The notes beneath the pieces are model-generated. The model made no database searches, had not been told where the DNA came from, and saw only the letters and a program-made list of their open reading frames with translations. Position numbers and translations under genes: made by a program. A DNA stretch of 64,000 nucleotides, from contig CDRNVI010000027.1 of assembly GCA_977017575.1 (NCBI GenBank), forward strand, positions 62,001-126,000. The letters are read 5' to 3'. This document shows positions 1 through 64,000 of this stretch, in pieces (the stretch's first letter is position 1; the number at the start of each line of letters is the position of its first letter). The stretch comes from Paramoeba atlantica. Taxonomy: Eukaryota; Protista; Discosea.

Positions 1-20
1 AGTCGTTTCTTTGCCTACCG

Positions 21-215
21 GTGCTCTCCTCTGGGTCACTCCACGCGAACACGTTAAACCTGATTCACGAACTTGCAGATGCGTCGCTTACGGACAGGAA
101 CAATGCCATCTTATCATTTAAACTATTGCTACAAGAGCTAAATGAGTCACAAATTTATGCTCAACTGCGAAAGTTCTTAGCAGTAGATACGGAAGCGTCT
201 CAAAAGGCAATTTAA
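21..215 (+). pseudogene. C-terminal end of a family B RLE retrotransposon ORF (partial, runs in from window edge)
   Basis: Identical protein tail (LLQELNESQIYAQLRKFLAVDTEASQKAI*) to the 17168..18760 ORF. Confidence 0.9.
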
Positions 216-584
216 TACTATGAACATACGATGAGATATTTCTTATATCAATACTACACAGATTTAGATATAGAGCTTACAAAGACGCGTAAACTCTTAG
301 TTTTTTTACCTCCCCATCATAATGGGGGGTAGCGCCAGAACAGAAAACTTTTTAATCTAAGGTGTGAAGATGTTCAAGGGAAAATATTAACCCCTTAACT
401 GATTATATCAGTGTTGTTGTTGTTGTTGTTGAACTATGTTTGTGCAAAAAAAAAGACAACGGGAAGAGGCTAACACGGCTGGGTACAAGTTCGCGGCAAT
501 GGTAGTAAAAAAAAAATATCAAGAAACTATCATAATACCGAATATTGAATTTCAATATTATAATTCAAAAAAAAAAAGAAAAAA

Positions 585-1519
585 AAATATGGAACAGATT
601 CTGATTTTGCTTGTCTGCGGAAGGTAAAGGAATCCACTTGAACCTTCGCTGCCTTGGGCTGGTGCATATGAAATCTTGATTTTTATTAGTCCTTTGCGAG
701 ATGTTCTGCCTACGACGACTCCCTTCGATACGTAGTTTGTCGTTTCCTGACGGAATCCCCATTCGATTATGCAAGATGTGCCTTTACCCCACTTTGCTAC
801 GACATTGTGCACATGATCCGGTGCTTTGGAAACGGCGCCCCGATTTGCAAGCTCTTCGATGGCCCCACAATCGCTGTAAAGGGACATCTCGTCACTTTAA
901 TCTTCAGAGAGTTGCTCATCATTTTCGATATCGCGCTGGATCAGTCTTGAGTCTTGAGTCGTTTCGATATCCGACGTTTTTGTTTGTTGTGGGTCGCAGG
1001 CTGATTGGGCGTTTGAAGGCGTGAATCGAAAAGTTTTAGGCTTGATTTTAATGATATTGTCGGAATGCTCGCCGTGTTGTTCGCCATGGCCAGCCCAATC
1101 TTTTGGCAGTGCTACAGATCCTTCTTCGGAGTTCTGGTTTCCCTGGAGGTAATTGGCCTGGTCAGTCCCGTGGTCTGCCCAAATCTTTGAAAGAAGAGGT
1201 TCTCCTCCGACGATTCTGATGCGTGGCGTTTTCTTCGGTTTGGTCGGTGGGGGGGTAGATGCTTTTATTCGAGGTATGCGCGTCTTTGTCGTGGTGGGGG
1301 GAATAGTCTCATCAAAAGTGTCACCCGAAACGTCATTGACTATGCACTTTTTCTCACTGTTCTCTTGGCCCCTCTTGTCTTGCATTCGTGATTTCACTTT
1401 TAGTCTACCTGTTTTCAGGCCCAAGCCTTTCGATGTCTGAGAGTCTGCTCGAGCAAGGCGTGCGTGGGCAAGGCGTGTCATAGCGATTAAATCAAAAAAA
1501 AAAAAACAAGGTACAGAAA
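585..1519 (-). pseudogene. SL-headed 5' fragment of a family B element (MTRLAHARL..., frameshifted, truncated); mirror at 15864-16798 (+)
   Basis: SL 3' fragment TTTCTGTACCTTGTT at 1505-1519, ATG at 1481. Downstream WGKGTSCIIEWGF...LYLPQTSKIRI segment is homologous to the N-terminal domain of the 6003..9122 ORF. Confidence 0.8.
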
Positions 1520-1522
1520 GCA

Positions 1523-1770
1523 CCCATCACCGAAGAAACAAGCTACAACCACTCGAAAGTGTGTGCTGGTAGACAGACTCATCGCAATGGGCCTGATTTG
1601 GTTATCCATTGGCAAAGCGGAGAAATCTACTACGATCTGACCGTCATTCATGAGCTAGCGCCGTCGCGAATTCAACAAAAATGTGGACGCCTCATTAATG
1701 AAGCCATTAAACGGAAGCAAGCAACGTACGTCGCATCCGGATTGATTCCCGCATTATCTTTTCAGTGTCG
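1523..1770 (+). pseudogene. Internal RLE endonuclease fragment, family B (mirror 15613-15860)
   Basis: NGPDLVIHWQSGEIYYDLTVIHELAP...EAIKRKQATYVASG matches the RLE domain of intact family B ORFs. Confidence 0.85.
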
Positions 1771-1915
1771 CCTTTCACCAGGTCTTTGTTTGCCTGAAAC
1801 TGGTCCCATGAACCGAGCTTGTGCGCGCCCGCTTCGCGATCAAAGTTGGATTCCTGTTTTGCTTTAGAGCGAGTTAGAACCATGGAACGTGAGAAAGATT
1901 AAGAAAAGAATTGCT

Positions 1916-1970
1916 CAACAAGGTACAGAAACTGTATCAACAAGGTACAGAAACTGTAGCTTTATCGTTA
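1916..1970 (-). other. Tandem spliced-leader copy (full SL + 22-nt relict), mirror of 15413-15467
   Basis: Reverse complement reads TAACGATAAAGCTACAGTTTCTGTACCTTGTTG-ATACAGTTTCTGTACCTTGTTG. Confidence 0.9.
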
Positions 1971-2757
1971 ACGCCGCTGTTTTTTTCTTTTTTTTTCTTC
2001 GTTGCCTTCGCCCACCCCTCGCCACCCCCTTGGTCGCCCTCTGTTGCCCCCTGCATCGCTCTGCCGCGCCGCTTTTCGCCCCCCCACCCACTGCGCCGTC
2101 CCCTTCGCCGCCTATTCCCCCTCCCTCCCTGCTCCCACCTGCGCCACTCTTTCCCTTCCCACTCTTTCCCTTCATCCCCTCTGCTACCCCCTCACGCTGC
2201 ATCTCGAAGAATGGCGCCGCCCGGTACCGAATATAACAAGGTACTAAAAAACTAGGGTAGGCGTCATTCACGCTTTTCTTTTCTTTTTTCTTTCTTTCTG
2301 CGGCTTGCAACTAGCCCATGATAACGGGGCTAGGGTAACAATTTGGAGAGATACGAGCTTGTTGAAGCTGAGGTTTGGCCTGTTGAAGCTGAGGAGCCAG
2401 TCCGCTCGAGGGGATACCACCCTAGAAGACTTGGTCCGTTGAAGCTGAGGTGCTAAAACCGTTGAAGCTGAGAGTCGACACTCCCAAACTATGCCAGCAA
2501 GCAGGCAAGGGGTCAAGGAGCACTGCTTTTTTCCAGTGTCGGGGTGTGGCGAACCCCACTCTCCTAGCTAATCCAGCTTCCCGCAGCGGACTTTCAGTCT
2601 GCGCGTTAGCTGGATCGGCTTGCATTGGCTCTGTGCTGCAATCCTTTTAGGTCTGCGCATGGGTCGTGCGGGTCGGAGCTACCTTCGGCTCTCTCCGAGG
2701 AGGCAACACCCCGTCTACGGGGTTTTTACCTGAAAAACAAACAAACAAACAAACATT

Positions 2758-2982
2758 TGCCGTCTCAAGTATACATTGCGCCTTATCACCAATTTTCTTT
2801 AATAGATCCGCATTTTCGAGTGTTGTATAACCATCTAGTTGAAAACTGATGCGATGTCGATGCCAAAACTGCCATACGTGCTCGGAGTCTACATGCACCA
2901 CGAAGTCTCCTTCTTGTTGATGTCCGATTGTCAAGGCTTGTAGAAAAGCACGTAGTTCTGCTCGTATGGGGGTTCGATCTTG
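2758..2982 (-). pseudogene. RNase HI-like fragment (mirror 14401-14625, +)
   Basis: RAELRAFLQAL...VHVDSEHV...GY...ENADLLKKI resembles the RNase HI E and D motifs and the N-x-DL segment. The first Asp motif is not visible. Confidence 0.6.
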
Positions 2983-3117
2983 TTTTGAGAGTTCTTGTTG
3001 CTCTATAAATGTACATCTTATATAGTGGGAAAAGGTCTGGAACCAGAATATTTTCGATGTATAGATGATCATGGGGGCCGAGTTTACTATAGAAGGGGGG
3101 TCGGCCTTTACATGTAA

Positions 3118-6100
3118 ACTAGCTTTAATAGCAGAACAAACATGCATTTTCCTGTCTGATTAAAAACGAGAGGGAGATCATCTCTTTTGGTCCACTGTCT
3201 GAACTTATATGGTGTATTGTTCTTCCTTGTCGGGAGTTAAATATTTTTGCATCTGCAACAGAACTATGTTCCCGTTCAGTTCTTGGAGGTACAGGGCAAA
3301 GTCTTCTAATATATGTTGCCGTGAAATAAGGCAACGATCTGCTAAAGCTGTTAATAGACGTTTTGTATGCTTATGTAGCGCTCCACCCGAAAGGACAGGG
3401 ATACACATGAAACGATCATTCGCAATCATCCCAGAAGTTACGTAACGGTCGCGTTTCTTCGTGATGACTTCGTTCATCATTTTTTGAGGCGTTTTGTTTA
3501 TGTGAGCTGCTGAAAACTCGTGAACTACAGTTAGGTCATAATACATCGGACCGTCTGCCCAGTAGATCATAAGGTCGGGCCCAGATCTGCGGACACTGCC
3601 GCGACAGCTGCGCTGGTGTTCTGTGAGATTTTCCTCGGTTACACTATTCTGGCATCCGGAGCACTGAAATGAAGAAAATTGCCGAGCTTCTTTTTCACAG
3701 GTGAGGCCGCTCTTCAAGCAAAGCTCATAGATGTACCGAACTAAGGCGTGGTGTTTGGTTGTCACATTTACTCCTGCACATTTTGCGCACCCAGGGATAT
3801 GATTTAGTATGGTAGATGACGTAAGGAGACTTTTGCACCCAGGGCATTGAACATCGTCCGGGATTTGTGGGTGGTGTAGTGCGAATCTCGGCATAATCGA
3901 TAATTTGAATGCTGAACTAGGCACTAGACGAGCTTTGGATGTGAGCCAAGCGTATTGACCCTTGTGAGACGCTAGTTTGATGATGGGCGCAAGTGTTTTT
4001 TCCTCTATTAAGGCTTGACGGACCTTGTTGTGGTATTTTGCTTCACTAGCTTGCTCATCGAAATTGATGTAGGGGTCGCGAGAATCACCATCAACCGGAG
4101 TTGGCGCATTCATCGTTTGGGTTGCCCGAGCTGAAGAGGGTTTTCGATGCTCAAGAGCAGCAAATTTTGAAGCGCTGTACGAAGATTCACGTAGTGGTTC
4201 GATGGGGGTGATTCCCAGTCCACCCTTGCGCGTCGGTAGCCAAGATATCTGTCGGTCCGTGAGGTTGCCTAGCCAAGCCTTGAGGGTTTTATTTACTTCT
4301 GCGTCGAAATTAGAGGCCATATCCAGAGTTTGTTGTGGATCATGTACCCGAATGTGGTAACGGTGTCTGATGTTTACGCACTTTGATAGTAGTAGAGTGG
4401 ACACATTGTTGATCCCCATTTTTTTTAGTCTACGAAATGCTGATTGGTGCTTCTGTAGAATCTCACAAAGTTTCTGACTGATACAATCTGGATCACCAAT
4501 GTATGCGCCAAGAATTTTTATGATTTCAAACTCACATCTTATGCCTTGATCGTGTAGTAAATCAGGAAGCTGTATCTTATTCTTCCCTCCGAACCAGACA
4601 CATTTCGTAGGCGCAACTTCTAAGCTGTTCGCCGTCAGGAGTGCACGTAACCGGTCGAAGGCTTTCGCCAGGAGGGTACTGTTTGCTGAGGCCAAGTTGA
4701 TGTCATCAATGAAGGCAAAGATTTTGATTCCAGGAAATTCTTCTGCCAGCGTCTCGAGTATTGGTTGCATCAAAGCGCAAAAGTAGAGCGTCGAGAGAGG
4801 GGAGCCTTGACGCACGCCAGAGGAACTTTGCACCACTCCTGCCAATTTCCCGTCTGCGCCGTAGAAAATAAGCTCGGATGGATCTGCGTACTCAGCTGTG
4901 AACATCCTTCTGAAAGGTCTCAGTGTGGAAAAACCGAAAACACATCTTGATATGTCGTCGCGGGACGGCGAGTTAAATGCGTTACGGAGGTCTACCGAAA
5001 GAATCGCATGCCCTAAGCGATGTAAGTCAGTTAATTCGTGTATTACTTTTTCGCAACCGCTCTTCATCATTACCCCGTATTGGTATGGCGCGAACAGTGG
5101 GGGTAAAGACTTTTCATAGCGCTGAAGAAGAAGTATTTCCGCGAGTTTCAAGATTACCTCACCCATTGCAATCGGTCTGACACCATTGTCCGGTTTCGGA
5201 AGCGCTAGGAGCCTGGCTCGTTTAATTCGGTGCATGATATCTTTGGACAGATTTCCATTTACCAAATCCCTCATCATGTGGCAGAGGCATGAGCAACAGA
5301 TCTCGTCATCGAGAAGAATGCGTAGGATACCGTCCGTCATGCCAGAAGGACCTGGAGCAGCCCCCTTTGCCAGACGTCTGCCTGCTTCTCGCAATTCAAC
5401 GGATGTGACACATGCGATAGCGGGTGCATCGGTGGGGGGTTGGAAACTGCACGGCAATTGTGGGTGAAGAGCCTCTAACTTTGCAAGAGTTTCAGCGTCG
5501 GATAATCGACCTTTTCTTACCTCTATGTCCAGAACCTTTGTTGCTTTGGAGGTGCAACCCTTCAAAGCAAGACGGATAGCTTTTTTTGCCGCACGTATAT
5601 CTGCCTTTTCGAGGTTTTCCTCTGCAGGTGAACACTGCAGGCTTGTTGACTTGTTGACTTTTCTTATTCTGACAACCTTCACTTTTATGTACCTGGGCGC
5701 TGGGGCGCCGCAAGCGACGATCGGAGTGCGCGGAGGATTTCGAGGAAGTAGAGTGCCTTCGGACACGTCAACGTGGGAATTGTTCGACGAAATCCATGGA
5801 GTTGTTGCACAATTTGTGTGGATCGGTCATTGGAATGACATCAAGTTTATGTTTCTTTCGAGCGCCAAAAGTCCTTTTCTGCTCAGGAAACAGAATGCGT
5901 TGGTGTATTCTCGGGGGGCAGGTTCGCATATCTCGGCAACGGATGTGTCGCAAATAGTTCTTGAGCCTTTAAAATCTCTTTCTGCTCGGACCATGTGCCA
6001 AATCATTCTTTGCGGGTTCTTTGCGCTATGATTTCAACGGATGTCGAAGTGCCGAGGGACAAGTCGACGTGCGTGACGACAGGTACAATTCGTAAAGCTG

Positions 6101-6335
6101 CTGCGCAGAGTTTGCGTATTGGACGTTGGGTTAACATCATGTTTGCGTTTCTTTCGAGCGCCAAAAATCCTTTTCTGCTCAGGAAACGAAAATCGGTGTA
6201 TTCTCGATGGACCGGACCGCATCTCTCGGCAGTGGATTTGCAGATAGTTCTTGAGCCTCTAAAATCTCTTTCTGCTCGGACCATTTGTGAATTCGCTCGT
6301 GAGGTTTTCTGCGCCACGACTTCAACGGATGACAA
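3118..6335 (-). mobile_element. Family B RLE non-LTR retrotransposon; ORF 3205..5766 (RT, CxxC-H-C knuckle, RLE), preceded by decayed N-terminal tandem repeats
   Basis: Motifs GVRPIAMGE, VDLRNAFN, GVRQGSPLS, FAFIDD, CPGC...HIPGC..C, SGPDLMI...YYDLTV. Confidence 0.92.
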
Positions 6336-9065
6336 CCAGCAGCGACATTCGGGCAACCCAATTCCTCGCGATTTGAAAAGTGAGTGAAGAAAGTCAGAAT
6401 CCCCGTTAGGGGGATACGGAGAGATGGGATAGAAGAAGCCTTTTAGAGATGCCTCGTGGCGTTGCAACAGAATGGAACCGCATATTTTTAGCACTGTATC
6501 ACCCATCGCGATTGGTCGTATGCCGTTTTGTGGTTTCGCAAGGGCAATAATTCTACATCGAGTTAATCTGTTGCGTACCGATGCGCATACATCACCATTG
6601 ATGACGTCCCTGAGCATGTGACATAGCGCGGTACAGGATTCGTTGTCGTCGGCTAATAGGCGGAGGATATTCTCACCGAGGCCTGTCGGCCCCGGGGCCG
6701 CTCCAAGACCACCTTCCTTCACCGGTAACCGAGCCAACGCTTTTTGGTGTATGTCCAGCGGTCCGAACCAAGTATTTAAAACGTCATCTACCTGTTGATC
6801 GAACTGCTTAGTAAGTTCAAAACATTCTTGCGGCCGATGTACCCGGATGTGATATCTATGACGAACATTCACGCATCTCGCAAGCAACAAGAGTGAAATA
6901 TTATTGGGACCCATTGCTTTGAGACGTCGAAAGATGGCTTCATGTTTCTTTAACTTTTCAAGGAGTAAACTGCTCACTTTGTTGGTTTCCCCGACGAAAG
7001 CATCATATATGCTGTCCATATATGCTCGGATCCTGACTTCAGGAAAAAGATCGGCTACTTCAGCTAGGATGGGATGTATTAAGCTACAAAAGTAGAGAGA
7101 TGAGAGCGCTGAACCTTGTCGTACCCCAGATGTGCTTTTGATTGTTGAATAGAGTGTGTTGTCAGCAAAGAAAAGAAGATCAGATGGCTCGGAGTACTCT
7201 AGGAAAAAGAGGCGCATAAATGGTCTGAAAACATCATGCTTTTGAAGAGTTTCTGCAATGGCGATTCTGTTTGGTGTGTTGAATGCGTTAGTGTAATCGA
7301 CTGTGACGATCTTGTGGTCTGCCTCGTATTCTTCTATCAGTTCGTGCACAATTTGCTCACACGCATTCTTTTGTAGTATGCCTCGTTGGAAGGTTTGAAA
7401 GTGCTTTTTAAGCGCGTCTTCATGTCGTTGCAAAAGAATGATGCCACACACTTTAAGGATGGTCTCTCCTATAGCGATCGGGCGCAGTTTATTTATTTGT
7501 TTGGGCAAAGCTACTAATCTGCATCTTGTGAGTCGATCACGCACCGAGTTTGGAATGTCGCCATTGATCACGTCGCGAAACATGTGGCATAAGCAAATGC
7601 TGCATTCTTCATCGTCGGCGAGAAGTCGCAACATCGATTCGCTGAAACCTGTAGGTCCGGGGGAAGCACCCTTTGCCAATTTGCTGGCCGCTAAGAGGAG
7701 TTCGGCTCGTTCAACAATTCCAATGCGCGGAAAGTCAACACTCATCGGCATTTGAGGCGTTTTCCCGGAAGGATGGAGACTTTTTAGAAGAGAAACTTTT
7801 TCTTCGACAGTCAGGGGTGATTGTTTGTGGACGTTATCGAGAATACGCGTTGCTTTGCCTAGGTTTCCTGCTTTTGCCGTTCGTAAAGCATTGCGGATCG
7901 CTCGGCGGTCAGTTTCTAACTCTTCTTGTTCTTCTTGGCTGAGCTTGTCGACGTTGTATTCATATTTACTTTTACTTTTCGGCGCGTGAGTCGTGGCTCG
8001 TGTTCGCATTAGCATTTTCCTCACAGTGGTCAAAGCATCTCTCGGAGCATTTAGGAACCTGTGCCATAGGGTTTCTTTTTCGGACAGAAGTTGTAAACGA
8101 GGATATTCGCGAATTGTCTCTCTGAAAATTGAAACCACATGTACAGCAAAGGACGGTTCTATTTGAGCTAGCGGTGGAAGTGGTTCCATGTCTCTGTGCG
8201 TGTCGGATTCCTTCGTCGTCTCTGACATGCTCTCCGGAAAATTTAGCGTGTTTACTCCTTTGCTTGGTATTCGATTTATCTTCGTAGCACAGATTTGAAA
8301 GACTCGCACTTTGTCAGACTGTGGAAGAAAGAGGTTTCCTTGGGGTCCGGTTTGTCCTTCAGCAGGGGAGTACGCAATCTTTATACGAACCTGACCTTTC
8401 CTTGAGACGCGGGACACTCCTTCGCCGACAGAATAAAAAATTTCTTCTCCGTAGCGGAAGTTCCAAAGGATCTCGCATTGAGTACCGCGGCCCCATTCTG
8501 ATACAATGTCTTGAACTTGGTCTGGCGCTTTCAAACTTCGTGTGCGTGCCAGCTCACTCATACACAGATCGTCGGATGACATTGTTTCAGATGAGGTACT
8601 TAGGCCATCGGTGTCCGCTGACATGTCGTCTTCATTTTGCGGCGCATTTTCAGTTATTTGGGGAGACTTCGATGGCATATCTGAGCTTGTTTGATCCGAA
8701 GGTCGTGAGTCTCCGATGATAACTTTGATTTTCCGTGGTTTTCTTTGTCGTGATTCTTGTCTTGTGATGCATTCTCGCGGTTCGATGTTCATTTCGTCTG
8801 AATTTGTGGAGTTGTCGTGAATGTCGCTGATTTTGTCCATAATCTCGTTTAGACCTTTGCCCTTTAGACTACCTACTTTTCCTTTCCATTTCTTCGACAC
8901 TTGAGGTAGAATTGGTGTAGGGTAGTGTATTTCGTTCCAGTCGCTCTGTGGGTCGATATTGGATTCGTTGGTCGAGCGCTGCTTTGCAAGTTTGGAGCGC
9001 GTTAGCACAACCATAAAGTTTTTGTAAAGTTTAACGAAAAAAAAAAAAACAACAAGGTACAGAAA
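6003..9065 (-). pseudogene. SL-headed chimeric family B ORF (true start 9014, MVVLTRSK) with an internal RT deletion and jumps into other subfamilies
   Basis: SL 3' 16-mer at 9050-9065. RT runs to RAYMD, then skips to AFVGE (about 7020). After GGLG it jumps back to an AAPGPTG segment of another subfamily (about 6710-6420). No RLE domain. Confidence 0.85.
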
Positions 9066-9069
9066 ATTA

Positions 9070-9685
9070 TTGTTACGCCGTAACTTCGCATGAACTCTAC
9101 AGCTTGATGCAAACGGAAACATTTACGTAGAGCAAACTCGTCTGTGGTTTTACACTTTAAAGTATCTACATTCATGGTGCTTACTGCAAACCCCTCTCTC
9201 ATAGCTTTGATCTTGGGTCTCTGCTCTCGGTAGCCACGCCGAAAGCAGGATTTGCGTTTCCGATTACGTTTGCGCAAAGATTTTGGAAGCAGTCCAACTC
9301 TGCCGCCTAGCACATGTATACGATCATCTCTCGGAGGAAACGTGAGAAGGCGCCCATTCATCAAGTCGTACTTGACGAGCCAACCAGACCCATCAAGCGA
9401 TGAGTGAACCACCCCTTCCCAGAGTGTAATACGTTCGTTATAAGCCATACACCAAACAACAGCCACGCGTTTTCCCACAGCCAAAACCTTTGACATCTGT
9501 AAAAGGGCCCGCTGCCGGAGTTTTGTCCCAACCCCCCTCTGCTGTGGAGGCAGAAAAAGGTTGCCCCGACCACACCTGGCCGTCCGAAGTTTGCCACAGA
9601 CTTCCAACACACTTTCGAACGGTCCGGAGGCCTCCGCCATTTTGTACCAACGTATTAATACAAAAAGTGGCGACGGGAATGCCAC
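9070..9685 (-). pseudogene. Truncated ORF of unknown origin with a Tudor/SH3-like segment, cut at the SL-headed element
   Basis: VGKRVAVVW...LWEGVV...WLVKY...FPP pattern at 9484-9296. The frame runs into the SL at 9065. Confidence 0.45.
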
Positions 9686-9689
9686 TCTG

Positions 9690-10098
9690 GGATGGAAGGA
9701 AACGAAAGCCTACAGCTGCATTGTGTCGCGGAGAATCACTGTTTTTAACACAACTGCGAGTAAACAGAGCCAAGCTTGTCGGTCATTTGTTGAGACACGA
9801 TTCCTCGTTTGCCGACGTCATGCTCTGGAACGAAAATGACAAAGCGCGCATAAAGTCTCTGTCCGAGGCTACAGCAGAAGATTTGGGGATAGATGTTGCA
9901 GAAATGTTTGATTTAGCGAAGAACCGTGAGGAATGGAAATTAAAAGTTGAGCGTTTACGGACTCGATTAGAACCTACAGCGACCTACAAGTCACACTCGA
10001 CTCAATCATGTCGTTCAGAAGTTGAAAACATTTTCCGTTCTGAGCGATCAGCTTTGAAAAATGGTCTGCACTACAATTCTATGAGGAGGGTCCTGTGA
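9690..10098 (+). pseudogene. C-terminal fragment of an RTE-clade (APE-type) LINE
   Basis: RAKLVGHLLRH...EDLG...LAKNREEWKLKV matches the RTE-clade C-terminal pattern (GH-x-x-R...DL...A-x-DR-x-x-W-R/K). Confidence 0.6.
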
Positions 10099-10140
10099 GC
10101 TGGCCAGAGAAAGGTCTGCGTCATTTATACTGTGACGGTT

Positions 10141-10525
10141 CTAATAGTCCACGTTTTGAAATTTAGCCGAGGGGCTGTTATGTATTTGCCTGCTGGCCCT
10201 TCGGGGCACATAGTTTCTTCGAATTATGATTTGTATTCAGAATTTTACATGGGATGGGTATTTACTATTATCTTATATATCCTTGTTAGGTTGTTATTTT
10301 ACTTCGCTTTAAGTTTTTGTGGGCAGGTTGGCCGAGGGTTCCGGTGGGGGGGAATCCCGTTAACAACGTGACACATGATTATTGGTTTTATGCAGGCTTT
10401 CTTTTGAACTATGTTTGTGCATGTGAATTCTATCTATATTATGTGTTCTTTGATTTTGGGACGATTTGGAAGTGTGATTATATTAGTCATAGGTATTTAC
10501 TTATATTTGTTTGTTACTTATAAGT
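10141..10525 (+). repeat. Solo terminal-repeat remnant of YR subfamily 3 (A repeat plus probable B)
   Basis: 10144-10215 aligns with 51306-51378 and 10217-10320 with 51877-51975, i.e. the A repeat upstream of the 51977 gag. Right boundary approximate. Confidence 0.65.
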
Positions 10526-10979
10526 TTCATGGAGCCCCCTCGGCGTGGATTTCTGTTAGGGGAAGTAAAGAAGCGCTTTGTGCAGGAATATCGGTTGTGC
10601 TCTTTGAGAATGAAAGATGTCTGGTTCGGAGGGAAGAATAAGATACAGCTTCCTGATTTACTACACGATCAAGGCATAAGATGTGAGTTTGAAATCATAA
10701 AAATTCTTGGCGCATACATCGGTGATCCAGATTGTATCAGTCAGAAACTTTGTGACATTCTACAGAAGCACCAATCAGCATTTCGTAGACTAAAAAAAAT
10801 GGGGATCAACAATGTGTCCACTCTACTACTATCAAAGTGCGTAAACATCAGACACCGTTACCACATTCGGGTACATGATCCACAACAAACTCTGGATATG
10901 GCCTCTAATTTCGACGCAGAAGTAAATAAAACCCTCAAGGCTTGGCTAGGCAACCTCACGGACCGACAGATATCTTGGC

Positions 10980-13130
10980 CGAAGTAGTACTCCTACAACG
11001 GCACGAAAAAAATCTCGCCCCACTATTCTCACCGCATCAATACGGGGTAATGGTCAAATCAGGTTGTGAGCGTGTCGTACACGAACTGCGCGAAAGGTAC
11101 ATAGAAGGCTGCAACATTCTGTCAATTGATCTTAAAAATGCGTTCAATTCTCCTTCGCGAGATGAAATCGCTAAAGCAGTCTTCGCCTTCAGCTCCCTAC
11201 GTCCCTTCTATCGACTATTTTGCGCAGAATACGGAAGCCCATCTGAACTTTTGTTTTATGGAAAAGATGGTAAACTTTGCAATAGTCATGAGCGCGGCGG
11301 GCGTGCGCCAAGGATCGCCACTGTCCTCAGTACTATTTTGTGCCTTTCTCCAACCAATGCTCGAGACGATTGCCGATGAATTTCCAAGTATCCGCATATA
11401 TGCTTTTGTGGATGACATAAGCTTTGCTTCGCAGGACGCCGACCTTCTGACTTCTGCGTTCCTCCGCATACGTGAGCTATTAGCCGAAAAGCGTGTTGAA
11501 ATGTCCCCTACAAAATGTGTTTGGTTTAATGGAATCGAAAATGTGCCAATTCCGCGTGCGCTACAAAATGAGGGAGTAACGTCGGAATCAGGTTCAACAA
11601 AAATTCTTGGTGCGTTTGTCGGAGAAACCCAACGAGTGAGCGACCAGCTCGTGCTAAAATTGAGAAAACACCAGACGGCATTCAGGCGTTTGAACCAGAT
11701 GGGCGCCAGCAACGTGTCGTTTGTCTTACTTTCGCGGTGTGTGAATGTAAGACATCGGTATCACATACGCGTCCATGATCCCGAAAGTTCCCTCGAGCTC
11801 ACTCGACGATTTGATCAAGAGGTGACTAACACTCTCAAGACGTGGTTTGGTAAATTTTCCGCGAATCAAATATCATGGGCGAGACTCCCATTGAAAAAGG
11901 GAGGACTCGGCCTCACACCCTCCGAACAAATTCGAGAGGCTGCGTTCAATAAATCGAAACAACAGGCAATGGAGCGACCAGTCTATCTTTCAGCTCCCGT
12001 CTGTGGCTTTGAATCAAGTGAGCGCACGCCGATGCTGTCTCAGGGTGAGTCGCAAACCCCGACCGACGAACCAACCTCAGAAGAATTGTACCATCAAGAC
12101 ATTCGCGACAGGCTCATGGAGACTCCTCGTCAAGCTGACATTATCCGAGCCGCGAGTACCAAAGGTAATTACTCTTGGCTGCAATCATGTGCTAAACTGA
12201 TTCCCCCACGACTTTGTACGCTTGCTGTCATGCCAAGACTCGGTATAGCACACCCTAAGCTCCCAAGTCATCTAAAATGCCCAGGTTGCCATATCCTGCT
12301 TACGAGTGATAACGCCCTGGCACATGTATCAGGATGCACTAACTGTACGGGGAACAATGCAACGGCTAAACACAATCGAATGGTACGCTGTCTGTACGAA
12401 TTGTGTATAAAAGCCGGAATACCTTGCGAGATCGAACCGCGCCAATTTTCATCATACACTTGCTCTAAATGTAGCGCCGTGGTCGATGGTGACAACAAAC
12501 GTACACATCAAAGAGTATGCAGCTCAGGGTCATTCTATCATTCAGGTCCCGATTTAGTGATCCATTGGGCAAGTGGCGACATCTTTTACGATTTTACAAT
12601 CGTTCACGAGCTCTCCCCGTCTAAAGTATCCAGATCCGGTGCACAGCTAATGCGCGAAGTTATACGACGAAAGCATAATACCTACGTTCTTTCCAAGCAA
12701 ATACCAAGCCACCAATTTCGATGTATACCTATGCTATCGGGAGGCGCTTTGCACGGGAACACGAAAATCCTTCTGCATACACTGGCCGATGCGTGTGGGC
12801 TCGAACGGGAGAGAGCCATTCAAGATTTCGTGCTTCGTTTGCAAGAACTCCACGGATCAGTCATTATCGGTCAGCTCAGACAATTTTTCCTACCGTTGGA
12901 AGACGATGAAATGGCTTTCTAGGAAGGCAAGGAATAGCTGCAGAATCCTCACAAATCGGGGTGTATGATACGGCGTATGGTAAGTGTTTTTTTTGAGATA
13001 CGGGAAGTTTATGCGATACGTGAACATTCGTGATATTTTGGGATACGGGACATATGTGCGATATGTGAACACGTGTGATATAGGAAAGAATTGCCTCTTC
13101 AGGAGGTTTTCTAAAAAAACCATCGAGTCA
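10980..13130 (+). mobile_element. 5'-truncated family B element (RT palm to RLE, stop 12922; frameshift near 11283) inserted with an 8-bp TSD
   Basis: GVRQGSPLS, YAFVDD, SGPDLVIHW...FYDFTIVHE. TSD ATCTTGGC at 10972-10979 and 13131-13138. Confidence 0.9.
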
Positions 13131-14265
13131 ATCTTGGCTACGTCTACCGACGCGCAAGGGTGGACTGGGAATCACCCCCATCGAACCACTACGTGAATCT
13201 TCGTACAGCGCTTCAAAATTTGCTGCTCTTGAGCATCGAAAACCCTCTTCAGCTCGGGCAACCCAAACGATGAATGCGCCAACTCCGGTTGATGGTGATT
13301 CTCGCGACCCCTACATCAATTTCGATGAGCAAGCTAGTGAAGCAAAATACCACAACAAGGTCCGTCAAGCCTTAATAGAGGAAAAAACACTTGCGCCCAT
13401 CATCAAACTAGCGTCTCACAAGGGTCAATACGCTTGGCTCACATCCAAAGCTCGTCTAGTGCCTAGTTCAGCATTCAAATTATCGATTATGCCGAGATTC
13501 GCACTACACCACCCACAAATCCCGGACGATGTTCAATGCCCTGGGTGCAAAAGTCTCCTTACGTCATCTACCATACTAAATCATATCCCTGGGTGCGCAA
13601 AATGTGCAGGAGTAAATGTGACAACCAAACACCACGCCTTAGTTCGGTACATCTATGAGCTTTGCTTGAAGAGCGGCCTCACCTGTGAAAAAGAACCTCG
13701 GCAATTTTCTTCATTTCAGTGCTCCGGATGCCAGAATAGTGTAACCGAGGAAAATCTCACAGAACACCAGCGCAGCTGTCGCGGCAGTGTCCGCAGATCT
13801 GGGCCCGACCTTATGATCTACTGGGCAGACGGTCCGATGTATTATGACCTAACTGTAGTTCACGAGTTTTCAGCAGCTCACATAAACAAAACGCCTCAAA
13901 AAATGATGAACGAAGTCATCACGAAGAAACGCGACCGTTACGTAACTTCTGGGATGATTGCGAATGATCGTTTCATGTGTATCCCTGTCCTTTCGGGTGG
14001 AGCGCTACATAAGCATACAAAACGTCTATTAACAGCTTTAGCAGATCGTTGCCTTATTTCACGGCAACATATATTAGAAGACTTTGCCCTGTACCTCCAA
14101 GAACTGAACGGGAACATAGTTCTGTTGCAGATGCAAAAATATTTAACTCCCGACAAGGAAGAACAATACACCATATAAGTTCAGACAGTGGACCAAAAGA
14201 GATGATCTCCCTCTCGTTTTTAATCAGACAGGAAAATGCATGTTTGTTCTGCTATTAAAGCTAGT
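13131..14265 (+). pseudogene. 3' part of family B element (copy of 3205..5766; its upstream part is 10619-10979)
   Basis: ORF 13270..14178 matches the C-terminal 302 aa of the 3205 ORF except one residue. Confidence 0.92.
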
Positions 14266-15412
14266 TTACATGTAAAGGCCGACCCCCCTTCTATAGTAAA
14301 CTCGGCCCCCATGATCATCTATACATCGAAAATATTCTGGTTCCAGACCTTTTCCCACTATATAAGATGTACATTTATAGAGCAACAAGAACTCTCAAAA
14401 CAAGATCGAACCCCCATACGAGCAGAACTACGTGCTTTTCTACAAGCCTTGACAATCGGACATCAACAAGAAGGAGACTTCGTGGTGCATGTAGACTCCG
14501 AGCACGTATGGCAGTTTTGGCATCGACATCGCATCAGTTTTCAACTAGATGGTTATACAACACTCGAAAATGCGGATCTATTAAAGAAAATTGGTGATAA
14601 GGCGCAATGTATACTTGAGACGGCAAATGTTTGTTTGTTTGTTTGTTTTTCAGGTAAAAACCCCGTAGACGGGGTGTTGCCTCCTCGGAGAGAGCCGAAG
14701 GTAGCTCCGACCCGCACGACCCATGCGCAGACCTAAAAGGATTGCAGCACAGAGCCAATGCAAGCCGATCCAGCTAACGCGCAGACTGAAAGTCCGCTGC
14801 GGGAAGCTGGATTAGCTAGGAGAGTGGGGTTCGCCACACCCCGACACTGGAAAAAAGCAGTGCTCCTTGACCCCTTGCCTGCTTGCTGGCATAGTTTGGG
14901 AGTGTCGACTCTCAGCTTCAACGGTTTTAGCACCTCAGCTTCAACGGACCAAGTCTTCTAGGGTGGTATCCCCTCGAGCGGACTGGCTCCTCAGCTTCAA
15001 CAGGCCAAACCTCAGCTTCAACAAGCTCGTATCTCTCCAAATTGTTACCCTAGCCCCGTTATCATGGGCTAGTTGCAAGCCGCAGAAAGAAAGAAAAAAG
15101 AAAAGAAAAGCGTGAATGACGCCTACCCTAGTTTTTTAGTACCTTGTTATATTCGGTACCGGGCGGCGCCATTCTTCGAGATGCAGCGTGAGGGGGTAGC
15201 AGAGGGGATGAAGGGAAAGAGTGGGAAGGGAAAGAGTGGCGCAGGTGGGAGCAGGGAGGGAGGGGGAATAGGCGGCGAAGGGGACGGCGCAGTGGGTGGG
15301 GGGGCGAAAAGCGGCGCGGCAGAGCGATGCAGGGGGCAACAGAGGGCGACCAAGGGGGTGGCGAGGGGTGGGCGAAGGCAACGAAGAAAAAAAAAGAAAA
15401 AAACAGCGGCGT

Positions 15413-15467
15413 TAACGATAAAGCTACAGTTTCTGTACCTTGTTGATACAGTTTCTGTACCTTGTTG
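15413..15467 (+). other. Tandem spliced-leader copy heading an LsmAD-element stub (ATG 15500, truncated at about 15612)
   Basis: 33-nt SL, 22-nt relict, 32-nt UTR, then MVLTRSKAKQ...GSWDQFQANKDLVKG. Confidence 0.9.
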
Positions 15468-17167
15468 AGCAATTCTTTTCTTAATCTTTCTCACGTTCCA
15501 TGGTTCTAACTCGCTCTAAAGCAAAACAGGAATCCAACTTTGATCGCGAAGCGGGCGCGCACAAGCTCGGTTCATGGGACCAGTTTCAGGCAAACAAAGA
15601 CCTGGTGAAAGGCGACACTGAAAAGATAATGCGGGAATCAATCCGGATGCGACGTACGTTGCTTGCTTCCGTTTAATGGCTTCATTAATGAGGCGTCCAC
15701 ATTTTTGTTGAATTCGCGACGGCGCTAGCTCATGAATGACGGTCAGATCGTAGTAGATTTCTCCGCTTTGCCAATGGATAACCAAATCAGGCCCATTGCG
15801 ATGAGTCTGTCTACCAGCACACACTTTCGAGTGGTTGTAGCTTGTTTCTTCGGTGATGGGTGCTTTCTGTACCTTGTTTTTTTTTTTTTGATTTAATCGC
15901 TATGACACGCCTTGCCCACGCACGCCTTGCTCGAGCAGACTCTCAGACATCGAAAGGCTTGGGCCTGAAAACAGGTAGACTAAAAGTGAAATCACGAATG
16001 CAAGACAAGAGGGGCCAAGAGAACAGTGAGAAAAAGTGCATAGTCAATGACGTTTCGGGTGACACTTTTGATGAGACTATTCCCCCCACCACGACAAAGA
16101 CGCGCATACCTCGAATAAAAGCATCTACCCCCCCACCGACCAAACCGAAGAAAACGCCACGCATCAGAATCGTCGGAGGAGAACCTCTTCTTTCAAAGAT
16201 TTGGGCAGACCACGGGACTGACCAGGCCAATTACCTCCAGGGAAACCAGAACTCCGAAGAAGGATCTGTAGCACTGCCAAAAGATTGGGCTGGCCATGGC
16301 GAACAACACGGCGAGCATTCCGACAATATCATTAAAATCAAGCCTAAAACTTTTCGATTCACGCCTTCAAACGCCCAATCAGCCTGCGACCCACAACAAA
16401 CAAAAACGTCGGATATCGAAACGACTCAAGACTCAAGACTGATCCAGCGCGATATCGAAAATGATGAGCAACTCTCTGAAGATTAAAGTGACGAGATGTC
16501 CCTTTACAGCGATTGTGGGGCCATCGAAGAGCTTGCAAATCGGGGCGCCGTTTCCAAAGCACCGGATCATGTGCACAATGTCGTAGCAAAGTGGGGTAAA
16601 GGCACATCTTGCATAATCGAATGGGGATTCCGTCAGGAAACGACAAACTACGTATCGAAGGGAGTCGTCGTAGGCAGAACATCTCGCAAAGGACTAATAA
16701 AAATCAAGATTTCATATGCACCAGCCCAAGGCAGCGAAGGTTCAAGTGGATTCCTTTACCTTCCGCAGACAAGCAAAATCAGAATCTGTTCCATATTTTT
16801 TTTTCTTTTTTTTTTTGAATTATAATATTGAAATTCAATATTCGGTATTATGATAGTTTCTTGATATATTTTTTTTACTACCATTGCCGCGAACTTGTAC
16901 CCAGCCGTGTTAGCCTCTTCCCGTTGTCTTTTTTTTTGCACAAACATAGTTCAACAACAACAACAACAACACTGATATAATCAGTTAAGGGGTTAATATT
17001 TTCCCTTGAACATCTTCACACCTTAGATTAAAAAGTTTTCTGTTCTGGCGCTACCCCCCATTATGATGGGGAGGTAAAAAAACTAAGAGTTTACGCGTCT
17101 TTGTAAGCTCTATATCTAAATCTGTGTAGTATTGATATAAGAAATATCTCATCGTATGTTCATAGTA

Positions 17168-18800
17168 TTAAATTGCCTTTTGAGACGCTTCTGTATCTAC
17201 TGCTAAGAACTTTCGCAGTTGAGCATAAATTTGTGACTCATTTAGCTCTTGTAGCAATAGTTTAAATGATAAGATGGCATTGTTCCTGTCCGTAAGCGAC
17301 GCATCTGCAAGTTCGTGAATCAGGTTTAACGTGTTCGCGTGGAGTGACCCAGAGGAGAGCACCGGTAGGCAAAGAAACGACTCTTCGGATATCATACCTG
17401 ATCGGACATACGTTTCTATTTTACGTTCAGTCGCTTCTTTCATCAGTTGTCCTGGATGGCTCTTCGCGTGTGTGGCTGCCAATTCGTGAATCACGGTTAA
17501 GTCGTAGAAAACAGCTCCCGTATTCCAGTATATGACGATATCTGGTCCTGAGCGGTGATAATTTTTGCCACTGCATGTTTTATGGTGCAATTGATGATTA
17601 TCTTGGTCAACGGTTCGTTTGCATGTGAGGCATGTCCATGTGCTGAAATGTCGTGGCTCTCTTTCACAGGGGATCCCCGTTTTGATGCATAGATCATAGA
17701 TATACTTTACGAGGGCGTTATGTTTCGATGTCGCGTTAAAGCCTGGGCATTGCACACAGCCTGGGATATGTATCAGGGCGCTTCGTCCGTCCAGTATTTT
17801 CCGGCACCCGGGACACAATAAATTCTGTGGGATTTTCGGATGTGAGATTCCAAGCCGAGGCATTACGGATAAAGAGAAGACATGTGGTGATACGTATCGT
17901 GTCGCAGCTGTAATCCAGTCGTAACTACCTTTCCTGGACGTGTTTTTAAGAATCGAATTCATGTGAGGACCCTGATTTAGTTTTTGCCAAGCTTTTTCGT
18001 GTAGTTTTGCAGCTGTCGTGATCTCGTCTTCCGGTGGAATTTGTTGCTCGTTGCTGACTTGCATTTGCCCTGATATGCCACTTTGAGCTGTAGAAGGCTT
18101 TTGGCGCCCAAAGATCGCATATCGAGACGATTTGTAAGCAGCTTCCCGCGTGGGTTTGCACGCGGTGAGCCCCAAACCACCTTTCTTAAGGGGTGATCTA
18201 GCAAGCTCAATTTGTTGTGTCCGAAGCTTGCCCAACCACGATTCCAACACTGCCTCAACGTTCTTATCAAATCTCTCAGATACGCGCTCGGTGGCGTCAG
18301 GGTGATGTACTCTCATTTGATATTGCTGTCGCACGTTGACGCATTTTGTTAGTAAGCTGAGCGAAACATTGGACATTCCCATTGTTTTTAGACGACGAAA
18401 AATATTGTCATGCCCTTCGAGTGTATGAACTAGGCATTTGTCTACGTTGTCAGTATCCCCTATGAAGGCTCCTAAAATCTTAGTTGCGTCATCTTCTGTT
18501 TGCACTCCTTCCTTTCTAAGTGTCTGCGGAATGGTCTTCTTGTAGATTCCACCGAACCAGACGCATTTCTCGGTTGATAATTCTAAACGTTTCTCCGTCA
18601 ATAGTTCTCTCAGGCTTGTAAATGCGTTTGCAAGCATTTCTGGATTTTTAGAAGCGAGGGTAATATCATCAGTGAATGCGTTGACCGTGACCTCTGGAAA
18701 CTCATGCGCTATTCTTTCGAGTATGGGTTGTAGGTAGGCGCAAAAGTAGAGAGTAGCCAAAGGAGATCCTTGTCTTAACCCCGCAGTGCTGGGTATCGCC
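17168..18800 (-). pseudogene. 5'-truncated family B element (RT palm, thumb, knuckle, RLE)
   Basis: GLRQGSPLAT (about 18780), NAFTDD, SGPDIVIYW...FYDLTV; open 530 aa to stop at 17168. Confidence 0.9.
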
Positions 18801-18986
18801 TCAACGAACCTACCTTTTTTTTTGATTTAATCGCTATGACACGCCTTGCCCACGCACGCCTTGCTCCTTTACCACGAACGCCCAGCTGCTTGCTCCTTTA
18901 CCACACTTTTTAGTATTTTTTTTTTGTGGTTTAATAGGGGGGAAGAGTATGAGTTCTAACTTTCTATGAATGTACGGTATCAGTTC

Positions 18987-21900
18987 TTTTTTTTTTTTTT
19001 TTCAAATTTATCTCTATAAATCAATCTACAACAAATCACTCTATTTAACGAAACCAAACCAAAGAAAAGAAAAAGAAAAAAAAATTGCATCACCCTCTAA
19101 TTCAGGAGCAGAGGTGGATCCGGGTCATCTTCTGCCATCCGCGCCACCATCATACGAGCCTGAGCTCGCATTAAAGTGACATTCAAGTCACGGATGAGAT
19201 TTGCCGTCGCCGTTCCCCTGTCCATCGTCCCTTGGGACGTAGCAGAGCGCCACGCTCCAACCTTCTTAAGCACAGCGAGGGCGCTGTCGGACCACGAGCC
19301 ATAGGAGCCTACGACCATGGCCGCGAAGTCGTGCCCAGCAGTCTCGGCGTCCCGTCGCTGCACCTGCTTATGGCTTGTGGCATAGCTCTCGGCGAATGAT
19401 CCCGCCGTCACCCCGTTAGCGTTACGGACGAGGTCCGCGTATTTGGGTTGCTGAACGTGGGTAACGGCGAAATCAAGCACCAGAGACTTGCCTAAGCCAA
19501 TGCTGGGCAAAACGACATCACCAGGCCTCGTGGGCGCTCCAGCGGGACCGCGATTGCCAAGACTTACCTCCCGTTGGGGGGCGAGGTGCGCCTTACTGCA
19601 GAAATCGACAAATTGACACGCCAGCGCGTTGTGGCGCGTCATGATGCCATGTCCACACTTACAGGACACGGCATGGTCGCCTTTTGGTCCCAACGGTTGC
19701 TGACACCTCCCCATAGGACAGGGCCGCGTTCCGGGGTAAATGTCTGCTCCCAACCACCAGCGGGACAAGGCGCGAAACTCAGTAGGAGTGTAAGAGTATC
19801 CTCTCTCCTTGGAGGGAATAACGAATGCCCAACTCGCGGCCCCTCTCCCAGTTTGCGAAATCAAACGTGCGCGTGTGTTGAAGTCTGCTGCCTCATATGC
19901 TGAAGAAAATTCCCGGTCGCCTATCTCGCGACAAAGGTGTTTCTGTCGCGGGATAATCAGCTTTTCATTCATCCCGGCATCTAGGCTGTGATCATGGTGT
20001 GCATTGAGAGGTTTGGTTGATGCGTTATAATCTTTGTGGATTAGTGCCTCCTGTATTTTGCCGGTTGTCGAATCCACCAAAGTCTTTCCCGCCTGGCGGT
20101 TAACACGCTCCACTGCCTCGGAAAACCATTTCGCCTCGTACGGTGCCCAGTCATCTTGAGAACCCGCAAAGGCTGCTGAAGAGACATAAGCTGCAGATGA
20201 ATGTATAACGGAGGATCTTAGGCCAAAACCACCGTGTCTCTTGTCGCGTTGGATTTGTGCTCGTGCCGGGGCGTCTAGAGGACAGAGTATAAGCTCCGTA
20301 GCGCGGAGCACGGCGTTATCAAGCCTCTGACAGAGGTCTACCATGTATTTTGGTGGCGTTGTGCGGAGGGAGTAGACTAATTGGCAAAAGCCAGCGCAGT
20401 GGCGAATTAGCGTGAGGGCTACCTGTGGGTCTTCTAGTATGCCTATCGCCTTTAGAGTTGCTTCCGCAGGTTCGATCGCAAACTCACGTAGGTATTCAAT
20501 ACAGAACTCTTCTGACCCTACTGGGCTACCCAAAATGCTAAAGTTTCCTTCGTGATTTTTCATTCTGGCTGGGATGGTAGTGAATGAGTCCGTGCAACGC
20601 GAGGATACCGGATGAGATATTATCTCGCATTTACTCGCATTAAGATGGAGCCCCCACTGAGGTCCCGCACATGCTATAGCATCCAACGCCCTCCGTACGC
20701 TGTCGGATTTTCCGGCTAAAACACCGTCATCGAGATACCAAAGGTGCAAGAGGAGTCCGCTGGGCACTTCATTCTCGATCAGTTCAGTAATCTCTCGCAG
20801 AACCATGGAGAAAAGGAGGGGCCCTAAAGGGTCCCCCTGTTGAACTCCTTCGGTGGAGGCAACTGTTTGAGAACCATATGTGAGTGCGCTATCGGTGGCG
20901 TAGCACCAATTTATCCAAGGAGTCAACTCGGGGAAGTGCTTTTCTGATAGGGATATGAACGCCGCCCTGGAAACCGTATTGAATGCGTTACGAAGGTCCA
21001 CCTTGCATAAGACAAATTCTGGGTCATTCTTTGTGGACTCCACCACTTGGCGGCAGAGGTGGATAACCCTTTCGGATCCAGATGCCGTTGCCACACCATA
21101 TTGACGTCCTTGGAAAAGTGTGCTAGCTTTGGACTTTACAACAGAGCAGGCAGCCTTGCTGACCATGCGGCGCAACGTTTCCCCTGCTGCGATAGGTCTT
21201 ACATCATTTTGCCCTTTCTGCAATGCACACAATCGAGCCCCTGCGTAATATTTTTGTGCTTCAACTGGAGCCTTACCGGCGAGTAGGTGATTGGCAAGCT
21301 TTGTGAGACTCTCGAGGGGATGAACATCCGTGTCAGTTCCAGCGAATAATGCCGCTTGTATGTGTTCCGCTCGTAGCGCCATGGTTCCACCTGAGGAGCC
21401 CCTGTTAAAGCTTTGGATCGCCTTTCGTACATCATCCTCATTGACAGTCAAGGAAATGATTTCGTTGGAGGACGGTGCGCTTTGGCGTAGTGGACCGAAC
21501 AGCCGGCTCGGGTGCTTGTTGACTAGTTTGTTATATGTCTCCTCATTGTCGGGTGCCATTGGCGCCGAAGTGAGTGCAGCTATTCCTCGAGAAACTTCTC
21601 CTTGACGGACCAGTAGTTCGGAGCGAATCGCTTTCTTTTCCTCATCCAGTAGTGTACCTGCTCCGGATCCTTGCTTCCTCTTCTTCTGGTGTTCAAGTAC
21701 AGCTTCTTTTCACAGGGCTGAATATTCGTGTGCTTCCCAGCGATCCAGACATTTCCGCACGTGGGAGGCGTACGAGCTATTTCCCTTTCGTCCTCTTCTA
21801 TGCGGGGCTGGAAGGACACATTTCGGAAGCATCGCTAGTCGTGTCCATGCAGCGACGGTGTTCTCCCTCTCGGCTGTTGCGACGGTGGCTGTTAGGACCG

Positions 21901-23235
21901 TAGCCCACTGGCGTCGGCATCGGAAAGGAACGTCTTTGGACGTGGTCATAGGTGTTGTACAGACGGTTCTTAGGCTAGGGAAACATGGTGGGTCTATAGT
22001 GGGCGGTAAGCTAGATTCCTCTGGCGTCTCTGAAGGGTACGCGGGGTCAGGAAGATCTGTTGTTGGTGATGGCTGTGTGGGAGGTGGGTCCGCCCCGTAG
22101 CATTGAATTGAATGGGCTTCCTTCTTGGTCAACACAAAATGTTTGTTGCACACCGTGCAAAGAAATCTGCCTTCACGTGCCCACCACTCTAGCGGTATGC
22201 CTTCGGCGTGTCGGGAGGCCACATGATTATAAAAAGCCTGCCATTTGCCGCCGTGGGATTGTGCGGACCACGCACATCCGTCTGCCGGACAGTACCGACG
22301 TTCCGGGAGGGGCGGGTCCCCCGCAGAATGAAGAGGTGGCACGACAGCTTCCGTTGCAGGACCAGCTAGAGTCACAGCGCGGTGAGGGTCGCATAGTAGG
22401 GTCTCCTGAGTTGAGTCAGTCTCGCCGGTTGGGGATACAGGAATCAATAACTCAAAGCTAGGAGGATTGCTCAAGGTAACAGAGAACGAGGTGGGGGGAG
22501 CAGGTTGCGGTGAGACACAATTTCGTTTACGTGTGCAGAGGTTTAGCGTCACAGGGGGGTCATGACCTGGTGCGGCAACGTCCTTGGAACGAAGTGAAAG
22601 CAGACCACGCGTTTTCAATATAATGCTCCCGACCAGGCATGCGACTGTCCAAGTCACCGCGCATCCTAGGGCGAGGACGTTCCCTACAATAACGCTAGTG
22701 TACTTTAGTATGAAGAAGACGATCGTCACCAGTACGTATGCAAACTGTATGTATGTGATGGGAACTGTCAATAGGCGCCTCCACTGCGCCGTGCGGGCTG
22801 GGGCGTGTGCATGCTTACAGCACTGGTGTCTGCACGTCGACTTTACCTTGCAGCTGTGGTGGCACGGTTTCGTGGACAGATTTTCCTGCGTCGCGTGTGG
22901 CCGCGTGAATTCCGTACCAGTGTTGAGACCGCGCTTGCAACAACTGTGTTTGCATGTCAGTTTGTTTTTACATATGTGTTTGCAAGGATTAGTGGAATCT
23001 TCGCGAGGGAGATCAGAAATTTTTACCGGTGAATCCGTCGGAGAAGTTTTTGCGTCGTGGGGGTTTGGAAGCAAGGAATCCTTCAGGGGGCGGTTCTTAT
23101 GTCCGCGGCACAAAGGTAAGGGTGGAGTTTCAATGTGTTGGCCCGAGCGTATGGCTACAGAGCGAGTCAACGCGACCATTTGGAGAGGATTAGGAAATAA
23201 ATCAACAAGGTACAGAAACTGTATCTTTATCGTTA
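18987..23235 (-). mobile_element. Full-length SL-headed family A (CRE-like) element with one in-frame nonsense codon; poly(A) at 18987-19002
   Basis: Full SL 23203-23235, ATG 23179. ORFs 21710..23179 and 19097..21559 are in frame, separated by TGA where paralogues have LWKEA. Motifs C2H2 fingers, GVQQGDPLGP, WYLDDG, RPGD...LDFAVT. Confidence 0.92.
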
Positions 23236-23396
23236 AAGACCCTGTTTTAGAACCCTGTTTTTTTTTTTACATTTGCCGTCTCAAGTATACATTGCGCCTT
23301 ATCACCTGTCGTGATCTCGTCTTCCGGAATATAGTTTTATAAGATAATAACTTGGTACCGAATGAGTAAACAGTTGCGTGGGTGACTGCTTTTTTT

Positions 23397-23818
23397 AGAG
23401 TTTACGGAAAGAATTGCTTGAATAAAATATTTATTCTTTGACCGTGGCCCTACGGGGCACATATACATATATGTACCTGATTTTGCCCCCTCCGGGGGGA
23501 ACCATGTAATTATACTTTTAGCATACTATACTATACATTATTTTACTCTAGTGACTTATAACCTTTTTCCACTCGCAAAAGGAAAGTTGCCCCACCCGCC
23601 ATCCCCCAAACCACTCCCCGCCGGGGAACTACCCATTCGCAAGAGAGATAAAGTTTGAATATTGTTTTGTGGACGTCCATATATTTTTTGTTATCATTAT
23701 AGTCAGGATAGAAAAGTTGAAAGACATGTAGTTATTTAGTTTTATTTACTTGATGAATATTATTTACTTAGGACAATTCTTTATATATTTTGTACAAAGA
23801 TTTTATGATGAGCAATTC
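23397..23818 (+). repeat. Solo A-spacer-B terminal remnant of YR subfamily 2
   Basis: Starts AGAGTTTACGGAAAGAATTG (cf. A repeat ATAGTTTACGGAGAGAATTG). Spacer at 23590-23615 resembles 44324-44349. Ends TATGATGAGCAATTC (cf. B end TATGATGCACAATTC). Confidence 0.75.
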
Positions 23819-23889
23819 TTTTTTTAAAAAAAAGATTGTAATAATAAAATCTTGTAATAATAACATCTTGTAATATGAGATGACCTGTT

Positions 23890-24240
23890 TTATTGCATTG
23901 TCTTTCGCAGTTGCGAAGCCAGGAGAGCTCCGTTCAATTCTTGAAGAAGCAACTTGAAGTCCTCAAGAATATGACGGCGTTCGAATCCGTTTGCATCCGC
24001 GAGGCTATGGAGGAAATTTATAGTGCTCTTGTTCATGGCACCACCTGTCAAAAGCGGTAGGCATACGAATTGCTCGCGCGGAATTAAATTGGAGTCCACA
24101 TATGTTGCGACTTTTTTTTTTGAGCCTCTTGTAATAGGTGACTCGCTTTTTTTCCCAAGTGTGATTTCGCAAGTTCGTTGACTACTGTGAGATCGTAATA
24201 AACTTCGCCTGTCGCCCAGAACACAACTAAGTCAGGTCCA
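23890..24240 (-). pseudogene. RLE C-terminal fragment, family B
   Basis: DLVVFWATGEVYYDLTV...CLPLLTGG...LLLQELNGALL*. Confidence 0.85.
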
Positions 24241-24248
24241 CTGCGGTG

Positions 24249-24540
24249 ATCCCTGTCCTTTCGGGTGGAGCGCTACATAAGCATACAAAACGTCTATTAA
24301 CAGCTTTAGCAGATCGTTGCCTTATTTCACGGCAACATATATTAGAAGACTTTACCCTGTACCTCCAAGAACTGAACGGGAACATAGTTCTGTCGCAGAT
24401 GCAAAAATATTTAACTCCCGACAAGGAAGAACAATACACCATATAAGTTCAGACAGTGAACCAAAAGAGATGATCTCCCTCTCGTTTTTAATCAGACAGG
24501 AAAATGCATGTTTGTTCTGCTATTAAAGCTAGTTTGCATG
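24249..24540 (+). pseudogene. 3' end and 3' UTR of the EQYTI subfamily B element
   Basis: Near-identical to 13981-14270 with a few substitutions. Confidence 0.9.
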
Positions 24541-24620
24541 CATTTCGAGATGTTTAAGGGAAAATATTAACCCCTTAACTAACCTTCGTCTAATAGAAAA
24601 AAATTAGTCAATTGAAGCAA

Positions 24621-25636
24621 TATAAGTTTACGATAAGAAATTTAGGAGACTTTACTTTGTTGATATGCAAAAAAAAGACTCTTTTGACCTCTTCGTGATG
24701 CGAGCAATGCTAGGATTTTCGTTCAGTTTTGTTGCAAGTGTTTCGTGTTCGCTTTTCATTTGTTTCCTTAGTTGGGTGCGTGATGCTTGATTCTGACTCT
24801 TCATGAGGCTCTGACTCTTCTGAGTTCCCGTGCAACCTACCGGAGCGTTAGCGGGTTTTAAAAGCTCTTCGATAGATTTCCGCGAGGCCTCAAAAAAGTA
24901 TCGTTGCTTCACAACAGTCGAAATAATACCTAAACCTCCCAACTTACATGGCAAAGTGGCAAGTTTTAAGGAGTCACCATTCGCTCCGCACCATTTCATC
25001 ATGACAGATTGTACTTCTTTGTCGAACTCTTCTGCCAATGAAAAGGTTGCCACTGGTTTGTGCACTCTAAGGTGATAATCTTGACGCGGCACTGTGCATC
25101 GTTTTAGAATTTCTAATGACAAATTGCTCGGACCCATGATGCGCAACCTTCGAAACAGGCATTCGTGTTTTGACATTTTCTCGAGGAGCTTCTCTTCTAC
25201 TATTTTATCTCTGCCGATGTATCCCCCTAGAACTTTGATTGAATCCTCACACTTTTTAACTCCCAGCGTTCGTAGAGGTGAAGCGTCAAATTCTTGTGTC
25301 TTTGAAGACTTGAACCATTCGCACTTGTTGAAATTGATTTCTAGGTTCAAATCCTGAGTTGATTCTCGCAAATGGAGGAATGCTGTTTCTAGGGATGTCG
25401 TATTTGTTGAACACATTGTCACGTCGTCCTGATATGCTCTTATCTTGACCTCCGGGTAAAGACTGGCGACTTCCTTCAAAGGACCCTGCAGTAACGCACA
25501 AAAGTAGAGCGAGGATAAGGCGGACCCTTGTCTGACCCCACAAGAACTTTCAATCACGGAGTGTAACGAATTGTTTGCGAAGAAAAGTATAAGTTTACGA
25601 TAAGATATTTAGGAGACTTTATTTTGTTGATATGCA
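24621..25636 (-). pseudogene. Internal RT fragment (24670-25587) flanked by a 49-bp direct repeat
   Basis: GVRQGSALSS, RAYQDD. Repeats at 24621-24669 and 25588-25636 match at 47/49. Confidence 0.85.
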
Positions 25637-25983
25637 GATGGTGCCCCGAAAGGGGTCTAAACTGTTTTCAAATTCTACCCCGAAATGGGTCTAAACTATT
25701 TATCTATGTACCAGGGATAGATTGAGGTAATTATAAATATACTGTATATTAGTGACATTTCCTCCTATAAACAACAAAAACGTGGGTTGGTTCGCGACGT
25801 GGTGGGCATAAAGCTCGTTCGTAAGTTACAGGGAATGTTTGCTAGGTTAAAGTGCTCTATTTTGTGATACTTGTGATACTTAGTATATTTAATTGATTAC
25901 AAAGGAAAATGGGTATAGCGGGATAAATCTTCTATTTATACATGGGAAATATTGATTTCCTTGTTTACCTTATTTTACGAAGT

Positions 25984-26382
25984 TTATGGCAGAAGAAAGG
26001 GTCCGTTGATTTCGAGATCTGAAGGCTTGCCGTATTCTAGGTGAAACATTCTCATGAAAGGTTTGAAGATCGAAGGCTGTTGTAGTAGGGCTTGAGCAAT
26101 TGCAGTACGATGCGGTGTGTTGTAGGCATTCTTAAAATCCACTGTGAGAATCGTGTAGCCGGCGTCGTGTTCGTCCAAAAGCTCATGAACTATTGATTCA
26201 CACGCATTCCGTTGAAGAATACCTCGCTGCACTGGCTGGAAAAATTTCTCCACTGTATTGCTGTGTCGCATTAAAAGAATCGTTCCGCAGATCTTGAGGA
26301 TAGTGTCTCCCATTGCCCATGGTCGTATCCCGTTTTGAGGTTTTGCTAACGCGATGATCCTGCAGCGAGTTAGGCGTTGACG
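25984..26382 (-). pseudogene. RT N-terminal fragment, family B
   Basis: ALAKPQNGIRP...VDFKNAYN; same subfamily as the 6420-6710 segment. Confidence 0.85.
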
Positions 26383-26409
26383 TTTCTGTACCTTGTTGCT
26401 ATTCTTACC

Positions 26410-26802
26410 ATGATCTTTTTAAATGCCACATCGTCGGAAGATTCGCGTTTTCGTCCGCGATTCAAGGCAATTGGTCGCCGAAGAGAAAAGGAATCGAGTG
26501 TGACGCGCGTCTGCAAAAACGTCGCGTGCTTGTTGAAAGTACGAAGTGATACTTTTCATCTGGAAGGTTTGTTGATGAGCACGGTTAACCCATTTACGCT
26601 CCGGCAAACTAGAAAGATGGAGAGTGTTGCGGAATACTTTCAACGGGCACGTGATGAGATTGTGTATTCTGGAGTGGCGGGAAGTGAGACTTCTTGTCTC
26701 GGAGGTTTGTTGATGAGCACGGATAGCCCCTTTACGCTCCGGCAAACTGAAGAGACAAGAGGCATCGCTCCTGCTGTTGCAGGGTGCACGTCTCTTGCGT
26801 GA
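26410..26802 (+). CDS. SL-headed 130-aa ORF of unknown function with a 46-aa internal repeat
   Basis: SL 16-mer at 26383-26398, 11-nt UTR, ATG 26410. GLLMSTxxPFTLRQT occurs twice. No RT-family motifs. Confidence 0.5.
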   Translation: MIFLNATSSEDSRFRPRFKAIGRRREKESSVTRVCKNVACLLKVRSDTFHLEGLLMSTVNPFTLRQTRKMESVAEYFQRARDEIVYSGVAGSETSCLGGLLMSTDSPFTLRQTEETRGIAPAVAGCTSLA

Positions 26803-27139
26803 CGCACGTCAACTCACCAATTGAACACAACACCGATACATGGCGTTGGACGAAGGTTTAGTCTTGATTACCGATCCGGAAATCTTTTGCTTGTTTTGCT
26901 TTTGCTTGTTTGTTCCTATCACTGGTTTTTACTACTTTGTGCCCTATAAATTCTGACGGCGTCTACTGAGTAACTCTGACTGTGTCTTCCCCCATATCAA
27001 CGAGGAAGGTCATTTATCTGCCATCGGATTCATTCATTCATTCCATTTCCTAAAAGTTTACGGAAAGAATTTACGGAAAGAAAAAGAGGTTTATAAAAAA
27101 AAAATTATGACTGTCTCCGAAATAACGCATTGATATTCT

Positions 27140-27372
27140 GCATACATGAATGTTCGAATACTCTCCCTCCTCCAGTCTTCTCTCACTTTGCTTCTTCTTT
27201 CGGATATTCGTCTTGTCTGGCTTAACAAACTTTGGCACCGCAATATGATCTATTTGGTTTTTATTTTCTCCATTCGGGTGACACCAGGTCCACGCTTCTT
27301 CTCCCCAACTATCGCAATCTGTATACTCCTTTATCGTCACCCACGCACAGCAACTAAAGTATTTGGACTCAG
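27140..27372 (-). pseudogene. APE endonuclease fragment of an RTE-like LINE
   Basis: WTWCHPNGENKNQIDHIAV matches the APE TW...G...NQID(H/Y)I motif. Confidence 0.7.
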
Positions 27373-27374
27373 TC

Positions 27375-27701
27375 CGCAATGCTAGCTGGGTGGCCCCGGG
27401 GTCTTTTGCCGAGCACTACGCACAGACCAAAGCGAGACAGCGACAGGAAGCAACCGAGGCCGGGTTTCTTTTCACAGCCATGGTTGTGGAATCATTTGGC
27501 TCCTGGAGTGAGAGTGCCTTAGCGCTCCTCCGCGACATCGGAACGCAACGAGCGAACGCGTCGAAAGAACTCATGTCTCGCAGCCAAGCACGAAATGAAC
27601 TCCTTACGGAGCTGAACGTTGCGTTAATGAGATCACAAGCCAGAATGATGGTTTCGCGTATCTGCGTGCCAGATCCAACGGATCCAATGGTAGCGACATA
27701 G
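27375..27701 (+). pseudogene. RLE C-terminal fragment, family A
   Basis: RNASWVAPGSFAEHY...FTAMVVESFGSWS...LNVALMRSQARMM. Confidence 0.88.
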
Positions 27702-27999
27702 GCCTATACATATACCTACGGACCCGCTTCTATCCTCTCTTGCATCCTCTGGTCCGGATGTTGGTTGTGTCTCATAGTTTACGGAGAGAATTGGGCGAAT
27801 AAATTATTTACGTTATACCAGTTTATCTATTGTGTGATGGCCGAGGGGCATTGTACCTGTTGTAAGAATTCAACTGATTTGATATATACACCCCCCAGAT
27901 GTAACCCCATGTGTATACAGACGAATATGACGTTTGCTATGGTGATTATAAATTCAAGACTTTATTTCCTTTGTTAATTCGCGACAGTTAAAGTTTCTA

Positions 28000-29127
28000 A
28001 TGACCGTGGTTGACGATCCTTCAACGCGAGCTTTACGGTCGTCGCGTAGTTCTTCCCCTACTGCTGAGTCGCTCGTGCCTACCGAGCCGCTCACGCAGCA
28101 GGAATTAAGTCTCGTTTGTACGGTGGCCAGAGAGCGATTATTTGTGAAACCCTCGGTGCAGGTGCAGGCATCTTTCCGTCGCAAGGATGATCGTAATGGT
28201 GCTCGACAAACGTTGATGGGCAAGTTGCGCAAGGAAGGTCTTGACTTATGGGGGGTGTGGGAAGATAAGCCGTCTAAGGAGTACCCCTTTCCTCACCCGG
28301 ATTTAGACTATTTTGAGATTAACATTATTGAGGATCGCGAGGTGCCGTCATCAGTTGCTAATTCGCAAGTCCCTATTTCTGAGCCAGTGGGATCGTCTGG
28401 GGAACTGCCAAGTAGCGCCCAAGAAATGGCAGGGGGGAGACAGATTGAGGGACCCTCCTTGACGCTTCCGGAGGCCCCACAGGAGGGCAGGCCCAGGCTC
28501 CTTGACCCCAACGCATTGAACCCTTATGAACCGATAACCTTTGAACCGTGGATTAATGCGTTAGACGACGACGGATTCCGTACCAGAGATTTGATTCGCG
28601 AGCTGAGAGAGGCCCCGGAATTTGGTTTGCATGGTAACCGATTTTATTATGATCGGAGCTTCGTTAAGCAGCAGGAACGTGTGTTCAATTCGATTTTTTG
28701 CAAGTGGATTGTTTTTGCTCGGTTGATACCAAATTGGAACCAAGGGGTCTATCTCGAGATGGGACGCGGAATAATTCAAACCCTTCGGGATGCTTACTGG
28801 CGGGCGCGCCGAGTTGACGTTGATCTCGTCCACCAGAAAATGGAGAAAGATGTACGCCCAGAGGACAAATTTTATCATCATGTGAGCGATCAGTTAGTCG
28901 AACGACAAAAACTGTACGCCCGAGTCCAATCGTTTTCTACTTCAGGAACGCAAGTTTCACGCCCAAATCCAGTACCTTTTCGTCAGACCGGACCTCTTCA
29001 GCGACGAAATTTGTTGTGTTTCGGTTGCCGGTCACCAGAACATATCTGGCGCAATTGTCCCAAGCGCTTTAATCAGGATTTTCGCTCGCGGGTGGCTGGC
29101 CCTGCCGCAGGCAGCAAGAGTTTATGA
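28000..29127 (+). CDS. Gag-like protein with CCHC zinc knuckle
   Basis: CFGCRSPEHIWRNC near the C-terminus. Stop overlaps the pol start (ATGA 29124-29127). Confidence 0.88.
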   Translation: MTVVDDPSTRALRSSRSSSPTAESLVPTEPLTQQELSLVCTVARERLFVKPSVQVQASFRRKDDRNGARQTLMGKLRKEGLDLWGVWEDKPSKEYPFPHPDLDYFEINIIEDREVPSSVANSQVPISEPVGSSGELPSSAQEMAGGRQIEGPSLTLPEAPQEGRPRLLDPNALNPYEPITFEPWINALDDDGFRTRDLIRELREAPEFGLHGNRFYYDRSFVKQQERVFNSIFCKWIVFARLIPNWNQGVYLEMGRGIIQTLRDAYWRARRVDVDLVHQKMEKDVRPEDKFYHHVSDQLVERQKLYARVQSFSTSGTQVSRPNPVPFRQTGPLQRRNLLCFGCRSPEHIWRNCPKRFNQDFRSRVAGPAAGSKSL

Positions 29128-31850
29128 CTAATCCCCACCCAAACGGCCAGTACTATAATTACATTCAAACGAAAACAAACAAGCCTTTTTACGCAAGCCC
29201 CGAAGCGGAGGAGAGTGGAATGCAATTTGGTTGTGAAGGATGTTCAGAACTTAAGCGGGAGGTGCGTGCAATCCGAGAGTATTTACGGCGGAACTTTGAG
29301 TCTACAGCAGGCGTGTCCAGCACGCTTCAAATTGGTGAAATTGTTAATGGGGGTGTCCACACTGACACCGGAAATACGAAACGCATTGGATGCCATGGGA
29401 GAGATGTGGAGCACAACAACGTGGCAAGCGAGGGCTCGCTTGTGGGAAAGACTGACAATGTTTTGTCAGTGGAGGGGAATAGAGGTCACCCCAATTCACG
29501 CGGTCGCATTTATCGCAAGTTTGCCAATTCGAATCCAAGCAAAGTTAACGTACGCACGCAGCCTTGCATCAATTCTCAACCTGGCAGGGAAAGTGGTGAA
29601 TCCTCTGCGCTTCTACGTAAAATCATTGATGGCCGAGGGGGCGACGGAGCCGCTACGCCAGATGACCCCATTGACTCTGACCGATCTAAATCAACTGTGG
29701 CTCCATCTACCGGACAGCGAAAGACATACCTTGCTACTTTGTTGGAAGGCAGCAAGTCGGTGGTCAGAGACGGCAATGTTGACCCGAGACAAGTTTCACG
29801 AGATATCGCCTACCAGGATAGTGATTTGGTGGGGGCGCCACACAAAAACGTCTCGCTTCAATCCTTACCGCCCGTCAATGTATACGGTAGTGGAAGGTCC
29901 GGGAACGAGCCGGCTGGCGAACTATATTTCCAGACTTGGGGGGTACCAGCCAATGTCTCGAACAACGGTATCCGAAGCGGATCGCCAAATAAGGCGCATT
30001 TTGGGGGAAGGATTCGGGACGCACTCTGCCAAGAGGGGGGCGATAACTCAGTTGTTCGCCGAGGTCGCAAAGGGGGGTACGGGCCTCGAGGAAGTACAGC
30101 GGTTAGCGAAGCATCAGTCGCTGGAGTCACTCCTAAGATACAATGCAGACCCCGTTACGACGGCGCTAGCGCTGGGTACGCAGAACGCGACAAGCCGGTT
30201 AAACATAATGTAGACGCTGATTTTGTTTTTCGCAAGTTTTTGGAGGACATTCCTCACGAGAAAGTTCGGCATACGATCACACGTACACGACGCACTTCGA
30301 AAGTAGCGCTCCCAAAAGATTTTTCCATCCCATTGCATGTGAAAAAAGGTATTCCACGCATTGAAGTGCAAGCCCTCAGGAATATGATGAATGAGACTGC
30401 GGGAGCTCGATTCGACGAGACGTGGAATACGTTGTTATCTTTACCAGGGGTGGCATCTCGGGTTCCCACATATCGATCTTTCTTGCCGGAGGGAGATGTA
30501 AAGGAGTTGGTCGACGCGGGTTTCGTTTCGCGTGTGGATGCAGAACAGGAGAGTAGTCGCCCCACGATGGATTGGGTAATCCCTTTCACTGTTGTTGAAC
30601 CGGCCGATGATGGCTCCGAGAGAAGACGTTTTATTGCATGGACACAGGAGGATAATGAGCGGATTAAGGAGAGTTACGTGCCATATGTTCCTGTGAGACA
30701 CGCAGCTTTCTATCTACACCGCGCGAAGGAACAGAGTGCGGTGAAGCGTGATCTTGCGTGCGGATTTTGGCAGGTCGCAATTCCGTTATCATGCCGTCAA
30801 AAATTTCGTTTCGTGAATAAAATGGGGGACCTGTATGAGATGACGGTGATGCCGATGGGCCACCGGTGTGCACCGGAGCTGATGCACGCATTAACTGCAA
30901 CGCTGGCTGGAGATAGAGAATATTGTGAGAACAAAATGGCGTTTTTTCATGGAGGCCTCGATACTTATATCGATGGAATTCGATTTGCAGGGAATGACAA
31001 GATCACAAACGACTTTGCGCGATTCGTGGACGATAGAGCGGAGCGGGTGAATGCCTTGTTTAAGGATCATGGTCTTCCACCTGAGCAGCGGTACACATTC
31101 AACGGTATAACATATCACCATCGTGAGGGGAAGGTATCACTCGGACCAAAATTGACCCGCAGATTAGAGCATGATGAATTTACTGGTGCTACGTATTCAT
31201 CGTTAGAGGCTGGTGTCGGACGTCTGGTTTTTGCCTCAGGTGTCATGGGTGTGAATCTACCTCAATATCATCTGGAGTTAAAAATTGTGCGCCGGAGAAT
31301 CAATAGGTTAAATCGAGAACCCGAACTTCTCGATCAAATAGTGCCCTTGCCAACGCCAGTACGGGTTGCGCTAACTGAGTGGCGCGATACCCTTTTATAT
31401 CGATCGCCGGTGGTTCCGCTTCCGCATCCGGAAACAGTTCCGCATCGGCACATTTTATGTACAGACGCCTCCTCGAAGGGTTGGGGGGCAGTTTTATATC
31501 TGGATTACGGACAAATGTTGTGCACTGGATCTCAATGGCCCCCTGATTTCGAGTATGAAGTTAACCGCGCGGAAGCGCGGGCTGTTCGCTTGGCCTTTCA
31601 AAAATATGGTCATCATTTTAACTCGGATACATGCGTCGACCTGTATGTTGACAATACTTCATGCGTTGCTGCGATAAATAGAAAAATGTCACGTTCAGAC
31701 GGTATAACTTCTGAGCTACGCCGGTTGTTAGATTTCTTAAAGCGTAAAGGTGTCGCCGTTCAGGCACAGTATATTTGTTCGAGCGAAAATCCGGCCGATC
31801 CTTATAGTAGACTCTGCACGGTAGACTCGGATAAAGCAGATGTCATGTAG
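29124..31850 (+). CDS. Pol: reverse transcriptase plus DIRS-type RNase H
   Basis: KRDLACGFWQV, PMG, YIDG; RNase H TDASSKGWG, NRAE, VDN, NPAD. Confidence 0.9.
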   Translation: MTNPHPNGQYYNYIQTKTNKPFYASPEAEESGMQFGCEGCSELKREVRAIREYLRRNFESTAGVSSTLQIGEIVNGGVHTDTGNTKRIGCHGRDVEHNNVASEGSLVGKTDNVLSVEGNRGHPNSRGRIYRKFANSNPSKVNVRTQPCINSQPGRESGESSALLRKIIDGRGGDGAATPDDPIDSDRSKSTVAPSTGQRKTYLATLLEGSKSVVRDGNVDPRQVSRDIAYQDSDLVGAPHKNVSLQSLPPVNVYGSGRSGNEPAGELYFQTWGVPANVSNNGIRSGSPNKAHFGGRIRDALCQEGGDNSVVRRGRKGGYGPRGSTAVSEASVAGVTPKIQCRPRYDGASAGYAERDKPVKHNVDADFVFRKFLEDIPHEKVRHTITRTRRTSKVALPKDFSIPLHVKKGIPRIEVQALRNMMNETAGARFDETWNTLLSLPGVASRVPTYRSFLPEGDVKELVDAGFVSRVDAEQESSRPTMDWVIPFTVVEPADDGSERRRFIAWTQEDNERIKESYVPYVPVRHAAFYLHRAKEQSAVKRDLACGFWQVAIPLSCRQKFRFVNKMGDLYEMTVMPMGHRCAPELMHALTATLAGDREYCENKMAFFHGGLDTYIDGIRFAGNDKITNDFARFVDDRAERVNALFKDHGLPPEQRYTFNGITYHHREGKVSLGPKLTRRLEHDEFTGATYSSLEAGVGRLVFASGVMGVNLPQYHLELKIVRRRINRLNREPELLDQIVPLPTPVRVALTEWRDTLLYRSPVVPLPHPETVPHRHILCTDASSKGWGAVLYLDYGQMLCTGSQWPPDFEYEVNRAEARAVRLAFQKYGHHFNSDTCVDLYVDNTSCVAAINRKMSRSDGITSELRRLLDFLKRKGVAVQAQYICSSENPADPYSRLCTVDSDKADVM
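29215..30213 (+). CDS. Tyrosine recombinase nested in the +1 frame of pol (true start may be downstream)
   Basis: Full catalytic set: ASRWSE (R), KTSR (K), HSAKRG (HxxR), KHQS (H), LLRY (Y). Confidence 0.9.
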   Translation: MECNLVVKDVQNLSGRCVQSESIYGGTLSLQQACPARFKLVKLLMGVSTLTPEIRNALDAMGEMWSTTTWQARARLWERLTMFCQWRGIEVTPIHAVAFIASLPIRIQAKLTYARSLASILNLAGKVVNPLRFYVKSLMAEGATEPLRQMTPLTLTDLNQLWLHLPDSERHTLLLCWKAASRWSETAMLTRDKFHEISPTRIVIWWGRHTKTSRFNPYRPSMYTVVEGPGTSRLANYISRLGGYQPMSRTTVSEADRQIRRILGEGFGTHSAKRGAITQLFAEVAKGGTGLEEVQRLAKHQSLESLLRYNADPVTTALALGTQNATSRLNIM

Positions 31851-32716
31851 TCGACTTACTTTGAATTTGAAGATACGATACCAAAAAGAAAAAAAAAATG
31901 TAGCAGTGAATATCGAGAAGCACGGGCACGGTGAGCGATACGGAATTTCCTTATGATTTATTTTGGCGGAGTAGGCACCGCTGAAATACATCAACGTGCG
32001 ATTGGGTTGTAAATGGAAGTAGGACGAGCGAATGGGTGGTCCCCGCGTCACCCGTTCGCAAGCTGGGAGAGGACAGAAGTGTTGTGGGATTATTTAATTT
32101 TGTTATGTTATGACCGGTCATACAGTATTCATATGAATTTTGAATGTGCATAGAATTGAACGTATCAAATATCAGATAGAAGAGGGGAATGAAGATATTG
32201 TTTTGCTTAGTGCTTTCTTTCTTTCTTATAATATTTATGATGCACAATTCTCATAGTTTACGGAGAGAATTGGGCGAATAAATTATTTACGTTATACCAG
32301 TTTATCTATTGTGTGATGGCCGAGGGGCATTGTACCTGTTGTAAGAATTCAACTGATTTGATATATACACCCCCCAGATGTAACCCCATGTGTATACAGA
32401 CGAATATGACGTTTGCTATGGTGATTATAAATTCAAGACTTTATTTCCTTTGTTAATTCGCGACAGTTAAAGTTTCTAATGACCGTGGTTGACGATCCTT
32501 CAACGCGAGCTTTACGGTCGTCGCGTAGTTCTTCCCCTACTGCTGAGTCGCTCGTGCCTACCGAGCCGCTCACGCAGCAGGAATTAAGTCTCGTTTGTAC
32601 GGTGGCCAGAGAGCGATTATTTGTGAAACCCTCGGTGCAGGTGCAGGCATCTTTCCGTCGCAAGGATGATCGTAATGGTGCTCGACAAACGTTGATGGGC
32701 AAGTTGCGCAAGGAAC

Positions 32717-35700
32717 TTCTGTACCTTGTTGGTTTGTTTTTTTTTTCCTACTCTTTTTCCGAAAATGGGCATGCTGACGCGTGCCAAGGCGAAGGATGCC
32801 GGGGTAGCTCCCATAATCAGCGCATTCGTATAAAATTGTATTCGTGAAGATTGAAAAACTCAAATCAAGTGTAAAATACATTAATGTAATCCTACCCTTC
32901 GTCAAATCCATCGAATATGTTTGTACATCAATATATAAAGTATAAAGTAAAACAACATATGTCACTTAGTAGCGCTACTATAATTCATTTTCTCACAGTA
33001 CTAACGAATGGGAAACTACTTCAATAGCCTCCGGGCGGGTGGGTGGGAAAAACACTTCGCTTACTTATGCTAAGGCGCTTTCCTGCTCCCCCGCCCCCAG
33101 ATCGCCACACAGAGACGGTGCCGTTAGAGAAGAAGACGCAGAGGTACCGATCAATGATATAGTTCTGCGGCCGCTAAATCCGTCAGCTCGGATTCTTTCT
33201 GACGAAGAATTCTACCTCCAAAGAAAAGAGCGCAAACAAGCTCGCTGGGAATTTCACGAAGCTTTACGCCAAGAAAGGCTAGCGAAACTCCCCGCTGCAC
33301 AGGACATCGAGTCGCATAGAATTTCTGAGCCGTGTAACACGTCGCCTCTTCCGGAGGAAGTCATCGAGTCGCGTATCACAACTGAGTCTCATACCCCCCA
33401 GCCGCATACCCCACTTCTCCATCCACCGCTCCCTCCGCCAACTCCAGCGAACAAAGCAACGGTTAAAATACCCGCGAAATTGTTTTCGAAGGACCTGTTT
33501 TCGAACCTTTTTTGTCGACGCGGCAAGAAAGCGACGGTAAACGCACCAGTTTTAGCAGATAGAATGCCACAAGATGCAGAAGAGGAAGGACACCACGAGA
33601 ACCCGCCGTCGGAAAACAATAACCATAACGACAGTGAAGAACCAGAACAATTTTTCGACTGCGAAGGAAACGCTGACGACACTGCTTCAGCAAAGACGCT
33701 GGCACTATCTTCGAGTGAGTCGTTGACAATTCTTGCCAACTCCATGTGTCAAGAAATTGATCCTGCTGTTCACTTTCCCATTCCCCCGGACGAAGTATCC
33801 AGATTGTCTGACAACGCGAAGCCAGGGGATCGGTGCCTGGTAGCATGGAGCTTTGACTGCACGCCCATCCTAAACGTATCGAGTGGCACTGTTAAAACAT
33901 CTCGGAAAGTGCGAAACGTTCGAAAACTAGCGTTAAGTTACGAAGGCATCATTGGACACAATATTGGTGAGGTGTTTGATGGGCATATTCCCCCTCATTC
34001 CAACGTTCGCATCTTTCGACTGTTGTGGGAACCGCGCGTACAACAGAATAGCGAACCGAGTAAAACGTACGCGCGCCGACAACATACTGAGGACGATCTC
34101 GATCGCGAACCGATGCCGACATTACGCACAGTGTCTCCAGAATATATTCCTTGCGTCGTTGCGATTTATCGCGATATAATGCGGGAATATGCCGATAGTT
34201 CTTATCCACACCGCTACCGCATCTGGCATAGAGTTCTCTCTGCCATGAAATACTCTCTGGCAACTATTCGAAAAGTTACGGTGAAGCGCCGCCGTCGCCG
34301 TCCATTGGACTCACATGACGATCAAGAATCATCGCAAGAGAATCATGAATTACAAAGATCAGAAGGAACTGTACCGAACGCTGACGCGAACGATAAACGC
34401 GCTATTAAAAAGGCGACAAGCCTGGTCCTCGACGGGTGTGTCTCGAAAGCTTCGCAAATTATGGACCGAGAAATTACGGCGAAATCACTAAGCGACGAAG
34501 AAATCGTGGAAAAACTCATAGCACTCCACCCGAATCTCCCAACGAGTTTCCGATTGCCACAAGACGCCCCTATCACCGCATGCATTACCCCCAGCGAGCT
34601 GAGAGAGGCTGGCAGACGACTCGCGAAAGGTGCTTCACCGGGGCCTACGGGTACGACGGACTCGATAATACGTATTCTCCTGGACGATGAGGTTTGCTGT
34701 TTGAGCTTAACTCATATGTTCACAGACCTGATCAACGGGGTACTGCCTGAAGAAGTAATGAAGCGTCTTAAAAGAGCGCGACTCGTCGCAATTCCGAAAA
34801 CAGCGCAAGGAATTCGACCGATTGCCGTAGGTGAGGTGTGGCTCAAAATCGCCGAAATTGTATTACTACAGCGCCACGAGAAAACATTACCCCCTCTGTT
34901 TTCGCCACATCAGTTCGGAGTGATGATTAAATCTGGCTGCGAAAAAGTTGTGCATGAACTTGATGAACGCTACGCGGAAGGATGCGCCATCTTATCGATT
35001 GACCTTAAGAACGCCTTCAACTCCCCATCACGGGACGAGATTGCCAGAGCAGTCTTTGGATTCCACAGCCTACGTCCATTCTTACGCCTCTTCAATGCGG
35101 AGTACGGGTCTCCATCCGAGCTGCTTTACTATGGAAAAGATGGCCGACTTTGCAACACTGTAATGAGCGCTGCTGGCGTGCGCCAAGGGTCCCCCTTATC
35201 CACTATCTTGTTCTGCGCTTTTCTTCAACCAATCTTGGAAACAATCGCGTCCGAATTTCCCACGCTACGTATTTATGCATTCGTTGATGACATCAATTTT
35301 GCATCGACTGACGCAGAAATGGTATCCAATGCATTCTTACGGCTTAAGGAACTGTTGACGTCGAAACGCGTAGAGACTTCCTCCAGTAAATGTATTTGGT
35401 TCGGGGGAATCAATCATATCCCTTTGCCGCATCAGTTAATGCAGGAAGGTGTAAACTGGGAGCCAGGCGCCACAAAGGTTCTAGGAGCATTCGTGGGCGA
35501 CAGTCATCTGGTCAGCGAAAAACTTGTTCAGATGCTTCAAAAACACCGTACAGCATTCCGACGTCTTCAGCAAATGGGGGCAAACAATGCTTCTGTTCTT
35601 TTGCTTTCCAAGTGCATTAATGTACGCCACCGATATCATATCCGCGTACATCATCCGGAAAATACATCGGAGCTCACGAGACAATTTGACGGAGAAGTTT

Positions 35701-37002
35701 CCAACACTCTTTCCTCATGGTTTGGCGGACTAACAGAAAAACAAATCTCATGGACACGGCTTCCTCTTAAGAAAGGCGGGTTAGGTATCACTCCTTCCGA
35801 ACCAATTAGGGAAGCAGCGTATACTAAATCCAAGCAAATGGCAACGGAGCGACCAATATATCTTTCAGCTCCCGCCCCTTGCACGGGTTTGGCCACACAG
35901 CTAACTACTCAGCCAAATCATAATAACCCTTCCGCCGATGAGCCAACAACAGAAGACCTGCACCACAAATACATACGCGACAAATTGATGGAAGAACCAC
36001 GCCAAGCCGACATATTACGAGCTACAAGTGCTAAAGGAAGTTACACGTGGCTGGCCTCCTCCACCAGATTAGTGCCCAGCAGACTATTCACCCTTGCGGT
36101 AATGCCCCGTTTTGGACTGGCACATCCCAGACTCCCTGCACACCTACAGTGCCCCGGGTGTCACACCTTGCTGACTTCCGAGAACGCTATTTCCCACGTG
36201 GCTGGATGCTCGACTTGCACTGGTAACAACGCGACAACGAAGCACAACAAAATGGTCCACAGACTGTATGAATTATGCATCAAAGCAGGCATTCCTTGTG
36301 AACGAGAACCCCGGCAGTTCTCTACGTACACGTGTGTCAAATGTGGAGCTCATCTGGATGGGGATTCTAAACCATCACACCAAAGGATCTGCGGATCAGG
36401 ATCTTTTCACCACTCAGGGCCGGATCTAGTTATTCACTGGGCCGACGGAGACGTATTCTACGACTTCACCATTGTGCATGAACTATGTCCTTCGAATTTA
36501 ACGCGAGGCGGCACAATCCTTATGAGGGACGCCATTAAACGGAAGAACAAGACGTACGTAGCCTCAAAACTGCTCCCCCAAATCCAATTTCAGTGCATAC
36601 CGATGCTTGCAGGAGGAGCTATGCACGCTAACACAAAGAACCTACTTCTCGCTTTAGCCGACGCGTGTGGATTAGCGCGGGATTACGTGATCCAAGATTT
36701 TACACTTCGATTACAAGAATTAAACGGATCGGTTGTTCTCTCGCAACTTGGCAAATTTCTAGTGCCGCAGAGCCGAGAAGATACGGCGATTTAATCAACC
36801 ATTCTTTATTAATTATGAAAACTTGAGAAAGTAATTTTGGTTCCGGCTCAACACATGAGAGAAAATCATATTATTCATTATCTGAAAAGACCGGTCATAT
36901 TATGTAACTTTATGGTAATTGATAAAAAAAAAAAAAAAGCAGGCTTCGCAGAAACTATAAAACTATCAATATGGTACTATATAGTTACTATAAAAAAAAA
37001 AA
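32717..37002 (+). mobile_element. Full-length SL-headed family B element inserted in YR gag; two poly(A) tracts (36924-36939, 36992-37002)
   Basis: SL 15-mer 32717-32731, ATG 32765 (MGMLTRAKAK). An AT-rich insert of about 210 bp at 32812-33024 separates it from the long ORF. Confidence 0.9.
33039..36794 (+). CDS. Family B polyprotein (Tudor-like N-domain, RT, knuckle, Zn finger, RLE); native N-terminus at 32765 is cut off by an insertion
   Basis: 1251 codons open. GIRPIAVGE, GVRQGSPLS, YAFVDD, CPGC..HVAGCSTC, SGPDLVIHW. Confidence 0.9.
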   Translation: MGGKNTSLTYAKALSCSPAPRSPHRDGAVREEDAEVPINDIVLRPLNPSARILSDEEFYLQRKERKQARWEFHEALRQERLAKLPAAQDIESHRISEPCNTSPLPEEVIESRITTESHTPQPHTPLLHPPLPPPTPANKATVKIPAKLFSKDLFSNLFCRRGKKATVNAPVLADRMPQDAEEEGHHENPPSENNNHNDSEEPEQFFDCEGNADDTASAKTLALSSSESLTILANSMCQEIDPAVHFPIPPDEVSRLSDNAKPGDRCLVAWSFDCTPILNVSSGTVKTSRKVRNVRKLALSYEGIIGHNIGEVFDGHIPPHSNVRIFRLLWEPRVQQNSEPSKTYARRQHTEDDLDREPMPTLRTVSPEYIPCVVAIYRDIMREYADSSYPHRYRIWHRVLSAMKYSLATIRKVTVKRRRRRPLDSHDDQESSQENHELQRSEGTVPNADANDKRAIKKATSLVLDGCVSKASQIMDREITAKSLSDEEIVEKLIALHPNLPTSFRLPQDAPITACITPSELREAGRRLAKGASPGPTGTTDSIIRILLDDEVCCLSLTHMFTDLINGVLPEEVMKRLKRARLVAIPKTAQGIRPIAVGEVWLKIAEIVLLQRHEKTLPPLFSPHQFGVMIKSGCEKVVHELDERYAEGCAILSIDLKNAFNSPSRDEIARAVFGFHSLRPFLRLFNAEYGSPSELLYYGKDGRLCNTVMSAAGVRQGSPLSTILFCAFLQPILETIASEFPTLRIYAFVDDINFASTDAEMVSNAFLRLKELLTSKRVETSSSKCIWFGGINHIPLPHQLMQEGVNWEPGATKVLGAFVGDSHLVSEKLVQMLQKHRTAFRRLQQMGANNASVLLLSKCINVRHRYHIRVHHPENTSELTRQFDGEVSNTLSSWFGGLTEKQISWTRLPLKKGGLGITPSEPIREAAYTKSKQMATERPIYLSAPAPCTGLATQLTTQPNHNNPSADEPTTEDLHHKYIRDKLMEEPRQADILRATSAKGSYTWLASSTRLVPSRLFTLAVMPRFGLAHPRLPAHLQCPGCHTLLTSENAISHVAGCSTCTGNNATTKHNKMVHRLYELCIKAGIPCEREPRQFSTYTCVKCGAHLDGDSKPSHQRICGSGSFHHSGPDLVIHWADGDVFYDFTIVHELCPSNLTRGGTILMRDAIKRKNKTYVASKLLPQIQFQCIPMLAGGAMHANTKNLLLALADACGLARDYVIQDFTLRLQELNGSVVLSQLGKFLVPQSREDTAI

Positions 37003-38667
37003 GGTCTTGACTTATGGGGGGTGTGGGAAGATAAGCCGTCTAAGGAGTACCCCTTTCCTCACCCGGATTTAGACTATTTTGAGATTAACATTATTGAGGA
37101 TCGCGAGGTGCCGTCATCAGTTGCTAATTCGCAAGTCCCTATTTCTGAGCCAGTGGGATCGTCTGGGGAACTGCCAAGTAGCGCCCAAGAAATGGCAGGG
37201 GGGAGACAGATTGAGGGACCCTCCTTGACGCTTCCGGAGGCCCCACAGGAGGGCAGGCCCAGGCTCCTTGACCCCAACGCATTGAACCCTTATGAACCGA
37301 TAACCTTTGAACCGTGGATTAATGCGTTAGACGACGACGGATTCCGTACCAGAGATTTGATTCGCGAGCTGAGAGAGGCCCCGGAATTTGGTTTGCATGG
37401 TAACCGATTTTATTATGATCGGAGCTTCGTTAAGCAGCAGGAACGTGTGTTCAATTCGATTTTTTGCAAGTGGATTGTTTTTGCTCGGTTGATACCAAAT
37501 TGGAACCAAGGGGTCTATCTCGAGATGGGACGCGGAATAATTCAAACCCTTCGGGATGCTTACTGGCGGGCGCGCCGAGTTGACGTTGATCTCGTCCACC
37601 AGAAAATGGAGAAAGATGTACGCCCAGAGGACAAATTTTATCATCATGTGAGCGATCAGTTAGTCGAACGACAAAAACTGTACGCCCGAGTCCAATCGTT
37701 TTCTACTTCAGGAACGCAAGTTTCACGCCCAAATCCAGTACCTTTTCGTCAGACCGGACCTCTTCAGCGACGAAATTTGTTGTGTTTCGGTTGCCGGTCA
37801 CCAGAACATATCTGGCGCAATTGTCCCAAGCGCTTTAATCAGGATTTTCGCTCGCGGGTGGCTGGCCCTGCCGCAGGCAGCAAGAGTTTATGACTAATCC
37901 CCACCCAAACGGCCAGTACTATAATTACATTCAAACGAAAACAAACAAGCCTTTTTACGCAAGCCCCGAAGCGGAGGAGAGTGGAATGCAATTTGGTTGT
38001 GAAGGATGTTCAGAACTTAAGCGGGAGGTGCGTGCAATCCGAGAGTATTTACGGCGGAACTTTGAGTCTACAGCAGGCGTGTCCAGCACGCTTCAAATTG
38101 GTGAAATTGTTAATGGGGGTGTCCACACTGACACCGGAAATACGAAACGCATTGGATGCCATGGGAGAGATGTGGAGCACAACAACGTGGCAAGCGAGGG
38201 CTCGCTTGTGGGAAAGACTGACAATGTTTTGTCAGTGGAGGGGAATAGAGGTCACCCCAATTCACGCGGTCGCATTTATCGCAAGTTTGCCAATTCGAAT
38301 CCAAGCAAAGTTAACGTACGCACGCAGCCTTGCATCAATTCTCAACCTGGCAGGGAAAGTGGTGAATCCTCTGCGCTTCTACGTAAAATCATTGATGGCC
38401 GAGGGGGCGACGGAGCCGCTACGCCAGATGACCCCATTGACTCTGACCGATCTAAATCAACTGTGGCTCCATCTACCGGACAGCGAAAGACATACCTTGC
38501 TACTTTGTTGGAAGGCAGCAAGTCGGTGGTCAGAGACGGCAATGTTGACCCGAGACAAGTTTCACGAGATATCGCCTACCAGGATAGTGATTTGGTGGGG
38601 GCGCCACACAAAAACGTCTCGCTTCAATCCTTACCGCCCGTCAATGTATACGGTAGTGGAAGGTCCG

Positions 38668-38832
38668 TTTTTTTTTTTTTTTTTTGGCGTATTCCATTAT
38701 AATCTTCCTCGTGCCTGCGGCATTCATACGCTTTTGAAGGGGGAGTCTGCGGTATACATATGAAATACAATCACTATTTTACACAAGTTTACATATTATA
38801 AAGGAACCTAATATTCTGATCTGCGTATTAGG
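38668..38832 (-). mobile_element. 165-bp poly(A)-tailed retro-insert in the YR/pol overlap of copy 2
   Basis: T18 run directly after AGGTCCG (38661-38667); second AGGTCCG at 38833-38839. ORF offset to copy 1 rises by 172 (165+7). Confidence 0.92.
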
Positions 38833-40792
38833 AGGTCCGGGAACGAGCCGGCTGGCGAACTATATTTCCAGACTTGGGGGGTACCAGCCAATGTCTCGAA
38901 CAACGGTATCCGAAGCGGATCGCCAAATAAGGCGCATTTTGGGGGAAGGATTCGGGACGCACTCTGCCAAGAGGGGGGCGATAACTCAGTTGTTCGCCGA
39001 GGTCGCAAAGGGGGGTACGGGCCTCGAGGAAGTACAGCGGTTAGCGAAGCATCAGTCGCTGGAGTCACTCCTAAGATACAATGCAGACCCCGTTACGACG
39101 GCGCTAGCGCTGGGTACGCAGAACGCGACAAGCCGGTTAAACATAATGTAGACGCTGATTTTGTTTTTCGCAAGTTTTTGGAGGACATTCCTCACGAGAA
39201 AGTTCGGCATACGATCACACGTACACGACGCACTTCGAAAGTAGCGCTCCCAAAAGATTTTTCCATCCCATTGCATGTGAAAAAAGGTATTCCACGCATT
39301 GAAGTGCAAGCCCTCAGGAATATGATGAATGAGACTGCGGGAGCTCGATTCGACGAGACGTGGAATACGTTGTTATCTTTACCAGGGGTGGCATCTCGGG
39401 TTCCCACATATCGATCTTTCTTGCCGGAGGGAGATGTAAAGGAGTTGGTCGACGCGGGTTTCGTTTCGCGTGTGGATGCAGAACAGGAGAGTAGTCGCCC
39501 CACGATGGATTGGGTAATCCCTTTCACTGTTGTTGAACCGGCCGATGATGGCTCCGAGAGAAGACGTTTTATTGCATGGACACAGGAGGATAATGAGCGG
39601 ATTAAGGAGAGTTACGTGCCATATGTTCCTGTGAGACACGCAGCTTTCTATCTACACCGCGCGAAGGAACAGAGTGCGGTGAAGCGTGATCTTGCGTGCG
39701 GATTTTGGCAGGTCGCAATTCCGTTATCATGCCGTCAAAAATTTCGTTTCGTGAATAAAATGGGGGACCTGTATGAGATGACGGTGATGCCGATGGGCCA
39801 CCGGTGTGCACCGGAGCTGATGCACGCATTAACTGCAACGCTGGCTGGAGATAGAGAATATTGTGAGAACAAAATGGCGTTTTTTCATGGAGGCCTCGAT
39901 ACTTATATCGATGGAATTCGATTTGCAGGGAATGACAAGATCACAAACGACTTTGCGCGATTCGTGGACGATAGAGCGGAGCGGGTGAATGCCTTGTTTA
40001 AGGATCATGGTCTTCCACCTGAGCAGCGGTACACATTCAACGGTATAACATATCACCATCGTGAGGGGAAGGTATCACTGGGACCAAAATTGACCCGCAG
40101 ATTAGAGCATGATGAATTTATTGGTGCTACGTATTCATCGTTAGAGGCTGGTGTCGGACGTCTGGTTTTTGCCTCAGGTGTCATGGGTGTGAATCTACCT
40201 CAATATCATCTGGAGTTAAAAATTGTGCGCCGGAGAATCAATAGGTTAAATCGAGAACCCGAACTGCTCGATCAAATAGTGCCCTTGCCAACGCCAGTAC
40301 GGGTTGCGCTAACTGAGTGGCGCGATACCCTTTTATATCGATCGCCGGTGGTTCCGCTTCCGCATCCGGAAACAGTTCCGCATCGGCACATTTTATGTAC
40401 AGACGCCTCCTCGAAGGGTTGGGGGGCAGTTTTATATCTGGATTACGGACAAATGTTGTGCACTGGATCTCAATGGCCCCCTGATTTCGAGTATGAAGTT
40501 AACCGCGCGGAAGCGCGGGCTGTTCGCTTGGCCTTTCAAAAATATGGTCATCATTTTAACTCGGATACATGCGTCGACCTGTATGTTGACAATACTTCAT
40601 GCGTTGCTGCGATAAATAGAAAAATGTCACGTTCAGACGGTATAACTTCTGAGCTACGCCGGTTGTTAGATTTCTTAAAGCGTAAAGGTGTCGCCGTTCA
40701 GGCACAGTATATTTGTTCGAGCGAAAATCCGGCCGATCCTTATAGTAGACTCTGCACGGTAGACTCGGATAAAGCAGATGTCATGTAGTCGA

Positions 40793-40793
<1 letters not shown>

Positions 40794-40823
<30 letters not shown>

Positions 40824-43697
40824 CAAGTGTGAAATCTTTATGAGAAATGTTCACCTTCCCCCCTTCTCTCAATTTTCAAAGAGAAACTATCCCGAAAATG
40901 AAATCTATATAATTTTATAAGCTGACTCAGCTTATAGTGATATTGTGTTTAGAACTTATATACTATATTCTTGAGTTTGCGTGCAGCCGTCTAAGTATTT
41001 CTTTAGCTGCGCATAAATCCCTAATCCATTAAGCTCCTGAATCGTCAGCTTCATTTCGAGTTCGACCTGTTTCCTGTTTAGCATGGCCGCGTCTGCTAGC
41101 GAGTGTACCAAGTTCTGCGTATTGCGGTGCAAAGCGCCTCCTGCCAGTACGGGTAAACATTGAAATGAGTCTTCACGAATTAAGTTCGTACGTACATATG
41201 TGTTGGACTTTCGCTGCAGCGCGTCATTCATGAGCTGTGCATTTCTTTCCACGATTAGACATTGAGAGTTCGTGAATAACTGTCAGATCATAGAAGACCG
41301 CACCCATGTTCCAATAGATCACGAGATCGGGGCCAGACCGACAAAGTTTTTTTCCTGCACAAGTCTTCTGATGTACCAACTGGTTTTCCGGACTGATTGT
41401 GGCTCGGCAAGCGATGCACTTCCACGTAGAAAAGTTTCTAGGTTCCGTTTCACATGGGATGCCTGCTTTCACGCATAGACGATGTAAAAATCCGACAAGT
41501 GAGTTATGTTTCACGGTCGTATTTATACCTGAACATTGAGCACAGCCTGGGATATGGGTGAGGGCGTTTCGGTTATTGAGGAGAATACTGCACCCTGGAC
41601 ACAATAGACTGGTAGGTAGATCTGGGTGTTGGGCATTTAGTCGTGGCATAATCGCGAGTTTGAAGAGATGGGAAGGGATGTACTTCGCGTTGGAAAGGAT
41701 CCAGTCGCTGTTTCCTTTGAAGGATGTGGCTTGTAGAATGGGCTTAATGTCGGGATCCGTTTGCAACTCTTTCAATACTTCGACATGATGGATGCAGGTG
41801 GAAGCTTTTTCGTCCACTGGTATGACTTTCATTGTCGAGTTCTTAGGAATAGACGGGTGTGATGGCACCGCGTTGTCGATCCGAGCTGAAAAAGAGTTTC
41901 GGCGCTCAAGAACCGAGTAGCGGGATGCCACATATGCCGTCTCCCTAAGGGGACTGCTCGCTGTCAAACCCATTCCTCCCTTCTTAACGGGTAATCGTAC
42001 AATTTTCATTTGATCGGGAGAGAGTGGACCAATCCAAGACTCTACCACATTTTCAACCTCTTGATCAAATTGTGATGATGCTTTCTCTGTTGTTTCGGGC
42101 GGGTGGACACGAATCAGGTATTGTTGACGAACATTGGCACATTTTGCTAAAAGAATCATCGATATATTATTGATGCCCATTCGTTTTAGCCGCCGAAAAG
42201 CTGTGACCTGCTTCTCTAGTTGACGCAAAAGTCGTTCACTTATTGTGTTGTTTTCTCCAATATACGCTCCGAGTACTTTGACCGCTTCGTCCTCCGACTT
42301 TACACCTTGGGTGCTCAGCGAATTCGGTATGGAATTTCCGGATTTTCCTCTGAACCAAACGCATTTTGCCTCGGCTAGTTTCACCTGTTTTTCTTCTAGG
42401 AGACCTTTGAGCCTAAAGAATGCTTTCTCCAGTTCGGTTGAATCTCGAGACACTAACGTTATATCGTCAATGTATGCATTTATTTCAATACCTGGAAATT
42501 CGGAGGCCAGTGTCTCGAGTATTGGTTGACAGAATACGCAAAAGTAAAGACTAGCCAGAGCAGACCCTTGCCGTACACCTGCTGAGCTCATTATAATGTC
42601 CGTCAGGCTGCCATCGGAGCCATAAAATAAAAGTTCGGAAGCATTTGAATATTCGGCCGCAAAGAACCTTTGAAAGGGTTTCAGTGTAGCGAAAGCAAAA
42701 ACGCACTTTGCAATTTCCTCTCGTGAGGGTGAGTTGAATGCATTTTGCATATCCACAGTCAGGATTGAGTGTCCGTCAAGCCAGCGGTCCCGCAACTTGT
42801 GTACGATTCGTTCGCACCCCGCTTGAGAGAATACGCCTTGTTGCATTGGTGCAAAGAGGGGTTCCAGTGACTTTTCGTATCTTTGCAGCAGAATTATTCC
42901 AGCTAATTTGCTAAATATTTCTCCAATGGCTACTGGGCGTACTCCCCCGTTGGGCTTGTCGATGGCTACGAGTCTTGCCCGATTTAGACGCTGTAGAACT
43001 TGTCTAGATAGGAATCCGTTGATCAGATCGCTCATCATGTGACAAAGACTATTGCAACATGGCTCGTCGTCTATGAGAAGTCTAACGATGCTGTCGGTCG
43101 TACCTGTAGGCCCAGGGCTCACACCTTTTGCCAGTCGTCTACTTGCACATCTTAGTTCTTGTACGGCTATTCCTGCGATAATCGGTGCATCTTCCGGAAC
43201 TTTGAAATTGCAGTTTTGTTCTGGATGAAGTGCACGTAGTTTTTGGACTTTTTCTTGATCAGTCAACGTGCTCTTCTGAAAAGAACAGTCCAAAATCCTT
43301 GAAGCCTTCGATGTACAGTTTTCTAGCACCAAACGAGTGGCCCGTTTGATTGCTCGCTTGTCCTCATGAAAAAACTCGTCTTCTGGTTGATTGTGTTCAA
43401 CTGTCTCTTGTTGTATGGGTCTTCGCCGCCGTTGTCTACTATTGGCTTGACGCACGGAAGCTAATGAAAGTTTCATTGCAGACAAAACTTTATTCCAAAT
43501 TTGATTTCTTTGTACGTAGTCGCTTTCTGCATAGATGGCATGATGTCCCTGTATATGGCAATCACACTGGAGATAAAATCAGGACTAATGGTTTTCGCGG
43601 TTGGAATTGGGAGATGGTCTACGTCTTCAGCTCCTGTGTCCAGCTTAAGCGCTCTGGCCTTTTTAACATGTGTTTCTTCGCGGGTCTCAATAGGAAG
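40794..43697 (-). mobile_element. 5'-truncated family B element (frameshifts near 43545 and 41250) inserted just after the YR pol stop
   Basis: Poly(A) 40794-40814; TSD GTCGAC(TT) at 40788 and 43698; ORF 41224..43485 with GVRQGSAL, NAYIDD, SGPDL. Confidence 0.92.
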
Positions 43698-44560
43698 GTC
43701 GACTTACTTTGAATTTGAAGATACGATACCAAAAAGAAAAAAAAAATGTAGCAGTGAATATCGAGAAGCACGGGCACGGTGAGCGATACGGAATTTCCTT
43801 ATGATTTATTTTGGCGGAGTAGGCACCGCTGAAATACATCAACGTGCGATTGGGTTGTAAATGGAAGTAGGACGAGCGAATGGGTGGTCCCCGCGTCACC
43901 CGTTCGCAAGCTGGGAGAGGACAGAAGTGTTGTGGGATTATTTAATTTTGTTATGTTATGACCGGTCATACAGTATTCATATGAATTTTGAATGTGCATA
44001 GAATTGAACGTATCAAATATCAGATAGAAGAGGGGAATGAAGATATTGTTTTGCTTAGTGCTTTCTTTCTTTCTTATAATATTTATGATGCACAATTCTC
44101 ATAGTTTACGGAGAGAATTGGGCGAATAAATTATTTACGTTATACCAGTTTATCTATTGTGTGATGGCCGAGGGGCATTGTACCTGTTGTAAGAATTCAA
44201 CTGATTTGATATATACACCCCCCAGATGTAACCCCATGTGTATACAGACGAATATGACGTTTGCTATGGTGATTATAAATTCAAGACTTTATTTCCTTTG
44301 TTAATTCGCGACAGTTAAAGTTTCCCCACCCGCCAAACCCCCTAACCACTCCCCGCGTCACCCGTTCGCAAGCTGGGAGAGGACAGAAGTGTTGTGGGAT
44401 TATTTAATTTTGTTATGTTATGACCGGTCATACAGTATTCATATGAATTTTGAATGTGCATAGAATTGAACGTATCAAATATCAGATAGAAGAGGGGAAT
44501 GAAGATATTGTTTTGCTTAGTGCTTTCTTTCTTTCTTATAATATTTATGATGCACAATTC

Positions 44561-45148
44561 GATAGAAAACTCTGAGAAGCAACAAAAAGGCAACAAGACC
44601 ACAGGGACACAAGGAGTACGCACGGCACTGAAGAAACTAGTCAATGACGAGCACGAAAAACTTGCGGCAGAGCTGAAAACAAAACCACGTTTCAGTGGAG
44701 TTATGAAGCGCTCGAAGGAAGCAAATTTTCATCTCCTCTCGACCAACAACTACGTAAACCCGTACCTCTTCCAGCAAACGCTCAAGATGAGGCTGGCCGT
44801 CAGTCTCCCTTCTTCGAGTAATATCTCCTGTCCTGGATGCGGGGTCAGTGAATCGCCCTCCGGAATATTTCCACACGTTGCAGGTTGCTCGAAATGTGCT
44901 GGGATGAACTGTACGAGAAAACACTCACACATTGTTCGATACCTTTCAAATCTATGTGGAAAAGCTGGACTCCCATGTGCGGTGGAACCGCGTCTGTATT
45001 CATCGTTCTTTTGCACGAAGTGTAAGTGCTCTATTTCACCAGAAGCAGCGGAGAGACACCCATGCAGAGCTCGTCGTATACGTTCGGGCCCCGATCTGGC
45101 CATAATGTGGCCAGATATTGGAGAAGTCCTCTACGATGTCACAGTCGT
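44561..45148 (+). pseudogene. Family B knuckle/RLE fragment truncated at both ends (duplicate at 57252-57839)
   Basis: CPGC...HVAGCSKC...EPR...SGPDLAI...YDVTVV, then abuts an SL. Confidence 0.85.
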
Positions 45149-45168
45149 ACGATAAAGGTACAGTATCG

Positions 45169-48100
45169 TAACGATAAAGATACAGTTTCTGTACCTTGTT
45201 GAATTCTTTTCTTAATCTTTCTCACGTTCCATGGTTCTAACTCGCTCTAAAGCAAAACAGGAATCCAACTTTGATCGCGAAGCACAAGCTCGAGAGGGCG
45301 CGCACAAGCTCGGTTCATGGGACCAGTTTCAGGCAAACAAAGACCTGGTTAAAGGCGCTAGCACATACAAGGAAGAGCTGTACACGACACCACTTCCGCC
45401 GGATCCTTCATCAGAATTAGAACAACGGGCCGAAGACATTGCCCTCAGCATTACGAACTCCATCGAAGGCGTGACACCAGACACAGGGCGTCAGCAAACG
45501 AGCTCGGAAGAAGAATTATTTTCCAGCGTCCGTCCCACCGAGAATTCCGTTTTCCAGTTTTTTTTTTTTTTTTTTTTTTTTTGCTATTCACAAATGTCGC
45601 TTGCAACACTTATGACCACGGAGAGACGGGCGAGACGTGATCTCCTTTACCCCCCATTATCTTCCCTCTACCTTATATCCCATACCGTAAACTTATAATA
45701 GCTATATTAATTATACTTTTTTTTTTCTTCAAGTTTCCAATGTTTTTGTTTTTAATGTCAAATTCTAGAGGCCCATGTTTTGTGAATCGTCATTAGATAA
45801 AAAATTTCTCAGCTGAGAGAATATAATCGACCCATTTAACTCCTGCAGGCACAGAGAAAATTCGTTCAGTGTTCGGACCCTATCAAGTCCGCTGCAGTCC
45901 GCCAACGTATGCAACAAGTGCCGGAGCCCGTGATGCATAGCACCACCGGAGAGGACTGGGAGGCATACGAAACGCTCTTGAGGTATCATCCCGGAAGCCA
46001 CGTATGTGCTGTGCTTGCGCGTAATGGCCTCTCTCATCAGGGTACCGCTACGTTTCCGTGCATTAGTGGGCGCCAGCTCGTGAATTATTGTTAGGTCATA
46101 AAAGATTTCCCCAGTTGCCCAATGTATTACAATGTCAGGTCCTGACCGATGGAGGCTCGCATTTCTACAAACTTTTTGATGATCAGTTTTTCGCCATTGT
46201 GGGAACGATTCCCCGCATGTAGAGCATTTAAAAGAAGTAAACTGTCGAGGTTCCCTTTCGCATGGCACACCCGCCTTCATGCACAGTTCATAGATAATAC
46301 GCACCAGATTATTATGTTTCATTGTTGTATTATTTCCGGAACACTGGACGCATCCAGCTATGTGCGAAAAGGCTGATGAAGAATCCAGAAGGGTGCGACA
46401 TCCTGGGCATTGCAGACTTTCGGGAATACGAGGGTGGCTTAGACCAAGACGTGGCATCAAAGCTAATGTGAAGAATTTGGAAGGCACTAACTTTGCCGTC
46501 GAATGAAGCCACGCGGAGTTCCCTTTTTCACTTGCTGCTCTCAGCACTGGTGCAATTTTCGGGTCCTTACTCAACGATTCTTTCTCCAGTTCGAAGGGGC
46601 CGCTCCTTCTTCACTCAGCCAATCGAAATCTACAAACAAGGCTGTGAAGGAGAAATGCGAGCGCCACAACCGGGGGATAGCTCGTACCGAATACAATTAT
46701 GACGACGACAAATTAATTTTCCCCGACCTGACGCCTCAAGACCTCGACTTTTCGTTGAGCGGTGGAACCAAAGTAAGGAAAAAGAAAAAGCGCCCTAAAG
46801 GGATCTCACTTTCCCAGCTACATACCCAGTTATGCACCGAGTCTGGGGGCGACAGTGATGACCGTGACTCCACAGATGCGTCAACAAGTGTTCACAGCTC
46901 TCCGGCTGAATCACCCCTGAAGAAGTTAACCCCGAAAACGGCTGTAGGCAAACGTAAACGTCCCCAGCAGGTGTCGAAAACTACCTCCCCTGACGCCCCC
47001 AAAGCTGAAACAATGAACAATGCCCCCGAACCGACCCCAACCCAAAACTGTGCGATAGAAAAAACACACACCACGCATGAAAATACGCGAAAATGTCCCT
47101 TCGAGGGATGTACTTGGAAAACAGGGCCCCACGGGGGCCAATGGCAGGCATTCCACAACCACGTAGCAAACAGACACGGTGATGAGGTCCCAGACGAGTG
47201 GTGGAAAGACGAAGGACGTTTTAGGTGTCATGATTGCAATAAACATTATGATCAAGGCAAACGGGAAACCCACGACAAGATCTGCATGTTCCGCCATTCC
47301 TCTCCTCAAAGCCGTCCGTCGCCCTCGACGAGCAGTGCCGATCCTGTTCTAAGCCCCAATGTGGACTCGAATGCTCTGCCTGCCCTTAACTCACCTTCCA
47401 CACCCTCTCATCAAAGCGTAGTAAGCGAAAACGTGAAAGTCTCCGACACACCCCTTCCGAGTTTATCCTCTATCAGTGCGCTACTTATTAACACTTGCAA
47501 GGACATCCCCAACAGTTGCCGACAAGAATGGGCTAAAACACTCTGCGGTTGCTTATCCACAGCAGCGAGAGAGAACACGCTCGAGGCATGGACACTCCTC
47601 GCCATGCTGCCCAAATGCGTCCTACCCGCCCCTCATCGCGGAGGTAACCGCGCAAAAGCCTCTTACGCCTCCCATGTAAAGAAGTGCCTCGCGAGATGGT
47701 CCAACAAAGATTTCCTGGCGCTTTGGAAAGAAGCTGTCTCGAGTGTATCACGCAAAAAGAAAAATGTACCACAAGCGCTTACCATAGACGAAGAAGTAAA
47801 GAAAGCGGCTTTACGGGCAGAACGGCTTGTCCGCGACGCGGAGCTCTCCCGCGCCATGACAGCATTAACTTCGGAACCACTTGCCCCTGACGACGACGCC
47901 ACCTACTCGAAGCTCCAGGCAAAGCATCCTCAGAGACTTGACAGCACTTTCAACGTGGCAAGCCCTTCAGCGCCGGAAGCAAAACCGCTTGAAGCAACGG
48001 AAGACGAAGTAGCCGAGGCCCTAGCGACTTTCCACCGAGGGTCCTCGGGAGGGGCCTTCGGTATGCGGCCGGAGCACGTTCAGGCCGCGATGCAGTACCA

Positions 48101-50509
48101 TCACGACGCGTACACCGATCCTCTGGGCACGCTTACGAAGTTTACCAATCACTTGCTCGCAGGAAAAGCACCGTTGGAAGTCAAAGATTATTTTGCGGGT
48201 GGTCGGTTATGCGCCCTGAAAAAGGGTGAACACGATGTTCGTCCAATTGCTGCCGGAGAGACCCTTCGCCGCTTGGCAAGCAAAGTTGCCTGCCTCTCCG
48301 CAAAATTCAAGGCCCGAAAACTCTTCAGAGGGCACCAGTACGGCGTAGCCACACCTGCTGGAGCCGAGCGCATCATCCACCTCTGTCGGAAGACCTTCGC
48401 CGAACATATTGAGGATGACGACTTCCTGCTATGCAAAGTCGACCTCAAAAACGCTTTCAATAACGTCTCACGGGATTTCTTTGTGGCCCTAACACGCCAG
48501 CATTTCCCTGAGCTGGGTGCGTACGTGGAGTGGTGTTACAACACTCAAAGCATTCTGACCTTTGGCTCACGCTTTATCGAATCATCTGAAGGGGTGCAAC
48601 AAGGCGACCCCCTGGGCCCTCTGCTCTTTTCGCTTGTGATGAAAGAAGTTTCCCTACAAATCCACACTGCCGCTCCGAAACTCGCTTTAAACCTGTGGTA
48701 CTTAGACGACGGGATACTTGCCGGTCCATCCTGCGACGTTCGGCACGCACTAGACGTGATCGCGATGTCCGGCCCGAAATGGGGATTGCATATCAACGTG
48801 GCCAAGTGCGAGATCGCAACACACCCAGCTTCCTCCCATCGTTGCTCACTTTTCCCTGACATCCCCGGTCTGAACACGAATTCGGCAGGAAATTTTCATA
48901 TTTTGGGGAGTCCAATTGGTTCGACAGAATTTTGCCGCGAATTCTTTCTCAAGAACACAATCGACATGGCAGAGGCCTCTCTCGAGGCCATAGCTACACT
49001 TGAAGATCCCCAGGTGGCCCTTTCCCTCATACGCCACTGTACTGGTTTCTGTAAAATGGTTTACTCGCTCAGGACTACCCCGACAACGGAACTTCAAGAT
49101 ATCTGCCAACGCTTAGATGGTGCCGTCCAGCGCACTATTGAACACTTCTTCCGTCCTTTGAGTGATGGGGCGCGACGCCAGGCGCAACGCGAAAAGCGGT
49201 ACGGGGGGTTGGGCCTTCGGTCGGCGGGGGAACATTCGAGTGCGGCTTACGTTGCCTCCGTAGCTTTCTCAACGGACAAAGACCGTTGGGACCCAGCGGA
49301 CGCTGAGGGCTTTGACCATGCCGTGCGGGAGGTGAACAGGCGTGCCGGAAAGACGGTGGTCCAACAAGGCGGCAAAATTCCGAAAAGTATGGCTTTGGCG
49401 ACTGATTCTCCGTATACCGACGCGCAGGAATCCGGAACAGAACTGGTGATTCCCCGACAACGCGACCTTAGCCACGCCATCGCCAACCAGGAATTTCACG
49501 AGGCATTTGCGAAAGCTGACCTTCGCACACGGGCCAGATGGATATCAGAAACAGGAGAAGGAGCCTCAGAATGGGCTTTTGTGATCCCCTCCAAGAAAAC
49601 CGGTCTGGCTTTCACACCGACGGAGTTTCGCACCCTCACGCGCTGGTGGCTAGGGGACCCAATCTATCCAGCGTCCCGGCCTTGTCCTATGGAAAAATGC
49701 ACGCTACCGCTAGATCCCGAGGGTGACCACGCTCTGGGGTGCAAAAGCGGGCATGGTATAATCGCACGCCACAACGCACTAGCGGCACAGTTTACTTCTG
49801 AATGTAAAAAGGCCGGTTTCACCCCGCGGAGAGAAGTGAGTCTGGGCAACAAGGGTCCTGGGGGCGCCCTCACCAGGCCCGGAGACGTGTTCATCCCTAC
49901 AATCGGGCTAGGCCAGTCTCTTGTATTAGACTTCGCCGTCACTCATGTTCAGCAACCAAAGTATACGGACTTAGTCCGTGATGCTAACTGGGTGACGGCG
50001 GGGTCTTTTGCGGAACGATACGCCACCGAAAACAAAAAGAAGCAAAGAGAGGAAGCAGAGTTCGCACGCCATCGATTTGGAGCGATGGTCGTGGAATCTT
50101 ATGGAGCGTGGAGTCCAAGCGCCTTTGCGATCCTCAAGGAGGTTTCCGTCTCTCGTGCGGCATACTCCGGGGGTACCCTTTCGAACGGGGAAGTCTTACA
50201 CCAATTGGTGACGTCACTTAACATCACTCTGATGCGGACACAGGCTCGGATGCTGGTACTCCGACTTCCCGCGGCGGTCCCTGACACGGCCCTCCTTGGA
50301 TATGGGAACGATGAGTAATTCGGTCCCCCCCAATCATTTAACAGCCGCAGGGGGGGGAGGGTGTTTCTCTGCGAAAGGGGGGGGGCAAGGGGGGGTACCA
50401 AGTCACTAACCGACGTGCCGTCACGGGTCTTAGTTTTGGTGCGGGAGTGATTTGATTAGGGGTGGATTTCGGGTAGAATTGTTTGCTAGTTTTTAGTCAA
50501 AAAAAAAAA
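45169..50509 (+). mobile_element. Full-length SL-headed family A element with N-terminal LsmAD; reconstructed ORF 45231-45559 + 46592-50318 (1351 aa)
   Basis: Full SL 45169-45201. Removing 45560-46591 joins ENSVFQF to EGAAPSS in frame. C2H2 fingers, GVQQGDPLGP, WYLDDG, RPGD. Confidence 0.9.
45560..46584 (-). mobile_element. 5'-truncated family B 3' end inserted in the LsmAD element
   Basis: Poly(A) (T-run from 45558); TSD TCCAGTT at 45553-45559 and 46585-46591; ORF 45765..46574 encodes knuckle plus RLE. Confidence 0.92.
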
Positions 50510-50723
50510 GTTAAATTTTCAAATTGCTAATTTGATTGCTTGTTTTCAACTCGTATACCTCCACCAATGGACCTACTTGGTTCGTCTACTGGGTCAAAAA
50601 AAAAAAAGTAGGGAGAAAGGTGGGAAAAGTATGTCAAGAGGTGAGAAAGAGGAGAAAGAGAGAGAAAAATTTTCTTTATTTGCATAAAAACAATATAAAA
50701 TTGCTAATTTGATTGCTTGTATA

Positions 50724-51083
50724 AAAAAAAATGTAGCAGTGAATATCGAGAAGCACGGGCACGGTGAGCGATATGGAATTTCCTTATGATTTATTTTGGC
50801 GGAGTAGGCACCGATGAAATACATCAACGTGCGATTGGGTTGTAAATGGAAGTAGGACGAGCGAATGGGTGGTCCCCGCGTCACCCGTTCGCAAGCTGGG
50901 AGAGGACAGAAGTGTTGTGGGATTATTTAATTTTGTTATGTTATGACCGGTCATACAGTATTCATATGAATTTTGAATGTGCATAGAATTGAACGTATCA
51001 AATATCAGATAGAAGAGGGGAATGAAGATATTGTTTTGCTTAGTGCTTTCTTTCTTTCTTATAATATTTATGATGCACAATTC
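50724..51083 (+). repeat. Right-end fragment of YR subfamily 1 (3' UTR plus one B repeat 50873-51083)
   Basis: Matches 31890-32250 with a few substitutions; ends GCACAATTC followed by unrelated sequence. Confidence 0.9.
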
Positions 51084-51305
51084 GACAGAGTCTATACTCA
51101 CGCCTAGCCCGCGAGGGCTAGGTACCCCAAGTGAGGTAGTACACGGGCAGTGAATCTCCTCCCCGTCGGCCAGCATCCTGTTTCGCGACCGTGTCGCTGT
51201 CGACACAGGCCCGCGCCTGCGCCCTCCCGTATAGCAAGGGAAGGGTTCACAAGTCAGGCCGTGGAGAGGTCGAAAGACCCGGTCCGGAACGCGCGAATGG
51301 ATTGT

Positions 51306-53440
51306 AATAGTTCACGTTTTGAAATTTAGCCGAGGGGCGGCTATATATTTGCCTGCTTGCCCTTCGGGGCACATAATTTTTAAAAGTCTTGGAAATGTAA
51401 TTGGGCCTTTGTACTAGTGTCAGGAATTAAGGAAAATATGAAGGACTTATTCGTGAACTACGGCATGATATTATTTGCAAAATTAGACAGACTTTTCTTA
51501 TTTGTATTTCGCACGAATAAAAGGGCGAGCCCCGTCGTAAGTAACAGCAAGTAAAGAGCTAGCAAGTACATAAGATAAATATTTAGATGCACTTTTGCGA
51601 CCATACAAAATTACGTTCTACTACTAGAATAAGCCGAATGGTAAACCGCGACGGAATATTAGACGATACACACATAATAGATGACAACAATACAGCTACT
51701 AAGTTGTTTATTAAACAACTTATAAAATTATATATATATACCTATTAAACAATATAACTGATATTCAAATATCAGTGTCTTTTTGTGTTGTTATTAAACA
51801 ATGGATTAATTAATATGTGTTACCCAGAGACGGCTTGTCAAGGAGGATTCAACGTGTTGTCAAGGCCCAATTACTCAAATTATGATGTAGTATTCTCTAA
51901 TTGCATGGAGGGGGGTGTTTACTCGTTTGTTATATTCTTGTTAGGTTGTTATTTTGTTACGTTTAAAGTTTTGTGTATGAGATCCCAACGTTTACGGGCT
52001 CCGTCGGAGCCACGCCAGGAGCGCGATAGATCACCGAAGCGGAATAGGGCGCCGACACCCATTCAGACCTCCTCCGTCCAAGACCATTCTAAGCGTCAGT
52101 CCCTTTCGTGCCCTCCCGTGCGCCCCCCTCTCCCCCCTCTCCCCACGCAGCCGGCTCCGCAGGTATCCGCGCGACCTCCTCCGATTCCCCCTACTCCTGT
52201 CCCAGCGCGCCGAAAGGTACGCCCTTCTGGTAGACCACTCAGCCCCGCCCGCGAACCGCCTAGCCCTCTCCCTTCCAACCTTCCCAGTTTGCCTGCGAGC
52301 TCCCTCCCTAGCCCGTACCCTTTTCCGCTGGAGGCTCCCGAGCCCCATATGCGACGAAGAGGAACCCTTAACCCCGACCAGGTTGAGGCTTCTCGCTCGC
52401 CGCGCCGTTACGAGGCCCTTGACATTGACCACGTCGAGTTGCCGCAGCGTTCACGCTGTGATGCGCGTGGGATCATGACACAACCCAGCAAAGAAGAGTT
52501 CATCACGAAAGTGATTGAGCTTCTGCGCAAGGACTACGAGGTCACCGTCGAGGCTGTATGGTCCCTTCCACGTGACGGCCTACGGCAGACGGTTATAGGG
52601 TTGGTGCATATGACGCATCCAAAGGACCCTAACTCAACTGAGTTGTTCGCCGAGTGGGATGGGGACAAGAACACTGCCTATCGTTTTCCCCATCCCGAGA
52701 TCAACTACCACTCTTTGGAACTGGCCCATGTTCGGGCGCAGATGCCGGGTGGGAAACCAGTTGAAGATCTGATCCCCACGTTTGAACGCGTCCGTATTAC
52801 GGACCCGAAAGGCTTCTCCCCCTACGATCCGGTTACTTGGCAACAGTGGATCGACACGGATGATTTGTTCAAGCCACGTGAACTCGTCCGTGAGCTGCGC
52901 GAAGCTCCGCAGCTTGGGGTACGCTTCAACCCTCCGCCGCAGCGTGAGCGCCTGTTCAAGATGTTAACTGAATGGGTGTACGCTGCGTGCAATACGGAGG
53001 GATGGCTAGAGAAGCACAACCTCGCCGTAGCCCTTCTCATCATCGAAGAGCTTCGCAACCATTATTGGGCTGCGGCGGGCGTTGCTGTCGAGCGTGTGCA
53101 ACAGCGGTTGCACCGTGACGACGACCCTCAGGACCGCTACGGTCAGCTTGTGGTTGACGAGCAACTGAGGGGCCGGACTGCGCAGCGTGCTCCTCGTCAA
53201 CGCAGCCAAGGACCTTTCTGTTTTGGCTGCCATCAGCCAGGCCACCTCCGATCGAACTGCCCCCAAGCGTCCCAACAGCAGGGGGGGCAGTTCCGTACCA
53301 CACGCGCCCCGCAACAGGATTTTCGCGGCGGGGTGGTGGGCGGCGCCAACCGTTACGGCGCAACACGGGCTTTCCACTAGGAAATGCCCCCCACCCCAAT
53401 TACTGCCCGTGCAGTACTGCTCGCGCGACCCCCGCTAAAT
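51306..53440 (+). mobile_element. Truncated YR element, subfamily 3 (A repeat with an insert of about 500 bp, gag, stub of next ORF)
   Basis: A-type repeat ending AAAGTT just before the gag ATG, as in subfamily 1. Confidence 0.75.
51977..53380 (+). CDS. Gag-like protein (467 aa), paralogue of 28000..29127
   Basis: Shared motifs FPHP, PY(D/E)P.T...W, RELVRELREAP..G, CFGCHQPGHLRSNC. Confidence 0.85.
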   Translation: MRSQRLRAPSEPRQERDRSPKRNRAPTPIQTSSVQDHSKRQSLSCPPVRPPLPPLPTQPAPQVSARPPPIPPTPVPARRKVRPSGRPLSPAREPPSPLPSNLPSLPASSLPSPYPFPLEAPEPHMRRRGTLNPDQVEASRSPRRYEALDIDHVELPQRSRCDARGIMTQPSKEEFITKVIELLRKDYEVTVEAVWSLPRDGLRQTVIGLVHMTHPKDPNSTELFAEWDGDKNTAYRFPHPEINYHSLELAHVRAQMPGGKPVEDLIPTFERVRITDPKGFSPYDPVTWQQWIDTDDLFKPRELVRELREAPQLGVRFNPPPQRERLFKMLTEWVYAACNTEGWLEKHNLAVALLIIEELRNHYWAAAGVAVERVQQRLHRDDDPQDRYGQLVVDEQLRGRTAQRAPRQRSQGPFCFGCHQPGHLRSNCPQASQQQGGQFRTTRAPQQDFRGGVVGGANRYGATRAFH

Positions 53441-53527
53441 AGATTTTTTTTTTTTTACCTCATGAGAAAGTTTTCAAGTTGAAAGAGCTCCATCCTACAT
53501 TTTTTTTTTTTTTCTCAAATGTGAGAC

Positions 53528-56500
53528 ATGTTCACCTTCCCCCCTTCTCTCAATTTTCAAAGAGAAACTATCCCGAAAATGAAATCTATATAATTTTATA
53601 TAATTTTATAAGCTGACTCAGCTTATAGTGATATTGTGTTTAGAACTTATATACTATATTCTTGAGTTTGCGTGCAGCCGTCTAAGTATTTCTTTAGCTG
53701 CGCATAAATCCCTAATCCATTAAGCTCCTGAATCGTCAGCTTCATTTCGAGTTCGACCTGTTTCCTGTTTAGCATGGCCGCGTCTGCTAGCGAGTGTACC
53801 AAGTTCTGCGTATTGCGGTGCAAAGCGCCTCCTGCCAGTACGGGTAAACATTGAAATGAGTCTTCACGAATTAAGTTCGTACGTACATATGTGTTGGACT
53901 TTCGCTGCAGCGCGTCATTCATGAGCTGTGCATTTCTTTCCACGATTAGACATTGAGAGTTCGTGAATAACTGTCAGATCATAGAAGACCGCACCCGTGT
54001 TCCAATAGATCACGAGATCGGGGCCAGACCGACAAAGTTTTTTTCCTGCACAAGTCTTCTGATGTACCAACTGGTTTTCCGGACTGATTGTGGATCGGCA
54101 AGCGATGCACTTCCACGTAGAAAAGTTTCTAGGTTCCGTTTCACATGGGATGCCTGCTTTCACGCATAGACGATGTAAAAATCCGACAAGTGAGTTATGT
54201 TTCACGGTCGTATTTATACCTGAACATTGAGCACAGCCTGGGATATGGGTGAGGGCGTTTCGGTTATTGAGGAGAATACTGCACCCTGGACACAATAGAC
54301 TGGTAGGTAGATCTGGGTGTTGGGCATTTAGTCGTGGCATAATCGCGAGTTTGAAGAGATGGGAAGGGATGTACTTCGCGTTGGAAAGGATCCAGTCGCT
54401 GTTTCCTTTGAAGGATGTGGCTTGTAGAATGGGCTTAATGTCGGGATCCGTTTGCAACTCTTTCAATACTTCGACATGATGGATGCAGGTGGAAGCTTTT
54501 TCGTCCACTGGTATGACTTTCATTGTCGAGTTCTTAGGAATAGACGGGTGTGATGGCACCGCGTTGTCGATCCGAGCTGAAAAAGAGTTTCGGCGCTCAA
54601 GAACCGAGTAGCGGGATGCCACATATGCCGTCTCCCTAAGGGGACTGCTCGCTGTCAAACCCATTCCTCCCTTCTTAACGGGTAATCGTACAATTTTCAT
54701 TTGATCGGGAGAGAGTGGACCAATCCAAGACTCTACCACATTTTCAACCTCTTGATCAAATTGTGATGATGCTTTCTCTGTTGTTTCGGGCGGGTGGACA
54801 CGAATCAGGTATTGTTGACGAACATTGGCACATTTTGCTAAAAGAATCATCGATATATTATTGATGCCCATTCGTTTTAGCCGCCGAAAAGCTGTGACCT
54901 GCTTCTCTAGTTGACGCAAAAGTCGTTCACTTATTGTGTTGTTTTCTCCAATATACGCTCCGAGTACTTTGACCGCTTCGTCCTCCGACTTTACACCTTG
55001 GGTGCTCAGCGAATTCGGTATGGAATTTCCGGATTTTCCTCTGAACCAAACGCATTTTGCCTCGGCTAGTTTCACCTGTTTTTCTTCTAGGAGACCTTTG
55101 AGCCTAAAGAATGCTTTCTCCAGTTCGGTTGAATCTCGAGACACTAACGTTATATCGTCAATGTATGCATTTATTTCAATACCTGGAAATTCGGAGGCCA
55201 GTGTCTCGAGTATTGGTTGACAGAATACGCAAAAGTAAAGACTAGCCAGAGCAGACCCTTGCCGTACACCTGCTGAGCTCATTATAATGTCCGTCAGGCT
55301 GCCATCGGAGCCATAAAATAAAAGTTCGGAAGCATTTGAATATTCGGCCGCAAAGAACCTTTGAAAGGGTTTCAGTGTAGCGAAAGCAAAAACGCACTTT
55401 GCAATTTCCTCTCGTGAGGGTGAGTTGAATGCATTTTGCATATCCACAGTCAGGATTGAGTGTCCGTCAAGCCAGCGGTCCCGCAACTTGTGTACGATTC
55501 GTTCGCACCCCGCTTGAGAGAATACGCCTTGTTGCATTGGTGCAAAGAGGGGTTCCAGTGACTTTTCGTATCTTTGCAGCAGAATTATTCCAGCTAATTT
55601 GCTAAATATTTCTCCAATGGCTACTGGGCGTACTCCCCCGTTGGGCTTGTCGATGGCTACGAGTCTTGCCCGATTTAGACGCTGTAGAACTTGTCTAGAT
55701 AGGAATCCGTTGATCAGATCGCTCATCATGTGACAAAGACTATTGCAACATGGCTCGTCGTCTATGAGAAGTCTAACGATGCTGTCGGTCGTACCTGTAG
55801 GCCCAGGGCTCACACCTTTTGCCAGTCGTCTACTTGCACATCTTAGTTCTTGTACGGCTATTCCTGCGATAATCGGTGCATCTTCCGGAACTTTGAAATT
55901 GCAGTTTTGTTCTGGATGAAGTGCACGTAGTTTTTGGACTTTTTCTTGATCAGTCAACGTGCTCTTCTGAAAAGAACAGTCCAAAATCCTTGAAGCCTTC
56001 GATGTACAGTTTTCTAGCACCAAACGAGTGGCCCGTTTGATTGCTCGCTTGTCCTCATGAAAAAACTCGTCTTCTGGTTGATTGTGTTCAACTGTCTCTT
56101 GTTGTATGGGTCTTCGCCGCCGTTGTCTACTATTGGCTTGACGCACGGAAGCTAATGAAAGTTTCATTGCAGACAAAACTTTATTCCAAATTTGATTTCT
56201 TTGTACGTAGTCGCTTTCTGCATAGATGGCATGATGTCCCTGTATATGGCAATCACACTGGAGATAAAATCAGGACTAATGGTTTTCGCGGTTGGAATTG
56301 GGAGATGGTCTACGTCTTCAGCTCCTGTGTCCAGCTTAAGCGCTCTGGCCTTTTTAACATGTGTTTCTTCGCGGGTCTCAATAGGAAGGTCGACTTACTT
56401 TGAATTTGAAGATACGATACCAAAAAGAAAAAAAAAATGTAGCAGTGAATATCGAGAAGCACGGGCACGGTGAGCGATACGGAATTTCCTTATGATTTAT

Positions 56501-59500
56501 TTTGGCGGAGTAGGCACCGCTGAAATACATCAACGTGCGATTGGGTTGTAAATGGAAGTAGGACGAGCGAATGGGTGGTCCCCGCGTCACCCGTTCGCAA
56601 GCTGGGAGAGGACAGAAGTGTTGTGGGATTATTTAATTTTGTTATGTTATGACCGGTCATACAGTATTCATATGAATTTTGAATGTGCATAGAATTGAAC
56701 GTATCAAATATCAGATAGAAGAGGGGAATGAAGATATTGTTTTGCTTAGTGCTTTCTTTCTTTCTTATAATATTTATGATGCACAATTCTCATAGTTTAC
56801 GGAGAGAATTGGGCGAATAAATTATTTACGTTATACCAGTTTATCTATTGTGTGATGGCCGAGGGGCATTGTACCTGTTGTAAGAATTCAACTGATTTGA
56901 TATATACACCCCCCAGATGTAACCCCATGTGTATACAGACGAATATGACGTTTGCTATGGTGATTATAAATTCAAGACTTTATTTCCTTTGTTAATTCGC
57001 GACAGTTAAAGTTTCCCCACCCGCCAAACCCCCTAACCACTCCCCGCGTCACCCGTTCGCAAGCTGGGAGAGGACAGAAGTGTTGTGGGATTATTTAATT
57101 TTGTTATGTTATGACCGGTCATACAGTATTCATATGAATTTTGAATGTGCATAGAATTGAACGTATCAAATATCAGATAGAAGAGGGGAATGAAGATATT
57201 GTTTTGCTTAGTGCTTTCTTTCTTTCTTATAATATTTATGATGCACAATTCGATAGAAAACTCTGAGAAGCAACAAAAAGGCAACAAGACCACAGGGACA
57301 CAAGGAGTACGCACGGCACTGAAGAAACTAGTCAATGACGAGCACGAAAAACTTGCGGCAGAGCTGAAAACAAAACCACGTTTCAGTGGAGTTATGAAGC
57401 GCTCGAAGGAAGCAAATTTTCATCTCCTCTCGACCAACAACTACGTAAACCCGTACCTCTTCCAGCAAACGCTCAAGATGAGGCTGGCCGTCAGTCTCCC
57501 TTCTTCGAGTAATATCTCCTGTCCTGGATGCGGGGTCAGTGAATCGCCCTCCGGAATATTTCCACACGTTGCAGGTTGCTCGAAATGTGCTGGGATGAAC
57601 TGTACGAGAAAACACTCACACATTGTTCGATACCTTTCAAATCTATGTGGAAAAGCTGGACTCCCATGTGCGGTGGAACCGCGTCTGTATTCATCGTTCT
57701 TTTGCACGAAGTGTAAGTGCTCTATTTCACCAGAAGCAGCGGAGAGACACCCATGCAGAGCTCGTCGTATACGTTCGGGCCCCGATCTGGCCATAATGTG
57801 GCCAGATATTGGAGAAGTCCTCTACGATGTCACAGTCGTACGATAAAGGTACAGTATCGTAACGATAAAGATACAGTTTCTGTACCTTGTTGAATTCTTT
57901 TCTTAATCTTTCTCACGTTCCATGGTTCTAACTCGCTCTAAAGCAAAACAGGAATCCAACTTTGATCGCGAAGCACAAGCTCGAGAGGGCGCGCACAAGC
58001 TCGGTTCATGGGACCAGTTTCAGGCAAACAAAGACCTGGTTAAAGGCGCTAGCACATACAAGGAAGAGCTGTACACGACACCACTTCCGCCGGATCCTTC
58101 ATCAGAATTAGAACAACGGGCCGAAGACATTGCCCTCAGCATTACGAACTCTATCGAAGGCGTGACACCAGACACAGGGCGTCAGCAAACGAGCTCGGAA
58201 GAAGAATTATTTTCCAGCGTCCGTCCCACCGAGAATTCCGTTTTCCAGTTTTTTTTTTTTTTTTTTTTTTTGCTATTCACAAATGTCGCTTGCAACACTT
58301 ATGACCACGGAGAGACGGGCGAGACGTGATCTCCTTTACCCCCCATTATCTTCCCTCTACCTTATATCCCATACCGTAAACTTATAATAGCTATATTAAT
58401 TATACTTTTTTTTTTCTTCAAGTTTCCAATGTTTTTGTTTTTAATGTCAAATTCTAGAGGCCCATGTTTTGTGAATCGTCATTAGATAAAAAATTTCTCA
58501 GCTGAGAGAATATAATCGACCCATTTAACTCCTGCAGGCACAGAGAAAATTCGTTCAGTGTTCGGACCCTATCAAGTCCGCTGCAGTCCGCCAACGTATG
58601 CAACAAGTGCCGGAGCCCGTGATGCATAGCACCACCGGAGAGGACTGGGAGGCATACGAAACGCTCTTGAGGTATCATCCCGGAAGCCACGTATGTGCTG
58701 TGCTTGCGCGTAATGGCCTCTCTCATCAGGGTACCGCTACGTTTCCGTGCATTAGTGGGCGCCAGCTCGTGAATTATTGTTAGGTCATAAAAGATTTCCC
58801 CAGTTGCCCAATGTATTACAATGTCAGGTCCTGACCGATGGAGGCTCGCATTTCTACAAACTTTTTGATGATCAGTTTTTCGCCATTGTGGGAACGATTC
58901 CCCGCATGTAGAGCATTTAAAAGAAGTAAACTGTCGAGGTTCCCTTTCGCATGGCACACCCGCCTTCATGCACAGTTCATAGATAATACGCACCAGATTA
59001 TTATGTTTCATTGTTGTATTATTTCCGGAACACTGGACGCATCCAGCTATGTGCGAAAAGGCTGATGAAGAATCCAGAAGGGTGCGACATCCTGGGCATT
59101 GCAGACTTTCGGGAATACGAGGGTGGCTTAGACCAAGACGTGGCATCAAAGCTAATGTGAAGAATTTGGAAGGCACTAACTTTGCCGTCGAATGAAGCCA
59201 CGCGGAGTTCCCTTTTTCACTTGCTGCTCTCAGCACTGGTGCAATTTTCGGGTCCTTACTCAACGATTCTTTCTCCAGTTCGAAGGGGCCGCTCCTTCTT
59301 CACTCAGCCAATCGAAATCTACAAACAAGGCTGTGAAGGAGAAATGCGAGCGCCACAACCGGGGGATAGCTCGTACCGAATACAATTATGACGACGACAA
59401 ATTAATTTTCCCCGACCTGACGCCTCAAGACCTCGACTTTTCGTTGAGCGGTGGAACCAAAGTAAGGAAAAAGAAAAAGCGCCCTAAAGGGATCTCACTT

Positions 59501-59825
59501 TCCCAGCTACATACCCAGTTATGCACCGAGTCTGGGGGCGACAGTGATGACCGTGACTCCACAGATGCGTCAACAAGTGTTCACAGCTCTCCGGCTGAAT
59601 CACCCCTGAAGAAGTTAACCCCGAAAACGGCTGTAGGCAAACGTAAACGTCCCCAGCAGGTGTCGAAAACTACCTCCCCTGACGCCCCCAAAGCTGAAAC
59701 AATGAACAATGCCCCCGAACCGACCCCAACCCAAAACTGTGCGATAGAAAAAACACACACCACGCATGAAAATACGCGAAAATGTCCCTTCGAGGGATGT
59801 ACTTGGAAAACAGGGCCCCACGGGG
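53528..59825. repeat. 6.3-kb direct duplication, copy 2 (family B 53647-56388, YR right end 56389-57251, SL 57860-57892, LsmAD element 5' part to 59825)
   Basis: Same ORFs as 40847-47136; extra 10-nt TAATTTTATA duplication near 53600. Confidence 0.95.
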
Positions 59826-62800
59826 CAAGCAAGGAAACGGGTCATCAGGGAGAAGGCGATTAACCATCATGCGGGCCTGAAGGCGCATGAGGGTCACGTT
59901 TAACTCCGTGAAGATTCTGCTCGTCGCCCCCCCTTCTGTCAATAACCCGCACGAGGCGTGCGAAAGCCGTTCTCCAACTTTACGGAGTACTGCGGATGCA
60001 CTGCTGCTCCACGCACCGTAGCTCTCCACCACCATGGCGGTGAAGGCACAGCCGGCTTCTTCAGATTCGTGTCTCTGCTGGCCCTTTTGCGTTGATGAAT
60101 ATTGTTCAGCAAATGACCCCGCGGTTACCCAGCTAGCATTCCGGACTTTGTCCGTATATTTTAGTTGCTGAGCATGGGTGACCGCGAAGTCAAGTACAAT
60201 CGGATTCCCCAACTGGAGACCGGGCAAATAGACATCGCCGGGTCTGGTGAGGGCGCCCCCTGGGCCTCTGTTGCCAAGACTTTTTTCTCGTTGTGGGGCC
60301 AGTTTGGCTCTGCTGCAAAGGTCGGCGAACTGATCTGCCACGGCATTATGCCTCGTGATAATTCCATTGCCGTGTTTGCAGGACAATGCGTGGTCCCCTT
60401 TGGTGTCCAGTGGGAGAGAACATTTCGGCATAGGGCATTTCCCTTCTTCAGGGTAGACGTCGATCCCTAACCACCAGCGGGCCAAGGTTCGAAACTCTGT
60501 AGGAGTAAAGGAATACCCCATGTCCTTAGACGGGGTTACAAAAGCCCAACTGCTTGCCCCTTTCCCGCATTGAGATATCCATCTTGTTCGTGTTCGCACA
60601 TCTGACATCTCGTACGAATGAGAGAAATCATAGGCCGCGATCGCGTAGCTGATGTCTCGTTGGCGTGGAATCTTCCCTTTCCTCCATTGTGGTGGATCTG
60701 TATCAGTACAATCCTCCGAGGCATATAATGGTGTAGATAAGTGGATATCTTCAGGGATGTGCATGGTGCGGGAAGTTGTACGGAGCGCGGGTGGTAGGGA
60801 GTTCTCTGAGGGAGGGTTATCGTTGACACTTAGGGTACGTTTCCTTTTTCGGTAAAAGAAGGGACTACTAACTGCTTTTTCGCAAGGGGCGTTCGGCGTT
60901 GTAAGGATCCGACCTCGGGGATCAAGTAAAGATGTTCCAGCTTTCTGGTTGATGTCCCTGACAGCTTCCACAAATCCATCCGCATCAGAGGGGTTCCATG
61001 AATCTTTGTCCGCAGAGAAGGCGACGGAAGATACGTATGCGGCAGTGGCGTGTAACGCTGCGGATCTTAACCCAAAACCGCCGTGCCGCTTCAAACGTTG
61101 TGCCTGAGATCGGGCGTAGGGGTCCAGGGGGCAAATTATAGCTTCGATGGCGGTCATAAGAAAATCGTCGAGTCGGGCGCAGAGATGGGCTATGGTTTGG
61201 GGTGGTGTGCTTCTCAGGGCGTAGACCATCTGGCAGAAACCGGCACACTGCCTGATAAGAGCAAGTGCAACCTGTGGGTCCCGAATGGTGGCGATCGCGT
61301 CGAGCGTATCCTCAGCGGGGCCTATGGCGTGGATCGCGAGATACTCTGAGCAGTGTTCGGGCGATCCCACCGGGCTTCCAAGGATGTCGAAATTGCCATG
61401 GACGTTGATCTTATTGACGGGTATGTCTGGAAATTCAGAGGCGTGGTGTGCCGAGGTCGGGGGTGTAATGATCTCGCATTTAGACATGTTAAGGAATAAG
61501 CCCCATTGCGGACCTACTCTGGCAATCGTGTCGAGGGCGTTCCTGACGTCTTGCGCCTGGCCAATGAGGACACCGTCGTCGAGGTACCACAGCTGGGCGA
61601 AGAGGTCCGCCTGAAGATCGATTGCTTCTGAGAGCGCTAAGGACACTAATGAGAAGAGTAGCGGTCCTAAAGGGTCGCCCTGCTGCACTCCTTCTTCGGA
61701 AGAAAGTGATCGGAGTCCGTAGGTAAGGGAGCTGGGATTTGCGTAGCACCAGTTTATCCATGGGAATAGCTCAGGGAAATGTTCCTGGACTAGAGGTAGA
61801 AAGCAAGCTCTGCTCACGTTGTTGAACGCGTTCCGGAGGTCAACTTTGCATAGTACAAAATTGGGGCAATCCATGTTCGATGAAATAGCCAAGCGGCACA
61901 TGTGGATTATGCGCTCAGCCCCTGCTGGTGTAGCTACACCATATTGCCGACCAGCGAAAAGAGTACTAGCTTTGGACCGAACCGCGTTGCACGCAGCCTT
62001 GCTCACCAACCGTCTCACAGTTTCTCCTGCGGCAATTGGGCGGACGTCGTTTTCGCCTTTCTCTAAAGCGCACAGCCGGGCTCCAGCAAAGTGGCTCTGT
62101 ACTTCCACTGGTGCTTTTCCCGCTAGGAGGTGATTCGCCAGCTTCGTTAGAGACTGGAGTGAATTAATGTTCTTGCCTCCGTGGGTAAGTATCGCCGCTT
62201 GTAAGTGCTCGGGGCGCAGTCCCATTGTGCCCGCGGAGGAGCCTCGGTGAAAACCCCTTACCGCCTTCTCAATTTCGGATTCATCCAACTCCAGGGGTGC
62301 TGCAGCGGGGAAGTGGTTGACGCTCCCAGGGATGAGCAGACGGCAGGGGTGTTTTTCTTGTAGCTTAGAGAACGTGGCATCATCGTCCGGAGCCATTGGA
62401 TCCGACGTTAGAGCAGCCATGCCTCTGGAATATTCCCCCTGCCGAACGAGGAGTTCTGCCCTTAGTGTGGCTTTCTCTTCTTCATCACTAACCTCGGTAG
62501 GGGTTGCTTCCTTTTTGCGGTAGGTCGTCAAGGCCTCTTTCCAGAGGAGGGAATAATCCAACGCAAGCCAACGCTGCATGCAACTGTAGGCGTGGGAAGC
62601 ATATGCCATGTGGCCTTTGCGGCCTCCACGGCGTGGGGCGGGGAGGACACATTTGGGTAGCATGGCCAGCAAGGTCCACGACTGCAGTGAATTGTCTTTG
62701 ACGGCGTTATCCAAGGTCTCCGTAAGAATTTCACCCCACAGCTGGCGGCATCGATGTGGTACGTCCTTGCATGTACTAAGCGGTAGCGAGCAGATAGTTG

Positions 62801-63806
62801 ATAAAGATGGAAGCTCAAGCTGAGTGATTCCGGCTCTCCGTCCTGGGCTCTCCGCGTCAGGAAGGGTTTGCGCATGAAGCTCGGATGGCGGAGAGGCCAT
62901 TGTTGCTTTGCAGCTATGGGAGTGATATGAACGTTTGTTTTTGTCGTAGTTTCGCCCGCAAGAAGAACAAAGGAAGCGACCTTCTACATCCCACCACTCT
63001 GCGGGAATGCTGCTTCCGTGCCGGCAAGCGACGTGGTTGTAAAAAGCTTGCCACGACCCGCCGTGTGGCAAGCTCCGCCATGAACATCCCTGAGCCGGGC
63101 ACTGTCGAGAATCGTCTCCGTTGAGGGGAAAAGATGCGCCTTGTGATCCGGAGTACCCATCTTCCTGTTGTCCTTGACTCAATTCTGCTGAGACAGTGTT
63201 CTCTGCAGAATTGGTTGCTGGGGGCATTCCTCGTCGTTGCGATGGTGGGGGATAGGGGGCAGCTTGGTCGTGAATCGTGGATCCAGCGGACGCAGTCTGT
63301 ATTTGGGTTGTCGTTAGTTGCGTCGAACATGGATCAAGCTCCATTGCAAGCAAATCTTCCCTATCGCGTAACTCATTGTCGTGTACCCTATGGTCCGCCT
63401 CTTCCGTTTTTCTGAAAGTGGTTTTCTCTCGCGTCTTGGGAGTTTTTATGAGGCCTCGAATGTGCCCTTTAGTACAAGGAGATGAGGTGGATGCTTTACG
63501 CCGTACAAACTTCTTTGCAACAGAATCTTTGTCAGACTGTGGTGCTTTAACCTCGTGACCTGGGCCGATGAGCACCCGAGAGTGATTCATTTCTTCGTCG
63601 CTTCCATCTTCGCGTCCTGTGTCAGGTGTCGGTTTTCCGTGTGAAATCGAATCAGCTTTTTTGCACCAGTCTTCAGGGATATTCGTAGGAATGGGAGTGG
63701 TGTATAGAAGTTCGTTGTAGGTACTCGGCTGGTTAATGAGGTGCGCATTACCTTCAAATTGATCCCAGGATCCTGTTTTATGAGTCGACTCCTCTTCGCC
63801 GGTCAT
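59670..63806 (-). CDS. Family A polyprotein (LsmAD, C2H2 fingers, RT, CCHC, RLE); native sequence ends about 59826, where it reads into the neighbouring duplication
   Basis: Full SL 63855-63887, ATG 63806 (MTGEEE). No internal stops. GVQQGDPLGP, WYLDDG, RPGDVY...LDFAVT. Confidence 0.9.
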   Translation of the reverse strand: MTGEEESTHKTGSWDQFEGNAHLINQPSTYNELLYTTPIPTNIPEDWCKKADSISHGKPTPDTGREDGSDEEMNHSRVLIGPGHEVKAPQSDKDSVAKKFVRRKASTSSPCTKGHIRGLIKTPKTREKTTFRKTEEADHRVHDNELRDREDLLAMELDPCSTQLTTTQIQTASAGSTIHDQAAPYPPPSQRRGMPPATNSAENTVSAELSQGQQEDGYSGSQGASFPLNGDDSRQCPAQGCSWRSLPHGGSWQAFYNHVACRHGSSIPAEWWDVEGRFLCSSCGRNYDKNKRSYHSHSCKATMASPPSELHAQTLPDAESPGRRAGITQLELPSLSTICSLPLSTCKDVPHRCRQLWGEILTETLDNAVKDNSLQSWTLLAMLPKCVLPAPRRGGRKGHMAYASHAYSCMQRWLALDYSLLWKEALTTYRKKEATPTEVSDEEEKATLRAELLVRQGEYSRGMAALTSDPMAPDDDATFSKLQEKHPCRLLIPGSVNHFPAAAPLELDESEIEKAVRGFHRGSSAGTMGLRPEHLQAAILTHGGKNINSLQSLTKLANHLLAGKAPVEVQSHFAGARLCALEKGENDVRPIAAGETVRRLVSKAACNAVRSKASTLFAGRQYGVATPAGAERIIHMCRLAISSNMDCPNFVLCKVDLRNAFNNVSRACFLPLVQEHFPELFPWINWCYANPSSLTYGLRSLSSEEGVQQGDPLGPLLFSLVSLALSEAIDLQADLFAQLWYLDDGVLIGQAQDVRNALDTIARVGPQWGLFLNMSKCEIITPPTSAHHASEFPDIPVNKINVHGNFDILGSPVGSPEHCSEYLAIHAIGPAEDTLDAIATIRDPQVALALIRQCAGFCQMVYALRSTPPQTIAHLCARLDDFLMTAIEAIICPLDPYARSQAQRLKRHGGFGLRSAALHATAAYVSSVAFSADKDSWNPSDADGFVEAVRDINQKAGTSLLDPRGRILTTPNAPCEKAVSSPFFYRKRKRTLSVNDNPPSENSLPPALRTTSRTMHIPEDIHLSTPLYASEDCTDTDPPQWRKGKIPRQRDISYAIAAYDFSHSYEMSDVRTRTRWISQCGKGASSWAFVTPSKDMGYSFTPTEFRTLARWWLGIDVYPEEGKCPMPKCSLPLDTKGDHALSCKHGNGIITRHNAVADQFADLCSRAKLAPQREKSLGNRGPGGALTRPGDVYLPGLQLGNPIVLDFAVTHAQQLKYTDKVRNASWVTAGSFAEQYSSTQKGQQRHESEEAGCAFTAMVVESYGAWSSSASAVLRKVGERLSHASCGLLTEGGATSRIFTELNVTLMRLQARMMVNRLLPDDPFPCLPRGALFSKYIPRRDIFAYFHAWCVFFLSHSFGLGSVRGHCSLFQLWGRQGR

Positions 63807-63854
63807 ATTAAAGGAACCGCGTACCTGCAAAAAGATGGAATAAGGAAAATAATT

Positions 63855-63887
63855 CAACAAGGTACAGAAACTGTATCTTTATCGTTA
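63855..63887 (-). other. Full spliced-leader exon copy
   Basis: Reverse complement TAACGATAAAGATACAGTTTCTGTACCTTGTTG, identical to 23203-23235 and 45169-45201. Confidence 0.9.
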
Positions 63888-64000
63888 ATATTTTATTTTT
63901 TTATCTTTTTATTTCCACAGAAGTATATTTTCTTTTTCTTTTTTCTCAGCCCAAAACTAGCAATTCAATCTCCCCTAGGTATATACGACAAACAAGACAC

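Follow-up and report, generated by a model that had tools for sequence, protein, structure and literature searches.

A stacked spliced-leader relict heading a dead retrotransposon fragment in Paramoeba atlantica and its probable origin in two rounds of trans-splicing and reverse transcription

In Paramoeba atlantica, a fragment of an R2/CRE-type retrotransposon carries at its 5′ end a DNA copy of the spliced leader (SL) stacked directly on a second, shorter copy of the same leader. The locus, referred to by its first base as the 15412 locus, lies in a window of 64,000 nucleotides (assembly GCA_977017575.1, contig CDRNVI010000027.1, positions 62,001 to 126,000), which is the whole stretch of DNA that was analyzed. 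Read from the sequence, the outer SL piece, TTAACGATAAAGCTACAGTTTCTGTACCTTGTTG, runs without interruption into the inner piece, ATACAGTTTCTGTACCTTGTTG (Table 1). The initial annotation had described this arrangement as a full SL followed directly by the SL minus the part up to its first AG, and the sequence, the reads, and a second assembly agree with that description. The end of the outer piece at the SL 3′ end and the start of the relict after an SL AG are boundaries that are meaningful only at the level of RNA splicing, and the pattern fits trans-splicing, a process that recognizes the SL 3′ end. Judged from sequence comparison, the stack was probably produced by two rounds of splicing and copying, in which the AAAG within an older, DNA-encoded leader would have been used.

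The leader is defined by a genuine SL RNA gene (G000:C3:779248-782268), which reads AACTTTAACGATAAAGATACAGTTTCTGTACCTTGTTG|GTATGAGAAGC and continues into stable hairpins. The SL exon is 38 nt long and of the kinetoplastid type. The gene is arranged in 1454-bp tandem repeats, each of which also harbors, in the opposite orientation, a 5S rRNA gene. The same SL gene, with a different upstream flank, is present on a JGI metagenome contig, and the exon is therefore placed to start at AAC. This contig, the single one found, is itself an SL RNA gene, and the metagenome match was accordingly rejected as a transcript. A dinoflagellate leader, the precedent that the initial annotation had cited, was rejected, with 0 matches to the dinoflagellate SL in the window. 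The 15412 locus is not a genuine SL RNA gene either; its SL is followed by the relict and a UTR, with no GTATGAG donor.

Compared to the SL exon, the outer copy has one mismatch, C for A at SL position 17 (15424), and lacks the first four SL bases. Thus, the “full” leader of the initial annotation is complete at its 3′ end but not at its 5′ end. The internal AGs of the outer copy are at 15422-15423 and 15428-15429. The 22-nt relict directly abuts the complete 3′ end of the outer copy, and its first base corresponds to the one immediately behind the first AG within the SL (AAAG|A), such that the AAAG|ATACAG boundary is found at this locus. The trinucleotide that separates the relict from the UTR is missing from the paralogues, whose junctions read SL|AATTC... 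(45202, 57893) or, in the majority of genomic copies, SL|ATTTATTTTC... The window contains a 20-mer from the SL core 10 times (0 expected). Of the 42-nt stacked form, the 45.7-Mb genome has two occurrences only, both within the window. They lie on opposite arms of an inverted duplication of 4.2 kb (1-4239 vs 17382-13144, 99.93% identity) and therefore stand for one event. The left arm of this duplication may extend past the window start, and a contig of a second assembly matches it at 99.98%.

Table 1. Positions, in the window, of the stacked SL head, its surroundings, and related SL heads
Feature	Position	Strand	Basis or remark
G-rich 3′ end (GGCGAAGGCAACGAAG) and A-rich tail of upstream retroelement	15371..15403	+	read directly
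8-nt linker CAGCGGCG between A-rich tail and SL head	15404..15411	+	motif search
Outer SL DNA copy, SL nt 5-38	15412..15445	+	compared with exon of SL RNA gene
22-nt SL relict, exact SL nt 17-38	15446..15467	+	read directly
AGC, 3 bases missing from SL/UTR junction of paralogues	15468..15470	+	paralogue comparison
Pyrimidine-rich (T-rich) 5′ UTR of the retrotransposon family	15471..15499	+	paralogue comparison
Element ORF1 start (MVLTRSKAKQ...), ATG at 15500	15500..15676	+	homology to full element stops at 15614
Second identical stack (outer SL 1938-1971, relict 1916-1937)	1916..1971	-	other arm of inverted duplication
SL heads starting exactly TTTCTG (SL nt 23), upstream unrelated	9050-9065, 15864-15879, 1504-1519, 26383-26398	-, +, -, +	
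1-nt variant (CTTCTG...) of a head starting at SL nt 23	32716-32731	+	
5′ stutters	45149-45201, 57840-57892		poly(A)+SL3-14+SL3-38 at the first; many other loci

The stack is carried not by a cellular retrogene but by the remaining 5′ end of a non-functional R2/CRE-type non-LTR retrotransposon copy, which lies within a graveyard of retroelements in a genome of the kinetoplastid type. This identity follows from the extent of the homology, since only about 200 nt are common to the element, the sequence beyond 15614 is unrelated, and the frame ends at codon 58. The shared segment (15415-15614 vs 45149-45357, 88% identity) is all that the fragment has in common with the full element, and the ORF that opens at 15500 enters unrelated sequence past 15614 and stops after 58 codons. 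The full-length paralogue spans about 45149-50400. Its ORF2 (46503-50318) contains an RVT_1 domain (3e-17) with R2 proteins (8gh6) as best PDB matches, and zinc-finger and CCHC motifs (C-terminal CCHC/restriction-like endonuclease) were read by eye in the ORF2 region; the R2-type reverse transcriptase assignment thus refers to this paralogue and not to the fragment at 15412. Nearly all large ORFs of the window are reverse transcriptases. A look-up of the 58-residue ORF returned only another assembly of the same organism, and for the 489-residue ORF1 of the neighboring element no record was found. The self-renewing expressed gene envisaged in the initial annotation is hence not what the copy represents. 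As a single dead copy, the 15412 locus owes its value to being the only example of the AAAG-acceptor class.

The poly(A) upstream of the 15412 head belongs to the neighboring element, whose 3′ end and poly(A) abut a different SL head at another locus. In a genome motif search, the linker between this tail and the head has no second copy besides that in the inverted duplicate. No target-site duplication was found for the 15412 copy, which is itself cut off at about 15614. SL heads stand very often directly behind the poly(A) of another element, forming head-to-tail chains of retroelements here and at many loci. Either a preferential targeting of A-tracts or chimeric cDNAs would account for such chains.

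Across the genome, the 16-nt SL tail TTTCTGTACCTTGTTG occurs 963 times, with AG directly before it in 802 of the 963 and GT directly after it in 189. Among the GT-followed loci that were inspected, a small number are true SL genes and the rest belong to a SINE-like family that starts SL|GTAC... In an unselected sample of 80 sites, the head starts at SL nt 1-3 in 39, often right after poly(A), exactly at T23 in 11, with unrelated flanks, and at A11 in 5. The tail and AG-preceded counts likewise put about 160 of the 963 heads at an exact T23 start with unrelated flanks. These T23 starts may reflect a stop of reverse transcription after the U-tract, or something else. Because the flanks of the sampled heads are diverse or poly(A) and never resemble an SL RNA gene context, the SL heads in DNA are copies of trans-spliced RNAs and not insertions into SL genes.

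Several further features of these heads were observed. Full heads usually start at C3, and they often carry AT-CTTTAACG where the SL gene has AA-CTTTAACG; the T at head position 2 could result from misincorporation opposite a cap-proximal base that is modified. Heads reading ...AAAG|TTTCTG, without the six bases ATACAG between the two SL AGs, account for 4 of the 80 sites sampled, with another at C60:427582 and perhaps one at 9066-9080(-) of the window. Truncated heads at G000:C63:458261, C63:509011, C83:364363, and C83:365888 stand immediately behind an 18-nt satellite, (AAAAGAAAGGGTCTTAAC)n, and a motif resembling it precedes the head at 23237-23260(-) of the window. Other heads show a 5′ stutter, in which a partial 5′ SL piece (e.g., nt 8-23, or poly(A) plus nt 3-14) precedes the full SL head. 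The stutters form a class apart from the 3′ relicts and look like template jumping at the RNA 5′ end.

Stacked relicts were collected in two scans. The first required an SL piece complete at its 3′ end, with another SL tail following within 24-30 nt, and returned 25 loci, of which 23 were inspected by sequence, the other 2 being those in the window. The second required only TTTCTGTAC as the first piece and, in a sample of about 75%, returned 45 matches. Stacks are rare (about 5% of heads) and fall into few discrete classes, all behind a complete SL 3′ end; the relict starts are not random, in accordance with the initial annotation. Apart from the 5′ stutters, whose first piece is 3′-incomplete, outer pieces invariably end at the last SL base (...TTGTTG). 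The 16-nt relict, TTTCTGTACCTTGTTG, follows an SL at 13 loci in about 10 unrelated UTR families and is preceded in the SL by ACAG. The 22-nt relict (ATACAG...), preceded by AAAG, is known from the 2 copies of the one context at 15412. Both classes start right after the two internal AGs of the SL. The commonest form is the 10-nt relict, TACCTTGTTG, with about 24 matches in at least 18 UTR contexts (e.g., G000:C5:110540, C1:65007, and C35:33545; none in the window), and this is preceded in the SL by UCUG. Hence the expectation that relicts start after an AG throughout the genome is borne out by the 16- and 22-nt classes but not by the 10-nt class. A double 10-nt stack occurs at C40:99262, and mixed stacks of 16 and 10 nt at three further loci. 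At about 8 loci, a non-SL spacer of about 2-20 nt stands between the outer SL and the truncated inner SL; the spacers seen are AA, G, GG, AAAC, CCTCTA, CATCATCTCA (at C92:27159), ATTACCTTG, and one of 20 nt at C11:179226. An origin of the stacks from SL RNA genes whose exon end is duplicated was considered and rejected, no such gene being present among the stacked matches of the 75% sample.

Because the commonest relict starts after UG, a rule other than “first AG” also operates. An origin of the 10-nt relict from a mutated CAG acceptor was rejected, as heads with TTTCAG (TTTCAGTACCTTGTTG) have 0 genomic copies. An origin from truncated heads behind an AG was rejected as well, since AGTACCTTGTTG gives 7 matches vs 10 for the control, which is the chance level. 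By elimination, the leading guess is that a UG acceptor 6 nt downstream of ACAG makes this relict. TG is an alternative 3′ splice site of U2-type introns in human cis-splicing (PMC2374985). The 10-nt relict likewise follows UG, although the precedent is confined to human cis-splicing and the use of such a site in SL trans-splicing is our extension of it. If made by splicing, the 10-nt class would indicate that SL trans-splicing can use acceptors other than AG.

The proposed sequence of events, like the use of the internal AG as an acceptor, is one that we infer. A trans-spliced element RNA (SL, AGC, UTR, and what follows) would have been reverse-transcribed into DNA. Read-through transcripts of that DNA copy would then have been trans-spliced to a fresh SL, with the AAAG of the DNA-encoded leader as acceptor, and the resulting RNA (SL, 22-nt relict, AGC, UTR) would have been reverse-transcribed again. 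Later, the A-to-C change would have arisen in the outer leader of the copy, all but its first 200 nt or so would have been lost, and the remainder would have been duplicated within the 4.2-kb segment. Spacer stacks are expected if a truncated DNA head is re-spliced at an AG in its flank, and non-SL spacers between SLs are hard to make without an intermediate DNA generation; together with the discrete relict classes, they support recycling through DNA copies. A candidate for the parent type exists in the same family at C40:62703 (poly(A) followed by GATACAG...), which counts for two rounds. Against them count the fact that none of the 9 family copies listed from the 75% sample is a single-SL parent that has the AGC junction, the derivation of the 22-nt class from a single event, and the many T23-start heads (about 160 of 963), which mark hot spots of reverse transcription at the very position where the 16-nt relict starts. 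The only substitution, moreover, lies in the outer and supposedly younger leader, which is thus not the less mutated of the two, but as a single base this is weak evidence. Contigs from four read runs, one of them guessed to be RNA, were DNA-like or generic SL contigs only. The idea of a retroposed and recycled leader in the initial annotation is therefore partly supported: the RNA-derived heads, the classes after AGs, and the spacers speak for it, while the AG rule applies to two relict classes but not to the commonest, and the A/C and UTR arguments fall away.

Of the other origins considered, a single round of copying is unlikely, though by no means negligible. Here, an R2-type reverse transcriptase would switch templates or realign within or between SL-bearing RNAs, with no intermediate DNA copy. 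Enzymes of this type jump between templates and add untemplated bases (PMC8857657), the genome is rich in products of this kind (5′ stutters, the 6-nt ATACAG deletion, and joints of poly(A) to SL), head truncations peak at T23 (11 of 80), which is the start of the 16-nt relict, and the 10-nt relict is not behind an AG. However, the jump would have to land on the exact last SL base every time, whereas the entry points of the stutters scatter over nt 14-31 and never yield a 3′-complete outer piece. Spacers of 6-20 nt are left unexplained as well, and duplications with better predicted microhomology are absent from the 75% sample of the second scan. The predicted duplications in question are those of 6, 7, and an alternative 10 nt, including a 7-nt unit with a 3-nt TGT microhomology, none of which was seen in that sample; microhomology slippage was accordingly rejected as a general cause.

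Replication slippage at the DNA level is quite improbable as the source of the 15412 stack, even though the sequence itself can be read as a plain 22-bp tandem duplication (unit TACAG...TTGA, 15425-15446) whose likeness to an AG-to-SL-end segment is coincidental. TRF reports a perfect 22-nt repeat of 2.0 copies at 15425-15468, with a 1-nt A/A microhomology, and the C at 15424 lies just outside it and requires no additional mutation. Other two-copy tandems (13-45 nt) occur in the window, e.g., at 15210, 23836, and 27057, and the 22-nt class is a singleton. The phase and the period of such a duplication would, however, fall within 1 nt of two RNA-processing landmarks, for which the chance is 1-3% by a rough estimate for a random duplication overlapping the head. 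In the 75% sample of the second scan, SL heads showed no duplication in any other phase, and the duplication background in heads is therefore near zero. The initial annotation had held that the A/C difference between the two leaders excludes a local duplication. This argument fails, given the position of C17 outside the perfect repeat; the variant has no other occurrence in the genome and is private to this locus, so a recurrent C17 leader or a variant SL gene was also rejected. Since every model needs that one substitution, C17 discriminates among none of them. An assembly or sequencing artefact, for which the position of the locus within a near-perfect inverted duplication in a repeat-rich region might speak, borders on the inconceivable: a 145-nt contig derived from one of the read runs covers 15356-15500 with zero differences, and a second public assembly record has the identical stack.

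Beyond the two rounds proposed for the 15412 locus, a broader reading of the same sequences is conceivable, albeit doubtful. The DNA leader may be a portable re-capping cassette of retrotransposons, in which read-through transcripts of any SL-headed copy would be trans-spliced within the old leader at AG16, AG22, and a non-canonical UG28, and most stacks would collapse to a single leader during reverse transcription. Re-capping with collapse, if true, would explain the roughly 95% of single leaders as well as the 5% or so with relicts of 10, 16, or 22 nt.

The closest known system is the DinoSL recycling of dinoflagellates. DinoSL relicts are attributed to the recycling of processed cDNAs (Slamovits & Keeling 2008, reviewed in PMC6050394, PMC5585692), and the number of stacked leaders has been read as the number of retroposition rounds (PMC6050394). 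Leader recycling as such has already been described for genes of dinoflagellates (and Perkinsus). As in DinoSL, a DNA-encoded SL stands at the 5′ end of a retro-copied unit, and a shortened inner copy lies behind a complete outer one. In contrast, the leader here is a 38-nt kinetoplastid-type leader from a different lineage, its carriers are retrotransposons (R2/CRE-type and others) instead of cellular genes, stacks amount to about 5% of heads, the most frequent relict class is not preceded by an AG, and the observations are of DNA. No report of SL relicts in kinetoplastid DNA or mobile elements was found in the literature searched.

The trypanosomatid elements CRE1/2, SLACS, and CZAR belong to the R2 clade and insert inside SL RNA genes, splitting the SL exon and having SL-gene sequence on either side. 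The elements described here share the clade and the physical association with SL sequence, but a 3′-complete SL is fused to the UTR of the element itself, with no SL intron after it. SL-gene-specific insertion of the CRE/SLACS/CZAR type was rejected for the 15412 locus because the poly(A) of another element lies upstream, the GTATGAG intron is absent, and the flanks of the sampled heads are unrelated. A different solution is found in trypanosomatid L1Tc/ingi/SIDER elements, in which the internal promoter Pr77 drives abundant unspliced transcripts from the first base of the element (PMC8190864). Both arrangements bear on how a retroelement can acquire a functional 5′ end when the genome is polycistronic and relies on trans-splicing. 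Unlike that of the Pr77 elements, the 5′ end here is the host SL itself, which implies that trans-splicing acted on the parental RNAs at least. Stacked leaders would, if confirmed, serve as a built-in counter of retrotransposition generations and would provide a handle on how retrotransposons that lack a promoter recover a capped 5′ end at every round in such a genome.

The 5′ UTRs of the elements are rich in T (49%) and poor in G (9%). The initial annotation had taken their frequent lack of AG as a sign of first-AG selection. AG-free UTRs number 43 of 78, and because the T-rich composition alone predicts 46.1 of 78, there is no extra depletion of AG. The UTRs consist of pyrimidine tracts of 20-40 nt, as at 63807-63854(-) of the window and at five further loci. 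When an AG is present, it is often found at the end of the tract before the ATG (...CTTCCAG|ACCATG, ...TTTGCAG|GTACGCGG), where it looks like a built-in trans-splice acceptor.

Follow-up and report, generated by a model that had tools for sequence, protein, structure and literature searches.

In kinetoplastids, the spliced leader (SL) provides the cap and 5′ end of every mRNA, and genes have no promoters of their own. In the window (the whole 64,000-nucleotide stretch of DNA analyzed here), one 33-nt sequence, or its 3′ part, stands upstream of the start codons of different open reading frames (ORFs). What is this sequence, and how did it come to head these reading frames? A preliminary description, made from the letters of the window, had taken the 33-mer for a host SL exon that CRE-like retrotransposon RNAs receive by trans-splicing and carry back into the genome.

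The 20-mer ACAGTTTCTGTACCTTGTTG matched the window 10 times at up to 3 mismatches, compared with 0 matches expected from 100 shuffles, and the 14-mer core TTCTGTACCTTGTT occurred 13 times, compared with 0.01 expected. An ORF starts a few dozen bases downstream of every copy of the core. Full copies (at least 33 nt) head element B (45169-45201, + strand), its duplicate (57860-57892, +), element A (63855-63887, −) and, preceded by CTT, element C (23203-23238, −). A further full copy at 15413-15445 (+) adjoins a 22-nt relict of the leader at 15446-15467 and has a mirror image at 1916-1971 (−). Truncation at the 5′ side left 16 nt in element D (9050-9065, −), 15 nt at 15864-15878 (+; mirror at 1505-1519, −), 17 nt in a short unit lacking reverse transcriptase (RT; 26382-26398, +) and 15 nt in element F (32717-32731, +). 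The copies previously listed upstream of ORF start codons are real, and in every copy the 3′ end is ...CCTTGTTG, at the fixed TTG noted before, followed by a differing T/C-rich leader of 11 to 48 nt and then the ATG. The copies at 57860, 1916-1971 and 1505 had been overlooked; they lie in large duplications, one direct (40841-47136 = 53522-59825) and one inverted (1-4239 = inverted 13144-17382). Since these duplications hold some of the SL copies, the independent copies number 8 and not 13.

The 33-mer is the 3′ part of the host SL exon. About 38 SL RNA genes are present in the genome, in tandem arrays linked to 5S rRNA, and their exon is followed by GTATGAG, which is the exon|GT boundary that the preliminary description had named as a check of SL identity. 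The match between an SL array unit and the window is confined to the exon (36 nt at most), and the SL copy of element B is 100% identical to the SL gene over the exon part only. On the SL array, Rfam matched 5S rRNA alone and no SL RNA family, and the exact leader sequence is absent from the searchable literature. Target-site remnants were ruled out for the window copies, as had been argued earlier, because no SL intron or intergenic sequence flanks them; 33 of 34 SL gene starts are intact, and the remaining one is fused to an element. Two SL genes on one contig (C11) carry a C at exon position 25. This variant, looked for as a tracer of an ongoing supply of leaders, was found in 0 retrocopies, a result that is uninformative because the variant genes may be silent or young. 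The outer SL at 15413 has a C variant, which a pattern search that left the window copy itself out found in no SL gene. In the contigs of a probable RNA run, the host SL lies at contig position 4-39 and is followed by non-element sequence. No element RNA was seen in this one candidate run, which is small, consists of contigs and covers the SL bin only, leaving element B uncovered.

The sequences that follow the SL copies in the window include elements of two families. Element B (family 1, +) has a body at 45202..50509 in which a T/C-rich leader of 29 nt comes first, with the ATG at 45231; the body also contains an N-terminal ORF piece (45231-45698, Pfam LsmAD), an RT-CCHC-RLE ORF (46503-50318, Pfam RVT_1, with an R2 profile match that includes the RLE), a 3′ UTR and an A11 tail (50499-50509). 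Upstream of its SL lie a 16-nt partial SL piece (45149-45164) and ATCG. A second copy of the SL and 5′ part of element B, B′ (57860..59825, +), lies in the 12.7-kb direct duplication and is broken at 59825. Element A (family 1, 59826..63887, −) has a 48-nt leader and a single long ORF (59670-63860); its 3′ end is missing, and its junction with B′ falls inside the C-terminal region of the ORF. Element C (family 1, 18987..23238, −) has ORFs at 21710-23179 and 19097-21559, the latter encoding RT-RLE, and an A16 tail at 18987-19002. It follows a family-2 remnant, from whose poly(A) end it is separated by 19 nt.

Element F (family 2, 32716..37000, +) starts with C and the last 15 nt of the SL, followed by a T-rich leader, an ATG at 32765, an RT-RLE ORF (33039-36794) and poly(A) at the element 3′ end. 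It is a clean insertion in a YR element: the empty site is present at 28236|28237, the flanks of the filled and empty sites are 100% identical, and AA is duplicated. Insertion into other elements, as claimed earlier, is thus documented with its empty site at hand. The N-terminal ORF of element F is broken by a segment of ~237 nt; an intron was considered at this position and rejected, since the segment stands in place of other sequence. Element D (family 2, rearranged, 6003..9065, −) has a T-run leader between its SL remnant and an ATG at 9017. The remaining SL-headed sequences are the 5′ part of a family-2-like element (15864..16795, +; mirror at 588-1519, −), the short RT-less unit of ~720 bp (26382..27104, +), in which the ATG follows the SL by 11 nt and which ends at an A-run, and a 5′ fragment of a B-type element (15413..15614, +; mirror at 1769-1971, −), in which the full SL with one C variant precedes the 22-nt relict.

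Pfam RVT_1 was detected in 9 window ORFs, and no Pfam match to an APE domain was found in the window ORFs. When a family-1 profile was compared with solved structures, R2 proteins were the best matches (E 6.7e-30), and a second stretch aligned with residues 791-1158 of the R2 structure 9nl3_A (E 1.7e-09) with columns C..C..H..C, RHN, PD and D. The CCHC and RLE motifs can be read in family 2 as well. Judged by these matches, the elements are RLE-type (R2-like) non-LTR retrotransposons. The signature of target-primed insertion is present in their poly(A) tails, the short duplication at element F and a series of 5′ truncations. An Rfam scan of the window, ribozyme families included, found nothing. 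The earlier designation as CRE-like RLE elements stands as regards the RLE, given the R2 profile match over RT and CCHC/RLE, but its CRE part found no support, as no named CRE/SLACS protein was among the 120 + 22 relatives listed. CRE elements characteristically enter SL RNA gene exons at a fixed position, which was not seen here; the SL genes are not targeted.

Genome-wide, there are roughly 1,100 leader copies. The SL 3′ 16-mer occurs at least 896 times outside the SL genes, a count that is a lower bound, and 355 exact 33-mers have a base other than G after them. Tabulation of what follows the SL copies, another check named at the outset, gave dozens of different leaders, and more than 20 different leader families bear the SL. 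Among 93 sampled full copies, 81 begin at CTTTAACG, the point where homology to the upstream sequence of the SL gene ends. The base before CTTTAACG is A in the SL gene and variable in the retrocopies (T43, A26, C9, G3), and retro-pseudogenes of unspliced SL RNA have the same start point as the full copies. Within one subfamily, 5′ truncations occur at 13, 17 and 23 nt, and one family has a fixed 270-nt extension upstream of the SL.

A similar arrangement was found in another kinetoplastid, represented by metagenome contigs (L081-L083). In these contigs an RLE ORF, a 3′ UTR and A6-11 are followed by that organism's own 39-nt SL, which is present in full, as 23 nt or as ~10 nt in three near-identical contexts. 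The elements of this kinetoplastid have the same architecture, with their own host's SL. No kinetoplastid-type SL was found in the GC-rich contigs of relatives (L073 and L074). A further contig (L075) was rejected as a separate relative, since it is of the same species.

The 33-mer is host SL exon, now in DNA, heading RLE-type (R2-like) elements and shorter retrocopies, and these data together make it probable that they were retroposed from mRNA-like RNAs. The reverse-transcribed RNA would resemble a mature host mRNA, with SL, short T/C-rich leader, ORF, 3′ UTR and poly(A), and target-primed reverse transcription would run to, or nearly to, the first nucleotides of that RNA. The SL is predicted to fold into a hairpin whose loop coincides with the position of the 15-17-nt stumps, which could arise from frequent stops in the loop. 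Modified cap-proximal nucleotides may likewise give rise to the variable first base of the retrocopies. In many cases, a new copy would land at another element's poly(A) end or jump onto it.

Trans-splicing presumably first joined the leader to element RNA, and the leader would now be inherited with the elements. SL-headed copies would still give transcripts that are trans-spliced at the two AGs inside the relict leader, with the resulting RNAs being retroposed again. About 25 independent tandem SL loci were found; 13 have a 16-nt relict that begins after ACAG|, and one, the window copy, has its 22-nt relict beginning right after the SL-internal AAAG|. No AG accounts for the other short tandem repeats (10, 7 and 4 nt). 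One locus (L060) has three SL layers. The 14 independent loci with a full SL and an AG-cut relict are a record of repeated trans-splicing and retroposition. However, the SL-plus-relict structure, which is the expected product when an SL-headed copy is re-spliced, makes up only ~1-2% of copies. The proposal that the SL is gained by trans-splicing and then enters the genome is therefore upheld by the relicts cut after SL-internal AGs, but not in its stronger form, in which the SL would be acquired afresh in each cycle at the TTG| junction.

In two UTR-defined groups, the SL is already in the DNA of 51/51 A-type copies and 11/11 B-type copies, and no SL-less source copy with a native acceptor for these groups was found in the assembly. 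All copies of a subfamily have the SL-leader junction at one and the same nucleotide. The junction reads TTG|, with no AG, and splicing therefore cannot recreate it. A polypyrimidine-CAG inside the A-type leader was used as an acceptor by 0 retrocopies, and no new SL was found within 30 nt upstream of a full relict SL. The view that the SL is added afresh at this junction in each cycle, and that the elements therefore need no promoter, is not supported by these results. There is some chance, though we think it unlikely, that the host mini-exon is a heritable functional 5′ module and that element RNAs start at the DNA-coded leader without trans-splicing, either by internal initiation or from sources fused to SL genes. 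If true, the elements would mimic the 5′ end that all host mRNAs share.

One specific form of this idea strikes us as improbable. After one ancestral capture, the DNA-coded SL would have served as an internal initiator or 5′-end-defining module, in a role like that of Pr77 of L1Tc/ingi, so that transcription of an element begins at its SL copy, the RNA is taken for a host mRNA, and trans-splicing is an occasional side event. Such a role would account for the SL in every copy of both groups (in the A-type group with 0 substitutions in 765 SL bases over at least 4 subfamilies with differing leaders), for the junction without AG, the unused downstream AG, the lack of new SLs upstream of full relicts and the small share of tandem forms. 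The many SL-headed copies that sit behind A-runs fit it too, and there is a parallel in Pr77, an internal promoter for Pol II to which TBP and SNAP50, factors of the SL genes, bind (PMC1874656, PMC8190864). However, the dispersed copies lack the SL gene's upstream sequence, and the variable first base, seen in true SL RNA pseudogenes as well, is in keeping with a template that has authentic, modified nucleotides next to the cap. That the metagenome kinetoplastid carries its own host's SL also fits acquisition from the host, although selection could explain this as well.

Element RNAs could instead be transcribed from an SL promoter. The elements would then be linked to SL RNA genes, as SLACS/CRE/CZAR are, and a source copy would directly follow the promoter and exon of such a gene. 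Its RNA would start with one DNA-templated SL, with no trans-splicing, and the dispersed copies would be dead-end offspring. One such copy lies at G000:C41:280825 (L022), where 963 bp of SL/5S array sequence stop precisely at the end of the exon and continue as a family-1 element. This element shares 99.2% identity with a dispersed copy that is flanked by poly(A). Sources of this kind would explain the single leader, the fixed AG-less junction, the invariant SL and the lack of SL-less sources, and since the SL arrays terminate at contig ends, further fused copies could be hidden. Nevertheless, we regard this origin as quite improbable. L022 is the one fusion among the 34 SL gene starts, none beyond it was found with 3 mismatches allowed, and the L022 copy is itself interrupted by a family-2 insertion. 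The >20 leader families that carry the SL, the single orphan SL intron genome-wide and the regular spacing of the arrays on C97 and C107 also speak against it. The tandem relicts at internal AGs require trans-splicing anyway, and the L022 fusion could also have formed when a cDNA ending in the SL was joined at its 5′ side, guided by homology, in the vicinity of an SL gene.

Addition of the SL at the cDNA level, in which the reverse transcriptase would reach the end of an element RNA that lacks the SL and then jump to another RNA that bears it, would fit the irregular 5′ ends typical of template jumps (extra 5′ SL pieces before the full SL at L029, L032, L043 and window position 45149, and an inverted SL piece at L046) and the SL heads that directly follow foreign poly(A) tails, but it is very improbable given a junction at one nucleotide in every subfamily copy and the need for an acceptor RNA that ends exactly at the exon 3′ end.

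Retroposition from SL-bearing, mRNA-like RNAs thus remains our preferred reading. Element DNA that begins with the leader would be a solution to the 5′-end problem, and no description of such leader-headed elements as a solution for kinetoplastids was found in the searchable literature. The leader copies would also form a genomic record of which RNAs were reverse-transcribed, of where the enzyme stopped (the cap-proximal base and the SL hairpin loop) and of which AGs the trans-splicing machinery accepted.

The R2 enzyme is capable of end-to-end template jumping, and the 5′-end behavior of the present elements fits this activity. R2 proteins (9nl3, 9dou, 9nl2, 8gh6) are also their best relatives in the structural database over the RT and the C-terminal CCHC/RLE. 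Unlike R2, these elements have no rDNA target and no 5′ ribozyme recognized by Rfam, and they have poly(A) tails and an N-terminal LsmAD. With Pr77 they share a short conserved module at the very 5′ end of kinetoplastid LINEs and SINE-like partners. Pr77 is specific to its elements, gives transcripts that are not spliced and makes up for the lack of promoters in a polycistronic genome (PMC1874656, PMC8190864), whereas the module here is the host's own mini-exon and is a putative promoter only.

In trypanosomatids, CRE1/CRE2, SLACS and CZAR have a single fixed insertion site, which lies within the exons of SL RNA genes (PMC12278014). They and the present elements are kinetoplastid RLE non-LTR elements with zinc-finger motifs, RT, RLE, poly(A) and an SL association, and one copy here is fused to an SL gene. 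In contrast to the CRE clade, the SL genes here are intact, the copies are scattered, frequently at A-runs or within other elements, and the head is the whole exon 3′ end and not a target half-site.

Slamovits and Keeling reportedly described, in 2008, relict spliced leaders of dinoflagellate retrogenes as products of mRNA recycling. Dinoflagellate retrogenes have a DNA-coded host SL at the 5′ end, with tandem relicts truncated at an SL-internal AG (PMC5585692, PMC6050394, PMC12014239). Both systems have a DNA-coded host SL joined exactly at its exon 3′ end to retroposed units, and in both the tandem relicts truncated at SL-internal AGs point to repeated trans-splicing and retroposition. They differ in that the host here is a kinetoplastid-type euglenozoan and the leader is carried mainly by autonomous RLE retrotransposons and their short partners rather than by host genes. 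Furthermore, the SL here ends in TTG and cannot provide an acceptor for itself, few copies (1-2%) have the tandem form, and the SL-leader junction has been passed down to subfamilies that have diverged. The finding joins leader-tagged retroposition, as in dinoflagellates, with the association of RLE elements (CRE/SLACS) and SL genes, which has long been known and explained differently.

The window is part of a 45.7-Mb assembly (G000:C27:62001-126000; C-numbers denote contigs of this assembly and L-numbers denote loci outside the window). The motif core is far more frequent in the window than in shuffled sequence (a 20-mer, 10 occurrences versus 0; the 14-mer TTCTGTACCTTGTT, 13 versus 0.01). 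Every window copy inspected contained TAACGATAAAGATACAGTTTCTGTACCTTGTTG, either complete or as a 3′ stump of 15 to 17 nt, then a differing T/C-rich stretch of 11 to 48 nt and then ATG. With all copies printed in context, the preliminary description of motif copies upstream of ORF starts proved accurate. Because of two large duplications, one inverted (1-4239 = 17382-13144) and one direct (40841-47136 = 53522-59825), the window copy number is inflated; eight copies are independent. Outside the SL genes, the genome holds 355 exact 33-mers with no G behind them and 896 copies of the SL 3′ 16-mer with dozens of different leaders behind them. The search pattern for the latter admits three quarters of contexts, so the total should be ~1,100 to 1,200. 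DNA contigs from independent runs pile up ~100-fold at the SL bin, with loose ends that are poly(A)-rich upstream and many different T/C-rich ends downstream. Search coordinates also place tandem arrays of SL-headed element pieces, with regular periods of ~2.28, 3.9, 5.09, and 4.9 to 9 kb, at G000 C21:231-11702, C22:137400-155719, C83:343814-360151, C1:9751-25062, and C4:247634-275371.

Searching the genome for the motif with GT directly behind it returned two classes. One is a tandemly arrayed gene whose copy of the motif runs into GTATGAGAAGC; this is the SL RNA gene, and the motif is the host spliced-leader exon. Its arrays (38 exon-intron junctions, period 1.45 to 2.7 kb, on C3, C11, C24, C74, C97, and C107) are linked to 5S rRNA genes (Rfam) and share a constant upstream sequence, ...GTTAACTTTAACG. 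A gene variant with C for A at exon position 25 is represented by two genes in a 297-bp sub-repeat (L014:3776 and 6669, on G000:C11); a genome-wide search found it in no retrocopy. The second class is a dispersed, short, noncoding family that begins with an SL stump of variable length and continues with GTACATTTT... (L001-L005 and L008-L010; ~140 genome sites). It carries GT directly behind the leader, like the SL RNA gene, and one copy lies inside the spacer of the C74 SL array. Unspliced SL RNA retro-pseudogenes (L016/L021, L017, L018, L019(-), and L020(-)), consisting of exon, intron, and A tail, are dispersed among unrelated flanks and begin at CTTTAACG. The retrotransposition machinery therefore copies SL RNA itself too.

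The 2.7-kb SL array unit matched the window by its exon only, the longest match being 36 nt (CTT plus the 33-mer, at 23203-23238); the SL intron and spacer had no match in the window. SL gene starts run on into an intact gene in 33 of 34 cases, and the 39 genome occurrences of the SL intron include a single orphan. These results rule out the alternative named in the preliminary description, that the window copies are target-site remnants flanked by SL intron or intergenic sequence.

RVT_1 (Pfam) was detected in nine window ORFs, which form two families. In family 1 (A, 59670-63860(-); B, 46503-50318(+); C, 19097-21559(-)), an N-terminal LsmAD domain or Cys/His motifs precede an RT and then a C-terminal C..C..H..C, RHN, PD, D..V block; family 2 (F, 33039-36794(+), with E and D) has the same layout and a different sequence. 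R2 proteins were the best solved relatives, and a profile of 18 family-1 relatives matched R2 (E 6.7e-30) over two stretches, the second covering the zinc knuckle and restriction-like endonuclease. Relatives are widespread in metagenomes and occur in a sponge; none of those listed carried a CRE or SLACS name. On this similarity, we would file the window elements as RLE-type non-LTR retrotransposons. Of the earlier designation as CRE-like RLE retrotransposons, the RLE part thus stands on the R2 match through the endonuclease; the CRE label is not supported. The window elements lack the defining CRE habit of insertion into SL gene exons. The family-1 N terminus at 45231-45698(+) carries an ataxin-2-type LsmAD domain (Pfam E 1.3e-07), and distant relatives on metagenome contigs (P0019 and P0024) have a PABP-type MLLE/PABC domain in its place; both domains point toward poly(A)-mRNP biology. 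Both RLE families open with M-(G/V)-x-x-T-R-(S/A)-(K/R)-A-K (window ORF starts 45231, 9017(-), 32765, and 23179(-); L019, L038, L039, L043, and L045). Its codons vary synonymously, so conservation is at the protein level.

Two tandem, 100%-identical copies of a tyrosine-recombinase-type retroelement occupy 27770-44560; the repeats at 31850-32476, 43698-44324, and 56389-57015 match one another. Element F (32716-37000) is inserted in one of the two copies, and the other supplies the empty site, ...AAGGAA|GGTCTTG (28236|28237). At the filled site, ...AAGGAA is followed by C, the final 15 nt of the SL, a T-rich leader, and ATG. The ORF, its 3′ UTR, and poly(A) come next, and after them AAGGTCTTG. 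From this comparison, the F unit spans the SL stump to the poly(A) tail, and the proposed insertion into other elements was borne out. F is 98.7 to 99.3% identical to other F copies, and its N-terminal ORF is broken by a replaced segment of ~237 nt. Terminal A-runs are also present on B (A11) and C (A16). The findings give good support to retroposition, into other elements, of RLE-element RNAs that carried the leader and a poly(A) tail.

The 5′ boundary was read in 100 listed contexts, of which 7 are genes and 93 are copies. In 81/93 copies the sequence extends to CTTTAACG, where the match with the sequence upstream of the gene ends, and ~30 copies lie directly behind an A-run. The base before CTT is A in the gene and varies in the copies (T43, A26, C9, G3). 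True SL RNA pseudogenes behave in the same way, and this is how cDNA ending at the first nucleotides of the RNA should look. Trypanosomatid cap 4 carries modified cap-proximal nucleotides; by analogy, a modified cap-proximal A would fit the first-base scatter. Irregular heads are common: some have an additional 5′ SL piece ahead of a full SL (window 45149-45164; L029, L032, and L043), one has an inverted SL piece (L046), and others adjoin foreign poly(A) tails. They are consistent with either A-tract insertion or end-to-end template jumping by an R2-like enzyme. The SL folds into a hairpin (TACAG-UUU-CUGUA), and single stumps of 15 to 17 nt begin in its loop (window 9065, 15864, 26382, and 32717; L064 and L068).

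A genome search for two SL 3′ ends ≤30 nt apart yielded ~25 independent tandem loci. In 13, a full SL is followed by exactly TTTCTGTACCTTGTTG, the portion behind ACAG|, and the window copy at 15413 has a relict (an older SL remainder) of 22 nt behind AAAG|; the SL has no AGs besides these two. L060 has the SL plus 16 nt plus 10 nt, and repeats of the last 10, 7, or 4 nt of the SL do not fit an AG. Relict length is precise (13 of exactly 16 nt, against one each of 15 and 17 nt), unlike the spread of the single stumps, and this precision points to splicing rather than enzyme stalling. Given exact relict lengths at SL-internal AGs, we infer that SL-headed copies have been re-transcribed, trans-spliced, and retroposed. 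Such copies would be transcribed inside longer precursors, each precursor would be trans-spliced at the internal AG of the relict, and the resulting RNA would be retroposed anew.

Source copies were sought by anchoring on the leader (the T/C-rich 5′ UTR behind the SL) instead of the SL, as a guard against bias. The B-type leader gave 13 matches, 11 independent, all preceded by SL: 5 single full SLs, 3 truncated at 23, 17, and 13 nt, and 3 or 4 tandem or irregular. The exact 15-mer preceded 51/51 copies of the A-type group (at least four subfamilies), with no other context, and all three independent F-type copies carried stumps. With SL before every copy, these searches turned up no source copy in the assembly that lacks the SL and has a native acceptor. 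The junction TTG|AATTATTTTC... is common to subfamilies whose bodies are only 67 to 74% identical; it has no AG and so could not be remade by splicing. No copy used the polypyrimidine-CAG inside the A-type leader as a junction, none had a fresh SL immediately ahead of a full relict, and tandem forms make up only 1 to 2% of copies. Hence, most templates had one leader already coded in the parent DNA. Reacquisition of the leader in each cycle is not supported, and the suggestion that the elements need no promoter is not established.

Three candidate sources are considered for the 5′ end of these templates. Source copies fused to SL gene promoters could make it, and one example exists: in L022 (G000:C41:279500-287500), 963 bp of the SL/5S array unit (promoter region and exon) are joined exactly at the exon end (1378) to a family-1 element, although that element is broken after 1.3 kb by a family-2 element with a truncated SL head. 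Ahead of the array fragment lies the poly(A) of a further element, 27 nt long. Initiation might instead occur at the DNA-coded leader, for which Pr77 offers a parallel. A captured upstream module is the third candidate; in one family, a fixed 270-nt extension precedes CTT plus SL in at least 10 copies and may represent promoter capture or 5′ transduction. The extension belongs to a family-2-like lineage (L039:1231-1500, L066:2350-2619, and ~10 further sites), is GC-rich, contains a 21-nt motif twice, and does not itself begin with a leader.

Scanning metagenomes with the family-1 profile brought up three contigs, nearly identical to one another, from a GC-rich kinetoplastid (L081-L083). Each has an RLE ORF, a 3′ UTR, A6-11, that organism's own leader (the canonical 39-mer AACTAACGCTA...CAGTTTCTGTACTTTATTG), and then the same downstream leader sequence; one contig has the 39-mer whole, and the other two have it shortened to 23 nt and ~10 nt, respectively. 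A second species, whose SL is different, thus shows the same architecture. At L082:6224, the sequence behind the tail is the 5′ part of the SL alone, and the L083 ORF behind the leader (3235-4731) contains DIETNPGP, a 2A-like motif. WLWD01 contigs with family-1 relatives (L095, L103, L124, and L130) contain a repeated motif, ...CGCCATTTGTGCTCAAG. It resembles the dinoflagellate leader, with 2 mismatches in 15, and may be a chance match or a terminal repeat.

The literature searched yielded no account of euglenozoan retrotransposons headed by an SL, though one may exist; the Diplonema genome paper gives SLACS-like RTs without an SL-head feature. That literature describes relict leaders tagging retroposed genes for dinoflagellates only (PMC5585692, PMC6050394, PMC12014239). 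In dinoflagellates the relict leaders tag retroposed genes, whereas here the SL heads RLE retrotransposons. For CRE, SLACS, and CZAR, the described insertion site is a single position in SL genes (PMC12278014); in contrast, the SL copies of the window elements lie elsewhere, and the SL gene starts remain intact (33/34).
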